Source: a virus. Taken from it: a stretch of 61,436 bases of DNA. Location: UHGV virus genome UHGV-0213688. The stretch is one strand, 5' to 3'. Each line of letters begins with the position of its first letter. Within the stretch, counting starts at the first letter, position 1. A program made the position numbers and the translations under genes. Positions 1 to 61,436 of this stretch are shown here, piece after piece. Below the pieces are notes generated by a model. It searched no databases. It saw nothing but the letters and a program-made list of their open reading frames with translations, and was not told the origin of the DNA.

Positions 1-54
1 TTGCTTACCTCTTATGCCCATTTACGTACACAAGGATTCTTAATAATAAATTGT

Positions 55-279
55 TCAAGATCTGACAAGTCCACATTGTCCCCCTATTATTCTTATGTTT
101 ATATAATAACCCTCTTTACCAATGACAACTGGAGTCTTACTTTTCGGGTCATCTACTATGAGGACAAAACCAATTTCATCTACAAACACTTTACCGTAGT
201 TTGTCTTAAGCCACTCACTATTAATGACAACATCCCGATAATGTTTTTCGTCTTTAAATTGTAAATTAATATCTTTCAT
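55..279 (-). CDS. hypothetical small protein (74 aa) directly downstream of tail fibre gene
   Basis: ATG at 279-277 two nt after the tail-fibre stop; GGGAG about 10 nt upstream; same strand as structural operon. Confidence 0.4.
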   Translation of the reverse strand: MKDINLQFKDEKHYRDVVINSEWLKTNYGKVFVDEIGFVLIVDDPKSKTPVVIGKEGYYINIRIIGGQCGLVRS

Positions 280-280
280 T

Positions 281-2386
281 TTAAACTTTCTCCCTCATTT
301 GACTATCCGTTAATACTCGATTCCATATTCTAAGGTTACGAATATGACCATACAATTTAGTGGAATCTGAAAGTCTTCCACCTATTTCTACTAGCGAGTC
401 CGAGTCCGTTCCTTTCCATGTAAAACCGTGTGAGGTCCCCCCCTTATTCCCATTAACAAATGAGGTGACATCTCCATTACCACTAAAAATAAAACCAAAT
501 ACATGTGAAGAAAATTGTTTTTCAAATGAATAACCCCTGGACAATATAGATGATCCATCCTCATTTACCACATACACATAAGGTGTAACGGAGGTTCTGT
601 CAAATTCCGCAACAAATGCTTTTCCTCTTACGTAGTATTGGTTATTATCCATTATCATTGGGTATGTATTCTCTAATTGAAAGCTATCCCAGTTAACGCT
701 CACTTCAGCAAGGAATGAAATATTTGTCCCTGAGAAATTATTTCTTGCAGGTATAGTAACATAATCCACAGCCCTTGTTGCAGGAGTGCTTCCCGTAATA
801 ATGAAGGAGGATGCACAAAAACCCTTTTCAAATTGCGGAGTACAAAATGATATTGTATCCCCAACTTGCAAGTTATCCCCGTTAGAGCCGTGAGCATAGT
901 TAATACTCCCAATCATGGCACCTGCACTATCAGAAAATTTACATGTTATTTCAACTTTCAGCCATCCATTATCTTCTTTGATGATTCTGTGTGTTACAGT
1001 TCCTCTAGCTCCTAGTGTATATGTCACCTCCCCTGTGTCGCATGACACTATAGATCTTGCAACAAGAATAAGGGCATTATCTTCCCCTAACGCATAGAAT
1101 TGAGGAATTATGGAAATATTAGTTGCTTTCACTCTAATAGATAAGGTTGCGTATTCGTTCTGTTCACAATATATGTTGTTATTGTATTCGCAATAAAATA
1201 GTGATGGTGTATCACCTTGACCGTTTTCATTTGCGGTTGCGGTAGTATATGTAAATCCATATTTATCAACGCCGTAGGTAACGTCGCTACGATACTTATC
1301 ACTATTCAATGAAGATGGGTCATTGCTGTAAGTTATGTGGTTTGTCCTCTGCCCTTCAATTAAGAGTCCTTGCTTTTCAAATCTAGGTTCATCTATACCG
1401 GCAATACAAAACTCACCGTGCTTATTTATGTATGTTGCATTTGATGCACGCGAGAAGCTAACAACCTTATCAGAAGGCATTGTAATAACATCTTCACCAA
1501 CTGTTATTTTCTTATAGCCTGGCGAGTAACCTGCAAGCATATCAAGCGAGTCATTAAATGGGATCCACACGTCAGGGAAAGGTTGAAGATCCGGAGCCCT
1601 GTTAGCTGCAACTTCCGCACGGTCTGCTTCTACCTTTGCACGATCCGCGTCGTTTTTAGCTGCGGTTGCGCTTGTACCTGCGTTGCTTGCTTGTTTTCCA
1701 GCTTCGGTGGCGCTATTGCTTGCTTGTGTAGCAGACGCGGCAGCGGCGTCTTTTAGCGCGGTAGTTTCCGTTACTGCACTGTCCTTAATACCCTGTGTGT
1801 CTGCTTTTAACTGCTCAACGTCAGATTTTAGACCTTGAATTGTGGTCACAGCTTGTGATGCAGTATTAGCGGAACCAGCAGCGCCAGCCTGTGCTTGTTT
1901 AGCAGCGTCTTCGCTAGCTTTAGCATCATTTTTATAGACAAGTGCATCCGAAGCAGATTGAGCAGCCGAAGCCTTACTATTGCGAGCGTCCGTAGCATCT
2001 GCGTTTGCCGCCGCAGCAGAGCGACCAGCTTGCAAAGCATATTCTTCAGAGTTAGCTACAAGTTGTTGGACTTGTTTAATAACGTCCGGAGTTAATTCTT
2101 CTGGTGCCCAGTTAATTAAATAACCGTTCAGCGAACCTTCAGGGCTGTCGGAATAAATGACGATCTCACCAGCTTTATAAGGCTCAAGACCCTGCGGCCC
2201 AATGATTACTTTGTAATGCCCCGCTTGTACAGTTACATTATAAGCACCTTCTCCATCTGTACGAAATACAGCCTCGCTACCATTAAGAACGGTAATTGTG
2301 TTCCCTTTTGCTAAAAGAGCAACGGTAGCGTTAACAATCGGTTTATTTAAACCATCTGTCAAAATACCATATAAACGAGTTGCCAT
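281..2386 (-). CDS. tail fibre protein (Ala-rich coiled-coil shaft, C-terminal receptor-binding region)
   Basis: ORF 281..2416; preferred start is ATG at 2386 (MATRLYG) preceded by AAGAGG; long Ala/Gln/Ser-rich shaft then Gly/Asn/Tyr-rich C-terminus typical of phage fibres. Confidence 0.7.
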   Translation of the reverse strand: MATRLYGILTDGLNKPIVNATVALLAKGNTITVLNGSEAVFRTDGEGAYNVTVQAGHYKVIIGPQGLEPYKAGEIVIYSDSPEGSLNGYLINWAPEELTPDVIKQVQQLVANSEEYALQAGRSAAAANADATDARNSKASAAQSASDALVYKNDAKASEDAAKQAQAGAAGSANTASQAVTTIQGLKSDVEQLKADTQGIKDSAVTETTALKDAAAASATQASNSATEAGKQASNAGTSATAAKNDADRAKVEADRAEVAANRAPDLQPFPDVWIPFNDSLDMLAGYSPGYKKITVGEDVITMPSDKVVSFSRASNATYINKHGEFCIAGIDEPRFEKQGLLIEGQRTNHITYSNDPSSLNSDKYRSDVTYGVDKYGFTYTTATANENGQGDTPSLFYCEYNNNIYCEQNEYATLSIRVKATNISIIPQFYALGEDNALILVARSIVSCDTGEVTYTLGARGTVTHRIIKEDNGWLKVEITCKFSDSAGAMIGSINYAHGSNGDNLQVGDTISFCTPQFEKGFCASSFIITGSTPATRAVDYVTIPARNNFSGTNISFLAEVSVNWDSFQLENTYPMIMDNNQYYVRGKAFVAEFDRTSVTPYVYVVNEDGSSILSRGYSFEKQFSSHVFGFIFSGNGDVTSFVNGNKGGTSHGFTWKGTDSDSLVEIGGRLSDSTKLYGHIRNLRIWNRVLTDSQMREKV

Positions 2387-2510
2387 TTTTACCTCTTGTT
2401 TCGCAGAGTTGATCAATTAATGGATGCACTATGGCATACAAATATGGTAAATTAAATTAGAATATAAAACAATATTGTCTATCATCTTTAACCACATTGT
2501 TGGAGTAATT

Positions 2511-3476
2511 ATGCCAGAGGGTATTTATATAAACTACAATGACGGCAGACCTGCAATGCAGATAACAGCAGGATTACGCGCCCCGTCTTTTTGCGCCAAC
2601 TTCAATCAACGCTGTCAATCCGATAAAACTCTAACCATCAATACACCTTTAACGCCGGGATCGCAGCTTATCGTTGTTATGACTAACCCCGTTGAAGTAT
2701 TAGAAGTATTTGATCAGACGCTAGTTATCCCTGATCCAATGTATGTAACGTCTGTAACTCGAAACGGTGACGGTGGGGTGACGTTGCGAGGCGCGGATGG
2801 ACTTAGCGCTTATAGTGGATTGCCGCAATGGGCAGGGGTAATTATGGAAGTGTTACCTGTAGGAACGCGAAACGAGGGTCTATTTGTAGCTAACTCCACG
2901 GACTTCACAGCAATATCCAACGCAGCCTTTCTCATGACTTGTCAGTATTCCCAGTACGTGTGGGTTAACGGCAGTATGCCATTGCCCGTGGGGGGTATTC
3001 CGTTTGCTCGCTGGAACGACCCTAACGTGTCAGTAGGTTTTGATGGTTCAAATATTATTGTGCGAAATGCAGCGTATGGCGGAATTGATGATGTATCCGC
3101 TTCGGTTGGCATGGAGTTGGTAATATTTAATAACACGCCCCCACAGCCTGGTGAGGGTATCACCATGACGAACAACGCCGGACAGGTAACGTTCTCCACT
3201 GTTAAGAAGCCGTTTGTATTCAACGGGACAGTGAACCTTAGCGCTGGTTGGCAGAATATTGGAAATAGCTTGATACAGCTTTCGTACACGGGTACGCTTA
3301 TTGAAAACAATAGCGGTTATAATCATATACGCATGAACGGGATCCGCATGGCGGATAATGTGGTAGGTGCTGCAAGAAACCGCGTGGTAGGTAACTACTC
3401 ACGTCAACAATTCCAGTTGCCTGGTCGCAACGTTGTCATCCCAACACCCCTTATAGTCATACCAAATATGTATTAA
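2511..3476 (+). CDS. hypothetical protein, divergently oriented inside tail module
   Basis: ORF 2475..3476; preferred ATG 2511 (MPEGIY) with GGAG 6 nt upstream; followed by bidirectional terminator. Confidence 0.55.
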   Translation: MPEGIYINYNDGRPAMQITAGLRAPSFCANFNQRCQSDKTLTINTPLTPGSQLIVVMTNPVEVLEVFDQTLVIPDPMYVTSVTRNGDGGVTLRGADGLSAYSGLPQWAGVIMEVLPVGTRNEGLFVANSTDFTAISNAAFLMTCQYSQYVWVNGSMPLPVGGIPFARWNDPNVSVGFDGSNIIVRNAAYGGIDDVSASVGMELVIFNNTPPQPGEGITMTNNAGQVTFSTVKKPFVFNGTVNLSAGWQNIGNSLIQLSYTGTLIENNSGYNHIRMNGIRMADNVVGAARNRVVGNYSRQQFQLPGRNVVIPTPLIVIPNMY

Positions 3477-3477
3477 T

Positions 3478-3500
3478 AAACGGGGCGCATGCCCCGTTTA
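3478..3500. terminator. bidirectional rho-independent terminator between convergent genes
   Basis: palindrome AAACGGGGC-GCAT-GCCCCGTTT flanked by A/T runs on both sides. Confidence 0.6.
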
Positions 3501-3509
3501 AACATTTAA

Positions 3510-6161
3510 TTACCAGCGCCCTACTATGACAACACCACCGCCAGATAACGGAACACGAATTCCATTACTATCAATCGTAATACCTCCATTTCCGGTGAAG
3601 CCAAATTGTCCAGCATTAGCAACGATGGTCCCTCTTGCAATTATGTTATTCACATGGAAATATCCGTCTTTAGTAATTGCCCAGCCTTGATCATTACCAT
3701 TCCAGTTATAGGATTGAATAATATTACCTATCTTGGCATTGGTAATTGAGCCGTTCTCAATAAAAGCTTCTTGTAAGAAACTTTGACCGTTTTTAATAGC
3801 AAAAGCAAGCTGTGCTGCTCCCGCTACAGGGTTATAAATAGCGAAGTTGTCCGCACTCACCATGAAGTAAGACTGGAATTGTCCTCCGCTACCTTCGATA
3901 CCTAACTGCATACCTGCAACATATTTGTTACCATTATTGTCAATCTGAACTTTTTGACCCCATTGAGCGGAAAGTTTTCCGTTAAGGTCCGCTAGTGCTT
4001 GTGACTGTCCTTGCACGGTGGCAACAACATTACCCACACTTGTCTGAACAGAATCTATCTTGGAAGCTTGACCTTCTACCACTTTGGATAATTCTGTTAC
4101 ACCGTCATCAACCTTTTGCACAGTCTCCATGAGGTTTTTGAAAGTCTCAGTTTCTTGAAACTCTTTATCCATGATTTCTATAATCTGTGCGGTTTCTGCC
4201 CATACACGAGCTTCAACTTCCACAAACGCGGACGAGCCAAAGGCGTTGATAGTTCTTATATACCAGTAATAAGTGTGGTCATTGAGTAAGTTATTTTTCT
4301 GCCATATAGTTCCCATACCTTCACGGGTAGCATCACGCTCAACAACATCTGTATTAGCAGATGCCAGTTTTGTTTCACCAGACGTCCAGAAATCAAATTG
4401 CGTGCTAACACTAGTCAGCTCTGCAATCTTTGGTATAAGAGTTAAAGAAAAATAACCGTTCTGTATCTCGACAGATGAAGGCGGCGGTGGAGCTTGAATA
4501 TTAAACTCCAGATAAGCTTCCGGTGATATTGCACCGCTGTGAGATACAGCTTGAACGTGCGCAGTATAGGCCCCACGAAGCAGCCCAGTAACACGAACGC
4601 TTTGGCCAGGGACTTGTGCGGTCCAAATAGTAACGCCTCCCTGTCGCACAGCTACGCGGTTATATGCGACTTGCCCCATGTTTGTCCAGGATAATACCCC
4701 CTGTACCACATCACTGATTTGCAATATCTGGTATTGAAGATTTTGAGGTTGAGCAACACCACCACTTGGCAAGTCTACAAGATCCGGTCTGTCCATAGGT
4801 TTACCAATTGCATCGTCCCACATTTCCAGGAAATCTTGACGTAATGTAAGGTTAACACCACCTTTAGGGTTAAAAGACCATTTGGTAACGCGCATTTCAA
4901 CATTCTTCATGCCAATCTGCGTAATGGTAACTTTTACATACATTCCTGGACGGAACTTATAACCCTTCATGTTACAAGGGATTTCAATTGTACGTCCAAC
5001 ACGTTTACGACGTAGAATAATATTAGACAAACGTTGTGCCTGATATTCACTAGTTACAAAACGAAAATCCATGTCCTGAGTTATTTCCCCGCCATCCTTT
5101 TCCACCCATTCCTTAACCACAACTGGGGGGAAGTCTGCTTCAACGTAGTTCTGCTTCGGATCAATAAATGTCCCTGTGATGGTGTTTGTGCGCTCCTTAT
5201 AAGAAGTCTCTGGAACAATCTTAATATCCCCAGCAATACAACTTTCGTCCAGCGTCATTGTTGCTGGACCGTAATATGCGCCAACCAGAAGACCGTGTTT
5301 ACCCGCCACATACGTTAGCTCGCCACCACAAGCTTGCAACATAGCATCCAGAATTTTGGAGGGGGCTTCATCTACTTCAAATTCACCGTTAATTTTATAA
5401 CGGCGCTCTGTAGAACCATCAGCGTTATTGACGTATTCATCACAGATGTTAGCAGCTTCTTTGAACTGGTCCCAGTTAATATCTTCATCTTTTCGCTTTA
5501 AATACGTGCGGAAGTAATCAAGTATTACTAAAGCTGCATTATCGCTAAATATGGTATAGCCAGAACGAGGATCATATACACGGCGTCCTCTTTTAAGAAG
5601 CTTAATGTTTGGCAAACCAGAAGGGAATTTTTCTGCATTAAATTTAAAGCTAATGCGAAGCCATGCAATCCCTTTCCCAATCATATCCTCTTTCCAGGAA
5701 GGGCAATTGCTTAACATGAATGGATCTACAGTCTGACGGTCGTTATGAAATTCCCAAGTAACATACTGTTCGAAAGTCTGTACAAGATCATCCCCAAGCC
5801 AAATATCACCAATCCCCTCCAATGGATGTGAAGCTACAACAAGCGCCATATGCAGGAGTTCGTCTTCGTCTTGATCACCAGGCTGCTCCTCGGCAAACGT
5901 CATAACACCGGAAGCAACCGTTGTCCCGTATACTACTGTTCGGGACGCTGCGGCTGCTCGTAAAACCTGCTTACGCTCTTGTTGACCTTTATAAGCATTA
6001 AAGTTCATATTAGGTGTCTTAGTTAAAAGAGCACCTGCCGCAGTTGCAGCCATACCAATAGCCAAAGCTACGCCCGTAGCAATCCACCCCGCCGCAGCGG
6101 CAGCGGAAGCACCTAAAGCTATTGCTGCTCCAATTATTGCTGGTGGCATTAGACCCTCCAA
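3510..6161 (-). CDS. tail tip / host-specificity protein (central fibre, J-like)
   Basis: 883 aa; last gene of the tape-measure-distal tail set; hydrophobic Ala/Gly-rich N-terminus, repeated beta-rich C-terminal region; 13-nt overlap with upstream gene. Confidence 0.65.
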   Translation of the reverse strand: MEGLMPPAIIGAAIALGASAAAAAGWIATGVALAIGMAATAAGALLTKTPNMNFNAYKGQQERKQVLRAAAASRTVVYGTTVASGVMTFAEEQPGDQDEDELLHMALVVASHPLEGIGDIWLGDDLVQTFEQYVTWEFHNDRQTVDPFMLSNCPSWKEDMIGKGIAWLRISFKFNAEKFPSGLPNIKLLKRGRRVYDPRSGYTIFSDNAALVILDYFRTYLKRKDEDINWDQFKEAANICDEYVNNADGSTERRYKINGEFEVDEAPSKILDAMLQACGGELTYVAGKHGLLVGAYYGPATMTLDESCIAGDIKIVPETSYKERTNTITGTFIDPKQNYVEADFPPVVVKEWVEKDGGEITQDMDFRFVTSEYQAQRLSNIILRRKRVGRTIEIPCNMKGYKFRPGMYVKVTITQIGMKNVEMRVTKWSFNPKGGVNLTLRQDFLEMWDDAIGKPMDRPDLVDLPSGGVAQPQNLQYQILQISDVVQGVLSWTNMGQVAYNRVAVRQGGVTIWTAQVPGQSVRVTGLLRGAYTAHVQAVSHSGAISPEAYLEFNIQAPPPPSSVEIQNGYFSLTLIPKIAELTSVSTQFDFWTSGETKLASANTDVVERDATREGMGTIWQKNNLLNDHTYYWYIRTINAFGSSAFVEVEARVWAETAQIIEIMDKEFQETETFKNLMETVQKVDDGVTELSKVVEGQASKIDSVQTSVGNVVATVQGQSQALADLNGKLSAQWGQKVQIDNNGNKYVAGMQLGIEGSGGQFQSYFMVSADNFAIYNPVAGAAQLAFAIKNGQSFLQEAFIENGSITNAKIGNIIQSYNWNGNDQGWAITKDGYFHVNNIIARGTIVANAGQFGFTGNGGITIDSNGIRVPLSGGGVVIVGRW

Positions 6162-6583
6162 ATATCCGTGATTTTGATCTTATTAAGCGGGAATGTTTCC
6201 ACACCGTCCGGGCCCATAGCCCATACATATCCCGTCCATAATATGCCAGCAGTTAAGCCCAATGCTCCCTCAAATGTAACCACATCTCCTCTTTGTGCAA
6301 AGTTCTTATCAACACGCTCACTCAGGTAAGCATCCAGCAAGGTTGGAAGATAAGCTGTTCCGACTTTTTCAATTGAAAATCGCTTGCTTCCAAGCTCTGT
6401 GCTATATTTACCTGCTATCTGATTATAAATATTTGTGTTGTATTGTGCATCAACACATTTAGCGGCAAACGTACAGCAATCGTTTTCGCCCCAAGAAAAA
6501 GGAGTCGATGCTAACTCCTTTACTGTGGTTAATAAACGTGTCTGCCATCCTGGCATTTTACTCATACGTGAATCCTGGCGCAT
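6149..6583 (-). CDS. tail assembly protein, NlpC/P60-like (K-like)
   Basis: ORF 6149..6733 overlaps upstream gene in another frame; preferred ATG 6583 (MRQDSR) with GGGGAG upstream; ENDCCTF Cys motif suggests a papain-like/NlpC fold. Confidence 0.5.
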   Translation of the reverse strand: MRQDSRMSKMPGWQTRLLTTVKELASTPFSWGENDCCTFAAKCVDAQYNTNIYNQIAGKYSTELGSKRFSIEKVGTAYLPTLLDAYLSERVDKNFAQRGDVVTFEGALGLTAGILWTGYVWAMGPDGVETFPLNKIKITDIWRV

Positions 6584-7142
6584 CTTTTTTACTCCCCCAA
6601 AAGATTGAACGTTCAGCCATTTGCGCAACATATCTAAAGAACCGATCACCCGGATGTAAACGTTGCTGACTTTCATCCGTATAGCGATCCGGTAAACCCT
6701 GCGACCAACGCTCAAAGACATTGGCAATAACATAACTCAACGCATTCTGTTGCCCTGCTTGTAAAGCAGTGTCTGTGATAAACCCTTCAAATAATACGTT
6801 TGCACCAGTGACAACGCCTTGATCGTTCATAACCGCAAGATAGCAAATAACATTGCGGCCAATAACTTCTTCGTTTAACGTTTCTCCTACAAGACTCATA
6901 TCCAGACCGCTAAGTGCCATGGACATAGTGCTTGAGCTTGTGCTGTTTTCTTCTGTAACCGATCCAACATCCCCTAGAGTGCCTACACCAAGAAAAGTCT
7001 GACCATTGATAATAACAGTTCCTGTTCCAGTATGAACGCGGGTTATACCGGAAGGGAAGTCTATTTCCGCTGCCAACACTAGCGCAACGTTTGGTTGCTC
7101 CATTGCGCTAAGAAGGCTGTCGCTAAACGGACTGAATAACAT
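6558..7142 (-). CDS. minor tail protein
   Basis: 194 aa; position between distal tail protein and NlpC-like gene; start codon overlaps upstream stop. Confidence 0.5.
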   Translation of the reverse strand: MLFSPFSDSLLSAMEQPNVALVLAAEIDFPSGITRVHTGTGTVIINGQTFLGVGTLGDVGSVTEENSTSSSTMSMALSGLDMSLVGETLNEEVIGRNVICYLAVMNDQGVVTGANVLFEGFITDTALQAGQQNALSYVIANVFERWSQGLPDRYTDESQQRLHPGDRFFRYVAQMAERSIFWGSKKDAPGFTYE

Positions 7143-7726
7143 TAAAATGCCTCCGAGAATTTTAAAGTAAAGGAGTTATTAAAAGCAGGCTGACGTTTAA
7201 CTCCATTTGTGTTTTCGGCTAAACGGAAAGATCCTTGTGGTTTCTGAGTTTCAATCTTTGCACCGTTTGGAGGGATGCTTCTTAACATCGGGGCAATATT
7301 TAAAATCACGTTACCAGAAGAATCACTCCAAGCATCTTCTGTTATTAATTTTAATTCATTGTTCACTGCGATGTAGTCCCCTTCCCATAATACCTTACGG
7401 TCAGGAGTCCAGCCCTTAGTTGACAAAGTTGTCCCAGTGTTATTTGCCCCATTAACCACAGGTGATCCCATTGGAGGTCGACCCCAGCGACCAAAATCCT
7501 GAAGCATAATCCGACCAGCTTTACCATCAAGTTTGGCTAACGTTGATTCAAGCTTTCTAGACTGCCAATCATTTAAATTGCTGAATGTTAGCGTAGCTTC
7601 CCATCGCGATCCAGGATAGGACACAGTTTGGGAAGCCCCATTGAAGGGGCTTGTAAATTCTACAGCGTTTGAGACTAGATACCATTCCATTTCCGATGGT
7701 CTAAGCTCTTCGGGCCAAGTGAGCAT
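7142..7726 (-). CDS. minor tail protein (distal tail, directly after tape measure)
   Basis: 194 aa; starts 4 nt after tape-measure stop. Confidence 0.5.
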   Translation of the reverse strand: MLTWPEELRPSEMEWYLVSNAVEFTSPFNGASQTVSYPGSRWEATLTFSNLNDWQSRKLESTLAKLDGKAGRIMLQDFGRWGRPPMGSPVVNGANNTGTTLSTKGWTPDRKVLWEGDYIAVNNELKLITEDAWSDSSGNVILNIAPMLRSIPPNGAKIETQKPQGSFRLAENTNGVKRQPAFNNSFTLKFSEAF

Positions 7727-7729
7727 ATA

Positions 7730-10700
7730 TTACCCCATTGCAGTTCTACGAATTGTTCCTCGGGATGCAAAGTCAGTAAGAACTTTATTATATCCCTGCT
7801 CCGCACCATCACGAGCTGCTTGCTGCATGGCTTGCGTGAGCGCAGCATCGCCATTTCCTTGCACCGTGATATACTGAACAATGCTAACACCACCGGACAT
7901 ATTCACGCCACCTTGTTGTGAAGCTTGACTATCCAGGAAGCGGTTTAACTTGTCATTAGACGGGGCATTAAGTACACGTTCACCTTTATCCAATAACCAT
8001 GTACCTTCGCGCGGAACATTATCAATACCGTCATGCGCCATACCAGCGATTGCTAAGCCACCCACAGTAGCAGCAGACGCATAACCCATAGCTTTCACTA
8101 TACCAGCCATAGCTGCGCCCATTGTAGCACCGCCTTGCTGTGTACCCCACGCAAGCGCCGCTGATGCCGCTGTCTCCGTGTTAGCAAGGATTGATGGAAT
8201 TTGCATTGCTTTCTGTGCGGCAAACATTGCCTTATAAATAAAGTTCTGTTTACTAACACCTTCTTCCAGCCCTGACAGTATAATACCCAACGATTCCTGA
8301 GAAAAGGATATCATTCTGTTCATAAGAACTTTATCCAGGTTTTCCCTTTCCATACTTGCTTTCTTCAGGACTTGTGTTTTAGCATCTTCGTAAAGCTGAT
8401 AGTAAGCTAGATCATCGGCTCGTTGTTTTGCATTAAGCTCTGCAATCTTTGTATTTTGCTCGTACGCGATTTTTTCATAGTCCGTCATACCTTCATCTAA
8501 CAGACCCTGAGCAAACTTACGATTCTTCTTACGCTCGTCCAGTTTCTTTTGAGCTTCTTCTGCATCGTAAATTGCAGCAGCAAGACTAACAACTTCTGCT
8601 TTTTCCGCAGCAGTTGCAGACGCATTGAGCTTATTGAGGGCGACAGCTTGGGCTTTCGCTTTGGCGTTTTCCTTAACCCCTGTGGTTACTTCGTTAAGCT
8701 TGTTTCGTAAATCGTCAATAACCTTGGCGTTTTGTTGATCCGCCTTAATAGCGTCTTTTGTAGCTTTAGTCCTGTTTCTCTCTGCTTCTTCAAGATCGTA
8801 GTTTTTGCCAAGGGCTTGGGCTAAATCTTGAGCATACTTAACAAGCTCTTTAGCGGATTCGCTTGTTGCCTCTGAGCTAACGTCCTGACCCATAGCTACT
8901 TTGCGAATAAGACTTCCGTATGTATCCGCATCCTTGCCCAGCGTCTGATACAGTCCCCTAAGGATTGCAGCTTGGCGAGCATTGCCAGCACCTTTAACCG
9001 TGTTAACATCAATCTCACGGTTAACGTCCCCGAGTTGGCCTTTAAAGCGATCCAATACTTTTTCGTCAATTAGCGGACCGGATTTAATGTTAAGGACAGC
9101 CTTCATATCCGCAGCAAGCTGACGCGCTAGAGGGATTATTTTCTCTATAGCGGGGCTTGTCATTTCAAGTACATTGTTATATCGACGTTGTGCGTCTTCC
9201 GCGCGTTCAGCGGCTAGCTTGACGTTATCCGTAGCAATCTGTAAGTTCTTTTCTGCACTAGCAGTATCTCGACCGGATGCAGCTCGACGCTTCAATTGTG
9301 CTTCATAGAACTTCTGCGTTTCCGTTGCAGATTTTAGAGCGGTCTGTTCCCGCTTCATTTGCTCTTCAAGTTCAGGAAGAATTGCTCTAGCTTTGACCGC
9401 GTTAGCTGCCAACTGAGCTTCTGTCATTTGCATCAGTTTTTCGCGTACACTGTCAACACTATCCGCAAACTGATTGTTTTCCGCACGACCTGCTTCCAGC
9501 GACGCTTTATAGGAGTAAATTGCACCCGCTGCCAGCATTGCTACACCAACAGGACCGCCAATTAACCCCATAGCACCGCGCAGCACGCTCATTGCTGTAG
9601 CTGCCCGGCTTGCTGCTGGTACAGTTGCATTAAGAGCAGCATTGAGCGCTTGCCGCGCTTGTACGTCCGCCATAATTGCCGCAGAGTGAGCACGGGTAGC
9701 ATTGATAAGCGCAAGACGAGCACCCGCTTCCGCTGCCGTACCCTTAGCAACCGCTAACGCACCGCGTGCAACCTGCAAAGATGCAAGGGAAGCAGCACGG
9801 TCCGCAGCCGCTTTTTGTGCAGTAACGCCAATGGAGCTTTGCATCACCGCCGTAGTTGCCGCAGTTTGTGCAGCTTCCATCTGAGATGCTTTTGCAGCAG
9901 CTATAGACGCTTTAGTCTTAGCAAGCATTGCCGTAATGATACGGGCGGTGATTACTGTGGCTAAAGCTGAACCAACCGTTACAACCGTTCCTAAGTTTTC
10001 GGATAATGCAACAAACGTCTGTCCCAATGCAGCAACAGCACCTTGAGTCTTTTGGGATTCGCCCATAAACTTAGTCAGGTTGTTTGTTGCAACTGTCCAT
10101 TGCTGGTTGAACGTTGGCATAGTGCGGCTGAATTCTTTATCAATTGTATCCGCGGCACCAGACAACGATTTGATAACCACATCTGCGGTTAACTTACCGC
10201 TGTAGGCCAGTTCACGCAATTGTCCAATGGTAACGCCTAACGAATCGGACATGATTTGAGTTAAGCGCGGAGCTTGTTCTGCAACAGAGCGGAATTCATC
10301 CCCACGCAGAACACCGGATGCCATTGCTTGCGAAAACTGAATAAGGGCAGCACTTGCTTCATGGGATGTTGCACCGGAAACAATCATTGCTTTGTTAATT
10401 GTTTCGGTAATGCGTCCAAGCTCCATCCCTGTCATACCAGTATTCTTCATCGCACGCTGGAGACGGGAGTACAGAGTTGCAGTCGCTTCTAAGCTTGTAC
10501 GAGAACGCTGGGCAATATCAAACACGCGTTGCTGCGCATCTGCAACGGTTTCATTACCCGTACGAGCCAGTTCAAGTTTGTTGGTGAGGATAGTCCAGGA
10601 GTCCGATAGCGAAATAACACGGCTAATAGTGTCAACGCTAATCATTCCTACAATTGCAGCATCCAAACGACTTGTGACAGTTGCAAGTTCGTTAGATGTG

Positions 10701-10846
10701 TTAGACAATGTTTTATAGCTGGAGGTAACACGTTGAGCAGACCGCTCCGCTGTGTCACCTGTACGCGCTAAGTTCCGCAACATAGAGTCCGCGGTAGTAA
10801 TCCCTCTCGCGTCAACTCTGATTACTAGCGAAGCGGTTTCGGCCAT
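7730..10846 (-). CDS. tail tape measure protein
   Basis: 1038 aa, Ala-rich, long predicted helical/coiled-coil stretches; AAGGAG before ATG; preceded by chaperone with frameshift. Confidence 0.85.
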   Translation of the reverse strand: MAETASLVIRVDARGITTADSMLRNLARTGDTAERSAQRVTSSYKTLSNTSNELATVTSRLDAAIVGMISVDTISRVISLSDSWTILTNKLELARTGNETVADAQQRVFDIAQRSRTSLEATATLYSRLQRAMKNTGMTGMELGRITETINKAMIVSGATSHEASAALIQFSQAMASGVLRGDEFRSVAEQAPRLTQIMSDSLGVTIGQLRELAYSGKLTADVVIKSLSGAADTIDKEFSRTMPTFNQQWTVATNNLTKFMGESQKTQGAVAALGQTFVALSENLGTVVTVGSALATVITARIITAMLAKTKASIAAAKASQMEAAQTAATTAVMQSSIGVTAQKAAADRAASLASLQVARGALAVAKGTAAEAGARLALINATRAHSAAIMADVQARQALNAALNATVPAASRAATAMSVLRGAMGLIGGPVGVAMLAAGAIYSYKASLEAGRAENNQFADSVDSVREKLMQMTEAQLAANAVKARAILPELEEQMKREQTALKSATETQKFYEAQLKRRAASGRDTASAEKNLQIATDNVKLAAERAEDAQRRYNNVLEMTSPAIEKIIPLARQLAADMKAVLNIKSGPLIDEKVLDRFKGQLGDVNREIDVNTVKGAGNARQAAILRGLYQTLGKDADTYGSLIRKVAMGQDVSSEATSESAKELVKYAQDLAQALGKNYDLEEAERNRTKATKDAIKADQQNAKVIDDLRNKLNEVTTGVKENAKAKAQAVALNKLNASATAAEKAEVVSLAAAIYDAEEAQKKLDERKKNRKFAQGLLDEGMTDYEKIAYEQNTKIAELNAKQRADDLAYYQLYEDAKTQVLKKASMERENLDKVLMNRMISFSQESLGIILSGLEEGVSKQNFIYKAMFAAQKAMQIPSILANTETAASAALAWGTQQGGATMGAAMAGIVKAMGYASAATVGGLAIAGMAHDGIDNVPREGTWLLDKGERVLNAPSNDKLNRFLDSQASQQGGVNMSGGVSIVQYITVQGNGDAALTQAMQQAARDGAEQGYNKVLTDFASRGTIRRTAMG

Positions 10847-11651
10847 TATCTTCTCCTTTTTCTTCTACCTTTATTTTGATTTTGCATTTGACTTTCCATG
10901 AGTTTAGCATTTTGTTCAGCTTCTGACACGCGCTTTTCAAGCCATAGCTGCCGCAGTATTTCGCATTCGTATGGTTGAAGATGTAAGCCCATTGTCACTT
11001 GATAGCTGTGCAATTCTGTATAACTAAAATCTCCTCCAGTGTAGATATCATCAAATAAAGTAGATAGATATTCGAAGCAAAGCGGTATTTCCTTTTCCCG
11101 ATATTCTTTAAGCTTAGGTGGCGTCTTACCAGACTGTTCCTCAACCTTTTGCAGTTGCGATAATAAAGAAGATCCCCCGCCGGGGACTTTACTATTTAGT
11201 TCCCATTGGAGGATCTTCTTATCAATTAACTGTCTGCGCGCTTTTAGAAAAAATTACTATCTTTAGCGGCAAATACGTTAAGGTCTTCTCGAACAGTTGG
11301 GTTCTCCGTTAAGAACTCAAACACGTTGTCAACAGTCGGTGGCTCGTCAAAAGTCCAACCTGCTACAAGGTTACACAGTGAACGGGTAAGGATGTCTTCC
11401 TTCATAGCATCTGTTACTTCCCCGTCTTTACCCTGCATAAGTGCCAACAGTTGACGTTGTGCTTTCAATTCTGCGTCACGATACTCTGTGCAGTAGCGAC
11501 TACGAATGTAGAGTTTTTCGCCAGTGTCGCCTACACCAGGAATAACCACATTCATAGGCTTAGTGTTTGCCGGATCGTTAGCCCGGCTCACAGTTTTAAA
11601 ATCACGGAAGCTTTTAGCTACTGCAACTTTGCCTTTTTTGGTGTCGGTCAT
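10846..11651 (-). CDS. tail assembly chaperone G-T fusion product via -1 programmed ribosomal frameshift
   Basis: the -1 frame stays open for about 134 codons from the slippery site at 11247-11253 down to a TAA at 10848-10846, which overlaps the tape-measure ATG; no ATG-initiated ORF fills this 400-nt gap. Confidence 0.65.
11244..11651 (-). CDS. tail assembly chaperone (G-like, zero-frame product)
   Basis: 135 aa; AAGGA RBS; lies between major tail protein and tape measure; ends AAT TTT TTC TAA. Confidence 0.65.
   Translation of the reverse strand: MTDTKKGKVAVAKSFRDFKTVSRANDPANTKPMNVVIPGVGDTGEKLYIRSRYCTEYRDAELKAQRQLLALMQGKDGEVTDAMKEDILTRSLCNLVAGWTFDEPPTVDNVFEFLTENPTVREDLNVFAAKDSNFF
11247..11253 (-). 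promoter_or_regulatory. slippery heptamer U UUU UUC (-1 frameshift site)
   Basis: mRNA reads ...AGU AAU UUU UUC UAA; X XXY YYZ pattern in zero frame immediately before the stop. Confidence 0.6.
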
Positions 11652-11660
11652 TTCTTATCC

Positions 11661-12584
11661 TTATTCTGCCGCTAAAACGCGGGTAATTTTGATGGAACTT
11701 GCGGTTGTTGGGTCCAGCAATCCGCGGTAGCCCATATTAAGCATGATATCACCTTCACCGTCAATAGGACGCGGAGCCTCAGTGAATTTCACGCGAGGGA
11801 TTTCCACTGTGTATTTCTGTTCCGGATTGGTCGGGTCAATCAGGTCAAACTTGATTGATGTCTCCACTTCATCCAGATACTTCATACGCAGTTTATTATC
11901 CAGGAAGTAAACGTTAGCTGTACCAGTTACAGCACGGCGACCAGCAGACGGTTCAATGGAGAACTTCGAGCCAACAACGAAGCGTGGGGCGATATCGTTT
12001 TCAACGGTAAGACCGATTTCCGTAATAACGCTGATCTCTTCGTTGTTTTCCAGCAAGCGACCGGAGAAACCATCCATCGGTGAAGTAGTTGTACGCTCTT
12101 TGATAGTTGCACCAGCAGGAAGCGATTCCGCAATTTCCATCGAGCGACCAACAATGCCGAACTCTACTGTGGTCATGTTTTCAGCAGACAATGCGAAAGT
12201 CATGCTATTAACTTCACAACCGCGATAGATTGTATATTTACCTGACGGCAGATCTGCGTTATAGTCTACGAAAGTAAATGACTGACGGACAATACCACCT
12301 TTAAGGACGTTGTCTTGCCATTCACCGCGCAGTGCTGCCGCAATGAGGTCGTCAAATGTACCGAAGGACATTTCGCCTGTTACCGTACCTTCAACGCTTC
12401 GAGCGCCAAGACGGAAATCTGCGGTTTCTGCGTCATCGCGCAACTCTTCAGACTCCAGCGTCGCGATGTTAATATCCAGACCGGAACTCGTCACACGAAA
12501 CGGGGTAAACTTTGCGTTCGCTGGAGTTGTGTTGCTCACATCTTCTTTGACGTAATAACACGAATAACGTGAACCTGTAGCCAT
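11661..12584 (-). CDS. major tail (tube) protein
   Basis: 307 aa; GAGAGGA RBS; immediately upstream of chaperone/tape-measure. Confidence 0.65.
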   Translation of the reverse strand: MATGSRYSCYYVKEDVSNTTPANAKFTPFRVTSSGLDINIATLESEELRDDAETADFRLGARSVEGTVTGEMSFGTFDDLIAAALRGEWQDNVLKGGIVRQSFTFVDYNADLPSGKYTIYRGCEVNSMTFALSAENMTTVEFGIVGRSMEIAESLPAGATIKERTTTSPMDGFSGRLLENNEEISVITEIGLTVENDIAPRFVVGSKFSIEPSAGRRAVTGTANVYFLDNKLRMKYLDEVETSIKFDLIDPTNPEQKYTVEIPRVKFTEAPRPIDGEGDIMLNMGYRGLLDPTTASSIKITRVLAAE

Positions 12585-12598
12585 ATTTAGATCCTCTC

Positions 12599-13048
12599 TT
12601 ACCTCGGCTCACGAGCCGACCAATAGATTGTGATAAAGTTAACGTCCCAGTTATCTTCAACCCCGCCTTTGGTAAAATCGTTCAGCGAAGTTTGCCCACC
12701 TTGCGAAAAGTCTAAACTGACAATCCGTAACGTGTGGTCATCCGGGCACGGGATACGCAAGCCCAGTTTAAACTTTTTCCGAATGGAATCCAAGATTTGA
12801 TTCTGTTTAGATGTTCCGGTGTTTAACGGACTGTACACTGTGACTTGATAGAATCCTGGAATTTCATTCAGACCGTTGTCACCTAACGTTGCCGCGTATG
12901 TGGATGCAGGTGCATTGATTGCCTTTAACCACATCTGATTCGCTTTAGGTGTAAACTTCTTGTTCTTCCACGCTATACCTATATCCGGTCCAACGGCTTC
13001 GCGTAGCATCTTATTAAATGCGTCATTGATAAAATCGTATCCCAGCAT
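12599..13048 (-). CDS. tail terminator / tail completion protein (by position)
   Basis: 149 aa, gene order between head-tail joining genes and major tail protein. Confidence 0.4.
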   Translation of the reverse strand: MLGYDFINDAFNKMLREAVGPDIGIAWKNKKFTPKANQMWLKAINAPASTYAATLGDNGLNEIPGFYQVTVYSPLNTGTSKQNQILDSIRKKFKLGLRIPCPDDHTLRIVSLDFSQGGQTSLNDFTKGGVEDNWDVNFITIYWSAREPR

Positions 13049-13455
13049 TATAGTTTTCCTTCTACAATAGCTTGGCGTATCAACATTGGAAGCTTCGCTA
13101 CGTTAATACGCACCATGCCATTTGGCGCTTGCTGCGACCAACCAAGATATTCAAGTTTCGGAGCATACGGGGTTAAGTTGCTAAAGTAGAAAGTCCAGTC
13201 TTTATCATCTGGCAACTGTCTTACGATAACCCTAGCTTCCGCTTTAGCTAATTCCCCAGTAGGATCAAGGCGGATAGTTTCCGTCGCATATGGTGCACCA
13301 ATGGATGAACGCCAACCGCCTTTTGTGCGTCCTGTCTTAACAGGGGTATCCTGAATCACGTTCTCCGTAAACTTGACAACAACCTTTTTGGCTTGCTCCC
13401 CAGTCTGGACAAGCACCTTTTGACTTGCACGCCGTATATCCGCCCCGAATCCCAT
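13048..13455 (-). CDS. neck / tail-completion protein (by position)
   Basis: 135 aa; start overlaps upstream stop. Confidence 0.4.
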   Translation of the reverse strand: MGFGADIRRASQKVLVQTGEQAKKVVVKFTENVIQDTPVKTGRTKGGWRSSIGAPYATETIRLDPTGELAKAEARVIVRQLPDDKDWTFYFSNLTPYAPKLEYLGWSQQAPNGMVRINVAKLPMLIRQAIVEGKL

Positions 13456-13835
13456 TATCGCGTCACCTTGAAAGTATAAAGAACAGAAACATTAGCAGGT
13501 CTTGTATCAACGAACTCGTTGATTGTCCATACTTCCAACTCACCGTCGGGAGACATGCGCTCAATGCGTGCAGTCATTGCTTTATCACGTGTCAGCGGCG
13601 GAGTCATTGGATAGGTTAAGACTTTCAATTCGCCAGTAGCAACAAGGCTCCCACCGATCATTTTTTCCTTCGGAGAAAGAAAAGCTCCAATAAATGGGTA
13701 GCGTTTTTCAACACTAGGATTGTCCCACTCATCTTGACCTTCTCCTTCTTCCATGACCACAAGGGTACAGTTCACGCCAGCGTCGTTGATCATTTGCTTT
13801 GAAGCTTCAACTAACTGCTCATAAGGAAAGCTCAT
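13455..13835 (-). CDS. head closure / head-tail adaptor protein (by position)
   Basis: 126 aa, tightly packed in head-tail joining set. Confidence 0.4.
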   Translation of the reverse strand: MSFPYEQLVEASKQMINDAGVNCTLVVMEEGEGQDEWDNPSVEKRYPFIGAFLSPKEKMIGGSLVATGELKVLTYPMTPPLTRDKAMTARIERMSPDGELEVWTINEFVDTRPANVSVLYTFKVTR

Positions 13836-13838
13836 AAA

Positions 13839-14345
13839 TCACCGTATTAATCTGTTACCCATTTGATAACCCAGCAAAGGTGATAAAAACGTCATTGCTT
13901 TATCGTAAGTCTTTGCTGGTCCGGATTGCGCGGTACTACCAGTTGCATATTCAATCTCAAGCCCTTCCACTTTAGTTCTTTTGACTGCATATGCTGTAGT
14001 TTTACCGTTAAGAGGACCGCCAGATGCAGAGTCCGCTGTAAGCTGGCAAACCGCGTTTATAAGCGCCTTTGGTAAAGGGCTTTGGGGTAGCTCGAACCCA
14101 TCCACAAACACCCCGTAGCGTGGCCAATTTAGCGGTTGCTGTGGGTCCATTTTATAACCCTTAAACCGTTGGCCGTATCCTTCCACAAAATCCATAGCGT
14201 CGAAGATCTTTGTCTTTAGATCTTCATCTTCACTTGGAAGTACAATACCTCGCATTGCGGCATACATGCGGACTTGTTCAATGGTCACATAACTGTTGGC
14301 GTCCGATACACCAGTACCATCTTCAACTATCAGTGGAATCTCCAT
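13839..14345 (-). CDS. head-tail connector protein (by position)
   Basis: 168 aa, first gene after capsid-associated genes. Confidence 0.4.
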   Translation of the reverse strand: MEIPLIVEDGTGVSDANSYVTIEQVRMYAAMRGIVLPSEDEDLKTKIFDAMDFVEGYGQRFKGYKMDPQQPLNWPRYGVFVDGFELPQSPLPKALINAVCQLTADSASGGPLNGKTTAYAVKRTKVEGLEIEYATGSTAQSGPAKTYDKAMTFLSPLLGYQMGNRLIR

Positions 14346-14483
14346 CTTTCTTCCTCATTGCGATGGTTGTAGGGATAAGTGGCGGGAGCTCTTCTTCAGG
14401 AACAGAAACGGCGTCTTCTTGACGCCGTTTTCTATTACGTCGGAGGAGCCACAACACATATTGTCTATGGCTCATTTCCATGA

Positions 14484-15137
14484 TTAACCTCGACGCATCA
14501 TATTACGTGCAACCATACGGGCGACCGGATCGTCAATAGGGTTCTGGAAGCGATGGTCAGAAAGCATGTCTTCCGGTTTACGTTTTTTCTGCGCTTCAAG
14601 ATACATCTGAGTTGCAGTAAGACCGGACTTAGGACGACGACTTTCTTGCTCAACGATAATCTTATCCAGATCCGCTTGAACGTCTGCAATAGCAAGCTCC
14701 AGCGCGTGCTTAGTGTGGGCAATCTCTTTAACCACATCGCTAAGCTTTTCGCTCTTCGCTTTCAGTTCTTCATCGGTTAAGCTGGAAGCGTCACCGATTT
14801 TTTCCGGCTCCAGAAGAGCACGCAGTGCTTCGCTAATCTTAACTTCAATTTGCATCGTTGCAACCGCGACTTTCTTTTGTTCTTCATGAGCTTTCTCCTG
14901 TTTAACAGCTTCATGTAAAACTGGATCAGCAGATTTAACAGGTTCCACTGGCTCTGGCTCTTCCAGCACGCGGTTATCGCGGGTAAACAGTGGAGCAGCA
15001 GTTGTAATATCGTCGCGGGTTAAAGATGGGTTAGCGGTAGCGAAACGCAAAGCATCCACTTTAGGTAGACCGTCGCTAGTCCAATGATTCGGGTTATCCG
15101 GATCAAGTTCTAACAATGCTTCAATTAATGTCTTCAT
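14484..15137 (-). CDS. hypothetical structural-module protein
   Basis: 217 aa, acidic, helical; between Ig-like protein and connector. Confidence 0.4.
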   Translation of the reverse strand: MKTLIEALLELDPDNPNHWTSDGLPKVDALRFATANPSLTRDDITTAAPLFTRDNRVLEEPEPVEPVKSADPVLHEAVKQEKAHEEQKKVAVATMQIEVKISEALRALLEPEKIGDASSLTDEELKAKSEKLSDVVKEIAHTKHALELAIADVQADLDKIIVEQESRRPKSGLTATQMYLEAQKKRKPEDMLSDHRFQNPIDDPVARMVARNMMRRG

Positions 15138-15153
15138 TGTTTAATCCTTATTT

Positions 15154-15477
15154 TTAGGTCACATTAATAACACATGTACCAGTAACACTATCCTTTGCCT
15201 TGGACGTTACTGTCAAGTTTGAAGTACCACTGCTTGCGGTTGTGGTCACGGTAATTGTACCGTCCCCGTTGTCTTTAATTGTAGCAGAGGAACCGTCAAC
15301 TGACGCACTATACGCTTTGTTTGTAGTTCCGCCTGGGACAAAGTTTATTTTAACAGTAACCGTTTTTACTTCTGAAGTTGTGGTGTCAATCTTAGCAGGA
15401 TCGAGAGTAATCGAAATTGGCTCCACCTGCAACGATTTTTCCATCAAGTCATGTCGTTCATAACGTTGATAACGCAT
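15154..15477 (-). CDS. Ig-like (Big-type) domain protein, probable capsid decoration
   Basis: 107 aa Thr/Ser/Val-rich beta-sandwich-like sequence; AGGAG RBS; separate ORF just downstream of major capsid gene. Confidence 0.5.
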   Translation of the reverse strand: MRYQRYERHDLMEKSLQVEPISITLDPAKIDTTTSEVKTVTVKINFVPGGTTNKAYSASVDGSSATIKDNGDGTITVTTTASSGTSNLTVTSKAKDSVTGTCVINVT

Positions 15478-15546
15478 GGTTGTTCTCCTAAAAAAGAGGG
15501 GACATAAATGTCCCCAAAATACTACAGCGCGGCGTTGAGTGAAGCC

Positions 15547-16608
15547 TTAGGAACCCTGATACTCACGAGTGATCAGGCGAGCAACTTTAAGCTGCTTGCG
15601 CTCAGGGAACGCACGACGCCAGGAATCTGCATGGGCCAGGTTGTTAGTAGTTGCAGCGTTAGACGGACCACCTTTAGCAGTTTGAGCAGCAGCCCAAGCA
15701 TGGCCAACAGGATGCAGAATCCATTCAACACGGTTGTGAAGAACTTCTTCACCAGCGCCTTGGTTAGCAGCTTCGTCACGAACAACCGCAGTCGGCACTT
15801 TCGGTGAACCAGCACCCATTGCAGTCGCGCCCGGGCCAAACAGCCAGCTTTCAAAGATACCAGTACGCGGATCGTGCGGCATGGAGTCGTCTTCAATAAT
15901 ACGCAGACCCTGATAATACTCAAACTGAGTTTCACCGCGAGCATCTGGAATGAAGTCGATCAGGTTCAACTGACGCATACGGTTACGAACGGTAGAGTGT
16001 ACCATAATCATGGTCAGACCGCGAGCAGCATCACCCATCGTTGCCGTTGCGTTGATGAAGTTAGACGCGGTAAAGTTGGTCTGGTTATTCGTAAAGGACT
16101 CGCCAGAAATATCGAAAGTCAAATCGTCGTTATGGGATTTCTTCGCATTGGCAAATACACCTTTCCAGGTTGCAATGTATGCAGCTTGCAGACGGCGAAC
16201 CCACCACGCAGACACGCGATTACCGATAGCGGTCATTGGGTCGTTACCAATCAAAGCAGATACCAGATCCGCAGAACCCCAGGATTTTGAACGACTCATA
16301 CGAACCTGAACTTCAGATCCGGTAGTGATGTTAGAAGGTTTGGACGGATCGCCTTTATCAACAGCGATATCTTCGTCTTCATCTTTCAGGTCGTTATAGA
16401 ACGGCTCGTTAAAAGTCAGACCTGCACCAGCAAGGTTAGCAGATAAACGCTCGTCCATTACAACCGCACCGGATTGGATCAGAGCAGAAAGTTCGGCGGT
16501 CTGCGTCTGCACATAACCAGTGAAGATCTCAGGGACAATGACATCCTTCAAACGAGTCAGGTCAGTTTCGCCACGACCAAAGGGTAGAATAATTTTAGAT
16601 TTAGACAT
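15547..16608 (-). CDS. major capsid protein
   Basis: 353 aa; follows scaffold gene; size and position typical of an HK97-fold capsid protein. Confidence 0.75.
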   Translation of the reverse strand: MSKSKIILPFGRGETDLTRLKDVIVPEIFTGYVQTQTAELSALIQSGAVVMDERLSANLAGAGLTFNEPFYNDLKDEDEDIAVDKGDPSKPSNITTGSEVQVRMSRSKSWGSADLVSALIGNDPMTAIGNRVSAWWVRRLQAAYIATWKGVFANAKKSHNDDLTFDISGESFTNNQTNFTASNFINATATMGDAARGLTMIMVHSTVRNRMRQLNLIDFIPDARGETQFEYYQGLRIIEDDSMPHDPRTGIFESWLFGPGATAMGAGSPKVPTAVVRDEAANQGAGEEVLHNRVEWILHPVGHAWAAAQTAKGGPSNAATTNNLAHADSWRRAFPERKQLKVARLITREYQGS

Positions 16609-16730
16609 ACTTGTCTCCAGGAAAAGGATTGATTTGTTTACTGTTGGTAGCCTTTCCCCGTGGAAGGCTGTTTAGGAACCCGTGTCCCTGATGTGTTGAA
16701 ACTTAACATCAGGGACGTCGGGATGTCAAC

Positions 16731-17603
16731 TTATTTCTTAGCAGGACGTACAGGCTTCAGCGGGTCTACGCCATTCTTTTCAGCTAAACGTTTAGCTAAA
16801 GATTGATTAGTTTTCCAGAGGTTCATCTGCTTAGAGATGTTCCAGCCGTCGTGACTGTATGGGTCTTCACCGTGATGGCCGCCAGCGCCCGGACCAGATG
16901 CACCGCCACCAGCAGATCCTTCAACCCAGTGCGGACGCTTCGGAAGGATTTCGTTCAGCCAGTCCGCCGGAGTCAGGTAAGGAGTTACACCAGCCCCATC
17001 TTTCGTAACCACATTGCCGTTCTCGTCGACGGTCATCTGCAACTGTGCATAAGTTACAGCGTCTTCGATAGCAGATGGACGCAATTTAGCACCAGAAGCA
17101 GCGGCAATAACTGCATCTTTAATCTTCGCTTTAGTTTCGCGAGTGCGGTAGCCTTCAATTTCCTGCTTAACCGTGTCACGCTCGGTGATAACAGTTTGCA
17201 ATTGGCGCTCAAGCGGCGCAAGACGGGCTTTAACCATCTTTTCGATGTCTTCCGGAGTACCTTTACCGTTAGCGGCAGCTTCCAGTTGAGGGATACGATC
17301 AAGGTCCGCAAGAACTTCTTCAACCGGACGCCCAAGTGCGCTAATTTGTTGCTTCACTTGACGATGATCGTTACGCTCTTTTGCTAATGCACTTTCCAGA
17401 CGACGAACGCTATCAGCAGGGGCTACACCTTTGACTTTTGCAAGAACGTATTTACCACCCTGCTCTTCGTAAAGAGCAGCAAACTCTGCCGGGATCTCTT
17501 CCGCAGATGCATATTCGTATTCCAGTTCCACATCACCTTCACCGCGAGCGCGTGGATTAATTAGAGCAAAACCAACACTAATAGCTACAGAACTCTTTTT
17601 CAT
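16731..17603 (-). CDS. capsid scaffolding protein
   Basis: 290 aa, charged helical/coiled-coil, Gly-rich C-terminus; between portal and capsid; GGAG RBS. Confidence 0.55.
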   Translation of the reverse strand: MKKSSVAISVGFALINPRARGEGDVELEYEYASAEEIPAEFAALYEEQGGKYVLAKVKGVAPADSVRRLESALAKERNDHRQVKQQISALGRPVEEVLADLDRIPQLEAAANGKGTPEDIEKMVKARLAPLERQLQTVITERDTVKQEIEGYRTRETKAKIKDAVIAAASGAKLRPSAIEDAVTYAQLQMTVDENGNVVTKDGAGVTPYLTPADWLNEILPKRPHWVEGSAGGGASGPGAGGHHGEDPYSHDGWNISKQMNLWKTNQSLAKRLAEKNGVDPLKPVRPAKK

Positions 17604-17698
17604 TTCTTATCTCCGTTGTCACCCGTGTGACGTTTTTGGGGCTGAGCCGTCCCAGCCCCGTGTTCGTTAATATAAACCAATCAACTTGCAAGTTGCAA

Positions 17699-19195
17699 CT
17701 ATTCTTTATTGGAAGCGTCGTCTTCCTTAGGATCTTTGTTTACTTGCTGCTCTGCGTTTAAATCAGCTTTAGCATCATCGGGCAGAGGCCACTTCTTAAG
17801 CTCTTCTTCAAGAATTGCCATTTCTTCTTCAAAGCTTAGTGTGGTCAAGCCCTGATCAACAAGCCAGCCATGAATAGACTGCAAGCTGATTGGAGCCTTA
17901 AGGTTGCGTGCAGTAATAATTTGAACAAAGTCCTGACCGTTAAACATGCTCTTGGTAAATTCAAGATTAGGCTTAACCACAACTTTCTCTGGATCAGCAC
18001 CCATCCATTTAGCGCAGACCTTCAGCAAGTTTTCCAAACCTGCCGCACCAGTATATGCAATTCGAATCAGGCTAGCGGTACGCGCAGCAATACGCGTTTT
18101 CATAGCTTCGCCTGATTCCTGCGTGCTCTTGGTGTTGTTTACCATCTGCCCAGCTTTAATCTGAGCTTCCTGCTTATCCGCTGCCAATGCAAGGCGTTGC
18201 TCGGACAAACCATCGCCGCTAACGCCTACATATTTAGCGTCACCCCCAAGAGCAACGTTAATCACCGCACCAGGACCAATACGTTGAGGGGCTTTATCCC
18301 CATTCTCACCCGAGCCACCAACAACAACTAACGTGTCCTGACCTTGCATATGCAGACTTTGACGGTAATCGGCGTCACTTCGGTACATGCTTAAGCAGAT
18401 GTTAGCTAGCCCCAACAATGGAGGCGCTTCCGGTGCTGGGGTAATATCTGTTGTATTAACAAACTGGAAAGGTATTTCGTCCAGCGTCTTACCTTTATAA
18501 TAAGGAGCAATCATTTGCCCTTCATCATAATTGGTATTGTTGATAAATAAATGCTGGGAGTAGACCGCCCCACCTGCAACTTCATCTGTGTCCATCGGAC
18601 CTAATTGCAGGACGCGATAACGCTTCTCTTCTTTCCAGTCAAACTGATTGACACGTACAGGCCCACTTTCATCCAGAACAACCATGTTCAAGTTAATATT
18701 GCCTAATTCATCTTTACCATCATCCCAGTTGATAATGGATAAAGCATCATAAACGCTAATATACGGTCTGTTATTTACATCCTCACCTTTTGGCAAGTCC
18801 AGCAGCAGACCCAAACGTCCATTTTTTAACTGCATTTCGTTGATGCGACGTAGCAGAGCAATAATGTCTTCACCATCCGCAGTACACAGCTCCCGCATGT
18901 ATTCCATTTCAGGGGGAAGCTGGATTGTAGGAGGCTTCTGGTGCAACAGACCTAAATTGTTTGTGACAGCACTTGAATAATCGTCAGGGAAGTTGGCACG
19001 CAGACGATAAGCGAGCCAACGTTGAAAGCCCAAATCATTAGGATTATTCATCCCATCAATAAGCATGGAAGCTAAAGGTGGCAGATATTTAACACCTTCT
19101 TCCTTAATTTTATCTTCACCCTCATAGCAGTCGTTGCACTTAACCCATGCATCCTTCCACTTGTCATATAGCGGGTGAGTTGCATCAATACCCAT
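17699..19195 (-). CDS. portal protein
   Basis: 498 aa directly downstream of terminase large subunit; GGAGGG RBS. Confidence 0.75.
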   Translation of the reverse strand: MGIDATHPLYDKWKDAWVKCNDCYEGEDKIKEEGVKYLPPLASMLIDGMNNPNDLGFQRWLAYRLRANFPDDYSSAVTNNLGLLHQKPPTIQLPPEMEYMRELCTADGEDIIALLRRINEMQLKNGRLGLLLDLPKGEDVNNRPYISVYDALSIINWDDGKDELGNINLNMVVLDESGPVRVNQFDWKEEKRYRVLQLGPMDTDEVAGGAVYSQHLFINNTNYDEGQMIAPYYKGKTLDEIPFQFVNTTDITPAPEAPPLLGLANICLSMYRSDADYRQSLHMQGQDTLVVVGGSGENGDKAPQRIGPGAVINVALGGDAKYVGVSGDGLSEQRLALAADKQEAQIKAGQMVNNTKSTQESGEAMKTRIAARTASLIRIAYTGAAGLENLLKVCAKWMGADPEKVVVKPNLEFTKSMFNGQDFVQIITARNLKAPISLQSIHGWLVDQGLTTLSFEEEMAILEEELKKWPLPDDAKADLNAEQQVNKDPKEDDASNKE

Positions 19196-19206
19196 ATACC
19201 CTCCAG

Positions 19207-20766
19207 TTAAATACCGATAGTTTTACCGACACCTGTATAAACAGCTTGATCCAGAACCATATAACGTACTTCATCGCCCATATGGTCTTCACATTCCGTA
19301 TCAACGTCGTCCTGATCTACTTCATCACGAGGAAGACTTGGAACAAGTTCAAAAAAATAATTGCAATTATCGAAAACATACATTGCTGGATTTTCACGTG
19401 GTCCCGGCAAAGGTTTACCGTTTGCATCTTCCCGCAACGCGGCTTTAAGAAACTCACGCATTTTCTGCCATCCGCGTTTACGCGACCCAGCAGATTTATC
19501 ACTTCTCTTCCAATGGATGCCGTTATACAGCTTGCCGTTGAGACGGATTTTCTTCGCCATTGTTGCAGCGGTGGAGTTATTGTTCTCCAGATCCCAAATA
19601 GAATTATCCGCAGGTCCAGGAACTACACGGTCGTGTATACCCCAGGCCAATTCCCGCTCCAGTATACCGCTTGCAATCTCTGAGTCCAGCAAATGTAGGC
19701 CTTCGTTTGTTTTACCGTTAGTGCCGTACCATTCGTTAATACGGAACAAGTCACCGCGAACAGTAGAGAATGTAGTACCATCTTCACGTACAACATCCGA
19801 ACCGTCACTAATAGCCCACCAGCCAACGGAGAATGGTTTTGAAGAACCCCAGTCGAAAGAACGTGTAATCTTCCAGCTTGATGGGATTGGGAATGGGCGT
19901 ATTTTATGAACAGTGCTACGCCACAGATCATCGAACATACCGCCGGAGGTGATATCCCAGCTACCGCCTAACCATGCAGCTCGTTTGTTCGGGTCTGTGA
20001 TGGACATAAGCTCTGCAATATATTTCGGGCTCAGGTTTTTGTTCTCGCGGTAAGATCCGAAGATATGACATTGCGTCGTAACCACATCTTCCTCTTTCTG
20101 CGTCCGCGGGTTAAACACTCGCGTAGTTTTCCTGAGTATCTTACCCATCGGTGCAGCGTCAATGAAGCGTTTCTTAACCCAGTTATGTCCCGCGCCAAAC
20201 GGGTTACTGGTAGCAAACACTTCCAGAGGAATGTCTGGTAAATATGTAACAGTACCGTCCGGATTGATAATCGGATTATCTTCTGGTAGGAATGATGAAC
20301 GGTTACAGGACATCATTGCTTCAAACAAACGCCCGTCCGGATACTTTGTTAATTCGTTCCATCCGATAAACGGGTATTCGTGACCATGATAAGACCAATA
20401 ATCCTTTTCTTTGCAAGCAACACGGAACAGCAATTCTTCCCCAGTGGGCCAAACCCATTTATAATCAGACTTGGAACTAAGGAATTTAGCACCATCTTTA
20501 AATTCAGGGAACCAACGCTGTGATTTGGTTACAAGGTCATCAAGGTTTTTATATTCACGGTCGAATATAATGCCTTTCCAGAATTTACCGTACCCTACGC
20601 CAACATTCTTACGGAAACGCATAAGCTGGCAGTCTGTTTTTCCAGGACCGCGAGTTCCGTGGTATAAGATGATATCGGCAGGGCAGGATAAAGCGAGCGT
20701 CTGTGAACCTGGATGTGGCTTCCAGACTACTCGCGGCATGTTATCAGGTTGTCGGTTTAGCTCCAT
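19207..20766 (-). CDS. terL: terminase large subunit
   Basis: 519 aa; N-terminal P-loop-like GTRGPGKT; C-terminal acidic nuclease-like region; overlaps small subunit. Confidence 0.8.
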   Translation of the reverse strand: MELNRQPDNMPRVVWKPHPGSQTLALSCPADIILYHGTRGPGKTDCQLMRFRKNVGVGYGKFWKGIIFDREYKNLDDLVTKSQRWFPEFKDGAKFLSSKSDYKWVWPTGEELLFRVACKEKDYWSYHGHEYPFIGWNELTKYPDGRLFEAMMSCNRSSFLPEDNPIINPDGTVTYLPDIPLEVFATSNPFGAGHNWVKKRFIDAAPMGKILRKTTRVFNPRTQKEEDVVTTQCHIFGSYRENKNLSPKYIAELMSITDPNKRAAWLGGSWDITSGGMFDDLWRSTVHKIRPFPIPSSWKITRSFDWGSSKPFSVGWWAISDGSDVVREDGTTFSTVRGDLFRINEWYGTNGKTNEGLHLLDSEIASGILERELAWGIHDRVVPGPADNSIWDLENNNSTAATMAKKIRLNGKLYNGIHWKRSDKSAGSRKRGWQKMREFLKAALREDANGKPLPGPRENPAMYVFDNCNYFFELVPSLPRDEVDQDDVDTECEDHMGDEVRYMVLDQAVYTGVGKTIGI

Positions 20767-21301
20767 CTTCAGTCTCTTTAACTAGTCGTTGTTGAGACTC
20801 GGATGCAGTTTTTTCCCATTCGTCAATATTTGCTACAGCAGGGACTATCATTACGCCGCCTCTGTTAGTAACATCAATTTTAGCCTTCTTGGGAGCATCC
20901 AAATCATAAATTTGTGCAAGCTTGCCCAATGCGGCTACTCTAGCAGCTTGAGAAGATCCCGGTCCTGTATAATGAGCTTCACGTTTTAATGCTTCAATGA
21001 TATGCTGACGCTCTAGGTCTGCTTCAATGTTAGCTTGCTCAGAAGTACGTTGAACACGGGATCTTTCAATCTCCTTGAGCTTCCATCGAACGTAACAGTC
21101 CGTGGCAAAGCGTTGGCCAAGCTCCTGTGCAAACATAGCATTGAACCCGCATCTCATGCAAGCGTTAGTCCAATTGTAGTCGAACATATACTCAGCAACA
21201 ACTTTGTCACGTATTGCCATCTCGTCAGCGGACAAGCTATTTGCATACTGGATATAGTTCGTCCAGTCACGATCATATTGCTCTTGACTTGCCCCGTTCA
21301 T
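20744..21301 (-). CDS. terS: terminase small subunit
   Basis: 185 aa immediately upstream of and overlapping terL by 23 nt. Confidence 0.55.
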   Translation of the reverse strand: MNGASQEQYDRDWTNYIQYANSLSADEMAIRDKVVAEYMFDYNWTNACMRCGFNAMFAQELGQRFATDCYVRWKLKEIERSRVQRTSEQANIEADLERQHIIEALKREAHYTGPGSSQAARVAALGKLAQIYDLDAPKKAKIDVTNRGGVMIVPAVANIDEWEKTASESQQRLVKETEDGAKPTT

Positions 21302-21321
21302 GGAAGCTCCCCTTCTTATTG

Positions 21322-21627
21322 CTATTTAGGCTGAATATAATTGCTTGATCCTACAAAATCAAGCGAAACATTTTCAGCTTCATAGCGTATGATTTCCTTA
21401 ACCCTTAGCTTACATTCAGTCAGAGCAGTTTCTGTATCCTGTAAACGTCGGATAATATCTCTTGTGTAAACCAAAGGAATTTTCTCAACTTCCCGACATT
21501 CCACCAGTAGATGTGCGGGTAGTCTTACCTTCACTATCTGTGGAGCTGGAGGAGGTTGAGTTTGCGTCGAGCAACCTGCGCAAATCATCAGGAATACGCT
21601 CGTTAAGATAAGCTTTGACGTCAGCAT
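21322..21627 (-). CDS. o-spanin (outer-membrane lipoprotein, Rz1-like)
   Basis: preferred ATG 21627 (GGAG upstream); N-terminus LILTSVFLMICAGCSTQTQPPPAPQ = signal + Cys + Pro-rich; starts inside the 3' end of the i-spanin gene in another frame. Confidence 0.55.
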   Translation of the reverse strand: MLTSKLILTSVFLMICAGCSTQTQPPPAPQIVKVRLPAHLLVECREVEKIPLVYTRDIIRRLQDTETALTECKLRVKEIIRYEAENVSLDFVGSSNYIQPK

Positions 21628-21961
21628 TGCTTTTCTCCAGTGTCTGCAACTTGTCCTGAAGCAACTTGTGGTTATGTTGTTCATCTTGAATTGCAGAAGT
21701 TAGTTTCTTGAAAGAGTCCGTGTCCTTCTCCCTTTGTGCAGCAAGAAATACAACAGCCTCGCCCAGCTTTGCATTGTCTTTCTCCACAACGGTTAAACGT
21801 TCTTCAGCCAAACTTAAATTTGATTTGTTAAGCTCGTTCTGTGACCACAGGTAGGCGGCCACCCCGCATAAAAACACTACCGCGCCGATCATCAAATACT
21901 CGATAAACAGACGCGGTTTAGCTTTTATGAAGCCGAAGAAGTTATTTAGAATCATTTTCAT
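21485..21961 (-). CDS. i-spanin (Rz-like)
   Basis: 158 aa; N-terminal transmembrane helix then coiled-coil; next to holin. Confidence 0.55.
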   Translation of the reverse strand: MKMILNNFFGFIKAKPRLFIEYLMIGAVVFLCGVAAYLWSQNELNKSNLSLAEERLTVVEKDNAKLGEAVVFLAAQREKDTDSFKKLTSAIQDEQHNHKLLQDKLQTLEKSNADVKAYLNERIPDDLRRLLDANSTSSSSTDSEGKTTRTSTGGMSGS

Positions 21962-22286
21962 GTTTGCAGTCCTCTGAGTCGAGTTTGATCCCTGTCCGCG
22001 ATGCTAGAAGCGACTTTAGAGCTTTTAGCGTAGCACGTGAACCCGCCCAAGCGAATAGGCCAGCAAGGCCAAAAGCGAACCAAAGGCTGATATTAAACTC
22101 CCTGTAGATCGCGTACATTATAACGCCGAAGAACGCGGCGGATAAGCCCTCAAGACATGCAATGCTTAACCGTACTTTCTTACCAGCGTCAATTGTGCGC
22201 ATGACGTAACCGAGAGCTCCCCCAATGAGGGAAATCAGAGCAAACCCCGCTAGAACTGCCCAATGTTCGTTTGATGAGTTGAACAT
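21942..22286 (-). CDS. holin (three predicted transmembrane helices)
   Basis: ORF 21942..22319; preferred ATG 22286 with GGAGG 5 nt upstream; three hydrophobic segments, charged C-terminus. Confidence 0.55.
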   Translation of the reverse strand: MFNSSNEHWAVLAGFALISLIGGALGYVMRTIDAGKKVRLSIACLEGLSAAFFGVIMYAIYREFNISLWFAFGLAGLFAWAGSRATLKALKSLLASRTGIKLDSEDCKHENDSK

Positions 22287-22322
22287 GTTCCCTCCAATAA
22301 AAAGGGGCTGACGCCCCATCAG

Positions 22323-22760
22323 TTAAATTACCATTGCAATAGCGCGGTCGATCACGTCATCAGTATAAGGCATCATGCCATTTTCATGACGAATGATTGC
22401 TTTCACCAAACCTGACATTATCGTCTTGTCGAAGACATTAATTGGATCGTTAGGTTGAACACCAATTGCTTTAGCAACAGAGCGAATATACGCTTCCGTA
22501 TCGTTTTCGTTAGGTGGTGCCCAGCGAGCGATAATTTCACGTACAGTGTCGATGTTTTTCTTACCCACATTGGGCAAGCCTTCACGTTTGGTGTAGTTTG
22601 TCAGGACTTTCGCCAGAGCGCGGATGCCGTAGATCGGTTGCGTAAATTGTGCAAAAGATTTGTCGGTCCGCTTATCAACAGGGACCAATCCCTGCCAATT
22701 ATCACCCCAGCGAATGTTACCTGGATTGTTGTTACGAATACCACGAGGTTGAAGCGCCAT
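22323..22760 (-). CDS. putative endolysin (family unassigned)
   Basis: ORF 22323..23030; preferred ATG 22760 (MALQPRGIRNNNPGNIR) with GGAGG 8 nt upstream; sits at the head of holin/spanin cassette. Confidence 0.45.
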   Translation of the reverse strand: MALQPRGIRNNNPGNIRWGDNWQGLVPVDKRTDKSFAQFTQPIYGIRALAKVLTNYTKREGLPNVGKKNIDTVREIIARWAPPNENDTEAYIRSVAKAIGVQPNDPINVFDKTIMSGLVKAIIRHENGMMPYTDDVIDRAIAMVI

Positions 22761-22842
22761 ATCGAGTTCCTCCGCTTGACATGAACCACTCAAGGGTAAC
22801 AGAGAAACTTGATACGGCGCAAGGAGAATTGATCTAAGAAGA

Positions 22843-23103
22843 TTACCCGTCAAACCACTCGCTAATGTACCAGCTAACAAGACCTTTTCCACCTTTATCG
22901 ACCCCGTAGCTGGAGTAAAAAGTGAAGTTATCGGGTTCGTGTTGCAGGATAACCATAAAGTCATGCTGAGTGCTGTCAATAATTGCAATGGCGATTTCCT
23001 CGTTATCTGTGATAAAGATTTCGCCACCAATTACAACATGCGTCCCGTGGTCAACTACCTTGCTGTGATAAGCAGGTGGGATCAGGTGACTGAATGTAGT
23101 CAT
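22843..23103 (-). CDS. hypothetical protein
   Basis: 86 aa ORF packed between HslV-like gene and lysis cassette. Confidence 0.4.
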   Translation of the reverse strand: MTTFSHLIPPAYHSKVVDHGTHVVIGGEIFITDNEEIAIAIIDSTQHDFMVILQHEPDNFTFYSSYGVDKGGKGLVSWYISEWFDG

Positions 23104-23568
23104 TTAAAAACCCTCAAACGATATTGTATCAACGCCAAGAAATGCACATGTGGTATGCTTGATTGCTAGCTCGATAGCTTCGCGTGCGCTTGCACCAGCA
23201 GCCAGAGCTCCCGCAGCAAACACGCAACCACTGCCATCCGACCCCCATCCATCCAGCATGGGTTCGCTCAAAGTACCATCATTATAAATAAAATGGCAAG
23301 TACCTTCCGGAGTAACAGCAAGACCGCAAGTTTGCCCATAATCGTCATCTTTGCTGTAAACTTTAATATCTGGGAACTTAACAGGCTCAGGACTATTAAA
23401 ATAGCGCAACACCTGATCGGTAAATGCTGTAAGACCGCACAAGCCTAGTAAAAACCGTCCACGATGTCCATTTACGCTGTGAACTTTCTTATATGCAGTC
23501 ACAACTTCCCCGCGCATAACTCCACGGTCCGCAGCTAATACTTTTCCATCGTAAGCAATGGTTGTCAT
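23104..23568 (-). CDS. HslV/proteasome-beta-like Ntn-hydrolase peptidase
   Basis: starts MTTIAYDG (Thr after Met); C-terminal GSGxxxAxGA...SAREAIELA resembles HslV GSGGxYAxxAA...SAREIAE. Confidence 0.5.
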   Translation of the reverse strand: MTTIAYDGKVLAADRGVMRGEVVTAYKKVHSVNGHRGRFLLGLCGLTAFTDQVLRYFNSPEPVKFPDIKVYSKDDDYGQTCGLAVTPEGTCHFIYNDGTLSEPMLDGWGSDGSGCVFAAGALAAGASAREAIELAIKHTTCAFLGVDTISFEGF

Positions 23569-23750
23569 TTAATTTTCCTTTGGTCTTGGATAATAACAAT
23601 ACATAAAACAAACAGAATAAGACAGATGCACAGTCCTGTACTTGCAAAGATTCGGATAACCGTGGAAGGTTGTTCGACTACTGTATAGGTATAAAGCCCA
23701 GCGAACATTAACGTCGCAAATAAAAACAATCCGGCGTATAGTTTGGTCAT
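23565..23750 (-). CDS. small membrane protein (two transmembrane helices)
   Basis: 61 aa, two hydrophobic helices. Confidence 0.45.
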   Translation of the reverse strand: MTKLYAGLFLFATLMFAGLYTYTVVEQPSTVIRIFASTGLCICLILFVLCIVIIQDQRKIK

Positions 23751-23812
23751 TGTGTACCCCTCTTATTCGATGGGTACACAATACAATGAAGGATTATCTG
23801 ATAGCAAGGTTT

Positions 23813-24235
23813 TTAATTAAGCACAATCTCAACGTCTTTAACCCAAGTATGAATGATAAATGCTCCTGGCTGTTCAGGATCTTGATCCGGGCCAACGTAG
23901 AACTTTTTACCTTCCCAACCTTTAATTGGGTCATGTACAATAAACTTGTGATTAGTTGTATCGATCACAACCTGATGCAGTGCTCCAGGAACATTGAGAC
24001 TTGGGACAGTGCACAAAAACAAACCACCCATGTATATAGTTTCACGCCCACCGCCTACAGAACAGATGTGGTCAACATTGTTTTGTACTAAATATTCGGA
24101 AATTGTTATTTCCCAGTTATTGTAATATCGATCATGAAATTCCGCAATTACTTCTTCTACAGGTCTATTAAGGATCATCGCCAGACACGCAGAAACGCAT
24201 GTATTCAATGTTGGTTGCTTGACGTGTTTAATCAT
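23813..24235 (-). CDS. papain-like cysteine peptidase, C39-like
   Basis: N-terminal QPTLNTCVSACLAMIL resembles the Q...C...ACLxMI motif of C39 peptidases; downstream His residues. Confidence 0.45.
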   Translation of the reverse strand: MIKHVKQPTLNTCVSACLAMILNRPVEEVIAEFHDRYYNNWEITISEYLVQNNVDHICSVGGGRETIYMGGLFLCTVPSLNVPGALHQVVIDTTNHKFIVHDPIKGWEGKKFYVGPDQDPEQPGAFIIHTWVKDVEIVLN

Positions 24236-24236
24236 C

Positions 24237-24707
24237 TTATGCCTCGTATATGACTTCCGGCTCGTTATTATAAGGACGCAGCAGCAAACGCGCTACCAGC
24301 GCCGTACGCTCGCTCAACCCTTGCGGATGCACAAACCCAACGAACTGGTAGTGACAACCGCGCAGGTGGTGCAAGCTCTTAGCACAATGACACGCTTCCA
24401 AACGAAGTGTCTCGCCCGACTGCCATTTAACCACAATGGTAGAACTCGCGGTCATGTTAATTTCTACGTCACCAATATCTATTTGAAGACGTAAAAGATC
24501 TTCTACAACATTACGGACATAGACAAGGATCTGTGATGTAGGCATAACAATGAGCCCATTCCAATCCTTCCCGCGACCCAATCCGCAATAACGCGCAAAG
24601 TTGGCTATCAACTGCGTTTCTGTAACCTGTTTTACTTCAAACGACTTCTTCAGTTGGCAGTCTTTGGATTCGTCCATTGCATCAACAATAGTTTTAACGT
24701 CAGTCAT
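24237..24707 (-). CDS. hypothetical protein
   Basis: 156 aa ORF, tightly packed. Confidence 0.45.
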   Translation of the reverse strand: MTDVKTIVDAMDESKDCQLKKSFEVKQVTETQLIANFARYCGLGRGKDWNGLIVMPTSQILVYVRNVVEDLLRLQIDIGDVEINMTASSTIVVKWQSGETLRLEACHCAKSLHHLRGCHYQFVGFVHPQGLSERTALVARLLLRPYNNEPEVIYEA

Positions 24708-24710
24708 TAT

Positions 24711-25103
24711 TTACTCCGCTAATGTGTAAGGAATACCGGATGCTTTAATCCGTCTGTACATGTCCATAGTACCAGCTCCGCCCGGAAACACAATAGCGTG
24801 ATCTGGTTTGGGATCAGTATCCAGCATTACTTGATTGCGGTAAGCGCCTGCTTGCGCATTATAAGCTCCCTTGGCGTTATACCGTATCTTGGTATTTGGT
24901 AAGGAAAGATTGTCCCACGGGGCAGGGAACGCTTCTGTCTTAACACCGTTGCGCTCTGCCCAATGTGCGCAAATCCGGTCAACACCGTCAGCGTCACCGT
25001 GACGAAGTGTGGTTATCCTTCTTTGCGTATGCAACTTATCCAGTTGAGCATAAATATACTCTACATGTTTAAAATCACGCCCTCCGGTGACGACTAATAG
25101 CAT
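24711..25103 (-). CDS. SLOG-superfamily protein (DUF2493-like Rossmann fold)
   Basis: VVTGGRDF ... HGDADGVDRxxxxWA ... AGAYRNQVML ... FPGGAGT pattern characteristic of DUF2493/DprA-like SLOG proteins. Confidence 0.5.
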   Translation of the reverse strand: MLLVVTGGRDFKHVEYIYAQLDKLHTQRRITTLRHGDADGVDRICAHWAERNGVKTEAFPAPWDNLSLPNTKIRYNAKGAYNAQAGAYRNQVMLDTDPKPDHAIVFPGGAGTMDMYRRIKASGIPYTLAE

Positions 25104-25166
25104 TATTTCTTCTCCAATGGTTTCAACATTTCATCAATAAAGCCTTTCCAATATTTGATATTTTCT

Positions 25167-25709
25167 TCAATCACCAATAACCTCCTTAAAACGGTTATAC
25201 AAATCACGATAGAACAAAGGACCATATTTGTTACGACGCAGGAAGTCCTTTGCTACAGCTTCCAGAGCTTCGCAGCGATCACGCAACTCTTGAGCCTTCT
25301 TCTCGGTATGCGCCCACACCTCTTCGCTGGTCACACCCGGCGGATTCATTGCACCAACAATTTGACGCAAACGAATATAAGAATCGGATAAAGCGTGTTC
25401 AGCAGCACGCATGTCGACAAGGTTAGTTTCAGCATTTTCGGCACGTTCTTCCTGAGCTCGCCATTCAGCTTCTAACTGGTCAATGCGCATGTCACGATAA
25501 CCCAGCTCCGCAGCAATATCACCTTTGCTGTGCAAGCCTTCGGACGTCATCGCCATAACATGACGGGAGTAATAACCTCCAGCTTGATCCAGTTCCCAAG
25601 CGTCACGCTCACGGTATAAACAATCACACTCCACCAGAATAGGTTCACCCCACGGTTGAACGCCACCACTATCAACCATTCCTGTCCCGTTACATTTTTG
25701 ACAGCTCAT
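25167..25709 (-). CDS. hypothetical protein with N-terminal CxxC...CxC zinc-ribbon-like motif
   Basis: ORF 25167..25721; preferred ATG 25709 (MSCQKCNGTG) with GGTGGAG upstream. Confidence 0.5.
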   Translation of the reverse strand: MSCQKCNGTGMVDSGGVQPWGEPILVECDCLYRERDAWELDQAGGYYSRHVMAMTSEGLHSKGDIAAELGYRDMRIDQLEAEWRAQEERAENAETNLVDMRAAEHALSDSYIRLRQIVGAMNPPGVTSEEVWAHTEKKAQELRDRCEALEAVAKDFLRRNKYGPLFYRDLYNRFKEVIGD

Positions 25710-25711
25710 TA

Positions 25712-25936
25712 TTATCTCCACCTGTTACGGTCATTGCATTTATATTCATACTCGGTAATAACCTGAGGATACATTGGCATAACATTACCTTTTGCATCGT
25801 AGATATATTGCCAAATGATAACCTCCCGGCTATTACCAGTACGTTGACAATTTTGCCGCTCCATTTCTTTGGAGTCTACAATTGCAAATACAACGAAAGC
25901 GGCAATTATAGCGCCTAATATCATGAATATTTTCAT
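25712..25936 (-). CDS. small membrane protein
   Basis: 74 aa, N-terminal hydrophobic helix. Confidence 0.45.
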   Translation of the reverse strand: MKIFMILGAIIAAFVVFAIVDSKEMERQNCQRTGNSREVIIWQYIYDAKGNVMPMYPQVITEYEYKCNDRNRWR

Positions 25937-26235
25937 GGGTTAAGCCTATATTCTTTGATTTCCCTTAGCGTATCACGCCAGTCCATACCTTCAAGGTCAA
26001 CTTCACCGCAGTAGCGAACTCGCCAACCATCAAAGTTTATCAACCATTGTTTCTCCGCTTCATAGAAATCAGGTTCTTCGTCATAGCAATGTACTTTACC
26101 GTCTGCATCTACAGCGATAAAGTTAGCCCAGGGCTCAACAGGGATAGTAAACCCATAATAGTCGGTAAATACTTGCGTCTCCTTGTTAACAGAAGGAATT
26201 TCGTGTCCAGTTTCATCCATTCCTAAATAAAGCAT
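25933..26235 (-). CDS. hypothetical protein, paralogue of 26566..26847
   Basis: shares PVEPWANFIAVDADGKVHCYDEEP vs VVPAWANWLAVDKCEDLYAYEKEP core. Confidence 0.5.
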   Translation of the reverse strand: MLYLGMDETGHEIPSVNKETQVFTDYYGFTIPVEPWANFIAVDADGKVHCYDEEPDFYEAEKQWLINFDGWRVRYCGEVDLEGMDWRDTLREIKEYRLNP

Positions 26236-26286
26236 AACAACCTCCAGATAATTAAGGGCTCCGTAGAGCCCATTATAGATTGATAA

Positions 26287-26565
26287 TTATACTTCTTCCA
26301 AGAAATTGGGACTTACAAGACCATTATAAGGTACTTCATAGGTATCCATATCTTCGTTATACCCGTCTTTACCAAAGGTAACGATAACCGTATGTGGCCA
26401 TCCTTCGTGACAGCTGTATAAATCCTTCACCACCTTATTAACAGTAACAATAGTACCAGCTTTTAACTCCAGAAACTGCGTAACGTCATCCGGAGTATAG
26501 CCTACAGCGCCAATATCTGTGGTTAAACGATACTCTTTACCTTCAACAATATCTTCTACAAACAT
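26287..26565 (-). CDS. hypothetical protein
   Basis: 92 aa ORF between the two paralogues. Confidence 0.45.
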   Translation of the reverse strand: MFVEDIVEGKEYRLTTDIGAVGYTPDDVTQFLELKAGTIVTVNKVVKDLYSCHEGWPHTVIVTFGKDGYNEDMDTYEVPYNGLVSPNFLEEV

Positions 26566-26847
26566 TTAAGCCTCCGAACTAACATTAACTAAAGAATTTA
26601 CCCAACGACCTTCTTCGAAAGGAAACTTGCAGATATATTCGGATTTACCCATATCCTCATACCATTTGTCGTAATCGTCGCATTCGTCTATATAAGGTTC
26701 CTTTTCATATGCGTATAGATCTTCGCATTTATCAACCGCAAGCCAGTTTGCCCAGGCAGGTACTACAACCTGAGTCCCAAAATAGTTAACAATCTTTTTC
26801 CCCTCTTCTACACGCATTCTTCTTTCCTCTATATATTTTTCTGCCAT
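26566..26847 (-). CDS. hypothetical protein, paralogue of 25933..26235
   Basis: conserved W-A-N-[FW]-[IL]-A-V-D ... E-P core shared with 25933..26235. Confidence 0.5.
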   Translation of the reverse strand: MAEKYIEERRMRVEEGKKIVNYFGTQVVVPAWANWLAVDKCEDLYAYEKEPYIDECDDYDKWYEDMGKSEYICKFPFEEGRWVNSLVNVSSEA

Positions 26848-27185
26848 TCACGAACAGTTTCTAACATAGATTTATAATCGTCATCCCAATCATAATTCTC
26901 AACATCCTTTTGAAGTTTGGCGATCATTTCTTCAAGGCTGTTAGCTGGTAAGTAGCTTTCACCAAATGCAGCAAGACGTTTCTGATAATCGGGGCTTTGT
27001 TCATCCACCCAGCCAAATTCAGCTTCAAATGAATCACAACCAGAGCACGATCCATAAGAACCTTCACAAACCCCCAATACACCATCTTTTCTTATCAGGG
27101 CAAGCCATTCACCCTGATAACAACCAAACTCAACAAAATCTAATACTTCGCATCCAGCAGCTTCTAATGCTAATTGGTAAGACAT
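26829..27185 (-). CDS. hypothetical protein
   Basis: 118 aa acidic, Cys-containing ORF. Confidence 0.45.
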   Translation of the reverse strand: MSYQLALEAAGCEVLDFVEFGCYQGEWLALIRKDGVLGVCEGSYGSCSGCDSFEAEFGWVDEQSPDYQKRLAAFGESYLPANSLEEMIAKLQKDVENYDWDDDYKSMLETVREWQKNI

Positions 27186-27427
27186 TCTTCTTGCTCCTCT
27201 ACATATTTAGTGACACATTTTTGAAAATTAAGAACGATATTTTTCTCTTTTACGGAGTGAAATTTAACACGTTCCGGGCAGATAATCCAGCCTTTAAAAC
27301 GTTGAGTAGCGTCATTCCATGCAGCACGACCATAATAGCCGCGATATGGACCTAATCGCATTGTATTTACCTCTGTAACCACATTGTTGGAGGAGTTTGT
27401 CGTGGTGCTTGCGCTGGGGTCGCACAT
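27170..27427 (-). CDS. hypothetical protein
   Basis: 85 aa ORF at the start of the packed minus-strand early block. Confidence 0.4.
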   Translation of the reverse strand: MCDPSASTTTNSSNNVVTEVNTMRLGPYRGYYGRAAWNDATQRFKGWIICPERVKFHSVKEKNIVLNFQKCVTKYVEEQEECLTN

Positions 27428-27796
27428 AAATACCTCCTTGATGCTCTAAAAACTGGTGAGAATTGATAGAAATTGGTTGCATCCGCTTAAAGATGGTAGC
27501 TATGGGTAGCTACAAGACGGATTATACGTTGACGACTCAGAATTTACTACCAAAATCCATATATTTAGAAAGGATGAGTGCAATATATTCAAAAAGAAGG
27601 TAGGTGGGGTCATGGATGTAGGTGGATAGGCTATGTGACAGGTGAGATTTAGACAAGGACTTACTATCAGGATGGACAGGGCACGCCCCGGCGATCCAAG
27701 TACCTGGAAAAGGATGGGTCGGGTCGCGCGGCTGGGCCTGCGTGGGTCGGTGTGCGCTGTGCGAGCTGTGCGCGACGCTGTGCGCCTGTTTCGCCC

Positions 27797-27833
27797 GAGC
27801 TAATGCATTACCATTACCTTTGTGCATTAGCTC
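27797..27833. repeat. perfect 11-bp inverted repeat with 15-nt spacer in a GC-rich non-coding region
   Basis: GAGCTAATGCA-ttaccattacctttg-TGCATTAGCTC; spacer has direct repeat TTACC-ATTACC; no T-run follows. Confidence 0.6.
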
Positions 27834-27854
27834 GCTAGCGTGGCGCTGTGTGCG

Positions 27855-28013
27855 TTATAGCGCGGTTCCCCATTTCCGTTCGTGGCGCTCTGCATACCGC
27901 TGTTCCATTACTTCGTTGTATTTGCGATCCCATTTAGCATCACATACTTCGGTTACAATTAGTGCCACCAGTGGACCAACTACCGCAACGACCATCATGA
28001 TTAAAATTAACAT
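27855..28013 (-). CDS. small single-pass membrane protein (52 aa)
   Basis: ORF 27855..28133; preferred ATG 28013 with GGAGG 7 nt upstream; hydrophobic N-terminus MLILIMMVVAVVGPLVALIV. Confidence 0.4.
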   Translation of the reverse strand: MLILIMMVVAVVGPLVALIVTEVCDAKWDRKYNEVMEQRYAERHERKWGTAL

Positions 28014-28069
28014 TTTGTACCTCCGTATTTGGTTGATGTGTGTAGTATCCACCAGACCGATCATGTTGT

Positions 28070-28213
28070 CTAGGCATTTTGTGCTATTAATTGCGCGTAG
28101 AACTCGCGCCCTGTCTGCATAGCCTGCGCCCATGTAGTCTCTTCGTACTCCATGCGCATGACCTGCAATAATAACGCGTGCTGTGCGCGTGTAAGCGTGT
28201 ATTTGCGTGACAT
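28070..28213 (-). CDS. small hypothetical protein (47 aa, below ORF-track cutoff)
   Basis: ATG 28213 preceded by AGAGG; start separated by one nt from the upstream stop (TAA-C-ATG). Confidence 0.3.
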   Translation of the reverse strand: MSRKYTLTRAQHALLLQVMRMEYEETTWAQAMQTGREFYAQLIAQNA

Positions 28214-28214
28214 G

Positions 28215-28364
28215 TTAATATACCTCTACCAGTTTAACGATGGCGCTAAAATCAGCGATTCCAAGTTGCATCTCTGAGCGGACGAAACCTTCTGCGGCTG
28301 CACGGTTCGGAGCTTTAACGTCTCCAATGTAGTTACCGTAGTACATGACTTTAAACTTTCTCAT
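28215..28364 (-). CDS. small hypothetical protein (49 aa, below ORF-track cutoff)
   Basis: ATG 28364 with GGAGG 8 nt upstream; translationally coupled to next small ORF. Confidence 0.35.
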   Translation of the reverse strand: MRKFKVMYYGNYIGDVKAPNRAAAEGFVRSEMQLGIADFSAIVKLVEVY

Positions 28365-28587
28365 TTTATTTTCCTCCACCTTTCGGCTTTATCTTTCCTT
28401 TGACTATATAGTACGCCATGACTTGATCTATGTCTAGGCCAAACGTGGCATTTTAGCGTAGCGTTGCTGCAAAGCTGTAGATGCAAAACAATTCTAAAAT
28501 AGCACTTTTGGCCTATTCAATATCACGATGCAAGGCTATTATTACTTCAACAAAGCAATACTGCTTAACCACATTAAGGGTTACATC

Positions 28588-28740
28588 ATGGAATTCAAAT
28601 TAGTGGAACTCGAGTCCGGTAAAATAGCTGGTTATGTATCTGCCCCAAGCTGGGAGGAGGCTGAAATCTTCTTAATGGGTCAGTTCGATATGTACATTAG
28701 CGACATCTACAAGGAATACGATTTAGTCCAAATTAAGTGA
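28588..28740 (+). CDS. small hypothetical protein (50 aa)
   Basis: ORF 28528..28740; preferred ATG 28588 (MEFKLVEL) with AAGGG upstream. Confidence 0.4.
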   Translation: MEFKLVELESGKIAGYVSAPSWEEAEIFLMGQFDMYISDIYKEYDLVQIK

Positions 28741-28748
28741 TTTATATC

Positions 28749-28777
28749 TTGCCTAGTTGATCCAACTGGGCAATAAT
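28749..28777 (+). promoter_or_regulatory. sigma70-like promoter, copy 1 of a repeated element
   Basis: TTGCCT - 17 nt - AATAAT; spacer holds imperfect inverted repeat CCTAGTTGA/TCCAACTGG; 17-nt motif TGATTTATATCTTGCCT overlaps upstream stop codon. Confidence 0.45.
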
Positions 28778-28809
28778 AAGTCAACTTAAACAAAACGAGG
28801 ATATACATC

Positions 28810-29313
28810 ATGGCTACCAAACTAATTGGCAAGGGTGCTTTCACTAAAGCATACCTTCTGGATTCAGGTCGCGTACTTCTAAAATCTTGCGACCCTATTA
28901 AAGAATGCATGGCGTGGGGATGGTTTCCTGAGCATGAATTATTTCCCCATGTCACAATGATAGACACAGGAGTCTACGAAATGGATTATTATCCTCGTGT
29001 TCGCAGCTTAAAGAGCGCTTTACAACCTGAGCAATACGCACTCTATAAACAACTCCGCAGCTTGTGCGCAGGGTTAGAGATGCCGCGTAATACATATGAC
29101 AACTATAGCTATCTATATGATGTTTTCAGTAATAGCGACCTGGCCCAAGACATTAAAGATGTGCTCCTGGAAGCTTTGGATGCTTGCGCTAATATTGGTC
29201 CGCAAATGTGGTTTGAAATCAGTCCTCGCAATGTGGCGGTAAAAAACGGAAAACTTGTTTTGCTGGATGTTTTCTTTTGTACACAAGCTCTAAAGAATAT
29301 CAGAAATAGTTGA
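28810..29313 (+). CDS. hypothetical protein with protein-kinase-like motifs
   Basis: 167 aa; IGKGAFTKAY (Gly-rich-loop-like), LLK, SPRNVAV, LLDVFF (DFG-like); too short for a canonical kinase so function is tentative. Confidence 0.5.
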   Translation: MATKLIGKGAFTKAYLLDSGRVLLKSCDPIKECMAWGWFPEHELFPHVTMIDTGVYEMDYYPRVRSLKSALQPEQYALYKQLRSLCAGLEMPRNTYDNYSYLYDVFSNSDLAQDIKDVLLEALDACANIGPQMWFEISPRNVAVKNGKLVLLDVFFCTQALKNIRNS

Positions 29314-29321
29314 TTTATATC

Positions 29322-29350
29322 TTGCCTACTTCAACTTAGTAGGTAATAAT
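29322..29350 (+). promoter_or_regulatory. sigma70-like promoter, copy 2 of the repeated element
   Basis: identical TTGCCT - 17 nt - AATAAT geometry; spacer inverted repeat CCTACT/AGTAGG; same TGATTTATATCTTGCCT motif overlapping upstream stop. Confidence 0.45.
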
Positions 29351-29399
29351 AAGTACAACTTAGCAAGACTACTAAACAATCCAACAGAAGGAATATACC

Positions 29400-30014
29400 A
29401 TGTCTAAAGTAACCCACCGCGAACAGGATAAAATGCGCTACACCATGAAAACGAATGCACGCCGCGCTCTGAAGACCCGCTGGGGCCAGGTTGCACGCGA
29501 TGCACACGAACAGCTTATCCATCAGGACGACATTGGTTTTTACATTATCGAGAAGGAAGTCCTTCAGGTGCTGCGCGATCACGAAAAAGCGCAACAGCCG
29601 GAGCACAAAGTCCCGGCACCGACCGCCGCGCCAGCTGCCAGCGTCTCGGTACTGCGCCCGATGGTAAATCCGGAAATTGTCAAAAGCTGCCTCGAAGCTC
29701 TGGAGCAGGAGGAAGAGAAAGATATGAAACATGCAAAAGCTGCCACGCAGGTTTCTGAAATCAAAATCGAAGAGCCAAAAGCTGCCGCGCCAAAACAGGA
29801 TGTAAAAGCTGCTCGCTGTGATTTCAAAAATGGCGCTCGCAAGCCTCTGAAAGGAAAAACTGCCGAAGTGTGGGCAATGGGTGACAAACTTTTAGCCGAA
29901 CTGGGCCGCACGCCGGAGCTGAAAGAAATGAAAGCTGCAATGCCTTCTTACAACGGGACGACGGTAGCCATTCAGTTCTACGCTTGGCGCAAATATAACG
30001 GCCTGGACGCATAA
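29400..30014 (+). CDS. hypothetical protein; C-terminal ~50-aa module shared with 45730..46533
   Basis: AAGGA RBS; C-terminus ...VWAMGDKLLAELG...IQFYAWRKYNG matches ...AWALMDQISATLG...TQYARWKKFNG. Confidence 0.55.
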   Translation: MSKVTHREQDKMRYTMKTNARRALKTRWGQVARDAHEQLIHQDDIGFYIIEKEVLQVLRDHEKAQQPEHKVPAPTAAPAASVSVLRPMVNPEIVKSCLEALEQEEEKDMKHAKAATQVSEIKIEEPKAAAPKQDVKAARCDFKNGARKPLKGKTAEVWAMGDKLLAELGRTPELKEMKAAMPSYNGTTVAIQFYAWRKYNGLDA

Positions 30015-30069
30015 TCTATAACCACACTGTTCACTGACGGGCTTCTGCGGGAGCCCTAAGGATAAGAAG

Positions 30070-30246
30070 ATGCAATTAGATAGTTTCGCAACTCAATACT
30101 TAAAAGACCTTCAGCGTCGTGTGAATGAAGCACGTGCCAAAGAAGGCCTTAAACCTCTAAACCAGTCCCAGCTTGTTGGCGAATTAATCGAGCAAGCTGC
30201 CACTCAGTCAACATTATTCGTCGGCTCTGTGTTCGTAAGGAAATAA
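30070..30246 (+). CDS. small hypothetical protein (58 aa, below ORF-track cutoff)
   Basis: ATG 30070 with AAGGA 7 nt upstream; stop TAA one nt before next gene ATG. Confidence 0.4.
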   Translation: MQLDSFATQYLKDLQRRVNEARAKEGLKPLNQSQLVGELIEQAATQSTLFVGSVFVRK

Positions 30247-30247
30247 T

Positions 30248-30574
30248 ATGAAAAAGTTCATCCGCTCTTACACTGACATCCGAGGCTTGCGAAAAGGAAC
30301 GGTTTATGAAGTTGCCGACTTCGGAAATAAAATATTGGTCCCTTATTACAATAAAGACGAAAAGCCGGTTCCAATGACCAGCGTATGCTTCACCCGCCTT
30401 ATGCAGGACAAGTTCCTTGTAGAAGTGCAACCGATGCGCAAAGAAGGCACATCCGAAATCTGGTTTGTGCACCGCCAGGAACCGGATAGTATTTGGTCCG
30501 ACTGGATAAGCGAAAAACTGTCGGGTATTATGTCCGACGATACGCTAGCCCACTTCACACCTGTACAGCTCTAA
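30248..30574 (+). CDS. hypothetical protein
   Basis: 108 aa ORF. Confidence 0.5.
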   Translation: MKKFIRSYTDIRGLRKGTVYEVADFGNKILVPYYNKDEKPVPMTSVCFTRLMQDKFLVEVQPMRKEGTSEIWFVHRQEPDSIWSDWISEKLSGIMSDDTLAHFTPVQL

Positions 30575-30953
30575 AATACTCCCGGGCCAGCCCTCCTACT
30601 GGTCCGGTTAACCGCGCAATAAAGTCCTCCTCCAATATCTCGCGATTAAGCGCATTATAGCTTGATATACCTTCCGATCACAATAGTTCAATAAATTTCC
30701 CTCAAAAGCACTTGACTTCTCATTTTTGATCTGCATCCGTTCAGGTTTATGAAAATTTATAGAGTTTATATAATGACCATAAACTCGTCAAATAATACCA
30801 ATAGGTACTATATACATTAATAATAAATCCTTATTTTATATATATTTATAGTTATTATTTACTATTAGTTTAATTATATTTGTTTTAGTTAGTTGACTGA
30901 AAGTTTATAAGTTTATAGGGAGCGAGCCAACCGAGATTTCATAAAATGCATAG

Positions 30954-31217
30954 TATAGTGGTATAGTGGCATTCACTATGTTTCACTACTACTACTAATT
31001 CTTTGTTTGAAAACGGGGTAATAAGGGGAAAACCGTAAACTTATAAACTTTGCTCTGTGTCAAAAATAAAATTAGTGAATAGTGGAATAGTGGTTTATAG
31101 TGGCAAACTTTTATAAAGCCAGTAACGGCGCACTATACACATTTTGCCCACTATGTACGCCACTAAGCACTATATTAAAACAATCCTTGCAAATAGCTAA
31201 TGTCTGTTTTATAGTGG
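30954..31217. repeat. iteron array: at least 6 direct and 4 inverted copies of core ATAGTGG
   Basis: direct copies at 30954, 30962, 31078, 31086, 31097, 31210; inverted CACTAT at 30974, 31131, 31149, 31169; flanked by inverted AAGTTTATAAGTTTA (30900 and 31035) in a 640-bp AT-rich ORF-free region. Confidence 0.6.
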
Positions 31218-31242
31218 CTTCACCAGTTGACTAGGAGGATTT

Positions 31243-31986
31243 ATGAGCGAAGAAACTATCACATCCGCACCATTAACATCTAAAACTGTGGTTAAAGATC
31301 TGTGTTTTGCTGCGTGGGTTGTGCAAGCTTGCTCGCAGTTGCGCGGTGCGCCAACCAAATCACAGGCGCTTGCTATGGTGGAGGATTACTTCAACGAAGA
31401 TGTGGAACAGCCTGTTAAAAAAGCTGTAAGACAAAAAGCGGGAAAGCTGGATGCAGAACGGGCGGCTTTCCTTGCATGGGTTAGCGATAAGCTGGGACAT
31501 GAACTGGATGCCAAAGAGCTTCGCAGCTATACGGGCAAATTCAATTACCACATGGGCAAGGGTAACGACCCATATGAAGAAGCATTTAAGGTAAAAGAAG
31601 ATAAGGGTAAGGCGGGGCGCAAGGAAAACGTCGAGCTTAAAGCATGGATAGAGCGCCAAGCCTTGCTCAAAGGGGATCCTCTGACAGATAAGGAAGCGGA
31701 TAAATTGACACATCGCTGGTACAGGATGCGCCGGAGCGGCGATGTTCGGGACTGGGATAATCGCGGTCGCTGGCCTACGTGTTCCCTGCACCATTACGAA
31801 ACCGCTACCGCTATCCGTGTCAAGCTTGGCGCTCATTGGGTAGACCTTGCACTATACAGGGATGCTGAACAGGCTAAAAATATTCTTCCGAACATTGATA
31901 ATTGGCTTATTAGCTTAAGACAGGGAAGGGAGCCGCAGGACGTTATGTTAGAAGTTAGTAACCATATTATCACAACTCCGCAATAA
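31243..31986 (+). CDS. hypothetical protein, first gene after iteron region
   Basis: 247 aa; AGGAGG RBS 5 nt upstream. Confidence 0.55.
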   Translation: MSEETITSAPLTSKTVVKDLCFAAWVVQACSQLRGAPTKSQALAMVEDYFNEDVEQPVKKAVRQKAGKLDAERAAFLAWVSDKLGHELDAKELRSYTGKFNYHMGKGNDPYEEAFKVKEDKGKAGRKENVELKAWIERQALLKGDPLTDKEADKLTHRWYRMRRSGDVRDWDNRGRWPTCSLHHYETATAIRVKLGAHWVDLALYRDAEQAKNILPNIDNWLISLRQGREPQDVMLEVSNHIITTPQ

Positions 31987-32051
31987 TGCAAAAATAGTTG
32001 CAAAGTAAGGCTTTACTGTGTATTGTGTGGACGGTTGTAACGGAGGGTATT

Positions 32052-32255
32052 ATGGATCACGAATCGGAATTTGATTTGAACTACATAACGGCAGCGGAAA
32101 TCGAAGACCGTTATGGCATATCTAAGTTTAAGATGTCGCGCATACGTGACAGCATCCCGGGCGCTATCAGAATTGCTAACCAGTACATCTACAAACGCTC
32201 CTTAGCAGTGCCCGTTCTGGAAAAGATGCAAGGCGATAAGCGTCGGAGGTCTTAA
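32052..32255 (+). CDS. small putative DNA-binding protein (HTH-like)
   Basis: ORF 31998..32255; preferred ATG 32052 with GGAGGG; ITAAEIEDRYGISKFKMSRIRDS resembles a helix-turn-helix. Confidence 0.4.
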   Translation: MDHESEFDLNYITAAEIEDRYGISKFKMSRIRDSIPGAIRIANQYIYKRSLAVPVLEKMQGDKRRRS

Positions 32256-32261
32256 TTAAAT

Positions 32262-34604
32262 ATGGAACTGTTTCCCGCTGAAATTAAAGCTTTCCCACAA
32301 TGGGCGGTCGCCGATGCGGATAAAAAGCCTCTTGTATGGGACAACGATATTGGACGTTTGATGGCGGCGGACGTTACCGATCCGGATATGCTTATGACGT
32401 TTGAAGCTGCCAAAGGTTGCGCCGCGCATTTCAACAAACCTTATATTGGCTTTGTGCTTACTGCACAAGACCCGTTCACCTGCATCGATCTGGATGTGAA
32501 GAACGCGACCAATGAACCTGATCCCAAGAAGCACACGACGCCGGAACAGTTGCGCCGCTTCGAACAGATCATGACTGCGTTCGATACTTACACCGAAGTA
32601 AGTCGCTCAGGTTTGGGTGTCCACCTGTGGTTAAGAGGTAACATCGGTAAAGGTCGCCGACGTGATGGTGTCGAGGTTTATAGTCAGGAGCGTTTTATTA
32701 TCTGCACGGGCAATCCTGTTTATAACAAACCAGTTGCAGAACGTGATCATTATCTTACTATGCTTGTGAATGAAATTGATCTTCAGCGCAAGACATATGA
32801 AATTGAACTGGTAGAAAAAGATCCGGTAGAAGACGATGCGACTATTCACCAGCGAGCACTTGAAGCGGACAACGGGGATAAGTATGCACGCCTATTCAAT
32901 GGCGAATGGGTTGAAATGGGATTCCCTTCCCAGTCTGAAGCAGACCTTGCCCTTATTTCTATGTATGCATTCTACACAGAAAGTAATGAGCAATGCCGTC
33001 GTCTGTTCCGTTACAGTGCACTGGGCAAACGTGAGAAGGCTAATAAGAACAATGTTCATATTGACCGTTGTTTGCGCATGTGCCGCGGTCGTATGGAGCG
33101 TGAGCGCATTGCCCAGGAAAACGTAGCGGCGCTGGCGCGGGATTACGCTGCTCGTATGCAAGCCGCACACAGTGCAATGCAGCAGGTAACGGAAATGCCT
33201 GTGATTGTCGAAACAACACAGGGGCAGACAGTAGTTGCGGAAAGTACATCCATTGATGCAACAGCTATTGACTGGCCACCGGGACTCGCTGGGGAGCTTG
33301 CGAAGTACATCTACAAAGCATCCGTCCGACCAGTAAAAGAAATCTCTATTGTGACTGCGCTCGGCTTTATGGCTGGGGTATGCGGGAAAGTATGGCAGAT
33401 TCCGCAATCCGGTCTTAATGGTTATTTTGTCTTAATTGCTCGTTCTGGTGTTGGTAAAGAGACGTTGAACAGTGGGCTGTCTAATATAGTTAGCCAGATT
33501 CAGGACCAGTTTCCGCAGATTCATAGCTTTGTATCTTTTGACAGATGCGCTTCTGGATCTGCACTGCGTAAATCTTTTGCAGACAAACAATCTTTTATCA
33601 ACTTGAACGGTGAGTTTGGTAAGATTATCAAAGCAATGGCAACGGCTCCAGCAGGATCGCCGATGCAAAGTTTCAAGAATGACCTTACCGATGTTTATCA
33701 AAAGTCCGGTCAGATGTCTATCGTTGGTGGTATGTCTTATTCTGATAAGGCTAATAATACTGAAGCTCAACAAGGTGTGGCATATAGCATCATGGGCGAA
33801 ACGACACCGGATACGTTCTTTGAAGCATTAACCCGTGAAATGATGGAGGACGGATTCTTATCCCGTTTCCATGTTGTACGCTATGAAGGTGATCGACCAC
33901 CTTTAAACAAAAATCAGCAGACTACAATGGATCAGCATTTGAAGGACATGGTGTGCCATCTTGTTAACCACACTTTAGTAACAATGGCAAAGCATCAGAG
34001 TATTGAAGTACAGTTTAGCCCGGATGCGGAAACATTATGCGATCAGTTTAACGATGAATGTGATCGCAATATTAACGCAACCAAAGACGAAGCGATCCGT
34101 CAGCCGTGGAACCGTGCTCACCTGAAGGTCTTGCGACTTTCTGCCTTGTTAGCTGTGGGTGAGAACTGGATCAATCCGGTGGTACAAACCTATCATGTGC
34201 AATGGGCTTTGGACTTCGTGCGTCATGGGCAGGATATTATTATGAAGGAATGGCATAGCGGAGGCATTGGGACTAATGATGAAGCTCGTATCCGTACTAT
34301 GTGTCAGGTCTGTGTGAATTATCTAACTAAAGACTGGGTGAAAGTTAAACGTGTAGATTTGCGCAAAGAAGGTATTATCACGCGGGGTGATATTACTACG
34401 CGTCTTGCAAGTAAGTCCGCGTTTAAAAACTATCATCACGGATTATCCGCTGCAATCGAGTCTACAATCAAGGAGATGGTTGCTATGGGTGCACTTGTTC
34501 CGGTAACACGGGAGGAGACTATTAAACTGGGATTTACTGGGGCAGCTTGGCGCATTACGCAAGATGTTGAAGGAATTATGGCAAACTTAGGTGAAGAGGA
34601 ATAA
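32262..34604 (+). CDS. DNA primase/helicase (PrimPol-type primase domain + P-loop helicase domain)
   Basis: 780 aa; N-terminal DLD and SRSGLGVHLW motifs; central phage/plasmid primase-like region; Walker-A-like ARSGVGKET. Confidence 0.7.
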   Translation: MELFPAEIKAFPQWAVADADKKPLVWDNDIGRLMAADVTDPDMLMTFEAAKGCAAHFNKPYIGFVLTAQDPFTCIDLDVKNATNEPDPKKHTTPEQLRRFEQIMTAFDTYTEVSRSGLGVHLWLRGNIGKGRRRDGVEVYSQERFIICTGNPVYNKPVAERDHYLTMLVNEIDLQRKTYEIELVEKDPVEDDATIHQRALEADNGDKYARLFNGEWVEMGFPSQSEADLALISMYAFYTESNEQCRRLFRYSALGKREKANKNNVHIDRCLRMCRGRMERERIAQENVAALARDYAARMQAAHSAMQQVTEMPVIVETTQGQTVVAESTSIDATAIDWPPGLAGELAKYIYKASVRPVKEISIVTALGFMAGVCGKVWQIPQSGLNGYFVLIARSGVGKETLNSGLSNIVSQIQDQFPQIHSFVSFDRCASGSALRKSFADKQSFINLNGEFGKIIKAMATAPAGSPMQSFKNDLTDVYQKSGQMSIVGGMSYSDKANNTEAQQGVAYSIMGETTPDTFFEALTREMMEDGFLSRFHVVRYEGDRPPLNKNQQTTMDQHLKDMVCHLVNHTLVTMAKHQSIEVQFSPDAETLCDQFNDECDRNINATKDEAIRQPWNRAHLKVLRLSALLAVGENWINPVVQTYHVQWALDFVRHGQDIIMKEWHSGGIGTNDEARIRTMCQVCVNYLTKDWVKVKRVDLRKEGIITRGDITTRLASKSAFKNYHHGLSAAIESTIKEMVAMGALVPVTREETIKLGFTGAAWRITQDVEGIMANLGEEE

Positions 34605-34606
34605 AT

Positions 34607-34630
34607 AAAGGGCCTTTCGGCCCTTTATTG
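34607..34630. terminator. bidirectional rho-independent terminator
   Basis: AAAGGGCC-TTTC-GGCCCTTT with T/A runs both sides, between convergent genes. Confidence 0.7.
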
Positions 34631-34855
34631 TTAGTTGAGATAGTAATCGTCGACGTCGTACCTTGCCATAATTTCGGATGCTTCCGCTGCACTTTCCGCT
34701 TCTTCATAAGCTTGCTCAGCGTCGTCATAAGTACCGTAATACATCCAACCTTCACCCATTGGACGGATATATGCTTCAAATTTGCCAGTACGCGGGTGAC
34801 GTACAACTTTATAATCCGCGCCCATTGTGCTATATACTTTATTCAGCATGACCAT
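34631..34855 (-). CDS. hypothetical protein, lone minus-strand gene in plus-strand block
   Basis: 74 aa; GGAGG 8 nt upstream of ATG 34855. Confidence 0.55.
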   Translation of the reverse strand: MVMLNKVYSTMGADYKVVRHPRTGKFEAYIRPMGEGWMYYGTYDDAEQAYEEAESAAEASEIMARYDVDDYYLN

Positions 34856-35013
34856 TTTGTAATCCTCCGTTTTGTTTATGAGTTAATAGTACAGTTAGAC
34901 GGATCAGATGTAAAGGCAAATCGTGCTATTTCATAGATGCATTTCAAGTCTAAAGTTGTTGCACACATCGTAAGTCCTGCTATACTTACAGCATAAAGTT
35001 AACGGAGGGAACA

Positions 35014-35088
35014 ATGTTCGAGCTTTTAAAATTATTTGCGGGTGCTATTTTCGTAGCTGGTTATTTCTGGTTTATGTACATTCTGTGA
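35014..35088 (+). CDS. tiny hydrophobic peptide (24 aa)
   Basis: ATG 35014 with GGAGGG 5 nt upstream; MFELLKLFAGAIFVAGYFWFMYIL; stop overlaps RBS of next gene. Confidence 0.3.
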   Translation: MFELLKLFAGAIFVAGYFWFMYIL

Positions 35089-35096
35089 GGTGTAAG

Positions 35097-35312
35097 ATGA
35101 AAATTGAATTAGAAGTTATTGAAGGTCAGGCTCCGGTTGATGAATTTGGTCACATTGACAATGATGTAATTATTATCGGATTAGACGGTTCTTTACATGC
35201 TGTAGGTAATCAAAATGTAATGGGAGGTCTTTGTAATTGTTGCAGTGATAATTTTCCAAAACACAATCGATATATTCTCATCCCTAAAAATATCAAAGAC
35301 TGTGAGGAATGA
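35097..35312 (+). CDS. hypothetical protein (AT-rich island)
   Basis: ORF 35085..35312; ATG 35097 after GAGGTG. Confidence 0.5.
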   Translation: MKIELEVIEGQAPVDEFGHIDNDVIIIGLDGSLHAVGNQNVMGGLCNCCSDNFPKHNRYILIPKNIKDCEE

Positions 35313-35315
35313 AAA

Positions 35316-35549
35316 ATGAGTAAATTAAAAACAACTATCTACACTAAAAAAGCTATTGAAGGCTTTATGCAACATTTGTCTGAATTGGGTCTAAGCGTCT
35401 ATGGACCTTGTATGAAGGAAGAGATTGAGTATCCTTCCCTTATGGATTACAATGTTGACGATATTATTAATCGGCGCAAATGTATTCAGGATGGGAGCTT
35501 ATTCTATATAGATGATATTACATTAATTGATCACGAGGATGACAAATGA
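35316..35549 (+). CDS. hypothetical protein (AT-rich island)
   Basis: 77 aa; GAGGA RBS. Confidence 0.5.
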   Translation: MSKLKTTIYTKKAIEGFMQHLSELGLSVYGPCMKEEIEYPSLMDYNVDDIINRRKCIQDGSLFYIDDITLIDHEDDK

Positions 35550-35737
35550 ATCTTAAACTATTAAAGAATTTATATTGGACAGTTTGGACTATCCTTACAG
35601 TTATTCTTATCGTATATGTTAATAAATCAACTGTCCTGGGAATACTTTATGTAATAGCATATGGTATTAGCTGTACTATTGGTTCTGCTGCTTTAGTTGT
35701 TATTTCTTATGAGGGTGATAAAGGGGAAGAAAAATGA
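35546..35737 (+). CDS. small membrane protein (AT-rich island)
   Basis: 63 aa with two hydrophobic helices; overlapping stop/start. Confidence 0.5.
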   Translation: MNLKLLKNLYWTVWTILTVILIVYVNKSTVLGILYVIAYGISCTIGSAALVVISYEGDKGEEK

Positions 35738-36048
35738 GTATTGTAAACACTATCTGTGAGGCAATTTATGCGGAGCTTATCCGTATTGAAACTAATCTGC
35801 ATAAAGAAGGACGAAAAGAAATCAAAAGAATTCTTGTAGATTTCCCTACAGCAATGGATATTCGAAGAGATGGTCATTTATACTATTGGGGTAGTGAATA
35901 CATCGATGAATGCGACGGAGGGCATTGTATCCACATGGCTATTATGAATTACCCTATTGTTCCAACCGATCAAGTAACAGGTTTTGAGTTGATGTTAAAT
36001 GATGGTACTTTAGCACCAAAAGCGGCAAAGGGAACCGCGCAAAATTGA
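35734..36048 (+). CDS. hypothetical protein (AT-rich island)
   Basis: 104 aa; AAGGGG RBS. Confidence 0.5.
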   Translation: MSIVNTICEAIYAELIRIETNLHKEGRKEIKRILVDFPTAMDIRRDGHLYYWGSEYIDECDGGHCIHMAIMNYPIVPTDQVTGFELMLNDGTLAPKAAKGTAQN

Positions 36049-36357
36049 AGCTTGCCATTCAAGACTGCATCCTTTAAGATAACCACAGTTAACGAGGTTT
36101 AACAATTTAACAACATTAACTTAGTGAACGATGCTTAACTCAAGCCCTTGAAAGCGGTAGCTGTACCTCCTTACAGCAACTACTTTCGCTGGGCTTCCTG
36201 GAGCGGACAGGGTAAACCCGCAACTTACTGAACGATGTGAACGATGTTTAACGCGACGGCGCCAGATGTACCAAACCGTCACCAGCCTTTGGCGAGGCTG
36301 TACAAGTAGGCCAGGATAGACGAAGACGGCAGTCAAAGTAAGCTATCCGACAATCAA

Positions 36358-36393
36358 GAGAGCCCAGGAATCCTTATGCCTGGGCTTTTTTGT
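36358..36393 (+). terminator. rho-independent terminator
   Basis: AGCCCAGG-aatccttatg-CCTGGGCT followed by TTTTTTGTT. Confidence 0.7.
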
Positions 36394-36465
36394 TCCTTGT
36401 GATCAACAGAACTTCAATATAAAATTCTTTATGAAGTGTTTTACATTAAAGTTATGGAGACAAAC

Positions 36466-36933
36466 ATGGCAGTAAATATTCGCGCTAAAGGTCAACGCGG
36501 TGAGCGGGAAGTATGCGATTTCTTTAATGCAATTTATGCTGAAATCTACGCAGAGCTGGGGATGCAGTTACCGGAAAAACCTATTGCTCAGCGTAACCAG
36601 AATCAAAGTGCGGTCGGTGGTTGTGACATTAGCAATACGTGCCACCATGCGGTTGAAGTAAAAAACCACGCTACGCCACAAGTAAACACATGGTGGAAGC
36701 AGACTGTTCAATCGGCTAAAGAGCTTGGAAGATATCCAGTTCTGATGTATAAAATAGAACGTAAAGGATGGAAGGTTGTTCTACCGCTCAATCCAGTCGT
36801 CTTTAGCAATGGTGAGTGGCAGTGGTATGAAGTTAAAGACTCCATCCGCGCGGAAATTAGTCTTGATGATTACCGCATTATTTTTAAAGCGCACGCGAAA
36901 CAATGGTTAATTGATCGCGGTTCAATTCAATAA
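36466..36933 (+). CDS. putative PD-(D/E)xK-type nuclease (possible resolvase)
   Basis: ORF 36436..36933; preferred ATG 36466 after GGAG; GGCDIS...HHAVEVKNH fits a D...E-x-K arrangement. Confidence 0.4.
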   Translation: MAVNIRAKGQRGEREVCDFFNAIYAEIYAELGMQLPEKPIAQRNQNQSAVGGCDISNTCHHAVEVKNHATPQVNTWWKQTVQSAKELGRYPVLMYKIERKGWKVVLPLNPVVFSNGEWQWYEVKDSIRAEISLDDYRIIFKAHAKQWLIDRGSIQ

Positions 36934-36942
36934 GGTGAAATT

Positions 36943-37536
36943 ATGACTGACGTATTAAATAGCACAGAAAGTTCTTTTGTAATTGATGTTGAAAAATTTG
37001 CCGCAGTATTAAGCACAATTCCGGTCGGTGTGAAACGCTTAACAGACAGCGCCATCTTGCCAGCGTTCGCTACTGCTGGGGCAGCTTGCTTTGACCTGCA
37101 CGCGGATCTCAAAAGTGAAGACGGTTGTGAACAAATCATTTTCTCTTACGAGCACATATTCCGCACAGGGTTGGCGTTTGATATCCCTAAAGGGTATGCG
37201 CTTATGGTCTATTCCCGTAGTGGGCACGGATTCAAAAATGACGTGCGTTTGGCAAACTGCGTGGGCGTTATTGATAGCGATTACACTGGCGAAGTTAAAG
37301 TTAAGCTTACTATTGATCATGATGGTTGTTTTACCGTTAGTCATGGTGATCGTATTGCGCAAGCTATGCTTATTAAGGTGCCTTGCGTGCAACTGGTAGA
37401 AGTAGAAGAACTCAAAACTACTGAGCGCGGTGCTAATGGATTCGGGTCAACTGGCACGTCTGCCAATGTGGTTACAGCAGAGGAAGAAGCTGCTACGCAT
37501 CCGATCATGACTTCACGTCATTTAGATAAAAAATAA
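36943..37536 (+). CDS. dut: dUTP diphosphatase
   Basis: conserved dUTPase motifs: AGAACFDL, YSRSGHG, GVIDSDYTGE, RIAQ, RGANGFGSTG. Confidence 0.8.
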   Translation: MTDVLNSTESSFVIDVEKFAAVLSTIPVGVKRLTDSAILPAFATAGAACFDLHADLKSEDGCEQIIFSYEHIFRTGLAFDIPKGYALMVYSRSGHGFKNDVRLANCVGVIDSDYTGEVKVKLTIDHDGCFTVSHGDRIAQAMLIKVPCVQLVEVEELKTTERGANGFGSTGTSANVVTAEEEAATHPIMTSRHLDKK

Positions 37537-37599
37537 GTCTTGCTTAAGCACATGGATGTGTTACTATACATACATCGAAACACAACAGAGGACAGAAAA

Positions 37600-38010
37600 A
37601 TGTTCGACGCAGATAAAGCAGTACAAGCAACAGAAGCAGATGTAATTGAGTGGTATAAAACTAAAGCGGAATTGCAGAAGCTGCAAGCTCGTGAGCGAGC
37701 ACTCCGTGATAAGATTATTAAGTCCTATTTCCCAGCGCCGTCTGAGGGGACTAATAAAGTTGAAATTACTGGCGGGGTTATGAAAATGACCCACAAGATT
37801 GATCGTAAGATTGATCTTCCAAGCCTTAACGGAATCTTGGGCGATCTGATTAAAGTTGGTGTTAACGTTGATCAGCTTGTGGAAAATAAACCTGTATTGA
37901 AAGTTGCGGCTTGGCGTAAACTTACAGCGGAGCAAGCCGCAGTCTTCAACCAGTGCGTTGAATCTAAAGTTGGATCTGCGTCACTGGAAATTGTTCCAAA
38001 TAAAGCTTAA
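37600..38010 (+). CDS. hypothetical protein
   Basis: ORF 37540..38010; preferred ATG 37600 with GAGGA upstream. Confidence 0.5.
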   Translation: MFDADKAVQATEADVIEWYKTKAELQKLQARERALRDKIIKSYFPAPSEGTNKVEITGGVMKMTHKIDRKIDLPSLNGILGDLIKVGVNVDQLVENKPVLKVAAWRKLTAEQAAVFNQCVESKVGSASLEIVPNKA

Positions 38011-38051
38011 CCACATTAACGGGCGGTCAATCCGCCCAACAGGAAACTAAA

Positions 38052-38843
38052 ATGCGTAAAGAATTTCAGAAAGCTTATCATGCCCTGTTAAAAGGTGTTG
38101 TAACTGTCAAAGTTAAGTTTGAAGCAGGTGGTCGTCTTTATACCTACCGTGCCCTGGAAAGCGACGAATTACATCCGGGCGATACTGTTGTTATTCAATA
38201 TAACGGCAAGTTCTTTACTACGGAAGTAGTAGAAGTGGATCAGTATCCGGACTTCAGCAAGGATGTTGAATATAAATGGATTGTGTGCAAAGTGGACGAA
38301 GAACGCTATGCCCACTTCCTGGAACAGGAACACATGTTTGAACAACAGATGTTGGCTTTGTCCGCAAACAAAGAAGCAGAAGCAACCAAGAAAGAACTGA
38401 TCGAGTTGTACGGTGAAGAAAATGTCGGTTACTTAGCGGGCATTGCTCAGGGTAAAGTGACGGTCCCGACGTTCAATGACGTTATTGACACTCTGTTGCA
38501 AAATTTTGCAGATGGTGCAGATCTTAACGGTAGTGTTGTTGAGTTTAAAACAGCCCCTTATAATGGTGAAGCTGTGCAACGTCAGCATGATCTGTATGTT
38601 CAGGTGCTGGGACGCGGTTTACGCAAGATGGAAGGTCCGCGTCTAGACTGGGAAAGCCGTTACAATAAACACATTGCAAACATGCATACTCTGAACGGTT
38701 TCACCTGGCGTGACTTTATGGCACCGGGCGCAAATAAGGAGAATAAAGAGGACGTAAAAGCTGCTAAGATTTTGTTTGATCGTTTTAAGCGTAAGCAGTA
38801 TCCGATCGAGCAATATATCGAAGAGTTCAAAAACAAACTGTAA
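38052..38843 (+). CDS. hypothetical protein
   Basis: 263 aa; AGGA RBS; followed by terminator. Confidence 0.55.
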   Translation: MRKEFQKAYHALLKGVVTVKVKFEAGGRLYTYRALESDELHPGDTVVIQYNGKFFTTEVVEVDQYPDFSKDVEYKWIVCKVDEERYAHFLEQEHMFEQQMLALSANKEAEATKKELIELYGEENVGYLAGIAQGKVTVPTFNDVIDTLLQNFADGADLNGSVVEFKTAPYNGEAVQRQHDLYVQVLGRGLRKMEGPRLDWESRYNKHIANMHTLNGFTWRDFMAPGANKENKEDVKAAKILFDRFKRKQYPIEQYIEEFKNKL

Positions 38844-38849
38844 TAAACT

Positions 38850-38874
38850 AAAGGGGTCTTTAGACCCCTTTTTA
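38850..38874 (+). terminator. rho-independent terminator
   Basis: AAAGGGGTC-TTTA-GACCCCTTTTT. Confidence 0.7.
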
Positions 38875-38886
38875 ACAGGAGTTATT

Positions 38887-39510
38887 ATGCGAGTAACAAT
38901 TATTTCTGATGCAAGTTTTTGTCCAAATACAAAAGCCGCAGGCTATGGCGGATGGGTAGTTTGCAACCGCGGAAGTAATGCTAATGGCGGGCCATTACGC
39001 GGTGCTCCGGATAACAATGCAGCTGAAACAATGGCGATCTGCAATGTCATTTGGGAAGGATTGAAAGCTAATTTAATTCAATCGGGTGATCATTTAATTG
39101 TGCAAACAGATTGTTCAACAGCTATTAAAGTGTATAAAGAGGCAAGCTGGAAAAGCGAACAGGAAGGTACAGCTTTCAAATGGTTGAACGATCAACTTCG
39201 TAAATATAACCTTACTATTGAGTTTCGCCACGTTAAAGGTCATACAAGTAATCAGGACCAGCGTAGCAAAGCTCAAAGATTTTGTGATGAACGTGCGCGT
39301 TCTGCTATGCGATTGGAAAGAAGTAAGATCCGTTTGCAAGAATGCAAAGAGCTTATTTCCGAAGCAAAGAAAAAGGAAAATAGACCTAAAAAGGGTAGCG
39401 GACATTTACGCCGTAATACCCGTATGAAAGAGAAAGCTCAAAAAGCTGCAATACTTTTAGAACGTTGCGGTATACGCAGCAGTTCCCATCAACATGATTA
39501 TTATGAATGA
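38887..39510 (+). CDS. ribonuclease H
   Basis: ORF 38776..39510; preferred ATG 38887 after AGGAG; RNase H-like pattern ISDASFC...GYGGW...AE...TDC...VKGH...NxD. Confidence 0.65.
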   Translation: MRVTIISDASFCPNTKAAGYGGWVVCNRGSNANGGPLRGAPDNNAAETMAICNVIWEGLKANLIQSGDHLIVQTDCSTAIKVYKEASWKSEQEGTAFKWLNDQLRKYNLTIEFRHVKGHTSNQDQRSKAQRFCDERARSAMRLERSKIRLQECKELISEAKKKENRPKKGSGHLRRNTRMKEKAQKAAILLERCGIRSSSHQHDYYE

Positions 39511-39518
39511 GGTTAACA

Positions 39519-40433
39519 ATGGCATTTAAACCACATTTAGCGACTGACGCGGTTGAAGAAAAGATTAAGTTTCCATGCTGCATACTGCCTAAAATCGACG
39601 GTGTACGCGGTTTAAATCCGGATGGGCAAATAGTAGGGCGCAGCTTAAAGCTGTTTAAAAACCGCCATACAAGCGCAATTTTCAGCGGTCCTCAATACAT
39701 GGGCTATGACGGTGAGCTTGCAGCAGGAGTTGAAACGGACCCGGATCTGTGCCGTAAAACAACCAGTGCGGTAAACACAATTGAAGGTGAACCATTCCTG
39801 AAATGGCACATCTTTGATCTGTGCGCGGAAAGTGTTGCCGAGCTGGGCTATGAAGCACGCTACAACATGATGAAAGACTTTATAACCACACAGCACGCGA
39901 AAGGTGAACTGCTCGATCTGCAAGTTGTGCCAATGTATGTGGTTAAGTCTTTGCAAGAGCTGCTTTACTGGGAAAACATCTGGCTTGATATGGGTTATGA
40001 AGGTATTATTATCCGTGATCCAAACAAGCCTTACAAACATGGGCGCGGTACAGTTCGAGAAGGCGGATACCTTCGTATTAAACGCTTTATTCAGGAAGAT
40101 GCTATTGTCCTCGATATTATTGAGGGTGAAACTAATCTTAATGAAGCTACCGTTAACGAGCTGGGAAGGACTACACGATCTTCACATCAGGAAAATAAAG
40201 TTCCTAACGGTATGATTGGGACGCTTGTTTGTAAAGACGTTAAGACGGGTAATACAATCAACGTTAGTCCTGGTAAACTAACACAAGAGGATAAGATTTA
40301 TTATTGGAATAACCCTGACAAGATTAAAGGTTGGACTATTTCATATAAACACTTCCCTCATGGTGTTAAAGATAAACCGCGTTTTGCTAACTTTATGCAT
40401 TTCCGCGATGAAAGTGATCAGGCTTTAGATTAA
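39519..40433 (+). CDS. ATP-dependent DNA ligase
   Basis: nucleotidyltransferase motif I LPKIDGVRG (KxDG); size about 305 aa; preferred ATG 39519. Confidence 0.7.
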   Translation: MAFKPHLATDAVEEKIKFPCCILPKIDGVRGLNPDGQIVGRSLKLFKNRHTSAIFSGPQYMGYDGELAAGVETDPDLCRKTTSAVNTIEGEPFLKWHIFDLCAESVAELGYEARYNMMKDFITTQHAKGELLDLQVVPMYVVKSLQELLYWENIWLDMGYEGIIIRDPNKPYKHGRGTVREGGYLRIKRFIQEDAIVLDIIEGETNLNEATVNELGRTTRSSHQENKVPNGMIGTLVCKDVKTGNTINVSPGKLTQEDKIYYWNNPDKIKGWTISYKHFPHGVKDKPRFANFMHFRDESDQALD

Positions 40434-40498
40434 AAAGTAATTGAGGGTTCAAAGTATATTACGTTACAATGAGCACGAACTTAAAAGAGAGGCGTTAA

Positions 40499-41227
40499 AT
40501 GGCCATTGAAATTAAAATGTCTTCACAAGTAGTGCAAGACACAGGCGTTAAAATTCTGGTTTACGGTGAAGCGGGTATGGGTAAAACCAGCCTTGTAGCC
40601 ACGCTACCTAAACCAATTTTGATCAGCGCAGAGTCCGGTCTGTTATCTATTGCAGCGGAAAACCTTAATCGCGTTTATGGTAACATGGGATTGCCGATCG
40701 TTTATGATATCCCAGTTATCGAAGTTAAATGTCTGGAGGACGTTGAAGCTGCTTATCAGTGGTGCGTAACTCCAGCTAACCAGCAGTATTTCGATTCTAT
40801 TGCGCTTGACAGCTTGAGCGAAATTGCTGAACAATGTTTAAACAATGCGAAAAAAGGAACAAAAGATCCTCGTCAAGCTTATGGTACTTTGCTTGAAAAG
40901 ATGCAAGATCTGATCCGTAAATTTCGCGATATTCCTGGCAAACATGTTTATATGTCTGCTAAAATGGGCAAAGACAAAGATGAAGTCTCCGGTGTTACCG
41001 CGTATGCTCCATCTATGCCTGGGTCCAAATTGGGGCAAATGCTCCCTTATTTCTTCGACGAAGTATTTCGTCTGAATGTAAATAAGGATCAGCAAGGTAA
41101 CTCATATCGTTACTTGCAAACTCAACCGGACTTTAATACAATCGCTAAGGATCGTTCGGGACGTTTAGATGCGGTTGAAGTCCCACACTTAGGTTCTGTT
41201 ATCAACAAAATGAAAGGTATCAACTAA
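40499..41227 (+). CDS. RecA-like AAA ATPase (Sak4-like recombination protein)
   Basis: Walker A GEAGMGKTS near N-terminus, about 240 aa; followed by DUF669-like gene as in Sak4 modules. Confidence 0.55.
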   Translation: MAIEIKMSSQVVQDTGVKILVYGEAGMGKTSLVATLPKPILISAESGLLSIAAENLNRVYGNMGLPIVYDIPVIEVKCLEDVEAAYQWCVTPANQQYFDSIALDSLSEIAEQCLNNAKKGTKDPRQAYGTLLEKMQDLIRKFRDIPGKHVYMSAKMGKDKDEVSGVTAYAPSMPGSKLGQMLPYFFDEVFRLNVNKDQQGNSYRYLQTQPDFNTIAKDRSGRLDAVEVPHLGSVINKMKGIN

Positions 41228-42096
41228 TGACTATGCCAACTAATTTCCACTTTGACGCGAGCAGCTATCAAGCACCTTCTTACGGCGCATTGCCGAAAGG
41301 TTGGTATAAAGCAGTAATTGAAGCATCTGAATTTAAACCGACCAAAAATGGCGGTATAGCAATCCAGGTAACGTTTAGCATCATTGATGGTTTTGCTAAA
41401 GGTCGTAAAATCTTTGCTCGTTATAACGTTATCAACGACAACGAAGATACTGTGCGTATCGCTTACGAGCAACTGGGCGCTCTTTCCCACGCTGTAGGCG
41501 TAATTCGCTGGGATACCCCTGCTCAACTGCACAACATTCCGCTGAACCTGCGTCTGAAAGTTCGTTCTCAGGAAGGCTATGAAGACAGCAACGAGCCGAA
41601 CGGTTACGCTAACATCAACGATCCGGTTAAGTATGCAGAAAAAGAAGCAGGTGCTCCGGCAATGGGTGCTCAAGCAGCAGTAGCCAACCCGTTCGGTGCA
41701 GGTGCTCCAGCACAGCAGCCAGCATTCCCGGGCGCAGCACCGCAGCAGCCAGCAGCTAACCCGTTTGCTCAGCAACAGCAAGCTCCGGTACAGCAACAGC
41801 AGCAGCCAGTTCAGCAGCCTGTTCAGCAACCAGCACCGCAGCAGGGCGCAGCAGCTCAACCGTGGCAGAACGCAGCACCGCAGCCGTGGGATAATCCTGC
41901 TCAAAACGCAGCGCCGCAGCAGCCAGTTCAGCAAGCTCCGGTACAACAGCCAGTAGCACCGGAAGCAGCTCAGCAGCCGTGGGCGCAGCAGGTAGCACAG
42001 CCGGGTCAGGCAGCAGCACCACAGCAGCAAGCGCAGCCACAGCAGCAAGCTGAACCGCATCCGGCACAAGCAGCAGTCCCGCCGTGGCAGCAGTAA
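41227..42096 (+). CDS. DUF669-like protein with long Q/P/A-rich disordered C-terminal tail
   Basis: globular N-terminal ~140 aa then ~150 aa of QQP/PQQ repeats with recurring PW(Q/D/A) motifs. Confidence 0.5.
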   Translation: MTMPTNFHFDASSYQAPSYGALPKGWYKAVIEASEFKPTKNGGIAIQVTFSIIDGFAKGRKIFARYNVINDNEDTVRIAYEQLGALSHAVGVIRWDTPAQLHNIPLNLRLKVRSQEGYEDSNEPNGYANINDPVKYAEKEAGAPAMGAQAAVANPFGAGAPAQQPAFPGAAPQQPAANPFAQQQQAPVQQQQQPVQQPVQQPAPQQGAAAQPWQNAAPQPWDNPAQNAAPQQPVQQAPVQQPVAPEAAQQPWAQQVAQPGQAAAPQQQAQPQQQAEPHPAQAAVPPWQQ

Positions 42097-42122
42097 GTTA
42101 ACTCTCCCTCTGTAGTGTCCCT

Positions 42123-42150
42123 AAGCCGTCGAAAGACGGCTTATTTTTCT
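42123..42150 (+). terminator. rho-independent terminator
   Basis: AAGCCGTC-GAAA-GACGGCTT followed by ATTTTTCT. Confidence 0.65.
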
Positions 42151-42161
42151 AAGGTACTCCA

Positions 42162-43070
42162 ATGGCTATTTATATTGCAGAAAAAACACTTCAAGCAATC
42201 AATGACGGTGTGCAAAAAGATCAGGGCGGGACTTACCGTAAATATCTCGGCGTAGTTATTCCCACAATTGAAGACGCATATCGCCCCGAAAGCGGCAACC
42301 GCAGTCACTTAGGTGCTTCCCTTATTGGACAACAATGTGCTCGCAAGCTGTTCTACGGGTATCGCTGGGCTACTCGTAAAGAGTTCGATGGACGCCAGCT
42401 CCGCCTATTTAACCGCGGACATCTGGAAGAAGCGCGTTTCATTGCTATGCTTCTTGCGGCAGGTATGCAGGTCTACCAGCAGGATGAAAACGGACACCAG
42501 TTCCGTATCAGCGAAGCTGGCGGACACTTTGGCGGTTCCTGCGATGGTGTGGTTATAGGTTGTCCGGACGTTCAGCCTGGGATGCCCGTGCTTACTGAAA
42601 TGAAAACTCACAACGATAAGTCATTCAAGAAGCTGAAAGCTAAAGGTGTCAAAGAAGCTAAACCTGAGCACTATGTACAGATGAACGTGTACATGCGAAA
42701 GCTTGGACTTGGTGCAGCGTTATATCTTGCTGTAAACAAGAACGATGATGAAGTTTACGCAGAAATTATTCCATTTGATCCGGTTACTGCGGACATGTAT
42801 ATTGATCGTGGTGTGCAGATTGCTATTGCTACGGATATTCCTGACCGTGCTTTTAAAGACTCTACATTCTTCGAATGCAAATGGTGCGACCACTCCTCAT
42901 TGTGCTGGCGTAAAACTATGCCGGAAGTAAACTGTCGCACATGTCAATTTCTTGAGCCAAAAGATGATGGAACATGGTATTGCAATTTTCATTCCGTTGC
43001 AGTAGATACGCAGGGACAGAAAGTTGGTTGTCAAAACTATCAAGTAGCTAATTATTACGGGAAAGATTGA
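42162..43070 (+). CDS. PD-(D/E)xK exonuclease, Cas4-like with C-terminal Cys cluster
   Basis: GSCDGVV and LTEMKTH motifs; C-terminal CKWCDHSSLC...CRTC...C cluster. Confidence 0.55.
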   Translation: MAIYIAEKTLQAINDGVQKDQGGTYRKYLGVVIPTIEDAYRPESGNRSHLGASLIGQQCARKLFYGYRWATRKEFDGRQLRLFNRGHLEEARFIAMLLAAGMQVYQQDENGHQFRISEAGGHFGGSCDGVVIGCPDVQPGMPVLTEMKTHNDKSFKKLKAKGVKEAKPEHYVQMNVYMRKLGLGAALYLAVNKNDDEVYAEIIPFDPVTADMYIDRGVQIAIATDIPDRAFKDSTFFECKWCDHSSLCWRKTMPEVNCRTCQFLEPKDDGTWYCNFHSVAVDTQGQKVGCQNYQVANYYGKD

Positions 43071-43071
43071 T

Positions 43072-45048
43072 ATGCAACTCCGCGATTATCAACAGGAAGC
43101 AGTTTATAGCGTATTCCGCTATTTTGATGCTGAAAAGGGTAACGCGGGGAACCCTTTGATCCTGTTACCAACAGGGACAGGAAAATCGCTCGTTATCGCG
43201 GGGTTCCTCGATCTGCTTTATAAATGGTATCCAAACCAGCGCGTAATGATGTTAACTCACGTCAAAGAGTTAATTGCGCAAAACTATGATAAATTAATGA
43301 AAGTCTGGCCTGAAGCGCCAGCAGGTATTTACAGCGCAGGTTTGAAGCGTAAAGAAGTTTATAATCTTATCACATTTGCGGGGATTGCATCTGTTGCTAA
43401 GCATCCTAAAAAGTTCGGCAAGGTTGATCTAATCTTTGTGGATGAAGCGCACCTTATTAGTCCGCGTGATGCAACAATGTATAAGAAGTTCTTTGCAGCA
43501 TTGCGTGAAGTTAACCCGTATTTAAAAATTATCGGTCTTACCGCTACACCTTACCGACTGGGTTACGGCTCAATTGTTAAGGAAAACGAAGACGATGATG
43601 CTTTATTTGATAAAGTAACGTTTGATGCAACTACCCCTGAAGCCTTTAACTGGTTCCTGGAGCAAGGCTATTTGCTTCCGGTTGTGCCAAAGCGTACAAA
43701 GATGGAACTGGACCTCAATGGTGTAGGGAAACGCGGCGGTGAGTTTATTCAGAGTGAGCTGCAAAGTGCGGTGAACCGCGACGACGCAACACTCCGAGCA
43801 CTTGAGGAAGCCATTGAATGTGGTGAAGACCGTCAAAGTTGGCTTATATTTTGTTCTGGTATTGAACACGCTAAAGATGCGTGTGATATGCTAAACGATA
43901 TGGGTATTAGTTGCGGATGTATTCACTCAAAGCTTGATGCAAAAGAGCGTGACGAGATTATTGAAAAGTTCAAGCGTGGAGAGTTTCGAGCGCTGACAAA
44001 TAACAACGTCTTAACCACAGGTTTCGACCATCCAATGCTTGATCTGATTATCATGCTTCGCCCAACTGCCTCGGCGGTGCTATGGGTTCAGATGTTGGGT
44101 CGCGGTACGCGTCCGGTATATGCGGAGGGCTTTGATCTTTCCACGCAGGAAGGCCGCTTGCAAGCTATTGCAGCAAGCCCTAAGCAGAACTGCCTTGTAC
44201 TGGATTTCAGCGGTAATACGCGTCGTTTGGGCCCTATTAACGACCCTGTTAAACCCAAGCGCCCGGGCGAAAAAGGTGCTGGTACTGCTCCGGTTAAAGA
44301 ATGCGATGTGTGCGGGTCGTATAATCATGCATCTGCTCGCTATTGTGGTGGCTTTGCACCAATTCCTATGGACAGCGTTACACAGGAACAAGTTCAACAA
44401 TTATATTTGAAGGGATTCAGACTACGTGGAACGGATTATGTTAAAGAAGGATTTTGCGGTCATGAGTTTAAGTTCCAGACGAAACTTAAAAAGGCAGCAA
44501 GTACCGAAGCACTGATCAAACAGGACATTCCGGTAGTTGAAGACTTCAAAGTTACGCATGTGACTTATGCGAAGCACACTAAACGCAATGACAGCTCCAA
44601 ACCTCCAACAATGAAGGTGACTTATTATTGCGGTAGTAAAATATTCAGCGAATGGGTAGCTCTACTTCATGGTGACTGGGCGGGTCGTAAAGCGGTCGCA
44701 TGGTGGAAGAAAAGGACGCATCTTCCTTTACCACAAACTATTGAAGAAGCTCTTGATGTTGCTGCAATGCTTAAAACACCGAAATACATCAAAGTTCATA
44801 CCAATAAGAAATGGCCTGAGATATTGAACTACGATTATGATGGTACGTGTTTCGGTAAGTTTGAAGCTCCACAGGACGACGAAGCTATTCAAGTTAAAGT
44901 ATACGGGCAAGATGGAACAACCGAAGGTCCGAGCTATAACGATGATGTGAGCTGGGATGATATTGTTTCGCAGAATACGCAAGGTATAACAGTGAACAAT
45001 GTGGTTAATCCTGTACAAGTAGATGATCCAGATTACGTTCCGTTCTAA
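43072..45048 (+). CDS. superfamily 2 DNA helicase (DEAH-type)
   Basis: DYQQEAV (Q-motif-like), Walker A PTGTGKS, VDEAH box, helicase C-terminal region, Cys4 zinc ribbon CDVCGS...CGG. Confidence 0.75.
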   Translation: MQLRDYQQEAVYSVFRYFDAEKGNAGNPLILLPTGTGKSLVIAGFLDLLYKWYPNQRVMMLTHVKELIAQNYDKLMKVWPEAPAGIYSAGLKRKEVYNLITFAGIASVAKHPKKFGKVDLIFVDEAHLISPRDATMYKKFFAALREVNPYLKIIGLTATPYRLGYGSIVKENEDDDALFDKVTFDATTPEAFNWFLEQGYLLPVVPKRTKMELDLNGVGKRGGEFIQSELQSAVNRDDATLRALEEAIECGEDRQSWLIFCSGIEHAKDACDMLNDMGISCGCIHSKLDAKERDEIIEKFKRGEFRALTNNNVLTTGFDHPMLDLIIMLRPTASAVLWVQMLGRGTRPVYAEGFDLSTQEGRLQAIAASPKQNCLVLDFSGNTRRLGPINDPVKPKRPGEKGAGTAPVKECDVCGSYNHASARYCGGFAPIPMDSVTQEQVQQLYLKGFRLRGTDYVKEGFCGHEFKFQTKLKKAASTEALIKQDIPVVEDFKVTHVTYAKHTKRNDSSKPPTMKVTYYCGSKIFSEWVALLHGDWAGRKAVAWWKKRTHLPLPQTIEEALDVAAMLKTPKYIKVHTNKKWPEILNYDYDGTCFGKFEAPQDDEAIQVKVYGQDGTTEGPSYNDDVSWDDIVSQNTQGITVNNVVNPVQVDDPDYVPF

Positions 45049-45063
45049 TTGACTTCAACATCT

Positions 45064-45096
45064 AATGCCCCTACTATTGGGGCATTACTTATTTAT
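45064..45096 (+). terminator. probable rho-independent terminator
   Basis: AATGCCCC-tactatt-GGGGCATT then interrupted T-run ACTTATTTAT. Confidence 0.5.
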
Positions 45097-45107
45097 AGGG
45101 GATTGCA

Positions 45108-45602
45108 ATGTACGTCCTGATTGATACAGATAAATTTGAACTCTTGGCAAAGCATCCCAATTGGCTGACACTACACCAACTTGGAATTATTTGTTGCCCT
45201 GAGTCAACACTGGTGACACCAGTAGACGATTTACATGATCTTGAAGATGTTGATCTTCAAATGCTTTATATTAACTTGACAGAAAACTTAGGAGCTGCAC
45301 CTTATGAACGGGAAATCGTTGAGCGCATTTTGTTTGATTACTTTACGCAACTTCCAGAAACAATCCTGGATCACGCCCAAATCAGCGCACAAGCCGAATT
45401 CTGTGTGGAATACGATATCCAAGGCTTTTGCTCACCTCAAATTGGGCAATACGTTCCGTCAATGGATGAAGGACTTTGGAAACCTGCCCGTGCCAAATAC
45501 GATGCTGAACGGGAGGGTGGTATTATTTCCGGTGCCAGGGTCGTTTGTGAGCAACCCGCATTGCAAGCCGCATGGACACCGGGCAGAGGGGCAAAGAGTT
45601 AG
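45108..45602 (+). CDS. hypothetical protein
   Basis: 164 aa; AGGGG RBS. Confidence 0.5.
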   Translation: MYVLIDTDKFELLAKHPNWLTLHQLGIICCPESTLVTPVDDLHDLEDVDLQMLYINLTENLGAAPYEREIVERILFDYFTQLPETILDHAQISAQAEFCVEYDIQGFCSPQIGQYVPSMDEGLWKPARAKYDAEREGGIISGARVVCEQPALQAAWTPGRGAKS

Positions 45603-45623
45603 TAAGTTCTAAGCTTGATCAAA

Positions 45624-45641
45624 AATATTTTTAAAAATATT
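45624..45641. repeat. perfect 18-bp AT palindrome upstream of 45730 gene (candidate operator)
   Basis: AATATTTTTAAAAATATT is its own reverse complement. Confidence 0.5.
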
Positions 45642-45729
45642 CAGATAAGGGGTTGCGTGTCACAAAATCCTTTGGTACATTTAACCCCGTTGGTAACAAA
45701 CGAACCCATAACAATTCGGAGTGAAGAGA

Positions 45730-46533
45730 ATGAGCAACATTGAAGACAAAAAAGCTGCTGCCGCAGCCGCTGCTGCCGCCGCTGCAAAATCTGCTAAACC
45801 TGCAAAGAAAGAAGCTACTGTGAATGATGCAGAAGCTAAGAAAGCCGCAGCCGCTGAAGCTGCACGCGTAGCAAAAGAGAAAAAAGAAGCAGAGAAAAAA
45901 GCTGCCGCTGAAAAGAAACAAGCTGAAATCCGCACTGAAGCGGAAAACAAATTCAATGCGATTGCTAACGCTGCTGAAATCCTGAAAAACTCTTTGGCTA
46001 CCGTCACCGACGAAAGCACTGTTGAACAGATCACGGAAGCGGAAACTCAGGGATCTGCAAACCTGAAGACCATTAAAGAAGCTCTGAAAGAGCTGAAAGC
46101 TGTCGTTAAGAAGTCTAAAGGTGAAGACCTGTCCGGTGCTGTAACTTCTGCTCAGGGCCTGGTGGATGGTCTGGAAGCTACTATTAAAGGCTTCAAAGAC
46201 AAGATCCGTGCTGCAAAACAGGCAGAAAAAGAAGCGGAAAAAGCGCGCGCTAAAGAGCTTCGTGAGAAAGAAAAAGAAGCTAACCGTATGCCGGAACAGA
46301 ACGGTGTTCGTCGTCCACAACCGGAAACTTCCTGCGGTCGTGCCTGGGCTCTGATGGACCAGATTAGCGCTACGCTGGGTCAGCCTGCTCCGATCTCTTA
46401 TGTTCTGAACCTGGCTGGTCGCCATGGTCTGAACGAAGATACCATTAAAACTCAGTATGCACGCTGGAAGAAATTTAATGGTGTGACTGGTCGCGTACCT
46501 GTACCCGTACCGGAAGCCCTGAACGGCTTGTAA
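45730..46533 (+). CDS. Ala/Lys/Glu-rich protein with poly-Ala run and conserved C-terminal module
   Basis: GGAG 9 nt upstream of ATG 45730 (ORF track begins at GTG 45721); 11 consecutive Ala codons; C-terminal module shared with 29400..30014. Confidence 0.55.
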   Translation: MSNIEDKKAAAAAAAAAAAKSAKPAKKEATVNDAEAKKAAAAEAARVAKEKKEAEKKAAAEKKQAEIRTEAENKFNAIANAAEILKNSLATVTDESTVEQITEAETQGSANLKTIKEALKELKAVVKKSKGEDLSGAVTSAQGLVDGLEATIKGFKDKIRAAKQAEKEAEKARAKELREKEKEANRMPEQNGVRRPQPETSCGRAWALMDQISATLGQPAPISYVLNLAGRHGLNEDTIKTQYARWKKFNGVTGRVPVPVPEALNGL

Positions 46534-46558
46534 TATCAAAACATATCACGTTATAATG

Positions 46559-46587
46559 AAAGCGCCCAATGAGGCGCTTTCTTTTTC
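46559..46587 (+). terminator. rho-independent terminator
   Basis: AAAGCGCC-CAATGA-GGCGCTTT followed by CTTTTTC. Confidence 0.65.
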
Positions 46588-46602
46588 ACTAGAGGATTTA
46601 AG

Positions 46603-47310
46603 ATGAATATTAATCAACAAGCTCCCGAGTCTCGTTCTAAAGAAAACGATATGTATTTAGACGTGCATTCGGTATTCTCTACCATTCAGGGTGAAGGTCC
46701 ATTCTGCGGTCAACCTGCGGTATTTGTGCGCCTTGCTGGATGTAACCTGCAATGCCCGGGCTGCGACACGGATTATACTGTTGGTCGTTCTCTTTACCAC
46801 ATTGTTGATATCATGCGTTTAATCGAAAGCCGTAAGCTGGAATCTGGCAATAGCACCTCACTTGTGGTTATCACTGGGGGCGAACCATTCCGCCAGCAAA
46901 TTAACCCGTTTATTGAACAACTGTTATCACGCGGGTATCTTGTGCAGATTGAAACGAATGGGTCTATGCCTTTACCTAAGAACTTTTCCCAGCTACCTGT
47001 CATTGTATGCAGTCCTAAGACTTCAAAAATTCATCCTACTGTGCTGTACCGAGCAAACGCATTTAAATATGTGCTTAAAGCGTGCTGTGTAAACGTGGAA
47101 GACGGTTTACCGCTTCAGGCATTAGATCATCAAGCTACGCCATTTATCGCTAGACCTCCGAAGGGGTTCAAGGGTAAGATATATTTACAGCCAATGGACG
47201 AGCAGGATGAAGATCTTAACCACAGTAACATCCAAGCGGTTGTCCAAAGCTGTATGAAACACGGGTACACGTTGCAGCTTCAGGTTCACAAATATATCGG
47301 GGTGGAATAA
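46603..47310 (+). CDS. queE: 7-carboxy-7-deazaguanine synthase (radical SAM)
   Basis: VFSTIQGEGPFCGQPAVFVRLAGCNLQCPGCDTDYT matches the QueE N-terminal cluster-binding signature; AGAGGA RBS. Confidence 0.8.
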   Translation: MNINQQAPESRSKENDMYLDVHSVFSTIQGEGPFCGQPAVFVRLAGCNLQCPGCDTDYTVGRSLYHIVDIMRLIESRKLESGNSTSLVVITGGEPFRQQINPFIEQLLSRGYLVQIETNGSMPLPKNFSQLPVIVCSPKTSKIHPTVLYRANAFKYVLKACCVNVEDGLPLQALDHQATPFIARPPKGFKGKIYLQPMDEQDEDLNHSNIQAVVQSCMKHGYTLQLQVHKYIGVE

Positions 47311-47312
47311 CT

Positions 47313-47573
47313 ATGAGCGAAAAATATATGTTTGAAAATCGTCCTATTGATGGTATGACCTGGAACAAACTCCAGGAAGCTGCTTGTCACGGTGCATTAG
47401 TTTGCACTAAAGAGCGCGATGTTGAAAAGGCCGGACCTGTTTATAAACTCCGCGACCCTTGTAATGAAGAATACTGCTTTGTGTTTAGCGATGAAGCTGA
47501 ACAGTTTAGTAATCCTTACCGCACCGCTGATGAAGCTGCGGAAATGAGTCGTAAATATGCGGATCAATTATGA
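47313..47573 (+). CDS. hypothetical protein inside deazaguanine module
   Basis: 86 aa; GGGGTGGAATAACT-ATG. Confidence 0.5.
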   Translation: MSEKYMFENRPIDGMTWNKLQEAACHGALVCTKERDVEKAGPVYKLRDPCNEEYCFVFSDEAEQFSNPYRTADEAAEMSRKYADQL

Positions 47574-47582
47574 GGTGGAATA

Positions 47583-47795
47583 ATGATCACTTTGGAAGAA
47601 GCGAAACAGCATCAGGAAATGATCACTGAGCTGGTAGAAAAACTTAATTCTGCAATTGCTCACGCTACTATGCAGGGTGTGCATGTTGAATTAGATATTA
47701 ATCACGTTAGTACAATTGGAGCACGCAATCATCCGATTGTGATGTCAAACGTAACAATCAACCCTTGTGATATTAAAGGTGTAGAAGATGAATGA
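47583..47795 (+). CDS. hypothetical small protein (possible paralogue of next gene)
   Basis: 70 aa; GAGGTGGAATA-ATG, same RBS context as upstream gene. Confidence 0.45.
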   Translation: MITLEEAKQHQEMITELVEKLNSAIAHATMQGVHVELDINHVSTIGARNHPIVMSNVTINPCDIKGVEDE

Positions 47796-47976
47796 AGAAA
47801 CTGTAATTCTTATGCAGAAAATTCAACGTTTACAGGACGAGTTGAATGACGCTATTTGCCGCGCTGCATCAAAGAAAATACATTCGGAGCTTGAAATACA
47901 CCAGCGCCGGGTAACATCTGAAGCGGTGGTGGAACAAGTAGTCATTAACCTCAATATTAGTCTTAAAGGTTTCTAA
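47788..47976 (+). CDS. hypothetical small protein
   Basis: 62 aa; overlaps upstream gene by 8 nt; AAAGGTG RBS. Confidence 0.45.
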   Translation: MNEETVILMQKIQRLQDELNDAICRAASKKIHSELEIHQRRVTSEAVVEQVVINLNISLKGF

Positions 47977-47977
47977 A

Positions 47978-48700
47978 ATGAACAAATTAGATAAACTGGT
48001 ATTCCCTGTAAAAAATCATAACTCCGCCGTTGTGGTCCTGTCTGGCGGTCAGGACAGCGTGACCTGTTTAGGTCTTGCACTTAATAACTATGATAAGGTT
48101 TACGCTATTGGTTTTGCATACGGTCAACGTCACACTGTGGAATTAGCTTGCGCTGAACAGATATGTAAAGAACACGATGTCCCATTTGTTGTCTTTGAAT
48201 TACCTGCTTTGAAACAGATTGGCAATAGCGCTTTAATTGGGAACGAAGGTGATGTTAACGAACATCACGAACAGCACAACAACCTTCCAGCAAGCTTTGT
48301 GCCAAACCGTAATGCTCTTTTCCTGACTACCGCGCACGCCTACGCGCAGAAAGTTGGTGCCCGATATGTGGTTACAGGCGTCTGTGAAACAGACTATAGC
48401 GGTTATCCGGATTGCCGCCAGCAGTTTGTAGACTTGCTTGAAGCTACGTTAAACGTTGGATATGAAACAGATATTCATTTCGTTACCCCGCTTATGCGTT
48501 TAAATAAAGCAGAAACGTTTGAGCTGGCGGATAAGGTTGGCTTCTTAACCACAGTAATTGAACAGTCCCATACTTGCTATAACGGTGTCCGTCGCACTCT
48601 GCATGACTGGGGCTATGGTTGCGGTGAATGCCCTGCGTGCAAACTGCGTGCTAAAGGGTACAGTGAATTTATGGATAACGCTTACAGCAAACACGTTTGA
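47978..48700 (+). CDS. queC: 7-cyano-7-deazaguanine (preQ0) synthase
   Basis: PP-loop VVLSGGQDS; C-terminal Zn-binding Cys cluster CYNG...CGECPACKLR; 240 aa with no amidotransferase fusion. Confidence 0.85.
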   Translation: MNKLDKLVFPVKNHNSAVVVLSGGQDSVTCLGLALNNYDKVYAIGFAYGQRHTVELACAEQICKEHDVPFVVFELPALKQIGNSALIGNEGDVNEHHEQHNNLPASFVPNRNALFLTTAHAYAQKVGARYVVTGVCETDYSGYPDCRQQFVDLLEATLNVGYETDIHFVTPLMRLNKAETFELADKVGFLTTVIEQSHTCYNGVRRTLHDWGYGCGECPACKLRAKGYSEFMDNAYSKHV

Positions 48701-48820
48701 TCTTACCGCGAAAACCGCACCGCTAGCGCATTGTTTAGGGTGCGGGAACCCAACTATACTACTAAACCTTTTAAACCCAACAACCAGCGAATAACGCTGT
48801 TAAAACTGGAGAACAAAAGT

Positions 48821-49300
48821 ATGAAATTTATCGTTGCTTATCTGGCTGCAATTACATTCGTAAACCTGGGCTTTTCCTACCTTCCAATGCTCAATACGCC
48901 TCTTGGCGTGGTCCCGATGATGGCTTTCTTTGTAGGTATTATCTTTGTGTTGCGTGACTACGCACAGCGTAACGCTGGTAAAGGCGTTATCCCTGCAATG
49001 ATTGTGGGTTGCATCCTTAGCTGGGTATTTGGGGATCCTGCTGTTGTAGTTGCATCCGTTGCATCCTTTGCTCTTAGCGAGTTTGCGGACTATGCGGTAT
49101 ACACGATTACTAAGAAGCCGTTTCATCAACGTGTATTTATTAGCTCTTTGGTAGCTGTACCGATTGACTCCATTGTGTTCTTAAGTATTATAGGTATTGT
49201 TAATCCGGGATCAATGGTAGCAATGAGCTTAAGTAAGTTCACAGCATCTGCTATTCTTTGGGTTGTTTACGAAGTTCATTCACGTACAGCGAGAGCGTAA
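48821..49300 (+). CDS. YhhQ/DUF165-like membrane protein (queuosine-precursor transporter family)
   Basis: ORF 48731..49300; preferred ATG 48821 after GGAG; about 159 aa, 4-5 hydrophobic helices; VLRDYAQRNAG and SEFADYAVY resemble YhhQ motifs; sits between queC and queD. Confidence 0.5.
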   Translation: MKFIVAYLAAITFVNLGFSYLPMLNTPLGVVPMMAFFVGIIFVLRDYAQRNAGKGVIPAMIVGCILSWVFGDPAVVVASVASFALSEFADYAVYTITKKPFHQRVFISSLVAVPIDSIVFLSIIGIVNPGSMVAMSLSKFTASAILWVVYEVHSRTARA

Positions 49301-49302
49301 AA

Positions 49303-49890
49303 ATGAAAGATAATTTGAATAAGATTTGGCACCAACACGACGGTAAAGGGATGCCTATTTTTCTTCGTAATGAGAAGTTTGAAGTTCGTTTGCGCAACGG
49401 CACACACGTTAAGAATTTATTAGATGGATGGGATTGGGCTATGGAAGGGCGTTCAGCTATGGATGAAAATAGCCCTTATAAAGTTCAAGATATTATAGCC
49501 TGGCGATATATCGTTGCGGATGATTACGTCAAACAAGCTAGCGAAAACACTCGCTCCGGATTGTACCATCAAGCTTCTGAAACAAGCATAAGTAATACAT
49601 TTAATGGTGCAGTTTTTACGAAATATGAACCATCTAAAATTCCCATGAATAAATATCAGAAAATTATTTATGGTAAAGATCAAAACGGCAATGTTGTAAA
49701 GTGCATCGTGGATGTGTATGATGTCTTGGAAGCTTGGAAGACAACTAACCCAGCTTTGCAGCATTTAATTAAAAAAGCGTTGCAGCCGGGCGAACGCGGT
49801 CATAAAAGTCTGGTAGAAGACTTGAAAGATATTATTGCATCCGCACAGCGTGCATTAGAAATTGAACAGTCTAAAGAGGTATTAAAATGA
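49303..49890 (+). CDS. hypothetical protein embedded in deazaguanine module
   Basis: ORF 49258..49890; preferred ATG 49303 directly after upstream stop; no motif recognised. Confidence 0.5.
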   Translation: MKDNLNKIWHQHDGKGMPIFLRNEKFEVRLRNGTHVKNLLDGWDWAMEGRSAMDENSPYKVQDIIAWRYIVADDYVKQASENTRSGLYHQASETSISNTFNGAVFTKYEPSKIPMNKYQKIIYGKDQNGNVVKCIVDVYDVLEAWKTTNPALQHLIKKALQPGERGHKSLVEDLKDIIASAQRALEIEQSKEVLK

Positions 49891-50423
49891 GCTATACAGT
49901 AATTCGTTCACATGAAATTTGCGCCGGACATCGTGTTGTAGGTCACGAAAGCAAATGTCGCCACCTCCACGGTCACAACTATAAGTTTCACTTTAAGGTT
50001 GCTCCGAAGCATGGATGCGGAAAAGTAGTGACACGAGGAAAGCTGATTGAGGACGGTCTGGACAGCGTTGGGCGCGTGATTGACTTTAGTGTGGTTAAAA
50101 CTACGCTCTGCCAGTGGCTAGAAGATAACTGGGATCATAAGTTTCTACATTGGGAAAAGGATATGTTGATCAACGGACTGCAATGTTGTATTGAAACGGA
50201 TACTCAATCTGAACGCGGTTGGCCTACTTTCGGTGAAGGGGATGAAGATCTTAAAGCTTTTAACGATTCACTGGTATCTTTGCCGTTCAACCCAACTGCG
50301 GAAAACCTAGCTGCATATATGGTTGAAGTGATTGGTCCGCTACTGCTTGACGAACATGGCGTTCAACTTGTAGAATGCACCATCGAAGAAACTTCGAAAT
50401 GTCACGTAAACTATAGCCTGTAA
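49887..50423 (+). CDS. queD: 6-carboxy-5,6,7,8-tetrahydropterin synthase
   Basis: CAGHRVVGHESKCRHLHGHNYKF matches the QueD Cys/His zinc and active-site signature; AAAGAGG RBS. Confidence 0.8.
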   Translation: MSYTVIRSHEICAGHRVVGHESKCRHLHGHNYKFHFKVAPKHGCGKVVTRGKLIEDGLDSVGRVIDFSVVKTTLCQWLEDNWDHKFLHWEKDMLINGLQCCIETDTQSERGWPTFGEGDEDLKAFNDSLVSLPFNPTAENLAAYMVEVIGPLLLDEHGVQLVECTIEETSKCHVNYSL

Positions 50424-50424
50424 T

Positions 50425-51063
50425 ATGACCACATTAACAAGGAAACTGCAAACCATGTCAAAATTTACTATTAATGACGAAAGTATTCAATTTGAAATTA
50501 CTCGCGCGGTGCGCGCTTTACTAACTCGAATTGAAAATTGCACTGAATTACGTCCAGGTTTGGAAGAGACTCCATATCGTGTCGCTAAAGCCTATGCTAC
50601 ATGGTTCGGCGGTTATAATGTGGATATTGCTGGTCTGTTTAAGACCTTTGAAGACGGGGCGGAAGGTTCAAATGAAATGGTCATCGTCCGTGATATTCCA
50701 GTTTATAGCCATTGTGAACACCATATAGCCCCTATTATCGGTCGCGCTGTTGTGGGGTATGTTCCTAACGGTCGCATTGTGGGGCTCAGTAAACTGTCTC
50801 GCGTTGTGGATGCTTTTAGTCGTCGACTGCAAGTTCAGGAACGTCTTACTAACCAGATTGCTGACGCTATCCAGGAACACCTGAATCCGAAAGCTGTATG
50901 TGTTTATATTGATGCCAAGCATATGTGCATGGAGTCGCGCGGTGTTAAGCAGGTATGCGGCAGCTCTACTATTACCAAAGCGTTCCGGGGCGCTACAGAA
51001 CTGGAGCATGGTAGCGATATTGGTAAAGAATGGCGCCGGGAGTTCCTCGAAGCTTGTAAATAA
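50425..51063 (+). CDS. folE: GTP cyclohydrolase I
   Basis: CEHHIAPIIG, GLSKLSRVVDAFSRRLQVQERLT and HMCMESRG motifs; start could instead be ATG 50455. Confidence 0.85.
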   Translation: MTTLTRKLQTMSKFTINDESIQFEITRAVRALLTRIENCTELRPGLEETPYRVAKAYATWFGGYNVDIAGLFKTFEDGAEGSNEMVIVRDIPVYSHCEHHIAPIIGRAVVGYVPNGRIVGLSKLSRVVDAFSRRLQVQERLTNQIADAIQEHLNPKAVCVYIDAKHMCMESRGVKQVCGSSTITKAFRGATELEHGSDIGKEWRREFLEACK

Positions 51064-51082
51064 TAGATAGCTTTACAGATCA

Positions 51083-51119
51083 AGCCCATATCGGTCATAA
51101 TACTGGTATGGGCTTTTTA
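51083..51119 (+). terminator. possible terminator (long loop)
   Basis: AGCCCATA - 16-nt loop - TATGGGCT followed by TTTTT. Confidence 0.4.
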
Positions 51120-51134
51120 GTCATTGGAGGAAAT

Positions 51135-51341
51135 ATGGTAAGACAATACTTTTTCAACGTTCGAGCTGTAGAAAAAGGTACTTTCAGAGTTCTGTTATGT
51201 ATGGACGGTATTGCTGAAAGCAGTAACGCAAAACAAATTCATGCGGATCTGCATGTTAGAGTTGAACAGATCTTAAGCGAGCAATGCTTTAAGAAAGAAA
51301 ATTATCTCATTGAAGTAGTCGCTTTAAACAACGTGGAGTAA
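51135..51341 (+). CDS. hypothetical small protein
   Basis: ORF 51108..51341; preferred ATG 51135 with GGAGG upstream. Confidence 0.45.
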   Translation: MVRQYFFNVRAVEKGTFRVLLCMDGIAESSNAKQIHADLHVRVEQILSEQCFKKENYLIEVVALNNVE

Positions 51342-51344
51342 GAA

Positions 51345-52265
51345 ATGAACGTTTTTATGGCAGCAGTTTACACAAACGGATATATGCCCGGGCAGCAGCG
51401 CTATGAAAAGCTGTCCGAGCATGAGAAAAATATCACGCGCAATCTGCCCCATATTTTGGAATCATACCACTACGTTGGACGTCAGAAGTATGTTGATCAA
51501 ATGCGTGCGGATGGGGCTAAAGTGTTTCTCGACTCCGGTGCATTCTCCGCGCACTCGTTAGGTGCTCACATTGATATTGTTGAATACTGCGAATACATCA
51601 AGCGCAACAAAGACATCCTTCGCGTAGAAGATGGTGCGGTGATGGCGTCAGTGCTCGATGGTATCGGTGATCCGTTGCAGACCTACCGTAACCAACTTGA
51701 AATGGAAGCACGCGGTGCTAAACCGTTACCTTGCTTTCACTTTGGGGAGGACTTCCGCTATCTTGAATACTACATGAAGAACTACGAATATATCACCATC
51801 GGGGGCATGGTAGGACGTTCCACAGACACGCTTAAAACTTGGCTGGACCGCATGTGGGACAAATACATTTGCGACGGTAGCGGACGTGCTAAGATTAAAC
51901 TTCATGCGTTTGGTATTACGTCCACAACCATTATGGAACGTTATCCGTGGTATAGCTGTGACTCTTCCTCCTGGATTCAAGCAGCAGCGTTTGGAAGTGT
52001 GGTTACTCCTCCGTGGGGCCCAATGCGCGTATCAGATAAGTCACCGGACCGCCATCATTTTGGTAAGCATGTTTCAACATTAACTGAAATTGAACAAGAC
52101 GCTGTCCTTAAATACCTTGAGCAAAACGGTTTCACTTACGAACGTTTATCAACAATCTATGAATCACGTGCTGCCTTCAACTTATGGGCGTATGGTGTAA
52201 TTGCTACAAACATTAACGCTACCCATGACGGCACATTCCGTGATCGTGTAATGGAGTTATTTTGA
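51345..52265 (+). CDS. dpdA: DpdA-like tRNA-guanine-transglycosylase homologue (7-deazaguanine DNA transglycosylase)
   Basis: TGT-like VFLDSGAFSAH motif and TIM-barrel-like pattern; no TGT zinc site; directly downstream of folE. Confidence 0.65.
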   Translation: MNVFMAAVYTNGYMPGQQRYEKLSEHEKNITRNLPHILESYHYVGRQKYVDQMRADGAKVFLDSGAFSAHSLGAHIDIVEYCEYIKRNKDILRVEDGAVMASVLDGIGDPLQTYRNQLEMEARGAKPLPCFHFGEDFRYLEYYMKNYEYITIGGMVGRSTDTLKTWLDRMWDKYICDGSGRAKIKLHAFGITSTTIMERYPWYSCDSSSWIQAAAFGSVVTPPWGPMRVSDKSPDRHHFGKHVSTLTEIEQDAVLKYLEQNGFTYERLSTIYESRAAFNLWAYGVIATNINATHDGTFRDRVMELF

Positions 52266-52492
52266 TGGCTAACTTAAGAAGACCAAAAGGCAAACGTAAA
52301 TATACTCACACAGGCGTAAGAATTAATTATTACGGTGAAAACAGAGTAGTATTTCTCCACAAGACACCTAAGCAGTGGCAGGATCCGTCAGGTACATGGT
52401 TTAATGCACAAGGAAAACAAATGGGGCTTTACGGATACCCTCCAACCTGCGAATTAGATTTAACCACAATTAGAGCAATCGAGGATCGCTAA
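52262..52492 (+). CDS. hypothetical small protein
   Basis: 76 aa; GGAG RBS; overlaps dpdA stop. Confidence 0.45.
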   Translation: MMANLRRPKGKRKYTHTGVRINYYGENRVVFLHKTPKQWQDPSGTWFNAQGKQMGLYGYPPTCELDLTTIRAIEDR

Positions 52493-52728
52493 TGACACCA
52501 GTATGTGAAGAATATATTACTTCTCAATCTAAAGCTGGGGGTAAAGCGGTAGGTCGTGTTGCTATCGCTAAGTTAACAAACGCGGGCTATGAACCAAAAG
52601 TCACCCCGCCTCCCCCTGAGCCCTGGATATGGGAGAAAAACGGGGGTCGTATTATAGCCATTACATCGTATATGGGACCTTTTAGATTAAAGATTGAGTA
52701 TCTTGTAGACTTAGATGGGGACTCCTAA
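52492..52728 (+). CDS. hypothetical small protein
   Basis: 78 aa; GAGGA RBS. Confidence 0.45.
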   Translation: MTPVCEEYITSQSKAGGKAVGRVAIAKLTNAGYEPKVTPPPPEPWIWEKNGGRIIAITSYMGPFRLKIEYLVDLDGDS

Positions 52729-53681
52729 TGCTTGACGCTCTTAAATTTGTTCAAGGCTCCGTCGCTAAAAAGGAACTGGTAGAAGGGCTTACCAGCTTTC
52801 TTATCCGTGATGGGCAGGTACAGGGCTTTAACGGTGTTATTGCACTGGGTAGTCCTATTGAGTTGGATATTGATTGCAAGCCCGAAGCTGGGCCTATGAT
52901 TAAAGCTATTTCCAACTGCGATGAAACAGTGCAGCTAACAATGATGGCTAACGGTAAGTTAAATATCAAGTCCGGTCCGTTTCGTGTTGCTATACGCTGC
53001 ATTGATAAAGAAACGCCGCACGTATTTCCTGAAGGTGATTTGTACGAAATAGACGGCGCTCGCTTCGTGCATGGTGTAAAGTCCGTTGCTCCATTTGTTG
53101 GGTCCGATGCTTCCCGTCCGTGGGCTTGCGGTATCCTGATTAATAACGGTAGCCTGTTTGCTACAAATAACGTCACTATTGCGGAATACTGGTTTGGTAA
53201 TCAGTTCCCTATTGATTGCATAATACCTTCCGTTGCAATTAAAGAAATACTGCGTATTAAAGCTAACCCGACGCATATTCAGGTTAGCAAGAATAACGTA
53301 ACGTTTCATTATCCGGAAGGTCGCTGGTTGCGGACACAGCTTATTGATGCGGAATGGCCCGATATACGTCGTATTTTAAATGTTCAATGCAATGCACATC
53401 CTGTTGATCCAGGTCTTTTTGAAGGCTTGCATAAAATTAAACCGTTCGCAGAAGACCGACCGCGTGTATATATTGAAAACGGTCTAGCCCGTACTCACTA
53501 TGATGATGCAGAAGGTGCAAGCTTCGTATTACAGGACCGCACTATAACGGGAGTGTACAATATTGACATCCTGCTATTGCTTGAAAATGTGGTTAAGACG
53601 GCGGACTTTAGTTTATATCCGCAACCTTGCGCATTCTTTGGGGAAAACCTTCGCGGTGTATTAATTGGAGAACGTGTATGA
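52728..53681 (+). CDS. putative sliding-clamp (DnaN beta-clamp-like) protein
   Basis: 317 aa just upstream of DNA polymerase; DAEWPDIRRILN resembles DnaN GRFPDYRRVLP; weak overall. Confidence 0.4.
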   Translation: MLDALKFVQGSVAKKELVEGLTSFLIRDGQVQGFNGVIALGSPIELDIDCKPEAGPMIKAISNCDETVQLTMMANGKLNIKSGPFRVAIRCIDKETPHVFPEGDLYEIDGARFVHGVKSVAPFVGSDASRPWACGILINNGSLFATNNVTIAEYWFGNQFPIDCIIPSVAIKEILRIKANPTHIQVSKNNVTFHYPEGRWLRTQLIDAEWPDIRRILNVQCNAHPVDPGLFEGLHKIKPFAEDRPRVYIENGLARTHYDDAEGASFVLQDRTITGVYNIDILLLLENVVKTADFSLYPQPCAFFGENLRGVLIGERV

Positions 53682-53824
53682 CAAATGAAGAAACATATAA
53701 AGAGGCTTGTGATAAGGTTATACTTTCGCGCTCAAATAAAAACCATAAACCTACACCTGCTCCGGAAGGGTTAAGCGACGATGAACTTTTAAAATGGTTG
53801 GAGTCTTTTAAAGATGAGGACTGA
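53678..53824 (+). CDS. small hypothetical protein (48 aa)
   Basis: ORF 53627..53824; preferred ATG 53678 with GGAG 8 nt upstream, ATGA overlap with upstream stop. Confidence 0.35.
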   Translation: MTNEETYKEACDKVILSRSNKNHKPTPAPEGLSDDELLKWLESFKDED

Positions 53825-55799
53825 TGCTATTGGTTTCTTTTGGCAGGACTTACCGCCTGAGCCAAAAGCAAAGAAAGAAAAGGTTAAACGTTTACCGCCG
53901 GAGCGCACTTGGGAGCGCCCGGATTATCTGCCAAACTTAGAGGAAGCGCGGAACTTCCAATACAACCTGTATACGCAGGACGAACTTATTCAAGCATGGA
54001 TTAACCGCGAACCGCTTGTATACGATATTGAATGTTATCCAAACTATTTCTTAATCGCGTTTCGCGGAGTACGGACTAAGAAAGTTGTCTACTTCGAAAT
54101 GTATCACGGTTGTAGTTTGAATTGCTTGTTACTTAACTGGATAATGACAAACTTCCTTATCGTAAGCTTTAACGGTAACGGGTACGATATGCTAATTGCT
54201 ACGCTTGCGCTTAACGGCTGCTCTAATGCTCAGCTTAAAGATGCAACCGATAAGATAATCGTTGAAGACTGGCGTCCTTCTGATGTGTTGAAGAGTTACC
54301 GCCTTAAGCGTATGCAGAACGTTAACCACATTGATATTATGGAAGTTCTGCCTGGATCTGGTGGTTTGAAACAATATGGCGGACGTGTACATACTCGCCG
54401 TATGCAGGATTTACCGTTCAAGCCAAATACAATGCTGACGCAGGACCAGATGTTGATTGCACGCTGGTACTGTATTAACGACCTTGTACAGACGGAAGAA
54501 TGTTTTATTGCATTGCAAGAGCCTTTGCACCTTCGTGAAATTATGTCGCAAGAATATGGTGTGGATCTGCGTTCACGTTCTGATGCGCAGATTGCAGAAG
54601 ACGTAATTAAACACGAAATTCAAGCGTTAACTGGTGTGCGTCCCCAGCGTCCCCAAGTTTATCCTGGAACAAAGTATGCGTATAACATACCGAACTTTAT
54701 TCGTTTTCAAACACCTCTGATGAATAGTGTTTTGGATATTGTTCGCGACTGCCGCTTTGTTGTTAGTGATAACGGTGGTGTTAGCTTGCCCCCAGCGTTA
54801 ACAGGTCTTGAAATCAAGATTGCGGACGGTGTCTACCGTATGGGTATTGGCGGTCTGCACAGCTCCGAAGAATGTGCTGGACATGGTAAAGAGCCAGGTA
54901 TTAAGAAGCGGGACATTGACGTAACGTCCTATTACCCTTCAATTATTCTTAATCAGGGCTTATACCCCGAACAGTTGGGACCAGCTTTCCTTCGTGTTTA
55001 TAAAAGCATTGTAGACCGTCGTATTGCGGCTAAGCACTCAGGGGACAAGAACACAGCCAACACGCTGAAGATCGTTATCAACGGATCGTTCGGTAAATTG
55101 GGTTCAATGTGGTCTGTATTGTACGCGCCACAATTATTGATACAGGTAACTATCACCGGACAGCTATCCCTGTTAATGCTTATTGAAGCATTCGAGCTAA
55201 ACGGTGTTAAAGTAATTTCAGCGAATACCGATGGTATTGTGGTTAAGTATCCCGACCACATGCAGGACTTCGTTGATAACATGATCAAGTGGTGGGAATC
55301 CGTCACAGGTTTTGAAATGGAATCCACTTATTATGACAAGCTATACAGTGCCAACGTCAATAACTATGTAGCTGTCAAAGAACCTGATGCAGAAGGTAAC
55401 GTTGAAGTTAAGCGTAAGGGCTGGTTTGCCAAGACAGGACTTCAAAAGAACTGTACGGGCGAAATTATCATGGAAGCGGTATGTGAATGCCTGGCCCACG
55501 GTACGCCTGTTTCTCGTACTATACGCAATTGCAACGATATTAGAAAATTCATTATCCTACGTGCGGTGAAAGGTGGCGCGGTATGGAATGGCGAATTTTT
55601 GGGTAAGGTTGTACGCTGGTATTTAAGCACCAATGAAGAAACTCCCGAAATAATCTATGCTAACTCGGGCAACCGTGTAGCTGGTAGCGCGGGAGGTGTC
55701 CCAATCATGACGCTACCGGATAAAATACCGGACGACATAGATTATGATGCTTATATAGCTAAAGCAGAGAAGTATCTCGAAGACATGGGATACGCCTAA
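53814..55799 (+). CDS. DNA polymerase, family B (with 3'-5' exonuclease domain)
   Basis: exo I YDIECYP; pol motif A DVTSYYPSIIL; motif B KIVINGSFGKLG; motif C SANTDGIVV. Confidence 0.8.
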   Translation: MRTDAIGFFWQDLPPEPKAKKEKVKRLPPERTWERPDYLPNLEEARNFQYNLYTQDELIQAWINREPLVYDIECYPNYFLIAFRGVRTKKVVYFEMYHGCSLNCLLLNWIMTNFLIVSFNGNGYDMLIATLALNGCSNAQLKDATDKIIVEDWRPSDVLKSYRLKRMQNVNHIDIMEVLPGSGGLKQYGGRVHTRRMQDLPFKPNTMLTQDQMLIARWYCINDLVQTEECFIALQEPLHLREIMSQEYGVDLRSRSDAQIAEDVIKHEIQALTGVRPQRPQVYPGTKYAYNIPNFIRFQTPLMNSVLDIVRDCRFVVSDNGGVSLPPALTGLEIKIADGVYRMGIGGLHSSEECAGHGKEPGIKKRDIDVTSYYPSIILNQGLYPEQLGPAFLRVYKSIVDRRIAAKHSGDKNTANTLKIVINGSFGKLGSMWSVLYAPQLLIQVTITGQLSLLMLIEAFELNGVKVISANTDGIVVKYPDHMQDFVDNMIKWWESVTGFEMESTYYDKLYSANVNNYVAVKEPDAEGNVEVKRKGWFAKTGLQKNCTGEIIMEAVCECLAHGTPVSRTIRNCNDIRKFIILRAVKGGAVWNGEFLGKVVRWYLSTNEETPEIIYANSGNRVAGSAGGVPIMTLPDKIPDDIDYDAYIAKAEKYLEDMGYA

Positions 55800-55809
55800 A
55801 TTCTACTTG

Positions 55810-55835
55810 CAGACCCTTCGCGGGTCTGTTTTAAT
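55810..55835 (+). terminator. rho-independent terminator
   Basis: CAGACCC-TTCGC-GGGTCTG followed by TTTTAAT. Confidence 0.6.
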
Positions 55836-55863
55836 ATATGCATACAACAAGAGGAGATACAAA

Positions 55864-56148
55864 ATGAGCTTAGTAGACGATTACAATAAAGGTAAAATCG
55901 ACGCGGTGGAACTTAACCGTCAGCTTAATAAACAAAATGAAGAACGCAAACAAGGTAAGTACCTTACAATGATTGTTGCACTTATCTTCACTGTTATTGG
56001 CGGATGTGTTTACGGCTACATTAACCACACTGTTGAAGCTGGCAATGAATGTCGCGCTAAATATCCAATTCACGTTGGTGTAACTCCACAGGAAGACATT
56101 GATGCGCTTCTGGAACTTCAAGCCTTATGTCGTAAAGGGAAAGCATAA
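55864..56148 (+). CDS. small membrane protein
   Basis: ORF 55807..56148; preferred ATG 55864 after AGAGGAG; central hydrophobic helix. Confidence 0.5.
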   Translation: MSLVDDYNKGKIDAVELNRQLNKQNEERKQGKYLTMIVALIFTVIGGCVYGYINHTVEAGNECRAKYPIHVGVTPQEDIDALLELQALCRKGKA

Positions 56149-56681
56149 TGAAACGTTTATTACTCGTAGCCTTGCTGATAGCGCCTGGTGTCCAAGCTGT
56201 GGATTTAAAAGATGCAGCAAAGAAACTATGCCAAGACCATCCTATTAAGTTACAATGTGAAGAGCTTGTATCCAGCATGTTAACCAATTCTTACGTGATG
56301 GGACAAACGCAGCTTGGATGTGAGTTAGGTATTATTGATGCGTGCAAAGCAGCGCGTACCAATAAACATTTTGAAAAGAACGCACGTTGGCTGGAGCAGC
56401 GCATTAGAACCCTTGATCATAGGGGTACTTTTGGGGGGCTAGCCGCGTGTAAAACCTTAAAGGGGTACATTAGCATGGCTGGTAAAGAAAAGAGCGTAGC
56501 AAGCGATTTAGCTGCGGATGTAGCAAGTCGCGAACCGTGGCAACATGGTGACAAACCAGTAGTTTACATTCACGTCTATTACTGGAATAATATGACAGCG
56601 GAGCAACAAGAAGCGTTGAAAGTTTTAGCCGACGTTATTGTTGTTCCTGAGGAACCATCACCGGAAACACCGGAAGCGTAA
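56148..56681 (+). CDS. secreted/periplasmic protein with signal peptide
   Basis: N-terminus MKRLLLVALLIAPGVQA followed by Cys-containing mature region. Confidence 0.55.
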   Translation: MKRLLLVALLIAPGVQAVDLKDAAKKLCQDHPIKLQCEELVSSMLTNSYVMGQTQLGCELGIIDACKAARTNKHFEKNARWLEQRIRTLDHRGTFGGLAACKTLKGYISMAGKEKSVASDLAADVASREPWQHGDKPVVYIHVYYWNNMTAEQQEALKVLADVIVVPEEPSPETPEA

Positions 56682-56688
56682 CAAATAA

Positions 56689-56716
56689 ATACCCGCGTTC
56701 GCGCGGGTATTTTAAG
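56689..56716 (+). terminator. probable rho-independent terminator
   Basis: ATACCCGCG-TTCG-CGCGGGTAT followed by TTTAAGG. Confidence 0.45.
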
Positions 56717-56724
56717 GAGCGAGC

Positions 56725-56910
56725 ATGGCTAAAGCAGCAAAAGGTTATCGACAGACCTTTAAATTGATAGGCGGACCGTGGGACGGGCAGAAGGTGCAAT
56801 TATATAGCGCTGGAACGCTGGAATTTTCAGTGAAAAGCTTCGACTCACGTCCAGGGCGCTATGTACCCACGGGCAATAATTATAATCTAATTTGGGAGTT
56901 TGCTAAATAA
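56725..56910 (+). CDS. hypothetical small protein
   Basis: 61 aa; AAGGAG RBS. Confidence 0.45.
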   Translation: MAKAAKGYRQTFKLIGGPWDGQKVQLYSAGTLEFSVKSFDSRPGRYVPTGNNYNLIWEFAK

Positions 56911-57117
56911 ATGAATGAATATGTGGTTATGTATTTTGTGATTGGCGCAATTGTTGCAGCAATGACTTATTTCTTTTGTTGGAATAACTATGACTATGCG
57001 CTAGCCCATAAGAAACGTTGGGAGAAGATTGTGGGTCTTCTATGTATACTCGCTTGCTGGCCAGTCACTATTATTGCGACTGCGTATGATCAATACATGT
57101 ACAGGAGACGCAAATGA
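56911..57117 (+). CDS. small membrane protein
   Basis: 68 aa, two hydrophobic helices. Confidence 0.45.
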   Translation: MNEYVVMYFVIGAIVAAMTYFFCWNNYDYALAHKKRWEKIVGLLCILACWPVTIIATAYDQYMYRRRK

Positions 57118-57395
57118 TGGAATATCTATTAGTTGTCGTTGCGCTATTTCTAATCATTGTTGTTATAATGACCGGAGATAGTAATGAGAAGGGCTTTACA
57201 GCAATGAGCAGGGCGTTATTACGCGCCCTTGCTGTAGCACTACTTGGGACCAGCTTTGCTATGGCGTTTGGGATTGTAGACATCCCTAGCACCTATTATG
57301 GCTTTGTTAAAGTTCAACACCAACTTACTTATGCTACCGTCGTCGGATTGGGTGCTGTAACACTTGCAATCCTGTCAGCTTTTCATAAGCGTTAA
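57114..57395 (+). CDS. small membrane protein
   Basis: 93 aa, three hydrophobic segments; AGGAG RBS. Confidence 0.5.
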   Translation: MMEYLLVVVALFLIIVVIMTGDSNEKGFTAMSRALLRALAVALLGTSFAMAFGIVDIPSTYYGFVKVQHQLTYATVVGLGAVTLAILSAFHKR

Positions 57396-57396
57396 A

Positions 57397-57429
57397 CAAA
57401 AAGGGGCTCTAGCGGCCCCTTTTCTCTTC
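57397..57429. terminator. bidirectional rho-independent terminator
   Basis: AAAGGGGC-TCTAGCG-GCCCCTTT with A-run upstream and T-rich run downstream; between convergent genes. Confidence 0.65.
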
Positions 57430-57633
57430 TTAGAATATACGAAAGAAAGCACCGTATGGGTATACGCCAAAAGTATTGAAAACAGGCGGTGCAAAAGCAT
57501 TTACAAACACAGGAGTTGGCGCTACTGGTTGAAAAGTTTTGCAATTACACGCTGCTTGAGCCAATTGCCCCTGAAGTATACCTGCTTGTGTTGCAGGACT
57601 GCCTAGACAGCAACGGTTAGTATTACCACACAT
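57430..57633 (-). CDS. small Cys-rich protein (67 aa)
   Basis: AAGGAGG 7 nt upstream of ATG 57633; MCGNTNRCC...CNC; last gene before terminator. Confidence 0.45.
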   Translation of the reverse strand: MCGNTNRCCLGSPATQAGILQGQLAQAACNCKTFQPVAPTPVFVNAFAPPVFNTFGVYPYGAFFRIF

Positions 57634-57644
57634 AGTAGACCTCC

Positions 57645-57929
57645 TTAAAGGTCGCTTTCGTTATCCTGCTTGGAACTGGGCTTTTCGGCTTCAATCATCC
57701 CAAGTACCGCAATAACTTTAACAGCAATACGCTGAGCCAGACTGATTTGCTGCTGTGTTAATTTTCCGGTCGACACCACAGTCATTAATCCGCTTAAGTT
57801 TCCAAGAGACTTGAAATCACTGAATGCGGATTTCATAATAGTAAGTTGATCATGACCTTCATCAGCTATAACATGAGCACGAATAGAAAGTCCTTCAACA
57901 ACTTTATCAATACCTTCATTCTTCGTCAT
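57645..57929 (-). CDS. hypothetical protein
   Basis: 94 aa ORF, overlaps upstream gene by 14 nt. Confidence 0.5.
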   Translation of the reverse strand: MTKNEGIDKVVEGLSIRAHVIADEGHDQLTIMKSAFSDFKSLGNLSGLMTVVSTGKLTQQQISLAQRIAVKVIAVLGMIEAEKPSSKQDNESDL

Positions 57930-58446
57930 TTGGTTTTACCTTCTGCTCCGGTTTCTGAGGGACCGTTTGAGCGGTCTTTGGCTGCAACACTTCCTGATCA
58001 ATCATTGGTGGCCACGGACTAATATGTTCGCGGGCTTCTACAGGTTGCTCCGGTTGCACGCCAAGAAACTTATTAATAAAATCACCTGCAAAGTCTGTAC
58101 CATCGCTGACGTAAACGTGCATACGATCAAGATCAGACTGACTAATGGAGTTTGGAGCGATCGTGATTTTAAACTGGTGGAAGCCGACATACATCACATT
58201 CACGGGTCGTTCGATAGTGCCCGGCGTAGGCGGTATCACTCCCATAATCCAACAGTAATGAACCCTTCCATCGCCCATAGGTTCACAGCCAGCATTAAGC
58301 CAGCTAACCTTCTGGTGTGGGAACATGGTAGTTGAATCGGTAGCGTCCCGACGTAACGTCCAATCAACACCGCCCATGTTGATGGAGTTTTTCGGTTTCA
58401 TCCCGTTGAACTGGGTTACGCCCATTCCTGCGTTTACGTTTTGCAT
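57916..58446 (-). CDS. hypothetical protein
   Basis: 176 aa ORF. Confidence 0.5.
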   Translation of the reverse strand: MQNVNAGMGVTQFNGMKPKNSINMGGVDWTLRRDATDSTTMFPHQKVSWLNAGCEPMGDGRVHYCWIMGVIPPTPGTIERPVNVMYVGFHQFKITIAPNSISQSDLDRMHVYVSDGTDFAGDFINKFLGVQPEQPVEAREHISPWPPMIDQEVLQPKTAQTVPQKPEQKVKPNDEE

Positions 58447-58461
58447 GTCGGCTTCCTATTC

Positions 58462-58830
58462 TTACATATCTTTCATTTTTTGAAGAGCGCAAGTACAAGC
58501 TGCGGCAAGATCAGTCAACTCTTTCATGATCCCTGCGAGGTCGCCTTCTTTCTTACACTCCATTAATTCGCGGTATTCCATTTCAACAATGGACATCATA
58601 CCGCCGGGCTTGTCGTGGTACGCCGCCCACGTATGCGGAGGTTCTTCCATCCGGTCAAGAACATTTGACATAGCTGCCATATGTTCATGATCTCGAGCAT
58701 AAGAGTGAGCATGTTTATATTCCTCTTTCTCATGTTCATGGTGGTGCTCGCCTACGCTAATGCGAGGTAAAGCAACCTTAGGCAATTTGACCCGTGGTAT
58801 TCCCATCGTTGCGATTTTAATGTGGCTCAT
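58462..58830 (-). CDS. His-rich protein, possible MazG-like NTP pyrophosphohydrolase
   Basis: AGAGGT RBS; HHHEHEKEEYKHAH stretch; EMEYRELMECKKEGD...ELTDLAAACTCAL resembles the MazG/HisE E-rich helix pair. Confidence 0.4.
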   Translation of the reverse strand: MSHIKIATMGIPRVKLPKVALPRISVGEHHHEHEKEEYKHAHSYARDHEHMAAMSNVLDRMEEPPHTWAAYHDKPGGMMSIVEMEYRELMECKKEGDLAGIMKELTDLAAACTCALQKMKDM

Positions 58831-58901
58831 GATAGTACCTCTGTTAAAAGCGCCCCAAGCGGAGGAGCGAAAGGCGCTTTAGTTTAACCACACTTCAACG
58901 A

Positions 58902-59609
58902 TTAGCAGCAGCCAGTCGGAGGAGTTGGAGGAGTTGGCAGTTTAAAGTTAACTAACTGCTCAACCTGATTGATCTTACAAGTAAGACCAGCCGTCTGTGC
59001 CAACTGGGAGTTTGCAAAGCGAGCTTCCTGCAACTGAGATTTCAGGTCACAGATCAGAACTGCTTGCGCCTGCGCGTGCTGGTCACGGATTAGCGCACGG
59101 GTAGCTTCAGCTTGACGCTCGATGTTCAGGTTGGTTTCGCAGCAACACTTCTGAGCTTCTAACTGTGCTTGGAAAGAACGGGTGATGTTAGCTGCTTCGT
59201 TGCTACACAGAGCCGCGAGCACTTGGCTGGTGCTACCCTGAATTTGAGTGTTGAGACCGGCAAAGCCCTGAACGGAAGCCAGCATGTTCTGAGTGTTCTG
59301 CTGAGTGATGCCGTTATAGGTAGAAGCAGCGGAGCGCTCAACAGTCAGGTTAGTACCGTTCTGCCCCTGAATGGTCTGAAGAGTACCGTTGTTGATAGCT
59401 TGCAGAATTGCGTTGGTGTCAACAGAAGCTTGCACTTCCACCGGACCAGCGAAGTTACCGCGACCACCCCAACCACCATTGCCGCCCCAACCGTTACCGA
59501 TCCAGGAACCAATCAAACCACCGATTGCACCACCGATACCAGCCGCACCAGCTTCACCGCCGAAACCGTCGCCACCGAGATTAGTAGGTAAAAGAGTCAT
59601 GTCAGACAT
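58902..59609 (-). CDS. glycine-rich protein with Cys-rich C-terminus
   Basis: ORF 58902..59738 begins at TTG; preferred ATG 59609 (MSDMTLLP); N-terminal GGDGFGGEAGAAGIGGAIGGLIGSWIGNGWGGNGGWGGRG; Gln/Asn/Thr-rich middle; CCCET and terminal GCC. Confidence 0.5.
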   Translation of the reverse strand: MSDMTLLPTNLGGDGFGGEAGAAGIGGAIGGLIGSWIGNGWGGNGGWGGRGNFAGPVEVQASVDTNAILQAINNGTLQTIQGQNGTNLTVERSAASTYNGITQQNTQNMLASVQGFAGLNTQIQGSTSQVLAALCSNEAANITRSFQAQLEAQKCCCETNLNIERQAEATRALIRDQHAQAQAVLICDLKSQLQEARFANSQLAQTAGLTCKINQVEQLVNFKLPTPPTPPTGCC

Positions 59610-59739
59610 AGGAAAATCTCCATATATGGATTTGTTAAGCGGATGTAACCAACTGGTTACGAAGTAAAGCATACCCCTTAACACGATTTTTACAATCATC
59701 CAAATGTAAAGATTTTGTAAATTAGGATTGACAGTCAAT

Positions 59740-59764
59740 AAAAAAGCGCGCCCGAAGACGCGCT
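59740..59764 (-). terminator. rho-independent terminator downstream of tail fibre gene (minus strand)
   Basis: minus-strand RNA forms AGCGCG-UCUUCGGG-CGCGCU followed by UUUUUU. Confidence 0.65.
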
Positions 59765-59781
59765 GTTGAAGTTAGATGTGG

Positions 59782-61383
59782 TTATGGAAGGTTAGTTTGT
59801 TGTGAACCATTCGCTTCTTTTAATGCAGCAAGTTCTGTTTCCAATTTCTCCACCTTTTCCATCAAAGCAAGAATTGCTTCATGATGCAAAGCGGCAGCAA
59901 CACCATAAGTATCTACACCCTTAACGTCGGAGATCACCTCATTACCACGTAAAGTCATGGAGCCCGCATTGAAGACAGCATCTGGGAATACTTTCTCCAC
60001 ATCCTGGGCAATGAAGCCATAGTTAACCTTAGAGTTGTCATGCTTGACACGCCACGATACACCCTTAATGGAGCGCATAGCGCCAAGAGGGTTAGGGATA
60101 CGTGTAATATCTTCCTTGATACGCTCGTCAGAAGAAGTGCTCCACCCACCCGAACATACAGCATTACCACCCTTCAAGAACTGGAAATACCTCTGAGTAT
60201 CAACACCACCAGACGAAGTGGTCATTAAGGTAATATCGCCCTTCCGTTCGGAGTAGACTCGCGCATATACTGTATCATCTGGTGAGACGAAGTCCAAAAA
60301 CCCTTCGATATCACTACCACGACCCACGATACGCATAAAACTACCCCTGGAACGTATGAGGCCAGGTACATTTAAGTCACCATCATCGCCGAAGTCAAAG
60401 TTCTGAGTAGTACCTAGAGTAGCGTTGTACACTGATACACGGGCCGCATACGTAGAACCTATCGTACCGACCATACGGAAATCTGCGGAACCATTCAACT
60501 GACTACCAACACGGTACTCACTTATAACACGGCCACCAGTAACAAATGTTGTTGCGGGCGGTAGTGTGGAATCACTGTTTATCACAGACCATGACGTATT
60601 CGCGGCAATGAACCCACCAGATGCACGTATAACCCAGACGCCGACGAAGTTGCGGCCCATAATCTCGTCAGTTGATGCTCCGTAAATTGGACTCGAGCGT
60701 GAAGCGTTAAAATTACATGTGTTATAGCGACCTGCTATTGCTTTTGTACCTCCAGGGATTGCATCACCCCCGCTATCATCAGGGAATATGCTATTGTCGG
60801 AATAAAATGCACCATGAGATGTGCCAATAGCCTGCGCGTAACTCCCACTGGAATAAGTGGTAAAATAACCTGTAATATTTGGTGCAGCTGATTCAAATAC
60901 TTGTCCGTTTGCACTACTAACGCCGCCATCACCACGACCATAAAGCGCTCTGACTGATCCTTCTTGAACACCGTTTTTATCGGGGACACGAAAAGTTGTT
61001 GCTCCGTCACCCTTAGAATATTTGCCGCGCTGGAATTTATCAGCCAGCCATTCAGAATCATCTATAGCGCCCACCATTTGAGCGTAATTCCATAATTCAG
61101 GCCAGTCAGCGCGATTAAGCAATTGACCGTCAGCGACCACTTCATACGGTTGTATATATGCACGACTATCCCGAAGATGGAAATCCCCTACCCCGTAATT
61201 CATCACCCCGTTCATTGTTGGACCAACTGTACCTGTGTTAATCAGGTTCTCTACCCAACGTTTAGTTGTTGCATCATAATCGCTAACTGGGTCCCCAGCT
61301 AAGGGTGTAGACCCAATTGGTCGAACGTTTAACCACGCAGCAGCACGGTCCGCAAGATCAGATAGGTTATTACTTTTATCCAT
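59782..61383 (-). CDS. tail fibre / tailspike protein with C-terminal intramolecular chaperone (S74-like self-cleaving) domain
   Basis: 533 aa; C-terminus SSDERIKEDITRIP...GFIAQDVEKVFPDAV... then coiled-coil ETELAALKEANG matches the endosialidase/L-shaped-fibre chaperone domain signature. Confidence 0.7.
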   Translation of the reverse strand: MDKSNNLSDLADRAAAWLNVRPIGSTPLAGDPVSDYDATTKRWVENLINTGTVGPTMNGVMNYGVGDFHLRDSRAYIQPYEVVADGQLLNRADWPELWNYAQMVGAIDDSEWLADKFQRGKYSKGDGATTFRVPDKNGVQEGSVRALYGRGDGGVSSANGQVFESAAPNITGYFTTYSSGSYAQAIGTSHGAFYSDNSIFPDDSGGDAIPGGTKAIAGRYNTCNFNASRSSPIYGASTDEIMGRNFVGVWVIRASGGFIAANTSWSVINSDSTLPPATTFVTGGRVISEYRVGSQLNGSADFRMVGTIGSTYAARVSVYNATLGTTQNFDFGDDGDLNVPGLIRSRGSFMRIVGRGSDIEGFLDFVSPDDTVYARVYSERKGDITLMTTSSGGVDTQRYFQFLKGGNAVCSGGWSTSSDERIKEDITRIPNPLGAMRSIKGVSWRVKHDNSKVNYGFIAQDVEKVFPDAVFNAGSMTLRGNEVISDVKGVDTYGVAAALHHEAILALMEKVEKLETELAALKEANGSQQTNLP

Positions 61384-61436
61384 CTTTTCGGATTTAAGCT
61401 TTGTAATGTCCTGAGGGATATTAGTACAAGTAGTCA

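What the first reader, a model, noticed from the sequence alone, without database searches (positions are those of the whole stretch)
48821..49890. YhhQ-like precursor transporter and an unassigned 195-aa gene inside the modification module
Between queC and queD lies a multi-helix membrane protein with YhhQ/DUF165-like motifs (LRD...R..G; SEF-D-Y). That family imports queuosine precursors, so the phage may salvage preQ0 or queuine bases as well as making them. Immediately downstream, 49303..49890 has no recognisable motif yet is translationally packed between the transporter and queD. It is a candidate for a new tailoring or accessory function in the pathway.
Basis: partly seen in the sequence, partly recalled or inferred. 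Interest (0 to 1): 0.6.

Follow-up and report, generated by a model that had tools for sequence, protein, structure and literature searches.

The report
Phage preQ0 importer plus accessory gene
The membrane protein is the already published short YhhQ-type importer of the DNA-modification precursor preQ0 in Seurat-like coliphages. The neighbouring 195-aa gene is a fast-evolving local version of a very common phage early/replication-module protein, so it is probably not a new enzyme of the modification pathway.

Summary
The window is a Seuratvirus (CAjan/Seurat-like E. coli siphophage), 92-94% identical to published genomes. Both ORFs exist exactly as described: 48821-49300 (159 aa) and 49303-49890 (195 aa), tightly packed between queC and queD.

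ORF1 is a short, six-helix member of the VUT/COG1738 (YhhQ) family. It is 100% identical to proteins already annotated "preQ0 transporter YhhQ". The CAjan orthologue was deleted in 2020 with no effect on dPreQ0 levels. This part is correct but already known.

ORF2 has three parts:
- a lineage-specific N-terminal beta domain;
- a disordered, indel-rich linker;
- a ~75-aa C-terminal domain, 70-79% identical in thousands of phage proteins.

The C-terminal domain occurs in 719 phage records, mostly Jerseyvirus and Drexlerviridae, which lack DpdA. It usually sits in early or replication-recombination modules near SSB. It has no Pfam name. Its predicted fold (pLDDT 94) resembles DUF3310/SaV-like (T7 gp1.7 nucleotide-kinase domain), but no sequence method supports homology.

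ORF2 is the most divergent gene of the cluster. Public reads show that the published CAjan "ΔyhhQ" mutant also lacks ORF2's N-terminal domain and is still fully modified. A pathway-tailoring role is therefore unlikely, and the true function remains unknown.

The parts
46603..47310 (+). queE (7-carboxy-7-deazaguanine synthase). Context: first gene of the dPreQ0 cluster.
   Evidence: NCBIfam QueE models, E 2e-27. Annotated QueE in WildeMaa and Seurat.
47978..48700 (+). queC (preQ0 synthase). Context: upstream neighbour.
   Evidence: Pfam QueC, E 7e-75.
48715..48745 (+). Intergenic hairpin: 7-bp stem CCGCACC/GGTGCGG with a 17-nt loop, lying between the queC stop and the transporter RBS. It is not a riboswitch by Rfam and has no T-tract.
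   Evidence: Sequence read directly. The equivalent stretch is annotated as a terminator in SA126VB. No Rfam match even at E<=10. Not called by the terminator scan.
48821..49300 (+). Short VUT/COG1738 (YhhQ-like) membrane protein, 159 aa, six predicted TM segments. Putative preQ0 / 7-deazapurine base importer.
   Evidence: Pfam Vut_1 25.5 bits (cut-off 27.2), E 1.9e-5. TIGR00697 21.7 bits. hhalign against E. coli YhhQ: E 2.5e-5 over 105 columns with conserved D/R/G/D/S/D/F residues. Topology from hydropathy and charge. 100% identical to the annotated 'preQ0 transporter' of WildeMaa, VogelGryff and CSP1C.
49303..49533 (+). ORF2 N-terminal domain (aa 1-77). A small beta-rich domain confined to Seuratvirus-like phages, with motif W9..D13 G14.G.P18 ... 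W43.W45 ... W67 R68.
   Evidence: AF2 model: strands 26-30, 35-37 and 64-69, helix 72-81, pLDDT 57-78. Found only in ~60 Seuratvirus-type orthologues among 250 family members. 45-62% identical between relatives whose DpdA is 97-100% identical. Absent in Hafnia phage yong3.
49534..49650 (+). ORF2 disordered linker (aa 78-116), variable in length and rich in indels.
   Evidence: pLDDT below 50 for residues 78-112. 10-44% identity with indels between orthologues.
49651..49890 (+). ORF2 C-terminal domain (aa 117-195, plus stop): a beta hairpin followed by three helices. It is a widespread, unnamed phage domain with a DUF3310/SaV-like fold. Invariant residues: K117, Y118, D137, Y139, D140, H154, K157, K158, G163, R165, H167, K168, D173, D176.
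   Evidence: Conservation. AF2 domain model: pLDDT 94, pTM 0.75. 4025 representative clusters at E<=1e-3. PHROGs 2452, 35158, 13223, 18443 and 17613. Foldseek matches to DUF3310, SaV-like and 'nucleotide kinase' models.
49887..50423 (+). queD. Its start overlaps the ORF2 stop (ATGA).
   Evidence: Pfam PTPS, E 5e-22. Junction sequence.
50425..51063 (+). folE (GTP cyclohydrolase I).
   Evidence: Pfam GTP_cyclohydroI, E 2e-61.
51345..52265 (+). dpdA (DNA guanine transglycosylase that inserts preQ0).
   Evidence: 99-100% identical to annotated Seuratvirus DpdA / 'queuine tRNA-ribosyltransferase'.

Best explanation
There are two unrelated genes here.

(1) 48821-49300 encodes a compact six-helix VUT/COG1738 permease, the short form typical of DpdA-encoding phages.
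- It most likely imports free preQ0, and perhaps other 7-deazapurine bases, from the medium into the infected cell.
- This would top up the pool made de novo by the phage's FolE, QueD, QueE and QueC. DpdA draws on that pool when it swaps guanine for preQ0 in phage DNA.
- It is an auxiliary salvage route and is dispensable in rich medium.
- Shown: family relationship, topology, conserved polar residues inside TM4 and TM5, co-occurrence with dpdA, and dispensability.
- Inferred: the substrate and the direction of transport.

(2) 49303-49890 is not a deazaguanine enzyme. It is the Seuratvirus version of a modular phage early/replication-module protein.
- It has a hypervariable, lineage-specific N-terminal part (beta domain plus disordered linker).
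- This is attached to a strongly constrained ~75-aa C-terminal domain that also works as a stand-alone 76-110-aa protein in other phages.
- The C-domain has a DUF3310/SaV-like helical core. It carries a cluster of invariant Lys, Arg, His and Asp residues.
- My best guess is that this surface binds a phosphate-bearing ligand (a nucleotide or nucleic acid) or a universally conserved host protein during DNA replication or recombination. In this view the N-terminal part is a replaceable adaptor.
- The gene sits inside the que cluster because the cluster itself is embedded in the replication module (helicase ... clamp, DNA polymerase).
- Shown: architecture, distribution, context and evolutionary rates.
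- Inferred: the ligand and the role.
For: Identity of the phage: 92-94% nucleotide identity to Seuratvirus genomes with the same gene order.

Transporter:
- Pfam Vut_1 E 1.9e-5.
- PF02592 is precomputed on the 99%-identical P0121 and most homologues. More distant hits are named 'queuosine precursor transporter'.
- The profile of 48 homologues against E. coli YhhQ gives E 2.5e-5 over 105 columns. D46/R50/G53/D90/S108/D116/F120 match D57/R61/G64/D126/S146/D154/F158.
- Six hydrophobic segments obey the positive-inside rule.
- The short form occurs in 77 phage records whose genus profile mirrors that of DpdA: Escherichia 32 vs 41, Vibrio 19 vs 23, Rhizobium 15 vs 14. Four accessions appear in both lists, although the two genes lie 8-10 kb apart there.
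- E. coli YhhQ is required for preQ0 salvage (PMC5372724).
- CAjan ΔyhhQ keeps wild-type dPreQ0 (PMC7544227).

ORF2:
- Three-part architecture.
- The C-domain is 70-79% identical in proteins of 76-342 aa. Their other regions are unrelated, and only 3 of 72 have any Pfam hit.
- It lies at the C-terminus in 156 of 168 cases.
- Of 719 phage records, at least 364 of the 367 Salmonella-phage and about 140 of the 192 Escherichia-phage records cannot have DpdA.
- Genomic contexts: next to a DNA-repair exonuclease and an HNH endonuclease in Jerseyvirus; among early small genes in Rogunavirus; within 4 kb of SSB, SSAP, ERF, YqaJ or DnaB genes in 5 of 7 metagenomic members, and never near que genes.
- ORF2 is the most divergent gene of the cluster: 73/55/51% identity against 97-100% for DpdA. 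The change is concentrated in the N-domain and linker.
- yong3 has a 111-aa C-domain-only version at the same position.
- The iggy and R7M cluster regions lack the gene.
- Foldseek links the C-domain to DUF3310, SaV-like and 'nucleotide kinase' models: probability 0.98-1.0, TM 0.56-0.62, rmsd 1.7-2.4 A over 55-59 residues.
- The CAjan 'ΔyhhQ' contigs lack ORF2 codons 1-78. That mutant is reported as fully modified.
Against: Transporter:
- The score is just below Pfam's gathering cut-off (25.5 vs 27.2). It is far below the TIGR00697 equivalog cut-off (21.7 vs 50.95).
- Pairwise BLAST against E. coli YhhQ is not significant.
- No transport assay exists for any phage member.
- The COG1738 family is stated to be functionally heterogeneous (section title in PMC5372724).

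ORF2:
- In every enterobacterial Queuovirinae lineage examined the C-domain gene lies inside the deazaguanine cluster and is translationally coupled to que genes. It does so at three different positions: Seuratvirus VUT|X|queD, EC151 queC|X|VUT, Nonagvirus queE|X|gat-queC. This could reflect a functional tie.
- The DUF3310 link rests on structure prediction alone. Foldseek E-values are only about 0.1. hhalign, hmmsearch, Pfam and PHROG cross-hits gave nothing significant.
- The CAjan mutant retains the C-domain as a fusion, so the C-domain itself has never been knocked out.
Confidence: 0.6

Rival explanations
1. ORF2 is a genuine accessory of the deazaguanine system. It could be a DpdA partner or targeting factor, a regulator of the que operon, or a tailoring enzyme. 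In this reading the conserved C-domain is a generic DNA- or nucleotide-binding module and the variable N-terminus is adapted to each lineage's pathway.
For: The gene is retained inside the cluster at three different positions in Seuratvirus, EC151 and Nonagvirus. The N-termini are unrelated in the three lineages. It has a 2-nt gap from the transporter gene and an ATGA overlap with queD. Kot 2020 lists six cluster genes as unassigned.
Against: Most carriers of the domain have no DpdA. Around seven metagenomic members no que gene was found within 4 kb. The cluster regions of iggy and R7M lack it. The CAjan mutant lacking ORF2 aa 1-78 has wild-type dPreQ0 and restriction resistance. The papers read here report preQ0 as the CAjan modification and do not mention any other. 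The N-terminal part evolves too fast for a conserved enzyme.
Confidence: 0.12
2. The C-domain is a divergent T7 gp1.7-type nucleotide kinase. In Queuovirinae it would phosphorylate (d)GMP or dTMP released from host nucleic acids. That would feed DNA synthesis and the GTP needed for preQ0 synthesis.
For: Foldseek matches to 'nucleotide kinase' and DUF3310 models. T7 gp1.7 carries DUF3310 at residues 122-184, and the domain has been implicated in its kinase activity (PMC9339283). Both families sit in DNA-metabolism modules. The invariant K/R/H residues could bind phosphate.
Against: There is no sequence-level relationship. hmmsearch scores T7 gp1.7 no better than its shuffles. hhalign gives probability 1-2%. 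No Pfam DUF3310 hit was found in 40 members. Which part of gp1.7 carries the catalytic site has not been established, to my knowledge. Stand-alone 76-aa versions seem small for a kinase.
Confidence: 0.15
3. ORF2 is a host-takeover or counter-defence factor of the SaV type. The conserved C-domain would engage a conserved host target. The fast-evolving N-terminus and linker would reflect an arms race. Its place next to DNA-modification genes would be a case of anti-restriction functions clustering together.
For: A hypervariable N-terminal part joined to a constrained C-domain. Diverse, unannotated partner regions. Location among early genes. SaV-like fold hits. The DUF3310 proteins SaV and Waterfoul gp47 are toxic early proteins (PMC8306868 and PMC9339283).
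Against: There is no experimental datum for any family member. PADLOC gave nothing. The variability may reflect relaxed constraint or recombination rather than an arms race. The SaV link is structural only.
Confidence: 0.2
4. The short VUT protein does not carry preQ0. It would transport another purine or vitamin, or act as a small membrane protein with a different role such as superinfection exclusion.
For: It lies below the equivalog cut-off for queuosine-precursor transporters. The COG1738 family is described as heterogeneous. ΔyhhQ has no phenotype. The protein is about 60 aa shorter than YhhQ.
Against: The short form is found almost only in phage lineages that also carry DpdA. In Seuratvirus, EC151 and yong3 it lies inside the que cluster. 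The polar residues within the membrane are conserved with E. coli YhhQ.
Confidence: 0.15

Closest known systems
CAjan gp41 / BASEL 'preQ0 transporter YhhQ' (Seuratvirus short VUT protein)
   Same: 98.7-100% identical in sequence. Same position between queC and the hypothetical gene.
   Different: Nothing of substance. This is the same protein in another isolate.
E. coli YhhQ (COG1738, Pfam PF02592 Vut_1, TIGR00697 queuosine precursor transporter)
   Same: Multi-pass inner-membrane protein. The alignment covers TM2-TM5 with identical D, R, G, D, S, D and F residues. Linked to 7-deazaguanine metabolism.
   Different: 159 aa against 221 aa. The N-terminus is shorter, there is a ~20-aa loop deletion, and the C-terminus is shorter. 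Identity is 23% over the aligned region. It scores below the equivalog and Pfam gathering cut-offs. Transport is untested. It would serve DNA rather than tRNA modification.
DUF3310 / SaV-like domain (T7 gp1.7 nucleotide kinase C-terminal domain; lactococcal phage SaV)
   Same: A ~60-residue helical core of similar predicted fold: TM 0.56-0.62, rmsd about 2 A. Phage-specific. Usually C-terminal or stand-alone. Found in early or DNA-metabolism modules. Preceded by a [KH]-Y motif and followed by a ...DL... helix.
   Different: No significant sequence or profile similarity. The ORF2 domain has a beta hairpin before the helices, a shorter helix1-helix2 connection, and its own invariant NPALQH...PG.RGHK signature.
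PHROG families 2452, 35158, 13223, 18443, 17613 and 23361 (unknown function; 17613 is labelled 'ATPase')
   Same: All share the C-terminal domain, at E 1e-13 to 1e-102. phrog_23361 is the full-length Seuratvirus family and phrog_18443 the Nonagvirus version.
   Different: These are clusters without a described function. They supply no mechanism.

Membership tests
VUT / COG1738 (Pfam PF02592 Vut_1) | Match to the family HMM at the curated gathering score | tested here: not met
   25.5 bits against a cut-off of 27.2. E 1.9e-5, covering profile positions 58-140 of 152. The miss is narrow. PF02592 is precomputed for the 99%-identical P0121 and most homologues and is listed as 'weak' on related contigs.
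VUT / COG1738 (Pfam PF02592 Vut_1) | Profile-level homology to the characterised member, E. coli YhhQ, including conserved intramembrane polar residues | tested here: met
   hhalign of a 48-sequence profile against YhhQ: E 2.5e-5, probability 75%, 105 columns. D46/R50/G53/D90/S108/D116/F120 equal D57/R61/G64/D126/S146/D154/F158.
VUT / COG1738 (Pfam PF02592 Vut_1) | Polytopic inner-membrane topology | tested here: met
   Six hydrophobic segments. K/R residues are confined to loops 0, 2 and 4 and the C-terminal tail. This is hydropathy only; no dedicated predictor or structure model was run.
Queuosine precursor transporter equivalog (NCBIfam TIGR00697) | Score at or above the equivalog cut-off | tested here: not met
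   21.7 bits against 50.95. It should therefore be called a VUT-family protein that probably works like YhhQ, not a YhhQ equivalog.
Queuosine precursor transporter equivalog (NCBIfam TIGR00697) | preQ0/preQ1 uptake activity | not testable with these tools
   Only E. coli YhhQ has been assayed (PMC5372724). The phage deletion mutant shows no phenotype.
DUF3310 / SaV-like (Pfam PF11753) | Match to the family HMM or profile | tested here: not met
   No hit for ORF2 at E<=10, and none for 40 stand-alone members. hhalign against T7 gp1.7 and against an 8-sequence DUF3310 alignment gives probability 1-2%. hmmsearch scores gp1.7 within its shuffles. The control works: T7 gp1.7 hits PF11753 at 4.5e-23.
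DUF3310 / SaV-like (Pfam PF11753) | Same three-dimensional fold | tested here: inconclusive
   Foldseek against BFVD with the pLDDT-94 domain model. DUF3310 of phage P60: E 0.11, probability 1.0, TMq 0.59, rmsd 2.0 A over 59 columns. Two SaV-like and two 'nucleotide kinase' models: probability 0.98-1.0. These compare predicted with predicted structures. No solved structure exists.
DUF3310 / SaV-like (Pfam PF11753) | Nucleotide kinase activity (T7 gp1.7) | not testable with these tools
Phage 7-deazaguanine DNA-modification system (DpdA + preQ0 pathway) | The gene family co-occurs with dpdA or que genes across phages | tested here: not met
   For the ORF2 C-domain family: 719 records against 242 with DpdA, with largely non-overlapping host genera. 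No que gene lies near any of seven metagenomic members. For the short VUT family the feature is met.
Phage 7-deazaguanine DNA-modification system (DpdA + preQ0 pathway) | Required for modification | tested here: not met
   From the literature plus reads. The CAjan mutant lacking YhhQ aa 55-159 and ORF2-orthologue aa 1-78 has wild-type modification. The ORF2 C-domain has not been tested.

The most novel reading that the evidence does not exclude
The ORF2 C-terminal domain would define a large, unnamed phage protein family: about 4,000 clusters at 50% identity, with near-invariant K/Y/D/H/K/K/R/H/K residues. It would be a remote structural cousin of the T7 gp1.7 kinase domain with a biochemical activity of its own on nucleotides or DNA. 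Enterobacterial Queuovirinae would have captured it into the deazaguanine cluster, for example to recycle guanine nucleotides or the guanine released by DpdA, or to couple DpdA to replicating DNA. Each genus would have fitted it with a different N-terminal adaptor.
Probability: 0.1. Interest if true: 0.6.

Novelty: already known. Interest (0 to 1): 0.22.

Why it matters
For the transporter, little is added. Phage-encoded preQ0 salvage is published, and the gene is dispensable in the laboratory.

For the 195-aa gene the result is mainly a correction.
- It should not be listed as a candidate deazaguanine-tailoring enzyme.
- Its conserved part belongs to one of the commoner uncharacterised domains of phage early and replication modules. 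That domain deserves a name and a biochemical test in its own right.

One practical by-product concerns the only published 'ΔyhhQ' Seuratvirus mutant. It is in fact an in-frame YhhQ(1-54)::gp40(79-189) fusion. This affects how its null phenotype should be read.

Tried and rejected
preQ1 riboswitch upstream of the transporter
- The idea came from the hairpin at 48715-48745. Rfam found nothing in the whole window at gathering thresholds, and nothing in 48600-48900 at E<=10. Rejected.

Sequence homology of the C-domain to DUF3310 / T7 gp1.7
- Tested with BLASTP, hhalign profile against sequence and hmmsearch with 200 shuffled controls.
- Also tested with Pfam and PHROG scans of 40 members.
- Finally tested with hhalign against a DUF3310 alignment built from eight phages.
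- All were negative. The only pointers are a shared weak hit to phrog_25460 (T7 gp1.7 at 1e-3, JenK1 gp35 at 8e-3) and an 11-column GHK..DL match.

MuB C-terminal domain / helix-turn-helix
- 6 of 40 members hit PF09077 weakly, best E 0.004. 6 of 40 hit a 'transcriptional repressor' PHROG, best E 0.002.
- hhalign against Mu B gave probability 0.3%. Not supported, although a DNA-binding helix-turn-helix reading of helices 1-2 is not excluded.

Solved structures
- phmmer and hmmsearch against PDB sequences and Foldseek against the PDB gave nothing for ORF2. No structure exists for DUF3310 or YhhQ.

Searches that failed or could not be run
- A database search with the N-terminal 90 aa returned only two truncated variants and was uninformative. 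Local jackhmmer showed the N-domain only in Seuratvirus-type orthologues. Weak W-x-x-DG-x-G-x-P-like motifs appear in a few other family members.
- PADLOC gave no hits.
- Pfam gave nothing on the N-terminal parts of the JenK1, EC151 and CAjan versions.
Full report
**What the window is**

The region 46600-52300 is 92-94% identical at the nucleotide level to Seuratvirus genomes (WildeMaa, KS_W4, Seurat, slur01, Aeromonas phage SD04 and others). The gene order is the same. These are Queuovirinae, the CAjan/Seurat group of E. coli siphophages, which replace part of their guanines by 2'-deoxy-preQ0 (PMC6884629, PMC7544227).

In the window the + strand carries, in order:
- a helicase, then two ORFs;
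- queE, 46603-47310;
- three small ORFs;
- queC, 47978-48700;
- ORF1, 48821-49300;
- ORF2, 49303-49890;
- queD, 49887-50423;
- folE, 50425-51063;
- one small ORF;
- dpdA, 51345-52265;
- the clamp and the DNA polymerase.

The deazaguanine cluster is therefore embedded in the replication module.

**Checking the observation**

- ORF1 starts at an ATG preceded by GGAG.
- ORF2 starts 2 nt after ORF1's TAA.
- ORF2's stop overlaps the queD start as ATGA, and the queD Shine-Dalgarno lies inside ORF2.
They contain residues invariant in 48 homologues.

**ORF1, the transporter**

Family membership:
- Pfam gives Vut_1 (PF02592, formerly DUF165) at E 1.9e-5. The score of 25.5 bits is just under the gathering score of 27.2.
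- NCBIfam's queuosine-precursor-transporter equivalog gives 21.7 bits against a cut-off of 50.95.
- Pairwise BLAST against E. coli YhhQ is not significant.
- A profile of 48 homologues aligns to YhhQ with E 2.5e-5 over 105 columns.
- The family-invariant residues D46, R50, G53, D90, S108, D116 and F120 face identical residues in YhhQ.
- Most close homologues carry a precomputed PF02592 hit. More distant ones (187-193 aa) are named 'queuosine precursor transporter'.

Topology:
- Hydropathy shows six segments. Every K/R-rich loop is on the same side.
- The acidic residues E87, D90 and D116 lie inside TM4 and TM5. This is what one expects for a small solute carrier.

Distribution:
- The protein is a compact form (155-165 aa against 221 aa) that is characteristic of phages.
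- It occurs in 77 phage records. The host-genus profile (Escherichia 32, Vibrio 19, Rhizobium 15) parallels that of DpdA (41, 23, 14).
- Four accessions appear in both sampled lists. In those the two genes are 8-10 kb apart. This co-occurrence without adjacency supports a functional tie to deazaguanine modification.

None of this is new:
- The identical protein is annotated 'preQ0 transporter YhhQ' in BASEL phages and in CAjan.
- Hutinet 2019 included YhhQ in its phage survey.
- The EC151 paper discusses it.
- Kot 2020 deleted it in CAjan and found wild-type modification.

My conclusion is that ORF1 is a VUT-family permease. It most likely works like YhhQ, as an auxiliary importer of preQ0. 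It does not meet the equivalog threshold, and its substrate has never been measured.

**ORF2: anatomy**

AlphaFold2 with an 84-sequence alignment gives three parts:
- a small beta-rich N-terminal domain (aa 1-77, pLDDT 57-78);
- a disordered stretch (aa 78-112, pLDDT below 50);
- a C-terminal domain (aa 117-193).

Modelled alone with 40 stand-alone homologues, the C-domain reaches pLDDT 94 and pTM 0.75. It is a beta hairpin followed by three helices.

The C-domain is extraordinarily conserved:
- It is 70-79% identical in proteins of 76 to 342 aa.
- There are 4025 representative clusters at E<=1e-3 in the 1.84-billion-protein library, many of them stand-alone.
- Invariant residues are K117, Y118, D137, Y139, D140, H154, K157, K158, G163, R165, H167, K168, D173 and D176.
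- It is C-terminal in 156 of 168 proteins.
- The regions attached to it are almost never recognisable: 3 of 72 have any Pfam hit.
- It matches six PHROGs of unknown function and no Pfam, NCBIfam or PADLOC model.

**ORF2: distribution and context**

tblastn finds the domain in 719 phage records: 367 from Salmonella phages (Jerseyvirus, as a 76-aa protein), 192 from Escherichia phages (Rogunavirus and other Drexlerviridae, Seuratvirus, Nonagvirus), and others from Klebsiella, Vibrio, Aeromonas, Acinetobacter and more.

DpdA homologues occur in only 242 records, 3 of them Salmonella phages. The great majority of carriers therefore have no deazaguanine system.

Contexts examined:
- In Jerseyvirus the gene follows an SbcD-like exonuclease and an HNH endonuclease.
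- In Rogue1 it is among early small genes.
- I looked at seven members from metagenomic contigs. Two of them, P0107 and P0109, sit in near-identical contexts. None is within 4 kb of a que gene.
- Four of the seven are within 4 kb of SSB, together with Sak, ERF/YqaJ or MazG. One is downstream of DnaB and NinG.

The family is thus a regular component of early and replication-recombination modules.

**ORF2 within Queuovirinae**

- Divergent full-length orthologues (48-55% identical) keep the position VUT|X|queD.
- Hafnia phage yong3 has a 111-aa version there that is essentially the C-domain alone.
- EC151 has a 250-aa protein with the same C-domain between queC and the transporter.
- Nonagvirus JenK1 has a 253-aa one between queE and gat-queC.
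- The three N-terminal regions are mutually unrelated and have no Pfam hit.
- The cluster regions of Pseudomonas phage iggy and Alteromonas phage R7M contain no copy.
- R7M does have a family member, listed in BFVD as a 204-aa 'phosphodiesterase'. No such CDS is annotated in its cluster region.

Gene by gene, ORF2 is the most divergent member of the cluster:
- ORF2 is 73, 55 and 51% identical to three relatives whose DpdA is 100, 99 and 97% identical and whose transporter is 100, 99 and 80% identical.
- The differences are concentrated in the N-domain (45-62%) and the linker (10-44%, with indels).
- The C-domain stays at 76-97%.

**A published mutant bears on ORF2**

- Kot 2020, Table 1, gives the CAjan 'ΔyhhQ' genome as 59,120 bp. 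That is 550 bp shorter than wild type, with the deletion at position 31,850.
- In the RefSeq record yhhQ is 32,084-32,563 and the ORF2 orthologue gp40 is 31,513-32,082, both on the minus strand.
- One of my database hits, P0061, is a 166-aa protein made of YhhQ residues 1-54 fused in frame to gp40 residues about 79-189.
- It is encoded on contigs from four consecutive runs, SRR14312197-SRR14312200.
- The longest contig is 100% identical to CAjan on both sides of a 550-bp gap between 31,856 and 32,401.
- The mutant therefore lacks TM3-TM6 of the transporter and the whole N-domain of ORF2. It keeps the linker and C-domain, tethered to two YhhQ helices.
- Its reported phenotype is wild-type dPreQ0 and restriction resistance. 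This shows that the transporter and ORF2's N-domain are dispensable for modification. It says nothing about the C-domain.
- That the runs come from that study is my inference from the exact match.

**What the C-domain resembles**

Structure:
- Foldseek against BFVD with the domain model first returns 28 family members.
- It then returns a DUF3310 protein of Synechococcus phage P60 (E 0.11, probability 1.0, TMq 0.59, rmsd 2.0 A over 59 columns), two 'SaV-like' proteins and two 'nucleotide kinase' entries (probability 0.98-1.0).
- The full-length model had already hit a Klebsiella-phage gp1.7-type 'nucleotide kinase' at E 2e-3.
- DUF3310 is the C-terminal domain of T7 gp1.7. It is also the conserved core of lactococcal SaV, a toxic early protein that triggers AbiV (PMC8306868; PMC9339283).

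Sequence:
- Every sequence-based test was negative.
- I therefore describe the C-domain as having a DUF3310/SaV-like fold, not as a DUF3310 member.
- Weak hits to MuB_C and to a repressor PHROG were not confirmed.
- No solved structure resembles the domain.

**Mechanism: how far the evidence goes**

- For ORF1, the chain 'VUT permease, preQ0 import, larger preQ0 pool for DpdA' is well supported by analogy and co-occurrence. It remains untested.
- For ORF2, the evidence shows what it is not. It is neither a pathway-specific enzyme nor required for modification, at least through its N-domain.
- The evidence also shows what kind of protein it is: a modular early/replication-module protein with a constrained C-terminal domain.
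- That domain's cluster of invariant basic, histidine and acidic residues suggests binding of a nucleotide, a nucleic acid or a universally conserved host protein.
- I rank this generic reading first. The specific versions follow: gp1.7-like kinase (0.15), SaV-like host-takeover or counter-defence factor (0.2), and a true deazaguanine accessory (0.12).
- The persistent placement of the gene inside the cluster in three enterobacterial Queuovirinae lineages is the one observation that keeps the last option alive.

**Verdict**

The transporter interpretation is right but already published. The 'new tailoring function' idea for ORF2 is not supported. The finding is largely ordinary. The residual interest lies in the unnamed, very widespread C-terminal domain and in the re-reading of the published ΔyhhQ mutant.

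Noticed in passing
L034 (SRR14312199 contig), locus coordinates 3001-3501; CAjan NC_028776 31,856-32,401: The published CAjan 'ΔyhhQ' mutant (550-bp deletion at 31,850, Kot 2020 Table 1) appears in public reads as an in-frame fusion of YhhQ aa 1-54 to gp40 aa ~79-189. It also removes the N-terminal domain of the ORF2 orthologue. The paper does not mention this.
   Followed up: yes
window 48715-48745: Conserved hairpin (7-bp stem, 17-nt loop) in the 120-nt queC-transporter spacer. A related phage annotates it as a terminator, but it has no T-tract. No preQ1 or other riboswitch was detected, although COG1738 genes in bacteria are often riboswitch-controlled (own knowledge).
   Followed up: partly
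window 49303-50423 compared with L003, L011, L013: ORF2 and queD form a local divergence hot spot. queD is only 74-75% identical to three relatives whose queE, transporter and dpdA are 78-100% identical. This suggests mosaic replacement of this segment.
   Followed up: partly
L021 (CAjan) 2694-3017; L013 8178-8711: Gene content around the cluster varies. CAjan has an extra 107-aa ORF (gp39, phrog_24659) between the ORF2 orthologue and queD that this window lacks. One metagenomic relative has an HNH_3 endonuclease inserted before the clamp gene.
   Followed up: no
window 47313-47976: Three small ORFs (86, 70 and 62 aa) lie between queE and queC. The 70-aa one is labelled 'radical SAM domain-containing protein' in RefSeq and in phrog_26258. 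It has no Pfam hit and is far too short, so the label is probably an annotation artefact.
   Followed up: partly
window 51345-52265: DpdA gets no Pfam hit and only 16.9 bits (cut-off 200) on NCBIfam's DpdA model. The phage DpdA1 subfamily is poorly covered by curated HMMs.
   Followed up: no
L022 1144-3923: In one unrelated phage contig the C-domain gene, here with the domain at the N-terminus, is followed by a PAPS-reductase/DUF3440 gene and a ParB_N gene. That pair looks like another DNA-modification or nuclease module. SSB lies just upstream.
   Followed up: no
P0049, P0371, P0045 (Seuratvirus-like contigs): Assemblies contain truncated or frameshifted versions of ORF2: a 156-aa form lacking the last helix, a 59-aa N-terminal fragment, and a 177-aa form with an altered N-terminus. 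These may be natural pseudogenisation or assembly errors.
   Followed up: no
BFVD A0A5J6T4Q0 (Aeromonas phage vB_AhyS-A18P4, 468 aa) and A0A6M3YTD0 (Alteromonas phage R7M, 204 aa): The C-domain also occurs fused to a protein annotated as DNA ligase, and in one annotated as phosphodiesterase. Both fit a DNA or nucleotide-metabolism setting.
   Followed up: no
window 45721-46533: A 270-aa ORF upstream of queE has an Ala/Lys/Glu-rich, low-complexity N-terminal half. In relatives it is annotated 'transcriptional activator FtrA domain-containing protein'. It is conserved (phrog_11298) across Seuratvirus, Nonagvirus, EC151 and iggy, just upstream of the cluster.
   Followed up: no

Follow-up and report, generated by a model that had tools for sequence, protein, structure and literature searches.

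An inner-membrane exclusion protein, gp15 of phage HK97, is the product of a moron, an autonomous unit with promoter and terminator set behind the last tail genes; exclusion morons of this kind are mobile between phages, dispensable, and carry a membrane-type segment in the first product (PMC3594210). These properties are shared by four genes, A to D, of a Seuratvirus (CAjan/DruSM1-like) coliphage, the genome of which is the window analysed here (the whole stretch of 61,436 nucleotides); the promoter is putative. Presence or absence between collinear genomes is seen in Bas25 and Bas23, and the cassette occurs in four unrelated lineages. Its terminators are clear; the promoter-like site is conserved in position. 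Unlike the gp15 moron, the cassette has four genes, not one, and no sequence similarity to gp15. Unlike morons, it is found here only in virulent phages, to which all enterobacterial carriers checked in detail belong; no match was obtained in 5,426 complete E. coli genomes, so that temperate carriage and prophage expression are not seen in this sample. A literature search for a glycine-zipper phage moron returned nothing relevant.

Single proteins of the cassette recall other systems. With the MazG/HisE superfamily, B shares its C-terminal ~60 residues, which align to AF_0060 and PRA-PH over the acidic metal-binding helices. It differs in that its His-rich N-terminal arm is long and variable, one glutamate of the motif is not invariant, the Pfam score stays under the cut-off and the gene is always embedded in a four-gene cassette. 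Influenza HA2, a class I viral fusion subunit, and A have in common a Gly/Ala-rich, weakly hydrophobic segment, then GGW-type residues and a long polar helix. A differs in having no heptad repeat, no C-terminal transmembrane anchor and an acidic N-terminal extension ahead of the segment; at E = 0.06–0.6 the likeness is read from the sequences as resemblance only, not membership.

Class II microcins are made from precursors of less than about 10 kDa with a double-glycine leader consensus, and are Gly-rich and GxxxG-rich. As in these and in glycine-zipper membrane peptides, a GxxxG-repeat zipper is present in A (44 residues, 50% Gly). At about 25 kDa, A is above that size and has no leader peptide, exporter or immunity gene; its remainder is a conserved phage family. 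It is not a small double-glycine precursor: the residues before the first GG (MSDMTLLPTNLGG; ...LLPTGG in relatives) do not have the hydrophobic and acidic positions conserved in such leaders. No Pfam, NCBIfam or PADLOC match to a linked immunity gene or exporter (ABC transporter with C39 peptidase) was found in A–E.

I-spanins (Rz-like) share with A an N-proximal membrane-type segment followed by a long Cys-containing helical region. Unlike them, A lies outside the lysis cassette, has no o-spanin lipoprotein partner and has no PHROG or Pfam spanin match. Its homologues occur in phages of monoderm hosts, and canonical spanins are encoded elsewhere in the window.

Organization of the A–B–C–D operon

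A–B–C–D appears to be an autonomous accessory operon, built around a glycine-zipper protein that carries an invariant triple cysteine. The order is terminator, putative sigma70-like promoter, 5′ hairpin, A, probably attenuating terminator, B, C, D (Table 1). The three ORFs flagged in the first-pass annotation (A, B, E) exist; each matches its own PHROG family (E = 3e-49 to 4e-130) and is kept in dozens of phages.

Table 1. Features of the cassette and its flanks (positions in the window).
Feature	Position	Strand	Description
Lateral tail-fibre gene	59782..61383	-	C-terminal Peptidase_S74 (PF13884, E = 1.2e-14); tail-fibre PHROGs
Intrinsic terminator	59745..59764	-	Directly past tail-fibre stop codon
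Sigma70-like promoter (putative)	59668..59695	-	-35 TTGTAA (59695–59690), 16-nt spacer, -10 TATGCT (59673–59668)
5′ leader hairpin	59645..59660	-	GTAACC-AGTT-GGTTAC, covarying
Gene A	58902..59609	-	235 aa, Gly-rich; phrog_9288, E = 4e-130
A–B spacer terminator-type hairpin	58846..58880	-	GC-rich, dG about -19 kcal/mol
Gene B	58462..58830	-	122 aa, His-rich, MazG/HisE-like helical core
Gene C	57916..58446	-	Alpha/beta domain and disordered tail
Gene D	57645..57929	-	Small protein, last conserved cassette member; phrog_7239
Gene E	57430..57633	-	67-aa Cys/Pro/aromatic-rich ORFan; phrog_25697
Bidirectional terminator	57399..57423	.	10-bp stem; annotated on both strands in SA80RD

The tail-fibre gene is upstream context, outside the cassette; its S74 domain is an intramolecular chaperone. 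A transcription unit common to both, as first proposed, is not supported, because a strong terminator (8-bp stem with 6 GC pairs, then TTTTTATT) lies between them and the cassette has its own promoter-like site. This terminator separates the cassette from the tail-fibre transcript; phage SA80RD carries an annotation of it too. At the other end the cassette converges with a rightward block of small genes and DNA polymerase.

The promoter-like site of the window matches the consensus at only 8 of 12 positions. Equivalent sites stand 52–58 nt ahead of the A start in other lineages, and T1-like versions of the cassette have a stronger one (10 of 12, e.g., TTGTCA-16-TAGAAT). From their sequence we infer a sigma70-like promoter of the cassette. 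The leader hairpin starts about 7 nt past the -10 element. Across 16 lineages, 84% of its cells are paired, versus 22–34% in slid controls; five of the six pairs change on both sides, and the covariation score was reached by none of 500 shuffles.

Gene A starts at the ATG at 59609, 8 nt downstream of a GGAG Shine-Dalgarno sequence. A 278-aa TTG-start ORF given by the ORF finder was rejected as an artefact, because the extension spans the promoter and the hairpin. The A–B hairpin (AAAGCGCC...GGCGCTTTT) has an equivalent, with U-run, in the A–B spacer of nearly all lineages, and in SA80RD it is annotated as a terminator. Judged by these features it is probably an attenuator that raises the abundance of A above that of B–D. 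Genes C and D overlap by 14 nt.

Distribution and dispensability

The four genes occur in the same order in Seuratvirus, Drexlerviridae (Bas09), PY100-like Yersinia myoviruses and Edwardsiella phage eiAU, all of which we take to be virulent groups. Every pairwise BLASTP comparison of cassette proteins across these lineages is significant, with 40–70% identity of A–D; D has syntenic homologues in all four. Further viral contigs hold all four genes in A–B–C–D order in 32 of 33 cases. The operon has moved horizontally between unrelated virulent Enterobacterales phages. Identity of this level across phages with differing receptor-binding proteins and hosts makes the receptor-interaction role once suggested unlikely.

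A, B and E are under purifying selection (dN/dS 0.02–0.2 at dS 0.2–2; 0.09 for E), and by these ratios the locus appears still functional in nature. It is also a hot spot of recombination and deletion. Bas24 has a stop codon in A and PLYYY01 is without the start of A. Two otherwise collinear Seuratvirus genomes are without B–E (Bas25) or without the stretch from the end of A across most of C (Bas23). Natural deletion variants still form plaques. For DruSM1 a deletion mutant is reported for each of the genes A to E, with unchanged sensitivity on the defence panel (10.1101/2024.04.14.589459, Table S1); 'viable' calls of this knockout set are imperfect, because deletions of DNA polymerase and tape measure are also listed as obtained. 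On laboratory E. coli, plaque formation does not require the cassette.

Properties of the encoded proteins

Protein A has an acidic N-tail (MSDMTLLP), a glycine-zipper segment, a GNGWGGNGGWGG linker, a Q/N/T-rich helical region with CCCET and a PTPPTPPTGCC tail. Residues 12–55 contain 22 Gly in 44 (50%); a GxxxGxxxGxxxG run begins at residue 26. Residues 56–150 are 46% Q/N/T/S. Cysteines are at 135, 155–157 (CCCET), 187, 211 and 234–235 (terminal GCC). The Gly-rich segment of about 45 residues, the Q/N/T-rich middle and the Cys clusters of the first description are thereby borne out. The AF2 monomer is a single long helix (residues 76–223) of low confidence (pLDDT 53), and for this score the model was left out of the fold search. 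Heptad (3.5-residue hydrophobic) periodicity was looked for in the helical region and not found; a coiled-coil reading was rejected as unproven for that reason. A had no meaningful match in sequence searches of Pfam, NCBIfam, PADLOC and the PDB.

Homologues of A form 169 clusters. The family extends to phages of Clostridia, Negativicutes, Bacteroidales/crAss and spirochaetes. It is a wider phage family, founded by A, with invariant CCCET (Clostridium, crAss-like, gut prophages), CCC being the sole invariant over 25 diverse members. Relatives at ~30% identity have CCCETNRN in common with the window protein. Exactly at the Gly zipper of the window protein, hydrophobic membrane-type, aromatic-rich segments of relatives are aligned, e.g., MWFMWIIVLFALMGGWGG. 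The N-flank is always acidic (Lys/Arg 0–2). In the window protein the zipper is weakly hydrophobic (19-residue Kyte-Doolittle mean 1.27, compared with 2.05 and 2.25 for holin and i-spanin of the same phage). One family member matches Pfam 'Glycine zipper 2TM' weakly (E = 0.004). The homologue in Bas22 is labelled 'putative lateral tail fiber chaperone' in BASEL, because an S74 domain is fused in frame to A residues 19–235.

Protein B is variable and His-rich in its N-terminal half and conserved in its C-terminal helical core. It had been described as poly-His and MazG-like: the stretch is His-rich, not poly-His, with 8 His in residues 27–52 (HHHEHEKEEYKHAHSYARDHEH), and the MazG likeness is supported. 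The profile matches AF_0060 (PDB 2p06, which from SCOP we take to be a MazG-superfamily member) at E = 1.3e-4, and Pfam PRA-PH (PF01503) at E = 0.018, 15.9 bits, under the gathering cut-off of 21.3. Conserved core positions are P65, W68, E85, E104 and D107, followed by LAAAC. The acidic helix (VEMEYRELME...KELTD) holds a metal-binding-type ExxE...ExxD motif, E85-YR-E88 ... E104-LT-D107, in which E85 and E104 do not vary, Asp or Glu stands at 107, and two lineages have Gln in place of E88. At fold and motif level B thus appears weakly but consistently MazG/HisE-like.

Protein C has an alpha/beta domain at residues ~20–128 and a disordered Pro/Gln/acidic tail; the fold is modelled confidently and has no structural match. 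Neither C, D nor E had a meaningful match in these same Pfam, NCBIfam, PADLOC and PDB searches. B, C, D and E have neither hydrophobic leader nor lipobox, and the signal-peptide check suggested at first reading was negative for every protein. Homology of B, C and D to the partner proteins in Clostridium-type and gut phages was rejected (hhalign probability <=2.6%).

Protein E is the Cys-rich peptide described at first reading (5 Cys, 7 Pro, 10 aromatic residues) and has the strong Shine-Dalgarno sequence noted there (AAGGAGG, 6 nt ahead of ATG). It is an ORFan restricted to Seuratvirus, outside the cassette, with only 4 clusters among 5.8 billion proteins. In non-Seuratvirus cassettes it is missing, save in L012 and L013, where similarity is weak and partial (E = 4e-5 to 2e-4). 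A and E are consequently not the protein pair that had been assumed; a paralogy of E with the A C-terminus, suspected by eye, was rejected (BLASTP E = 2.4).

Role of the cassette

Our best guess, held at somewhat less than even confidence, is that A–D form an accessory module that conditions or protects the infected cell envelope. A would be the abundant core component. Its glycine-zipper segment may insert into the infected cell's cytoplasmic membrane or associate with it; this is suggested by homology and not predicted from the window sequence, because the zipper is weakly hydrophobic. The long Q/N/T-rich helical region would oligomerise, which is a guess, because heptad periodicity is absent and the AF2 model is poor. 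The oligomer might be locked via the invariant CCC and the Pro-rich/Cys tail, by disulfides or bound metal. B (MazG-fold, with a His-rich arm that is probably metal-binding), C (unmatched fold) and D would be made in smaller amounts and, being without signal peptides, could serve as cytoplasmic partners or maturation factors of A. The module could, for example, exclude competing phages or counter an envelope-linked host response. Most likely the module neither is an essential virion part nor acts as a secreted toxin or as a stand-alone nucleotide-pool enzyme. The position after tail or fibre genes and the BclA_C/C1q-like neighbour in distant relatives would also fit a virion fibre.

An accessory virion fibre or decoration is unlikely. 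A would be a trimeric fibre with CCC and PTPPTPPTGCC as interchain cystine knots formed after lysis, and B–D assembly factors or distal head; such a fibre would be dispensable, as T4 whiskers, phi29 head fibres and lambda side tail fibres are. (Pro)n-Gly-Cys-Cys is reminiscent of the cystine knot of collagen III. The cassette is directly 3′ of tail or tail-fibre genes in three of the four enterobacterial lineages (S74-type lateral tail-fibre or tail genes in Seuratvirus, Drexlerviridae and eiAU), and in T5-like phages decayed A copies follow an S74-type fibre gene. A deletion and recombination hot spot is usual for fibre loci, the jelly-roll protein (with N-terminal Cys motif) follows A in distant relatives, none of the proteins has a signal peptide, and an output of A above B–D would fit a major subunit with assembly factors. 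Against this, the cassette of PY100-like myoviruses is surrounded by small non-structural genes and lies outside the structural module, about 10 kb away; ORF29-32 of the PY100 record are named as hypothetical only. In a Clostridium phage the A-family cassette adjoins antirepressor and Gam/Erf genes. A–D are strongly conserved over differing hosts and receptors, unlike fibre tips. A has no S74, Pfam or tail-PHROG match, and A, B and D have no tail or head PHROG/Pfam match. The hydrophobic membrane-type segment is unusual for a fibre, and the cassette has a putative sigma70-type promoter of its own behind a terminator. As first noted, no virion role is recognisable for the flagged genes; the Seuratvirus comparative-genomics paper and the Vid5 paper yielded no usable virion proteomics.

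It is quite improbable that B acts as a stand-alone MazG-type nucleoside-triphosphate pyrophosphohydrolase that would reshape dNTP, (p)ppGpp or signalling-nucleotide pools, with unrelated neighbours. The profile match to 2p06, the weak PRA-PH match, the acidic motif with its invariant E85 and E104 and the BASEL name 'putative pyrophosphatase' argue for such an enzyme. However, B is found only inside the A–B–C–D cassette, in strict order; E88 is not invariant, the fold likeness is limited to about 60 residues and the Pfam score is under the gathering threshold. Deletion of B had no defence phenotype in the DruSM1 screen (10.1101/2024.04.14.589459). The cassette is present also in phages without deazaguanine DNA modification and therefore is not tied to that pathway.

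A lysis or membrane-fusion accessory is very improbable. A would be spanin-, holin- or fusion-protein-like, its Gly-rich segment and helical stalk perturbing or fusing membranes late. Influenza HA2 is the best PDB match of the A-family profile (non-significant, E = 0.06–0.6), starting at the fusion peptide, and depositors annotated a crAss-like homologue as 'spike protein/glycoprotein'. In a Clostridia metagenome-assembled genome the A-family cassette comes after genes for holin and endolysin, and in a Dialister prophage it lies between the tail-fibre and large terminase genes; T7-like phages have lysis genes in that place. However, holin, endolysin, i-spanin and o-spanin are complete at 21322–23030, for which reason A as holin or spanin of this phage was rejected and the cassette is not needed for lysis. 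No lipoprotein partner is encoded beside A, which shows no heptad periodicity; members of its family are found in Clostridium phages, whose monoderm hosts offer no role for spanins, and natural deletion variants still plaque.

A glycine-rich bacteriocin-like toxin with E as partner, the analogy drawn at first from the Gly- and GxxxG-rich composition of A, is hardly credible: 235 residues are far above class II microcin size, the N-terminus MSDMTLLPTxGG is off the double-glycine leader consensus, A–E have no Pfam, NCBIfam or PADLOC match to bacteriocin, exporter or immunity families, E is missing from most cassettes and not similar to A, and in phages of many phyla a hydrophobic segment replaces the Gly zipper.

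It is possible, and rather doubtful, that the CCCET family is a previously unrecognised, phylum-spanning class of membrane-inserting oligomers, an envelope-acting machine that is neither lysis nor a known exclusion system. Every member would have a segment of fusion-peptide-like or glycine-zipper type, besides a long polar helix and an invariant triple-cysteine lock. The partners would differ by lineage: in enterobacterial phages a small protein and two others, one of MazG fold and one of unmatched fold; in gut Firmicutes, crAss-like phages and others a C1q/BclA-like jelly roll with DUF7841 or rubrerythrin-like proteins.

The labels bacteriocin, 'tail fiber chaperone' and 'sugar-binding protein' are unfit for these genes. 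The cassette is tractable, BASEL phages with natural deletions and DruSM1 knockouts being already in existence. Phage lineages with next to nothing else in common have kept the operon together with its leader hairpin, its internal terminator and the position of its promoter-like site; retention of the operon at 40–70% protein identity in such unlike lineages therefore points to a widely useful function, hidden from laboratory plaque assays.

Genes of the cassette

Over 57300-59800 the sequence shares 95-98% identity with Seuratvirus (Queuovirinae) coliphages, e.g. ECP2304, KS_A8, CAjan, slur01 and DruSM1. Five genes form the block: A (glycine-rich), B (His-rich), C, D and E (short, Cys-rich). 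The three ORFs of the first-pass annotation (A, B and E) are confirmed at the coordinates given there, all on the minus strand. Each ORF matches a PHROG of its own, with function not named (E = 3e-49 to 4e-130), and dN/dS against diverged relatives is 0.02-0.2 for all five genes; thus the ORFs are real, far beyond chance.

Homologues of A form 169 clusters at 90% identity, none named. Found by tblastn in 220 phage records, including Seuratvirus, Nonagvirus, Sashavirus, Drexlerviridae, PY100-like Yersinia myoviruses and Edwardsiella eiAU; T5-like Epseptimavirus carries decayed copies. Gene order A-B-C-D is identical in the annotated neighbourhoods of four unrelated lineages: Seuratvirus, Drexlerviridae phage PaulSarasin (Bas09), Yersinia phage vB_YenM_12/PY100 and Edwardsiella phage eiAU. 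Every cross-lineage BLASTP comparison is significant, at identities of 34-68% (A), 30-57% (B), 37-70% (C) and 27-61% (D). A scan of viral contigs yielded 33 additional loci with A at least 50% identical, 32 of them with A-B-C-D in order. No copy of the cassette was found in 5,426 complete E. coli genomes, hence it is not carried by prophages or plasmids of E. coli within that collection.

E is restricted to Seuratvirus-type loci, forms just four clusters among 5.8 billion proteins and has no similarity to A. The two were at first regarded as a pair, which on these grounds they are not: A and B sit in a cassette of four genes, E being an addition specific to the genus. An E variant on a diverged Seuratvirus contig (L011, 7980-8183) has the N-terminus MCGNSNCCCLGS and its own CCC triplet, which echoes the invariant CCC of A, with no statistical similarity between both proteins.

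B contains 8 His within residues 27-52 and an acidic helix, VEMEYRELME...KELTD. Its His-rich arm is variable in sequence, and His/Asp/Glu-rich in most lineages. The conserved C-terminal core (P65, W68, E85, E104, D107, then LAAAC) matches PDB 2p06 (AF_0060; E = 1.3e-4), which we take to be an all-alpha NTP-pyrophosphatase superfamily member; the match to Pfam PRA-PH is below cut-off. By these matches, B is a candidate MazG-fold protein. PDB search gave no informative match for D. No signal peptide or lipobox is present in any of B-E.

Outside the block, one 177-aa ORF (56148-56681, plus strand) matches phrog_23744 (residues 1-97) and phrog_22730 (residues 110-177) end to end. Counterparts in SeppeHuegi, KurtStettler and DruSM1 are two separate genes, of ~97 and 68-71 aa, which appear to be fused in the window.

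Features of the block and of the lysis region
Feature	Position	Strand	Description
A	58902-59609	-	235 aa (207-236 aa across four lineages); ATG at 59609 with GGAG Shine-Dalgarno
B	58462-58830	-	122 aa (107-122 aa across four lineages); His-rich, acidic helix
C	57916-58446	-	third cassette gene (146-176 aa across four lineages)
D	57645-57929	-	fourth cassette gene (79-94 aa across four lineages)
E	57430-57633	-	67 aa, 5 Cys; AAGGAGG 6 nt upstream of ATG
Intrinsic terminator, strong	59764-59745	-	3' of tail-fibre stop codon; also annotated in SA80RD
Sigma70-like promoter site	59695-59668	-	TTGTAA-16-TATGCT; 8/12 matches, weak; downstream of terminator
Leader hairpin	59660-59645	-	GTAACC/GGTTAC, 5-6 bp; immediately after -10 element
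A-B terminator-type hairpin	~58880-58846	-	GC-rich with short U-run (AAGCGCC...GGCGCTTTT); just before B ribosome-binding site
Bidirectional terminator	57399-57423	both	end of block
Complete lysis cassette	21322-23030	-	holin, endolysin, i-spanin, o-spanin
Holin	21942-22319	-	three hydrophobic segments
Endolysin	within ORF 22323-23030	-	start probably an internal Met
i-spanin	21485-21961	-	
o-spanin	21322-21684	-	overlapping; lipobox LICAGC, Pro-rich region

Transcription signals

A transcription unit shared with the tail-fibre gene, as first proposed, finds no support: the strong terminator intervenes, and the promoter-like site follows it. In other lineages equivalent promoter-like sites lie 52-58 nt before the A start; T1-like versions read TTGTCA-16-TAGAAT. 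The leader hairpin was compared upstream of A in the window and at loci of other phages or contigs (L005, L007, L008, L012, L015, L019, L023, L024, L028, L029, L031, L036). Stems GTAGC/GCTAC, GTGGC/GCCAC and GTAGTC/GACTAC stand in place of GTAAC/GTTAC of the window and are compensatory changes. Over 16 lineages pairing is retained in 84% of cells, versus 22-34% in slid controls; both sides change in 5 of 6 pairs, and the covariation score is reached by none of 500 shuffles. Equivalent stems (GCGAAC/GTTCGC, CCACC/GGTGG, CCGT/ACGG) were recognised by eye in three further lineages, misaligned in the alignment used for pair counting. Possible roles of the hairpin are stabilising the 5' end of the mRNA or serving as a regulatory operator. 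The A-B hairpin is kept in nearly every lineage. From the terminators, promoter-like site and both hairpins we infer that A-D would be an autonomous operon, with A made in excess of B-D.

Protein A and its distant relatives

The glycine-rich segment, Q/N/T-rich middle and cysteine clusters noted at first pass are present. Residues 12-55 include 22 Gly of 44, with a GxxxGxxxGxxxG run. Q/N/T/S make up 46% of the middle region. Cysteines are at 135, 155-157, 187, 211 and 234-235. Close relatives hardly differ at the N-terminus MSDMTL.P (fully invariant only at M1, M4, L6, P8) and also conserve QGFAGLN, KCCCETNLNIERQ and C187. Relatives at ~30% identity retain CCCETNRN and the GLCDGFY/QGF.G motif, have a Pro-rich tail with Cys clusters (GCGC, GCCGGY) at its end, and carry at the glycine-zipper position a hydrophobic, aromatic-rich segment, e.g. 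MWFMWIIVLFALMGGWGGNW. CCC is the sole invariant over 25 diverse members. N-terminal to the membrane-type segment, the flank is acidic in every case and has 0-2 Lys/Arg. Exhaustive profile search gives no more than 117 representatives at 50% identity; the majority have ~200-290 aa, and the others are shorter fragments. By sequence, A is a member of a broad phage family whose proteins share an invariant triple cysteine and carry either a membrane-type or a glycine-zipper segment.

The window segment is weakly hydrophobic (Kyte-Doolittle mean over 19 residues 1.27, versus 2.05 for the holin and 2.25 for the i-spanin), so membrane insertion of A is argued from homology. The AF2 model is a single long helix (residues 76-223) of low confidence; no heptad periodicity was found in A. 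The best PDB matches of the family profile are to influenza HA2, with alignments that start at the fusion peptide, and are non-significant (E = 0.06-0.6). Depositors labelled the crAss-like homologue 'spike protein/glycoprotein', probably after such an HA2-like match.

Distant homologues occur in Clostridium perfringens phages, one crAss-like phage and 31 loci in genome assemblies of Clostridia, Negativicutes, Treponema, Bacteroidales, Desulfovibrionaceae and Melainabacteria. The 31 loci are mostly on contigs from metagenome-assembled genomes; the few on large contigs are probably prophages. A second conserved cassette order is found (comparison loci L042-L087, L095-L125, L088 of Clostridium phage XP41-N3 and L089 of crAss-like cr116_1): A is preceded by proteins of ~150 aa (phrog_21718) and ~74 aa, in that order, and followed by a BclA_C/C1q-like protein and, last, by either DUF7841 or a rubrerythrin-like helical one. 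Of 43 loci, 40 have the ~150-aa protein together with A. The downstream partner is a ~140-aa BclA_C/C1q-like jelly-roll with an N-terminal Cys motif (CxCxC), or another Cys-rich beta protein. These partners were considered as homologues of B, C or D and rejected, profile-profile comparison finding no relation; A is the only component common to both cassette kinds. Distant cassettes lie generally at the late-operon end or beside lysis genes: 3' of holin and endolysin genes in a metagenome-assembled Clostridia genome, between T7-type tail-fibre and large terminase genes in a Dialister prophage. In one Clostridium phage the cassette is among early genes, adjoining antirepressor and Gam/Erf.

Natural lesions, dispensability and proposed role

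Lesions occur in natural Seuratvirus isolates. Bas24 has an in-frame stop codon in A. Bas25 lacks B-E entirely, along with the end of A; in Bas23 the missing part runs from the end of A through B into C, most of which is gone; PLYYY01 is without the start of A. In Bas22 (KurtStettler; L002, 5599-7131) a deletion has joined the Peptidase_S74 chaperone domain of a second fibre protein, in frame, to A residues 19-235. This fusion explains the label of the 510-aa product, 'putative lateral tail fiber chaperone'; S74 self-cleavage would release a chaperone-A chimera. In T5-like Salmonella phage polluks (L006, 3752-4342) A is frameshifted and decayed, with CCC changed to YCC, directly 3' of an S74-type fibre gene and without B-D; many Epseptimavirus genomes have similar remnants. 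These remnants suggest that A moves along with the fibre gene and decays afterwards.

Deletion primers identify ORF25-29 of the DruSM1 knockout library as A-E (10.1101/2024.04.14.589459). Mutants in each of the five genes were obtained, and Table S1 gives no changed sensitivity to the defence panel for any of them. Deletions of DNA polymerase, processivity factor and 'tape measure' are also listed there as obtained, so 'non-essential' calls need caution and the screen is supporting evidence only. The cassette is mobile and dispensable, yet under purifying selection.

Our tentative reading, plausible but short of probable, is that A would associate with the infected-cell membrane as an oligomer locked via its cysteines, B-D would be cytoplasmic partners, and the module would condition or protect the cell envelope, e.g. 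by shutting out competing phages. An accessory disulfide-locked virion fibre is unlikely: position 3' of S74 fibre genes and the C1q-like partner of distant relatives speak for it, but location in PY100 and the Clostridium phage and strong sequence conservation speak against it. That B acts as an independent nucleotide-pool enzyme is less likely still. A lysis or fusion accessory is very improbable, as the genome already has a complete lysis cassette. The bacteriocin first suggested is hardly credible: neither the size nor the leader fits, and A-E gave no exporter or immunity hits.

The cassette genes already have database entries, labelled hypothetical; literature search found no description of the cassette, its conserved regulatory design or the cross-phyla CCCET family. 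The cassette matches no known system; the nearest concept is a moron-like accessory unit, but the carriers here are virulent phages. It may, though this is doubtful, represent a new class of envelope-acting phage machinery.

What the first reader, a model, noticed from the sequence alone, without database searches (positions are those of the whole stretch)
59782..61383. Two tail fibre genes at opposite window ends suggest a single fibre module split by linearisation
The fibre at 59782..61383 has a C-terminal self-cleaving intramolecular chaperone domain. The minus-strand operon it heads would run directly into the fibre at 281..2386 if the window were circularised. That implies the window is close to one genome length, with the arbitrary ends falling inside the late structural region. 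No direct terminal repeat is visible between the first and last 60 nt.
Basis: inference. Interest (0 to 1): 0.45.

Follow-up and report, generated by a model that had tools for sequence, protein, structure and literature searches.

The report
Phage tail-fibre operon split by linearisation
The window is one complete, arbitrarily opened genome of a Seuratvirus-type E. coli phage, and its two end-located tail-fibre genes are neighbours in one ordinary lateral-tail-fibre operon whose second gene has its start codon cut in two by the window ends.

Summary

- **Genome.** The window (61,436 bp, 44.6% G+C) is collinear over its whole length with the complete Seuratvirus genome vB_EcoS_SA126VB. It is reverse-complemented and circularly permuted relative to that record, and both junctions are seamless.
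- **Junction.** A public 4,422-nt contig (Logan SRR7892484_509) matches the joined window ends at 100% identity. No base is missing or duplicated.
- **Gene order on the minus strand.** Fibre 1 (2386→281), a small ORF (279→55), the window junction, fibre 2 (ending at 59782), then a conserved intrinsic terminator (59764–59745).

1. Fibre 2 is the last gene of the fibre operon, not the head of one. Fibre 1 runs into it, not the reverse.
2. Its true start is an ATG that straddles the ends (A at position 1, TG at 61436–61435). This gives 551 aa; 61383 is internal Met19.
3. The family is reported as probably headful-packaging, so no fixed ends are expected.

The Peptidase_S74 chaperone domain is real, with Ser436 and Lys441 in the motif SDERIK. 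The same three-gene cassette occurs in T5-like and Nonagvirus phages. This is a new allele of a known kind, of low interest.

The parts
281..2386 (-). Fibre 1 (701 aa), the proximal lateral tail fibre. It has a lambda-Stf-like tail-attachment N-terminus, an Ala-rich coiled-coil region and a C-terminal LamG-type domain. It has no S74 chaperone domain.
   Evidence: PF08400 E=5.3e-23 at aa 11-144 of the 711-aa ORF, and PF13385 E=3.6e-8. Residues 1-91 align to the lambda side tail fibre N-terminus in PDB 9e7m (E=3e-14). The SD sequence AAGAGGT precedes the ATG at 2386. It is 83-89% identical to SA126VB_22, phiG7_32 and BRET_23. Residues 179-701 are 74% identical to T5-like FFH1 ORF133. The identical protein is encoded on Logan contig SRR7892484_509.
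55..279 (-). Small inter-fibre ORF (phrog_1361, function unknown). It is 74 aa here and 88 aa in relatives, truncated by a +1 frameshift.
   Evidence: phrog_1361 E=5e-22. The DNA alignment shows one extra G relative to four relatives. The conserved C-terminus EQFIIKNPCVRKWA is lost. Removing one base restores an 88-aa ORF ending at TAA 14..12.
80..84 (.). C5/G5 homopolymer holding the extra base that frameshifts the small ORF.
   Evidence: The same run is present in the Logan contig. All other listed members of the cluster are 88 aa.
1..13 (-). First base (A) of the fibre 2 start codon at position 1, and the Shine-Dalgarno AAGAGGT at 13..7.
   Evidence: In the alignment with SA126VB, phiG7, BRET and FFH1 the ATG is invariant and is used as the annotated start.
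59782..61436 (-). Fibre 2 (551 aa including the A at window position 1). It is the distal, specificity-bearing fibre with a C-terminal S74 intramolecular chaperone. The last two bases of its ATG are 61436-61435.
   Evidence: aa 15-367 align to DT57C LtfA 527-879, E=2.8e-130; homologues align from residue 1; mosaic map. The gene caller on Logan contig L007 starts the gene at this ATG.
59782..60132 (-). C-terminal intramolecular chaperone (Peptidase_S74) fragment, aa 436-551 plus the stop codon. It starts at the predicted nucleophile Ser436 (codon 60132-60130), with Lys441 five residues on. The predicted released fragment is 12.7 kDa and the mature fibre 46.6 kDa.
   Evidence: PF13884. SDERIKEDI aligns with residue 1 (SDERHKTDI) of the released GA-1 gp12 chaperone fragment in 3GUD, and with SSDRRIKKDI of S16 gp37 in 6F45.
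59745..59764 (-). Intrinsic terminator ending the fibre operon (AGCGCGTCTTCGGGCGCGCT followed by a T-run).
   Evidence: SA126VB carries an annotated rho-independent terminator at the equivalent position, just downstream of its fibre gene. The hairpin is identical in six metagenomic Seuratvirus loci and in SA126VB, whatever the fibre allele.
19207..21301 (-). terS (21301->20744) and terL (20766->19207). Reference Seuratvirus records are conventionally opened at terS, which corresponds to window 21309/21310.
   Evidence: (the SA126VB record ends map to window 21309|21310), and (Terminase_6N E=5.4e-6).
2511..6161 (.). Upstream context: the J-like tail tip gene (6161->3510, minus strand) and the divergently oriented DUF6453 gene (2511..3476, plus strand) that precede the fibre operon.
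   Evidence: The order is the same in SA126VB, phiG7 and metagenomic loci.

Best explanation
The window is one complete unit-length genome of a Seuratvirus (Queuovirinae; dPreQ0-modified siphovirus of E. coli). It is written as the reverse complement of the usual orientation and opened at an arbitrary point, so its ends are not physical ends. The opening falls inside the start codon of the last gene of the lateral-tail-fibre operon. When the window is circularised, the operon reads on the minus strand as follows: fibre 1 (a lambda-Stf-type tail anchor, a coiled coil and a LamG domain), then an 88-aa-type small ORF (frameshifted here to 74 aa), then fibre 2 (551 aa), then a terminator. Shown here: fibre 2 has a conserved N-terminal half, a divergent distal tip (aa 311-435) and a C-terminal S74 intramolecular chaperone with an intact Ser436/Lys441 motif. 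Inferred from knowledge of this domain family: the chaperone drives trimer folding and then cleaves itself off before Ser436, leaving a 435-aa mature fibre. Inferred from co-inheritance: only fibre 1 has a tail-attachment domain. The unit made of the distal part of fibre 1, the small ORF and fibre 2 moves as a block between T5-like, Nonagvirus and Seuratvirus phages, while the anchor stays lineage-specific. Fibre 2 therefore most likely rides on fibre 1, giving a two-protein (branched or serial) lateral fibre. In that arrangement the variable tip of fibre 2 would be the main O-antigen specificity determinant. The stated confidence applies to the genome topology, gene order and gene model; the composite-fibre step alone I rate at about 0.6.
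For: Genome topology. Local blastn gives window 1..21309 matching SA126VB 21312..1, and window 21310..61436 matching 61753..21313. This covers 91% of the window, with about 83% of window positions identical. Logan contig SRR7892484_509 (4,422 nt) matches window 3033..1 plus 61436..60048 at 100% with no gaps. There is no terminal repeat. Six contigs of about 60 kb encoding an identical TerL carry terL at six different offsets. The Seurat genome paper infers pac-headful packaging from TerL and opened the genome at terS by convention (PMC4342423). BASEL Seuratvirus assemblies were usually circular, and another Seuratvirus assembled as a circle for which PhageTerm gave no reorientation.

Operon structure. 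The start codon, RBS and conserved 18-codon N-terminus are shown. The terminator is shown. The same three-gene order occurs in SA126VB, phiG7, BRET and FFH1.

S74 domain.

Mosaicism. Fibre 2 aa 19-200 are 84-99% identical to the cassette homologues. Residues 311-435 are only 15-28% identical to them, but 63-65% identical to DT571/2 LtfA. Fibre 1 aa 1-100 are 100% identical to the Seuratvirus homologues and 15% to T5-like FFH1, while its remainder is 65-90% identical to FFH1. Other Seuratvirus genomes match only from about window 1683-1771 upward and from about 59794 downward.

Precedent. Two-protein fibres are described in DT57C and DT571/2 (PMC4728585, PMC10713586) and in AKFV33 (PMC3326045).
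Against: Physical ends were not measured for this phage, and the headful packaging mode comes from the literature on relatives plus a weak Terminase_6N hit. The Logan contig may come from the same reads as the window, so it shows that reads span the junction but is not an independent isolate. The window ends fall exactly within a start codon. A random break would do this rarely, so the record may have been re-opened deliberately with an off-by-one error; I could not distinguish these. For the composite-fibre model there is no direct evidence of a fibre 1-fibre 2 contact. The N-terminus of fibre 2 does not match the LtfB/phiEco32 gp15 docking peptide, and fibre 1 gave no BLASTP match (E<=1e-3) to DT571/2 LtfA, and hence none to its gp14-like docking region. 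Fibre 1 lacks an S74 domain. The small ORF is frameshifted in this genome, and its fold search was uninformative.
Confidence: 0.9

Rival explanations
1. The window ends are the real physical ends of the virion DNA (a cos site or short terminal repeat lying between the small ORF and fibre 2), so the two fibre genes are truly separated in the packaged chromosome.
For: The break is oddly precise, falling inside a start codon. Nothing in the sequence alone rules out a blunt or cohesive end there.
Against: There is no terminal repeat. A contig spans the junction at 100% identity. Homologous complete genomes are continuous across this point, and assemblies of relatives open at many different positions. 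Seurat TerL analysis suggests headful packaging. A fixed end there would cut an essential late gene away from its RBS.
Confidence: 0.03
2. The two fibres are independent appendages. Each would attach to the tail on its own and recognise its own receptor. On this view the shared operon reflects only co-regulation, not one composite fibre.
For: Fibre 1 ends in a LamG (lectin-like) domain that could itself bind glycan. Fibre 2 shows no similarity to the known LtfB/gp15 docking peptide. Some Seuratvirus loci encode a single fused fibre carrying both phage_tail_N and S74 (L018).
Against: Fibre 2 has no recognisable tail-attachment domain. Its N-terminus is conserved at 83-99% in phages with unrelated tails (T5-like FFH1 versus the Queuovirinae). 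The fibre 1 anchor, in contrast, is lineage-specific (15% identity), and the rest of fibre 1 co-travels with fibre 2. That pattern fits attachment through fibre 1.
Confidence: 0.25
3. The window is a fragment of a larger element (a prophage or a larger phage), and the two fibre genes are unrelated genes that merely happen to sit near its ends.
For: None beyond the lack of a terminal repeat.
Against: The window is fully collinear with a complete 61.7-kb virulent phage genome. Both permutation junctions are seamless. No extra sequence lies at either end.
Confidence: 0.01

Closest known systems
Escherichia phages vB_EcoS_SA126VB (OL960573) and phiG7 (OQ791410), genus Seuratvirus, Queuovirinae
   Same: Whole-genome collinearity. 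The order is identical: J, DUF6453, fibre 1, small ORF, fibre 2, terminator. Fibre 1 is 83-89% identical and the small ORF 88-90% identical.
   Different: About 83% of window positions are identical to SA126VB, which suggests a different species. Fibre 2 is only 60-61% identical overall, and 25-28% identical in the distal tip aa 311-435. Fibre 2 is 551 aa here versus 586 aa. The small ORF is intact (88 aa) in both relatives.
Two-protein L-shaped tail fibres of T5-like phages: DT57C and DT571/2 LtfA/LtfB (PMC4728585; PDB 8HQZ), and the AKFV33 and FFH1 ORF137/136/135-type cassette (PMC3326045)
   Same: Two adjacent fibre genes, of which only the first carries the tail anchor. The C-terminal S74 chaperone is self-cleaving. 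Fibre 2 aa 15-367 match DT57C LtfA 527-879 (E=2.8e-130), and its tip is 63-65% identical to DT571/2 LtfA. FFH1 carries the same three-gene cassette, including the 88-aa ORF.
   Different: The region that forms the distal half of LtfA in DT57C and DT571/2 is a separate polypeptide here. Fibre 1 ends in LamG, not S74. There is no similarity to the LtfB N-terminal docking peptide or to the phiEco32 gp14-like segment of LtfA. The anchor is lambda-Stf-like rather than T5 pb1-like. DT57C and DT571/2 have no small inter-fibre ORF.
C-terminal intramolecular chaperone domains (Peptidase_S74): K1F endosialidase, T5 pb1, GA-1 gp12 (3GUD), S16 gp37 (6F45)
   Same: The Pfam match, the S-D-x-R-x-K motif with Ser and Lys five residues apart, the position at the extreme C-terminus of a fibre, and a following Leu/Glu-rich segment predicted to be helical.
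   Different: Nothing detectable at the sequence level. Cleavage itself was not tested.

Membership tests
Peptidase_S74 / C-terminal intramolecular chaperone domain | Significant match to the family profile | tested here: met
   PF13884: 54.7 bits against a gathering cut-off of 22, E=1.2e-14, profile positions 1-57 of 58.
Peptidase_S74 / C-terminal intramolecular chaperone domain | Catalytic Ser at the domain boundary with Lys five residues downstream (S-D-x-R-x-K) | tested here: met
   Ser436-Asp-Glu-Arg-Ile-Lys441. It aligns to residue 1 of the released GA-1 fragment in 3GUD and to S16 gp37 in 6F45.
Peptidase_S74 / C-terminal intramolecular chaperone domain | Autoproteolytic release after trimer folding | not testable with these tools
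   This needs SDS-PAGE or mass spectrometry of virions or recombinant protein. Predicted products are 46.6 and 12.7 kDa.
Genus Seuratvirus (Queuovirinae) | Genome-wide nucleotide similarity of about 70% or more to members, with collinear gene order | tested here: met
   91% of the window aligns to SA126VB and about 83% of positions are identical. The best hits throughout are Seuratvirus genomes. G+C is 44.6%, within the 44.43-44.79% reported for 14 newly sequenced Seuratvirus isolates.
Genus Seuratvirus (Queuovirinae) | 7-deazaguanine (dPreQ0) gene cluster | tested here: inconclusive
   Window 47574-51146 and 39519-47310 align at 89-93% to the SA126VB region annotated with FolE, QueD, QueC and QueE. 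The window proteins were not scanned individually.
Headful (pac) packaging with a circularly permuted chromosome | No fixed termini; the assembly closes into a circle | tested here: met
   A contig spans the joined ends at 100% identity. There is no terminal repeat. Relatives' contigs open at many different positions.
Headful (pac) packaging with a circularly permuted chromosome | Permuted, terminally redundant virion DNA; TerL of a headful clade | not testable with these tools
   The only support is the literature on phage Seurat and a weak Terminase_6N hit. No PDB relative was found.
DT57C-type branched lateral tail fibre (LtfA/LtfB) | Two adjacent fibre genes, with only the first carrying a tail-attachment domain | tested here: met
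   PF08400 and the lambda Stf N-terminus occur in fibre 1 only.
DT57C-type branched lateral tail fibre (LtfA/LtfB) | The second fibre's N-terminal ~45 aa resemble phiEco32 gp15, and the first fibre has a gp14-like docking segment | tested here: not met
   BLASTP aligns fibre 2 aa 30-361 to LtfB 185-513 only. There is no match to LtfB 1-45, and fibre 1 has no match to LtfA. The module works like a two-protein fibre but is not a member of this docking type.
DT57C-type branched lateral tail fibre (LtfA/LtfB) | Both fibre proteins end in an S74 chaperone | tested here: not met
   Fibre 1 ends in Laminin_G_3 and has no PF13884 match.

The most novel reading that the evidence does not exclude
The three-gene unit (distal fibre 1 with LamG, the 88-aa ORF, and fibre 2 with S74) is a self-contained, horizontally mobile composite-fibre cassette. 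It plugs onto lineage-specific anchors in T5-like, Nonagvirus and Seuratvirus tails. It would use a docking mode different from the phiEco32/DT57C gp14-gp15 type, with the conserved 18-residue N-terminus of fibre 2 and/or the small protein acting as connector. In this phage the connector is frameshifted, which might uncouple or alter fibre 2 attachment.
Probability: 0.3. Interest if true: 0.3.

Novelty: new member of a known kind. Interest (0 to 1): 0.12.

Why it matters
The main value is practical, for annotation. A linear record opened at this point hides the true start of the specificity-bearing fibre gene. It yields a truncated 533-aa call and makes one operon look like two unrelated end genes. 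The finding also adds one more allele to the well-known hypervariable lateral-fibre locus of the Queuovirinae. The distal tip of that allele is closest (63-65% identity) to DT571/2 LtfA, which recognises the O87 antigen. It also illustrates exchange of a fibre cassette between siphovirus families. None of this challenges current understanding.

Tried and rejected
- **Exact look-up of fibre 2.** The 533-aa product is not on record. Fibre 1 gave the useful contig instead.
- **Function of the small ORF.** Pfam gave no hit and PHROGs gave only an unknown-function family. The family is shallow, with 11 clusters at 78% identity or more. The AlphaFold2 model had mean pLDDT 69.4, and only one of five models was reasonable. 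Foldseek against the PDB returned no hit at E<=0.001, only generic ferredoxin-like alpha/beta folds. I treat this as uninformative.
- **Packaging class from TerL.** There was no PDB relative, and only a weak Terminase_6N match.
- **Promoter for the fibre operon.** The consensus scan found no match of 9/12 or better on the minus strand in 2387-2510. I rely on the SA126VB annotators' promoter call in the homologous intergenic region.
- **Repeat that could explain the break point.** None was found.
- **Is the window phage φHS1?** I rejected this idea. That phage has a single long fibre with a T5 pb1-like tip (bioRxiv 10.64898/2026.05.19.726188).
Full report
**1. What is at the coordinates**

The minus-strand ORF 59782..61383 (533 aa) is real. 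It carries a Pfam Peptidase_S74 "chaperone of endosialidase" domain at aa 418-470 (E=1.2e-14, 54.7 bits against a cut-off of 22).

The other end of the window holds a 701-aa minus-strand gene, 2386→281. It has a phage_tail_N domain (E=5.3e-23) and a C-terminal Laminin_G_3 domain. Its first 91 residues align to the N-terminal tail-attachment piece of the lambda side tail fibre in PDB 9e7m (E=3e-14).

The two window ends share no overlap of 5 nt or more. The window contains no exact direct repeat of 20 nt or more.

**2. The window is one complete, permuted genome**

Megablast of both ends finds Seuratvirus (Queuovirinae) phages. I fetched the whole 61,753-bp genome of vB_EcoS_SA126VB and ran blastn locally.
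- Window 1..21309 aligns to record 21312..1.
- Window 21310..61436 aligns to record 61753..21313.
- 91% of the window is covered, and about 83% of window positions are identical.

Both permutation junctions are seamless to the base. Window 61436 and window 1 correspond to adjacent record positions 21313 and 21312. The record's own ends, which lie 8 nt before terS, correspond to adjacent window positions 21309 and 21310.

A public Logan contig, SRR7892484_509 (4,422 nt), was found through the exact fibre 1 protein. It matches window 3033..1 followed by 61436..60048 at 100% identity with no gaps. The contig may derive from the same sample as the window.

G+C is 44.6%, within the 44.43-44.79% reported for 14 newly sequenced Seuratvirus isolates (PMC5758909).

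**3. Are the ends physical?**

Probably not, for four reasons.
- The Seurat genome paper reports that TerL comparison suggests pac-headful packaging, and that the genome was opened at terS "for annotation purposes" (PMC4342423).
- BASEL authors usually obtained circular contigs and re-linearised them at terS (PMC8594841).
- Six contigs of about 60 kb that encode the identical TerL carry terL at six different offsets.

In the window itself, TerL gives only a weak Terminase_6N hit and has no PDB relative. The packaging class therefore rests on the literature. Termini were not measured for this phage.

**4. Corrected gene model and polarity**

I translated the minus strand across the joined ends. 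The frame of the S74 fibre stays open 18 codons upstream of the ATG at 61383, up to an ATG whose A is the complement of window position 1. Its TG is the complement of 61436-61435. AAGAGGT (window 13..7) lies six nucleotides upstream. The ATG at 61383 has no comparable Shine-Dalgarno sequence.

A DNA alignment with SA126VB, phiG7, Nonagvirus BRET and T5-like FFH1 shows three things.
- This ATG is invariant.
- It is the annotated start in all four phages.
- Most of the changes in the 18 codons are synonymous third-position changes.

tblastn hits in many phages align from query residue 1. The gene caller on the Logan contig also starts the gene there. Fibre 2 is therefore 551 aa, and the window ends cut its start codon between A and TG.

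On the minus strand the order is as follows:
1. fibre 1 (2386→281)
2. the small ORF (279→55)
3. a 53-nt spacer
4. fibre 2 (position 1, then 61436→59782)
5. an 8-bp GC-rich hairpin with a T-run at 59764-59745, 17 nt after the stop codon

The hairpin and the following intergenic region of about 170 nt are almost invariant. This holds in SA126VB and in six metagenomic Seuratvirus loci that carry quite different fibre alleles. SA126VB annotators also called a terminator there.

Fibre 2 is therefore the last gene of the fibre operon. The conclusion that the genes are contiguous is still right.

**5. The chaperone domain**

The motif S436-D-E-R-I-K441 sits at the start of the Pfam match. It aligns with residue 1 (SDERHKTDI) of the released chaperone fragment of GA-1 gp12 (3GUD). 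It also aligns with SSDRRIKKDI of Salmonella phage S16 gp37 (6F45).

In this domain family the Ser/Lys pair performs autocleavage after the trimer has folded. The family's behaviour is described in the DT57C paper (PMC4728585); the assignment of catalysis to the Ser/Lys pair rests on my own knowledge of the literature on K1F endosialidase and T5 pb1. Predicted products are a 435-aa mature fibre of 46.6 kDa and a 116-aa fragment of 12.7 kDa. Cleavage itself is inferred, not shown.

**6. What the module is**

Fibre 2 aa 15-367 match residues 527-879 of DT57C LtfA (PDB 8HQZ chain d, E=2.8e-130).

| Protein | Region (aa) | Identity to SA126VB, phiG7, FFH1, BRET | Identity to DT571/2 LtfA |
|---|---|---|---|
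| Fibre 2 | 19-200 | 84-99% | 58-91% |
| Fibre 2 | 311-435 (distal tip) | 15-28% | 63-65% |
| Fibre 2 | 436-551 (chaperone) | 25-75% | 61-84% |

DT571/2 LtfA recognises the O87 antigen (PMC4728585).

For fibre 1 the pattern is reversed. Residues 1-100 are 100% identical to the Seuratvirus homologues but only 15% identical to FFH1 ORF133. The N-terminus of FFH1 ORF133 instead matches T5-type LtfA. The rest of fibre 1 is 65-90% identical to FFH1.

Other Seuratviruses match the window only from about 1683-1771 upward and from about 59794 downward. The exchangeable cassette is thus roughly window 1770→1 plus 61436→59795.

[quoted passage not shown] They also note that such fibres may be built from one or several proteins.

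Only fibre 1 has an anchor, and the rest travels as a block between phages with unrelated tails. I therefore infer that fibre 2 is carried by fibre 1. This resembles the two-protein fibres of DT57C and DT571/2 and of AKFV33, where the large subunit was detected in virions.

The window module does not share the docking signatures of the DT57C type.
- There is no match to LtfB residues 1-45.
- Fibre 1 has no match to LtfA.
- Fibre 1 has no S74 domain.

It therefore works like that system without being a member of it. The rival view, that the two fibres attach independently, keeps about 0.25 probability.

**7. Side observation: a frameshift in the small ORF**

The window has one extra G in a G-run (window 80-84 on the plus strand) relative to all four relatives. 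The small ORF becomes 74 aa instead of 88 aa and loses the conserved tail EQFIIKNPCVRKWA.

The same run is present in the Logan contig. Every other listed member of the 35-member protein cluster is 88 aa. This could be a real mutation or a shared sequencing error; the question is open.

The function of the small protein stayed unknown.
- PHROGs places it in phrog_1361, an unknown-function family.
- The AlphaFold2 model had mean pLDDT 69.
- Foldseek against the PDB gave nothing at E<=0.001.

**8. Verdict**

Three corrections apply: the operon polarity, the true start codon, and the expectation of fixed ends.

The finding is an artefact of where a circular map was opened, combined with an ordinary and well-documented hypervariable lateral-fibre locus. 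The fibre allele is new: 60-67% identical to its nearest relatives overall, with a tip closest to DT571/2 LtfA. Its kind is known. Interest is low.

Noticed in passing
window 80-84 (within the small ORF 55..279, minus strand): One extra G in a G5 run relative to SA126VB, phiG7, BRET and FFH1 frameshifts the small inter-fibre ORF. It becomes 74 aa instead of 88 aa and loses a conserved C-terminal motif. The same run is present in Logan contig SRR7892484_509. All other listed cluster members are 88 aa.
   Followed up: partly
window 1 and 61435-61436: The window ends fall exactly between the A and the TG of the fibre 2 start codon. A random break would land inside a start codon only rarely. The record may have been re-opened at a gene boundary with an off-by-one error; I could not decide.
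   Followed up: partly
window 59610-59781 (minus strand): The intergenic region after fibre 2, including the terminator hairpin, is nearly invariant across Seuratvirus loci with very different fibre alleles. It marks the right-hand recombination boundary of the fibre cassette and probably holds the promoter of the next gene (59609->58902, phrog_9288, unknown function).
   Followed up: partly
window 2511-3476 (plus strand): A DUF6453 / phrog_1265 gene sits on the opposite strand between the J-like tail tip gene and the fibre operon. This is where BASEL authors place the terminal-receptor RBP locus. The real start is probably Met13 of the listed ORF, since relatives are 321 aa.
   Followed up: no
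window 57916-58446 (minus strand): The C-terminus (aa 114-176) of this conserved 176-aa protein of unknown function (phrog_8329) weakly matches the C-terminal end of a tail-fibre family (phrog_4128, E=1.8e-7). The genes downstream of the fibre operon may therefore also be fibre-associated.
   Followed up: no
L015-L020 (metagenomic Seuratvirus loci): The fibre locus occurs in several architectures at the same position. Examples are a fibre of about 700 aa plus a 91-aa ORF plus a 380-aa S74 fibre, and a single fused 827-aa fibre carrying both phage_tail_N and S74. One contig of about 60 kb (ERR4191870_42493) also ends inside its fibre gene.
   Followed up: no
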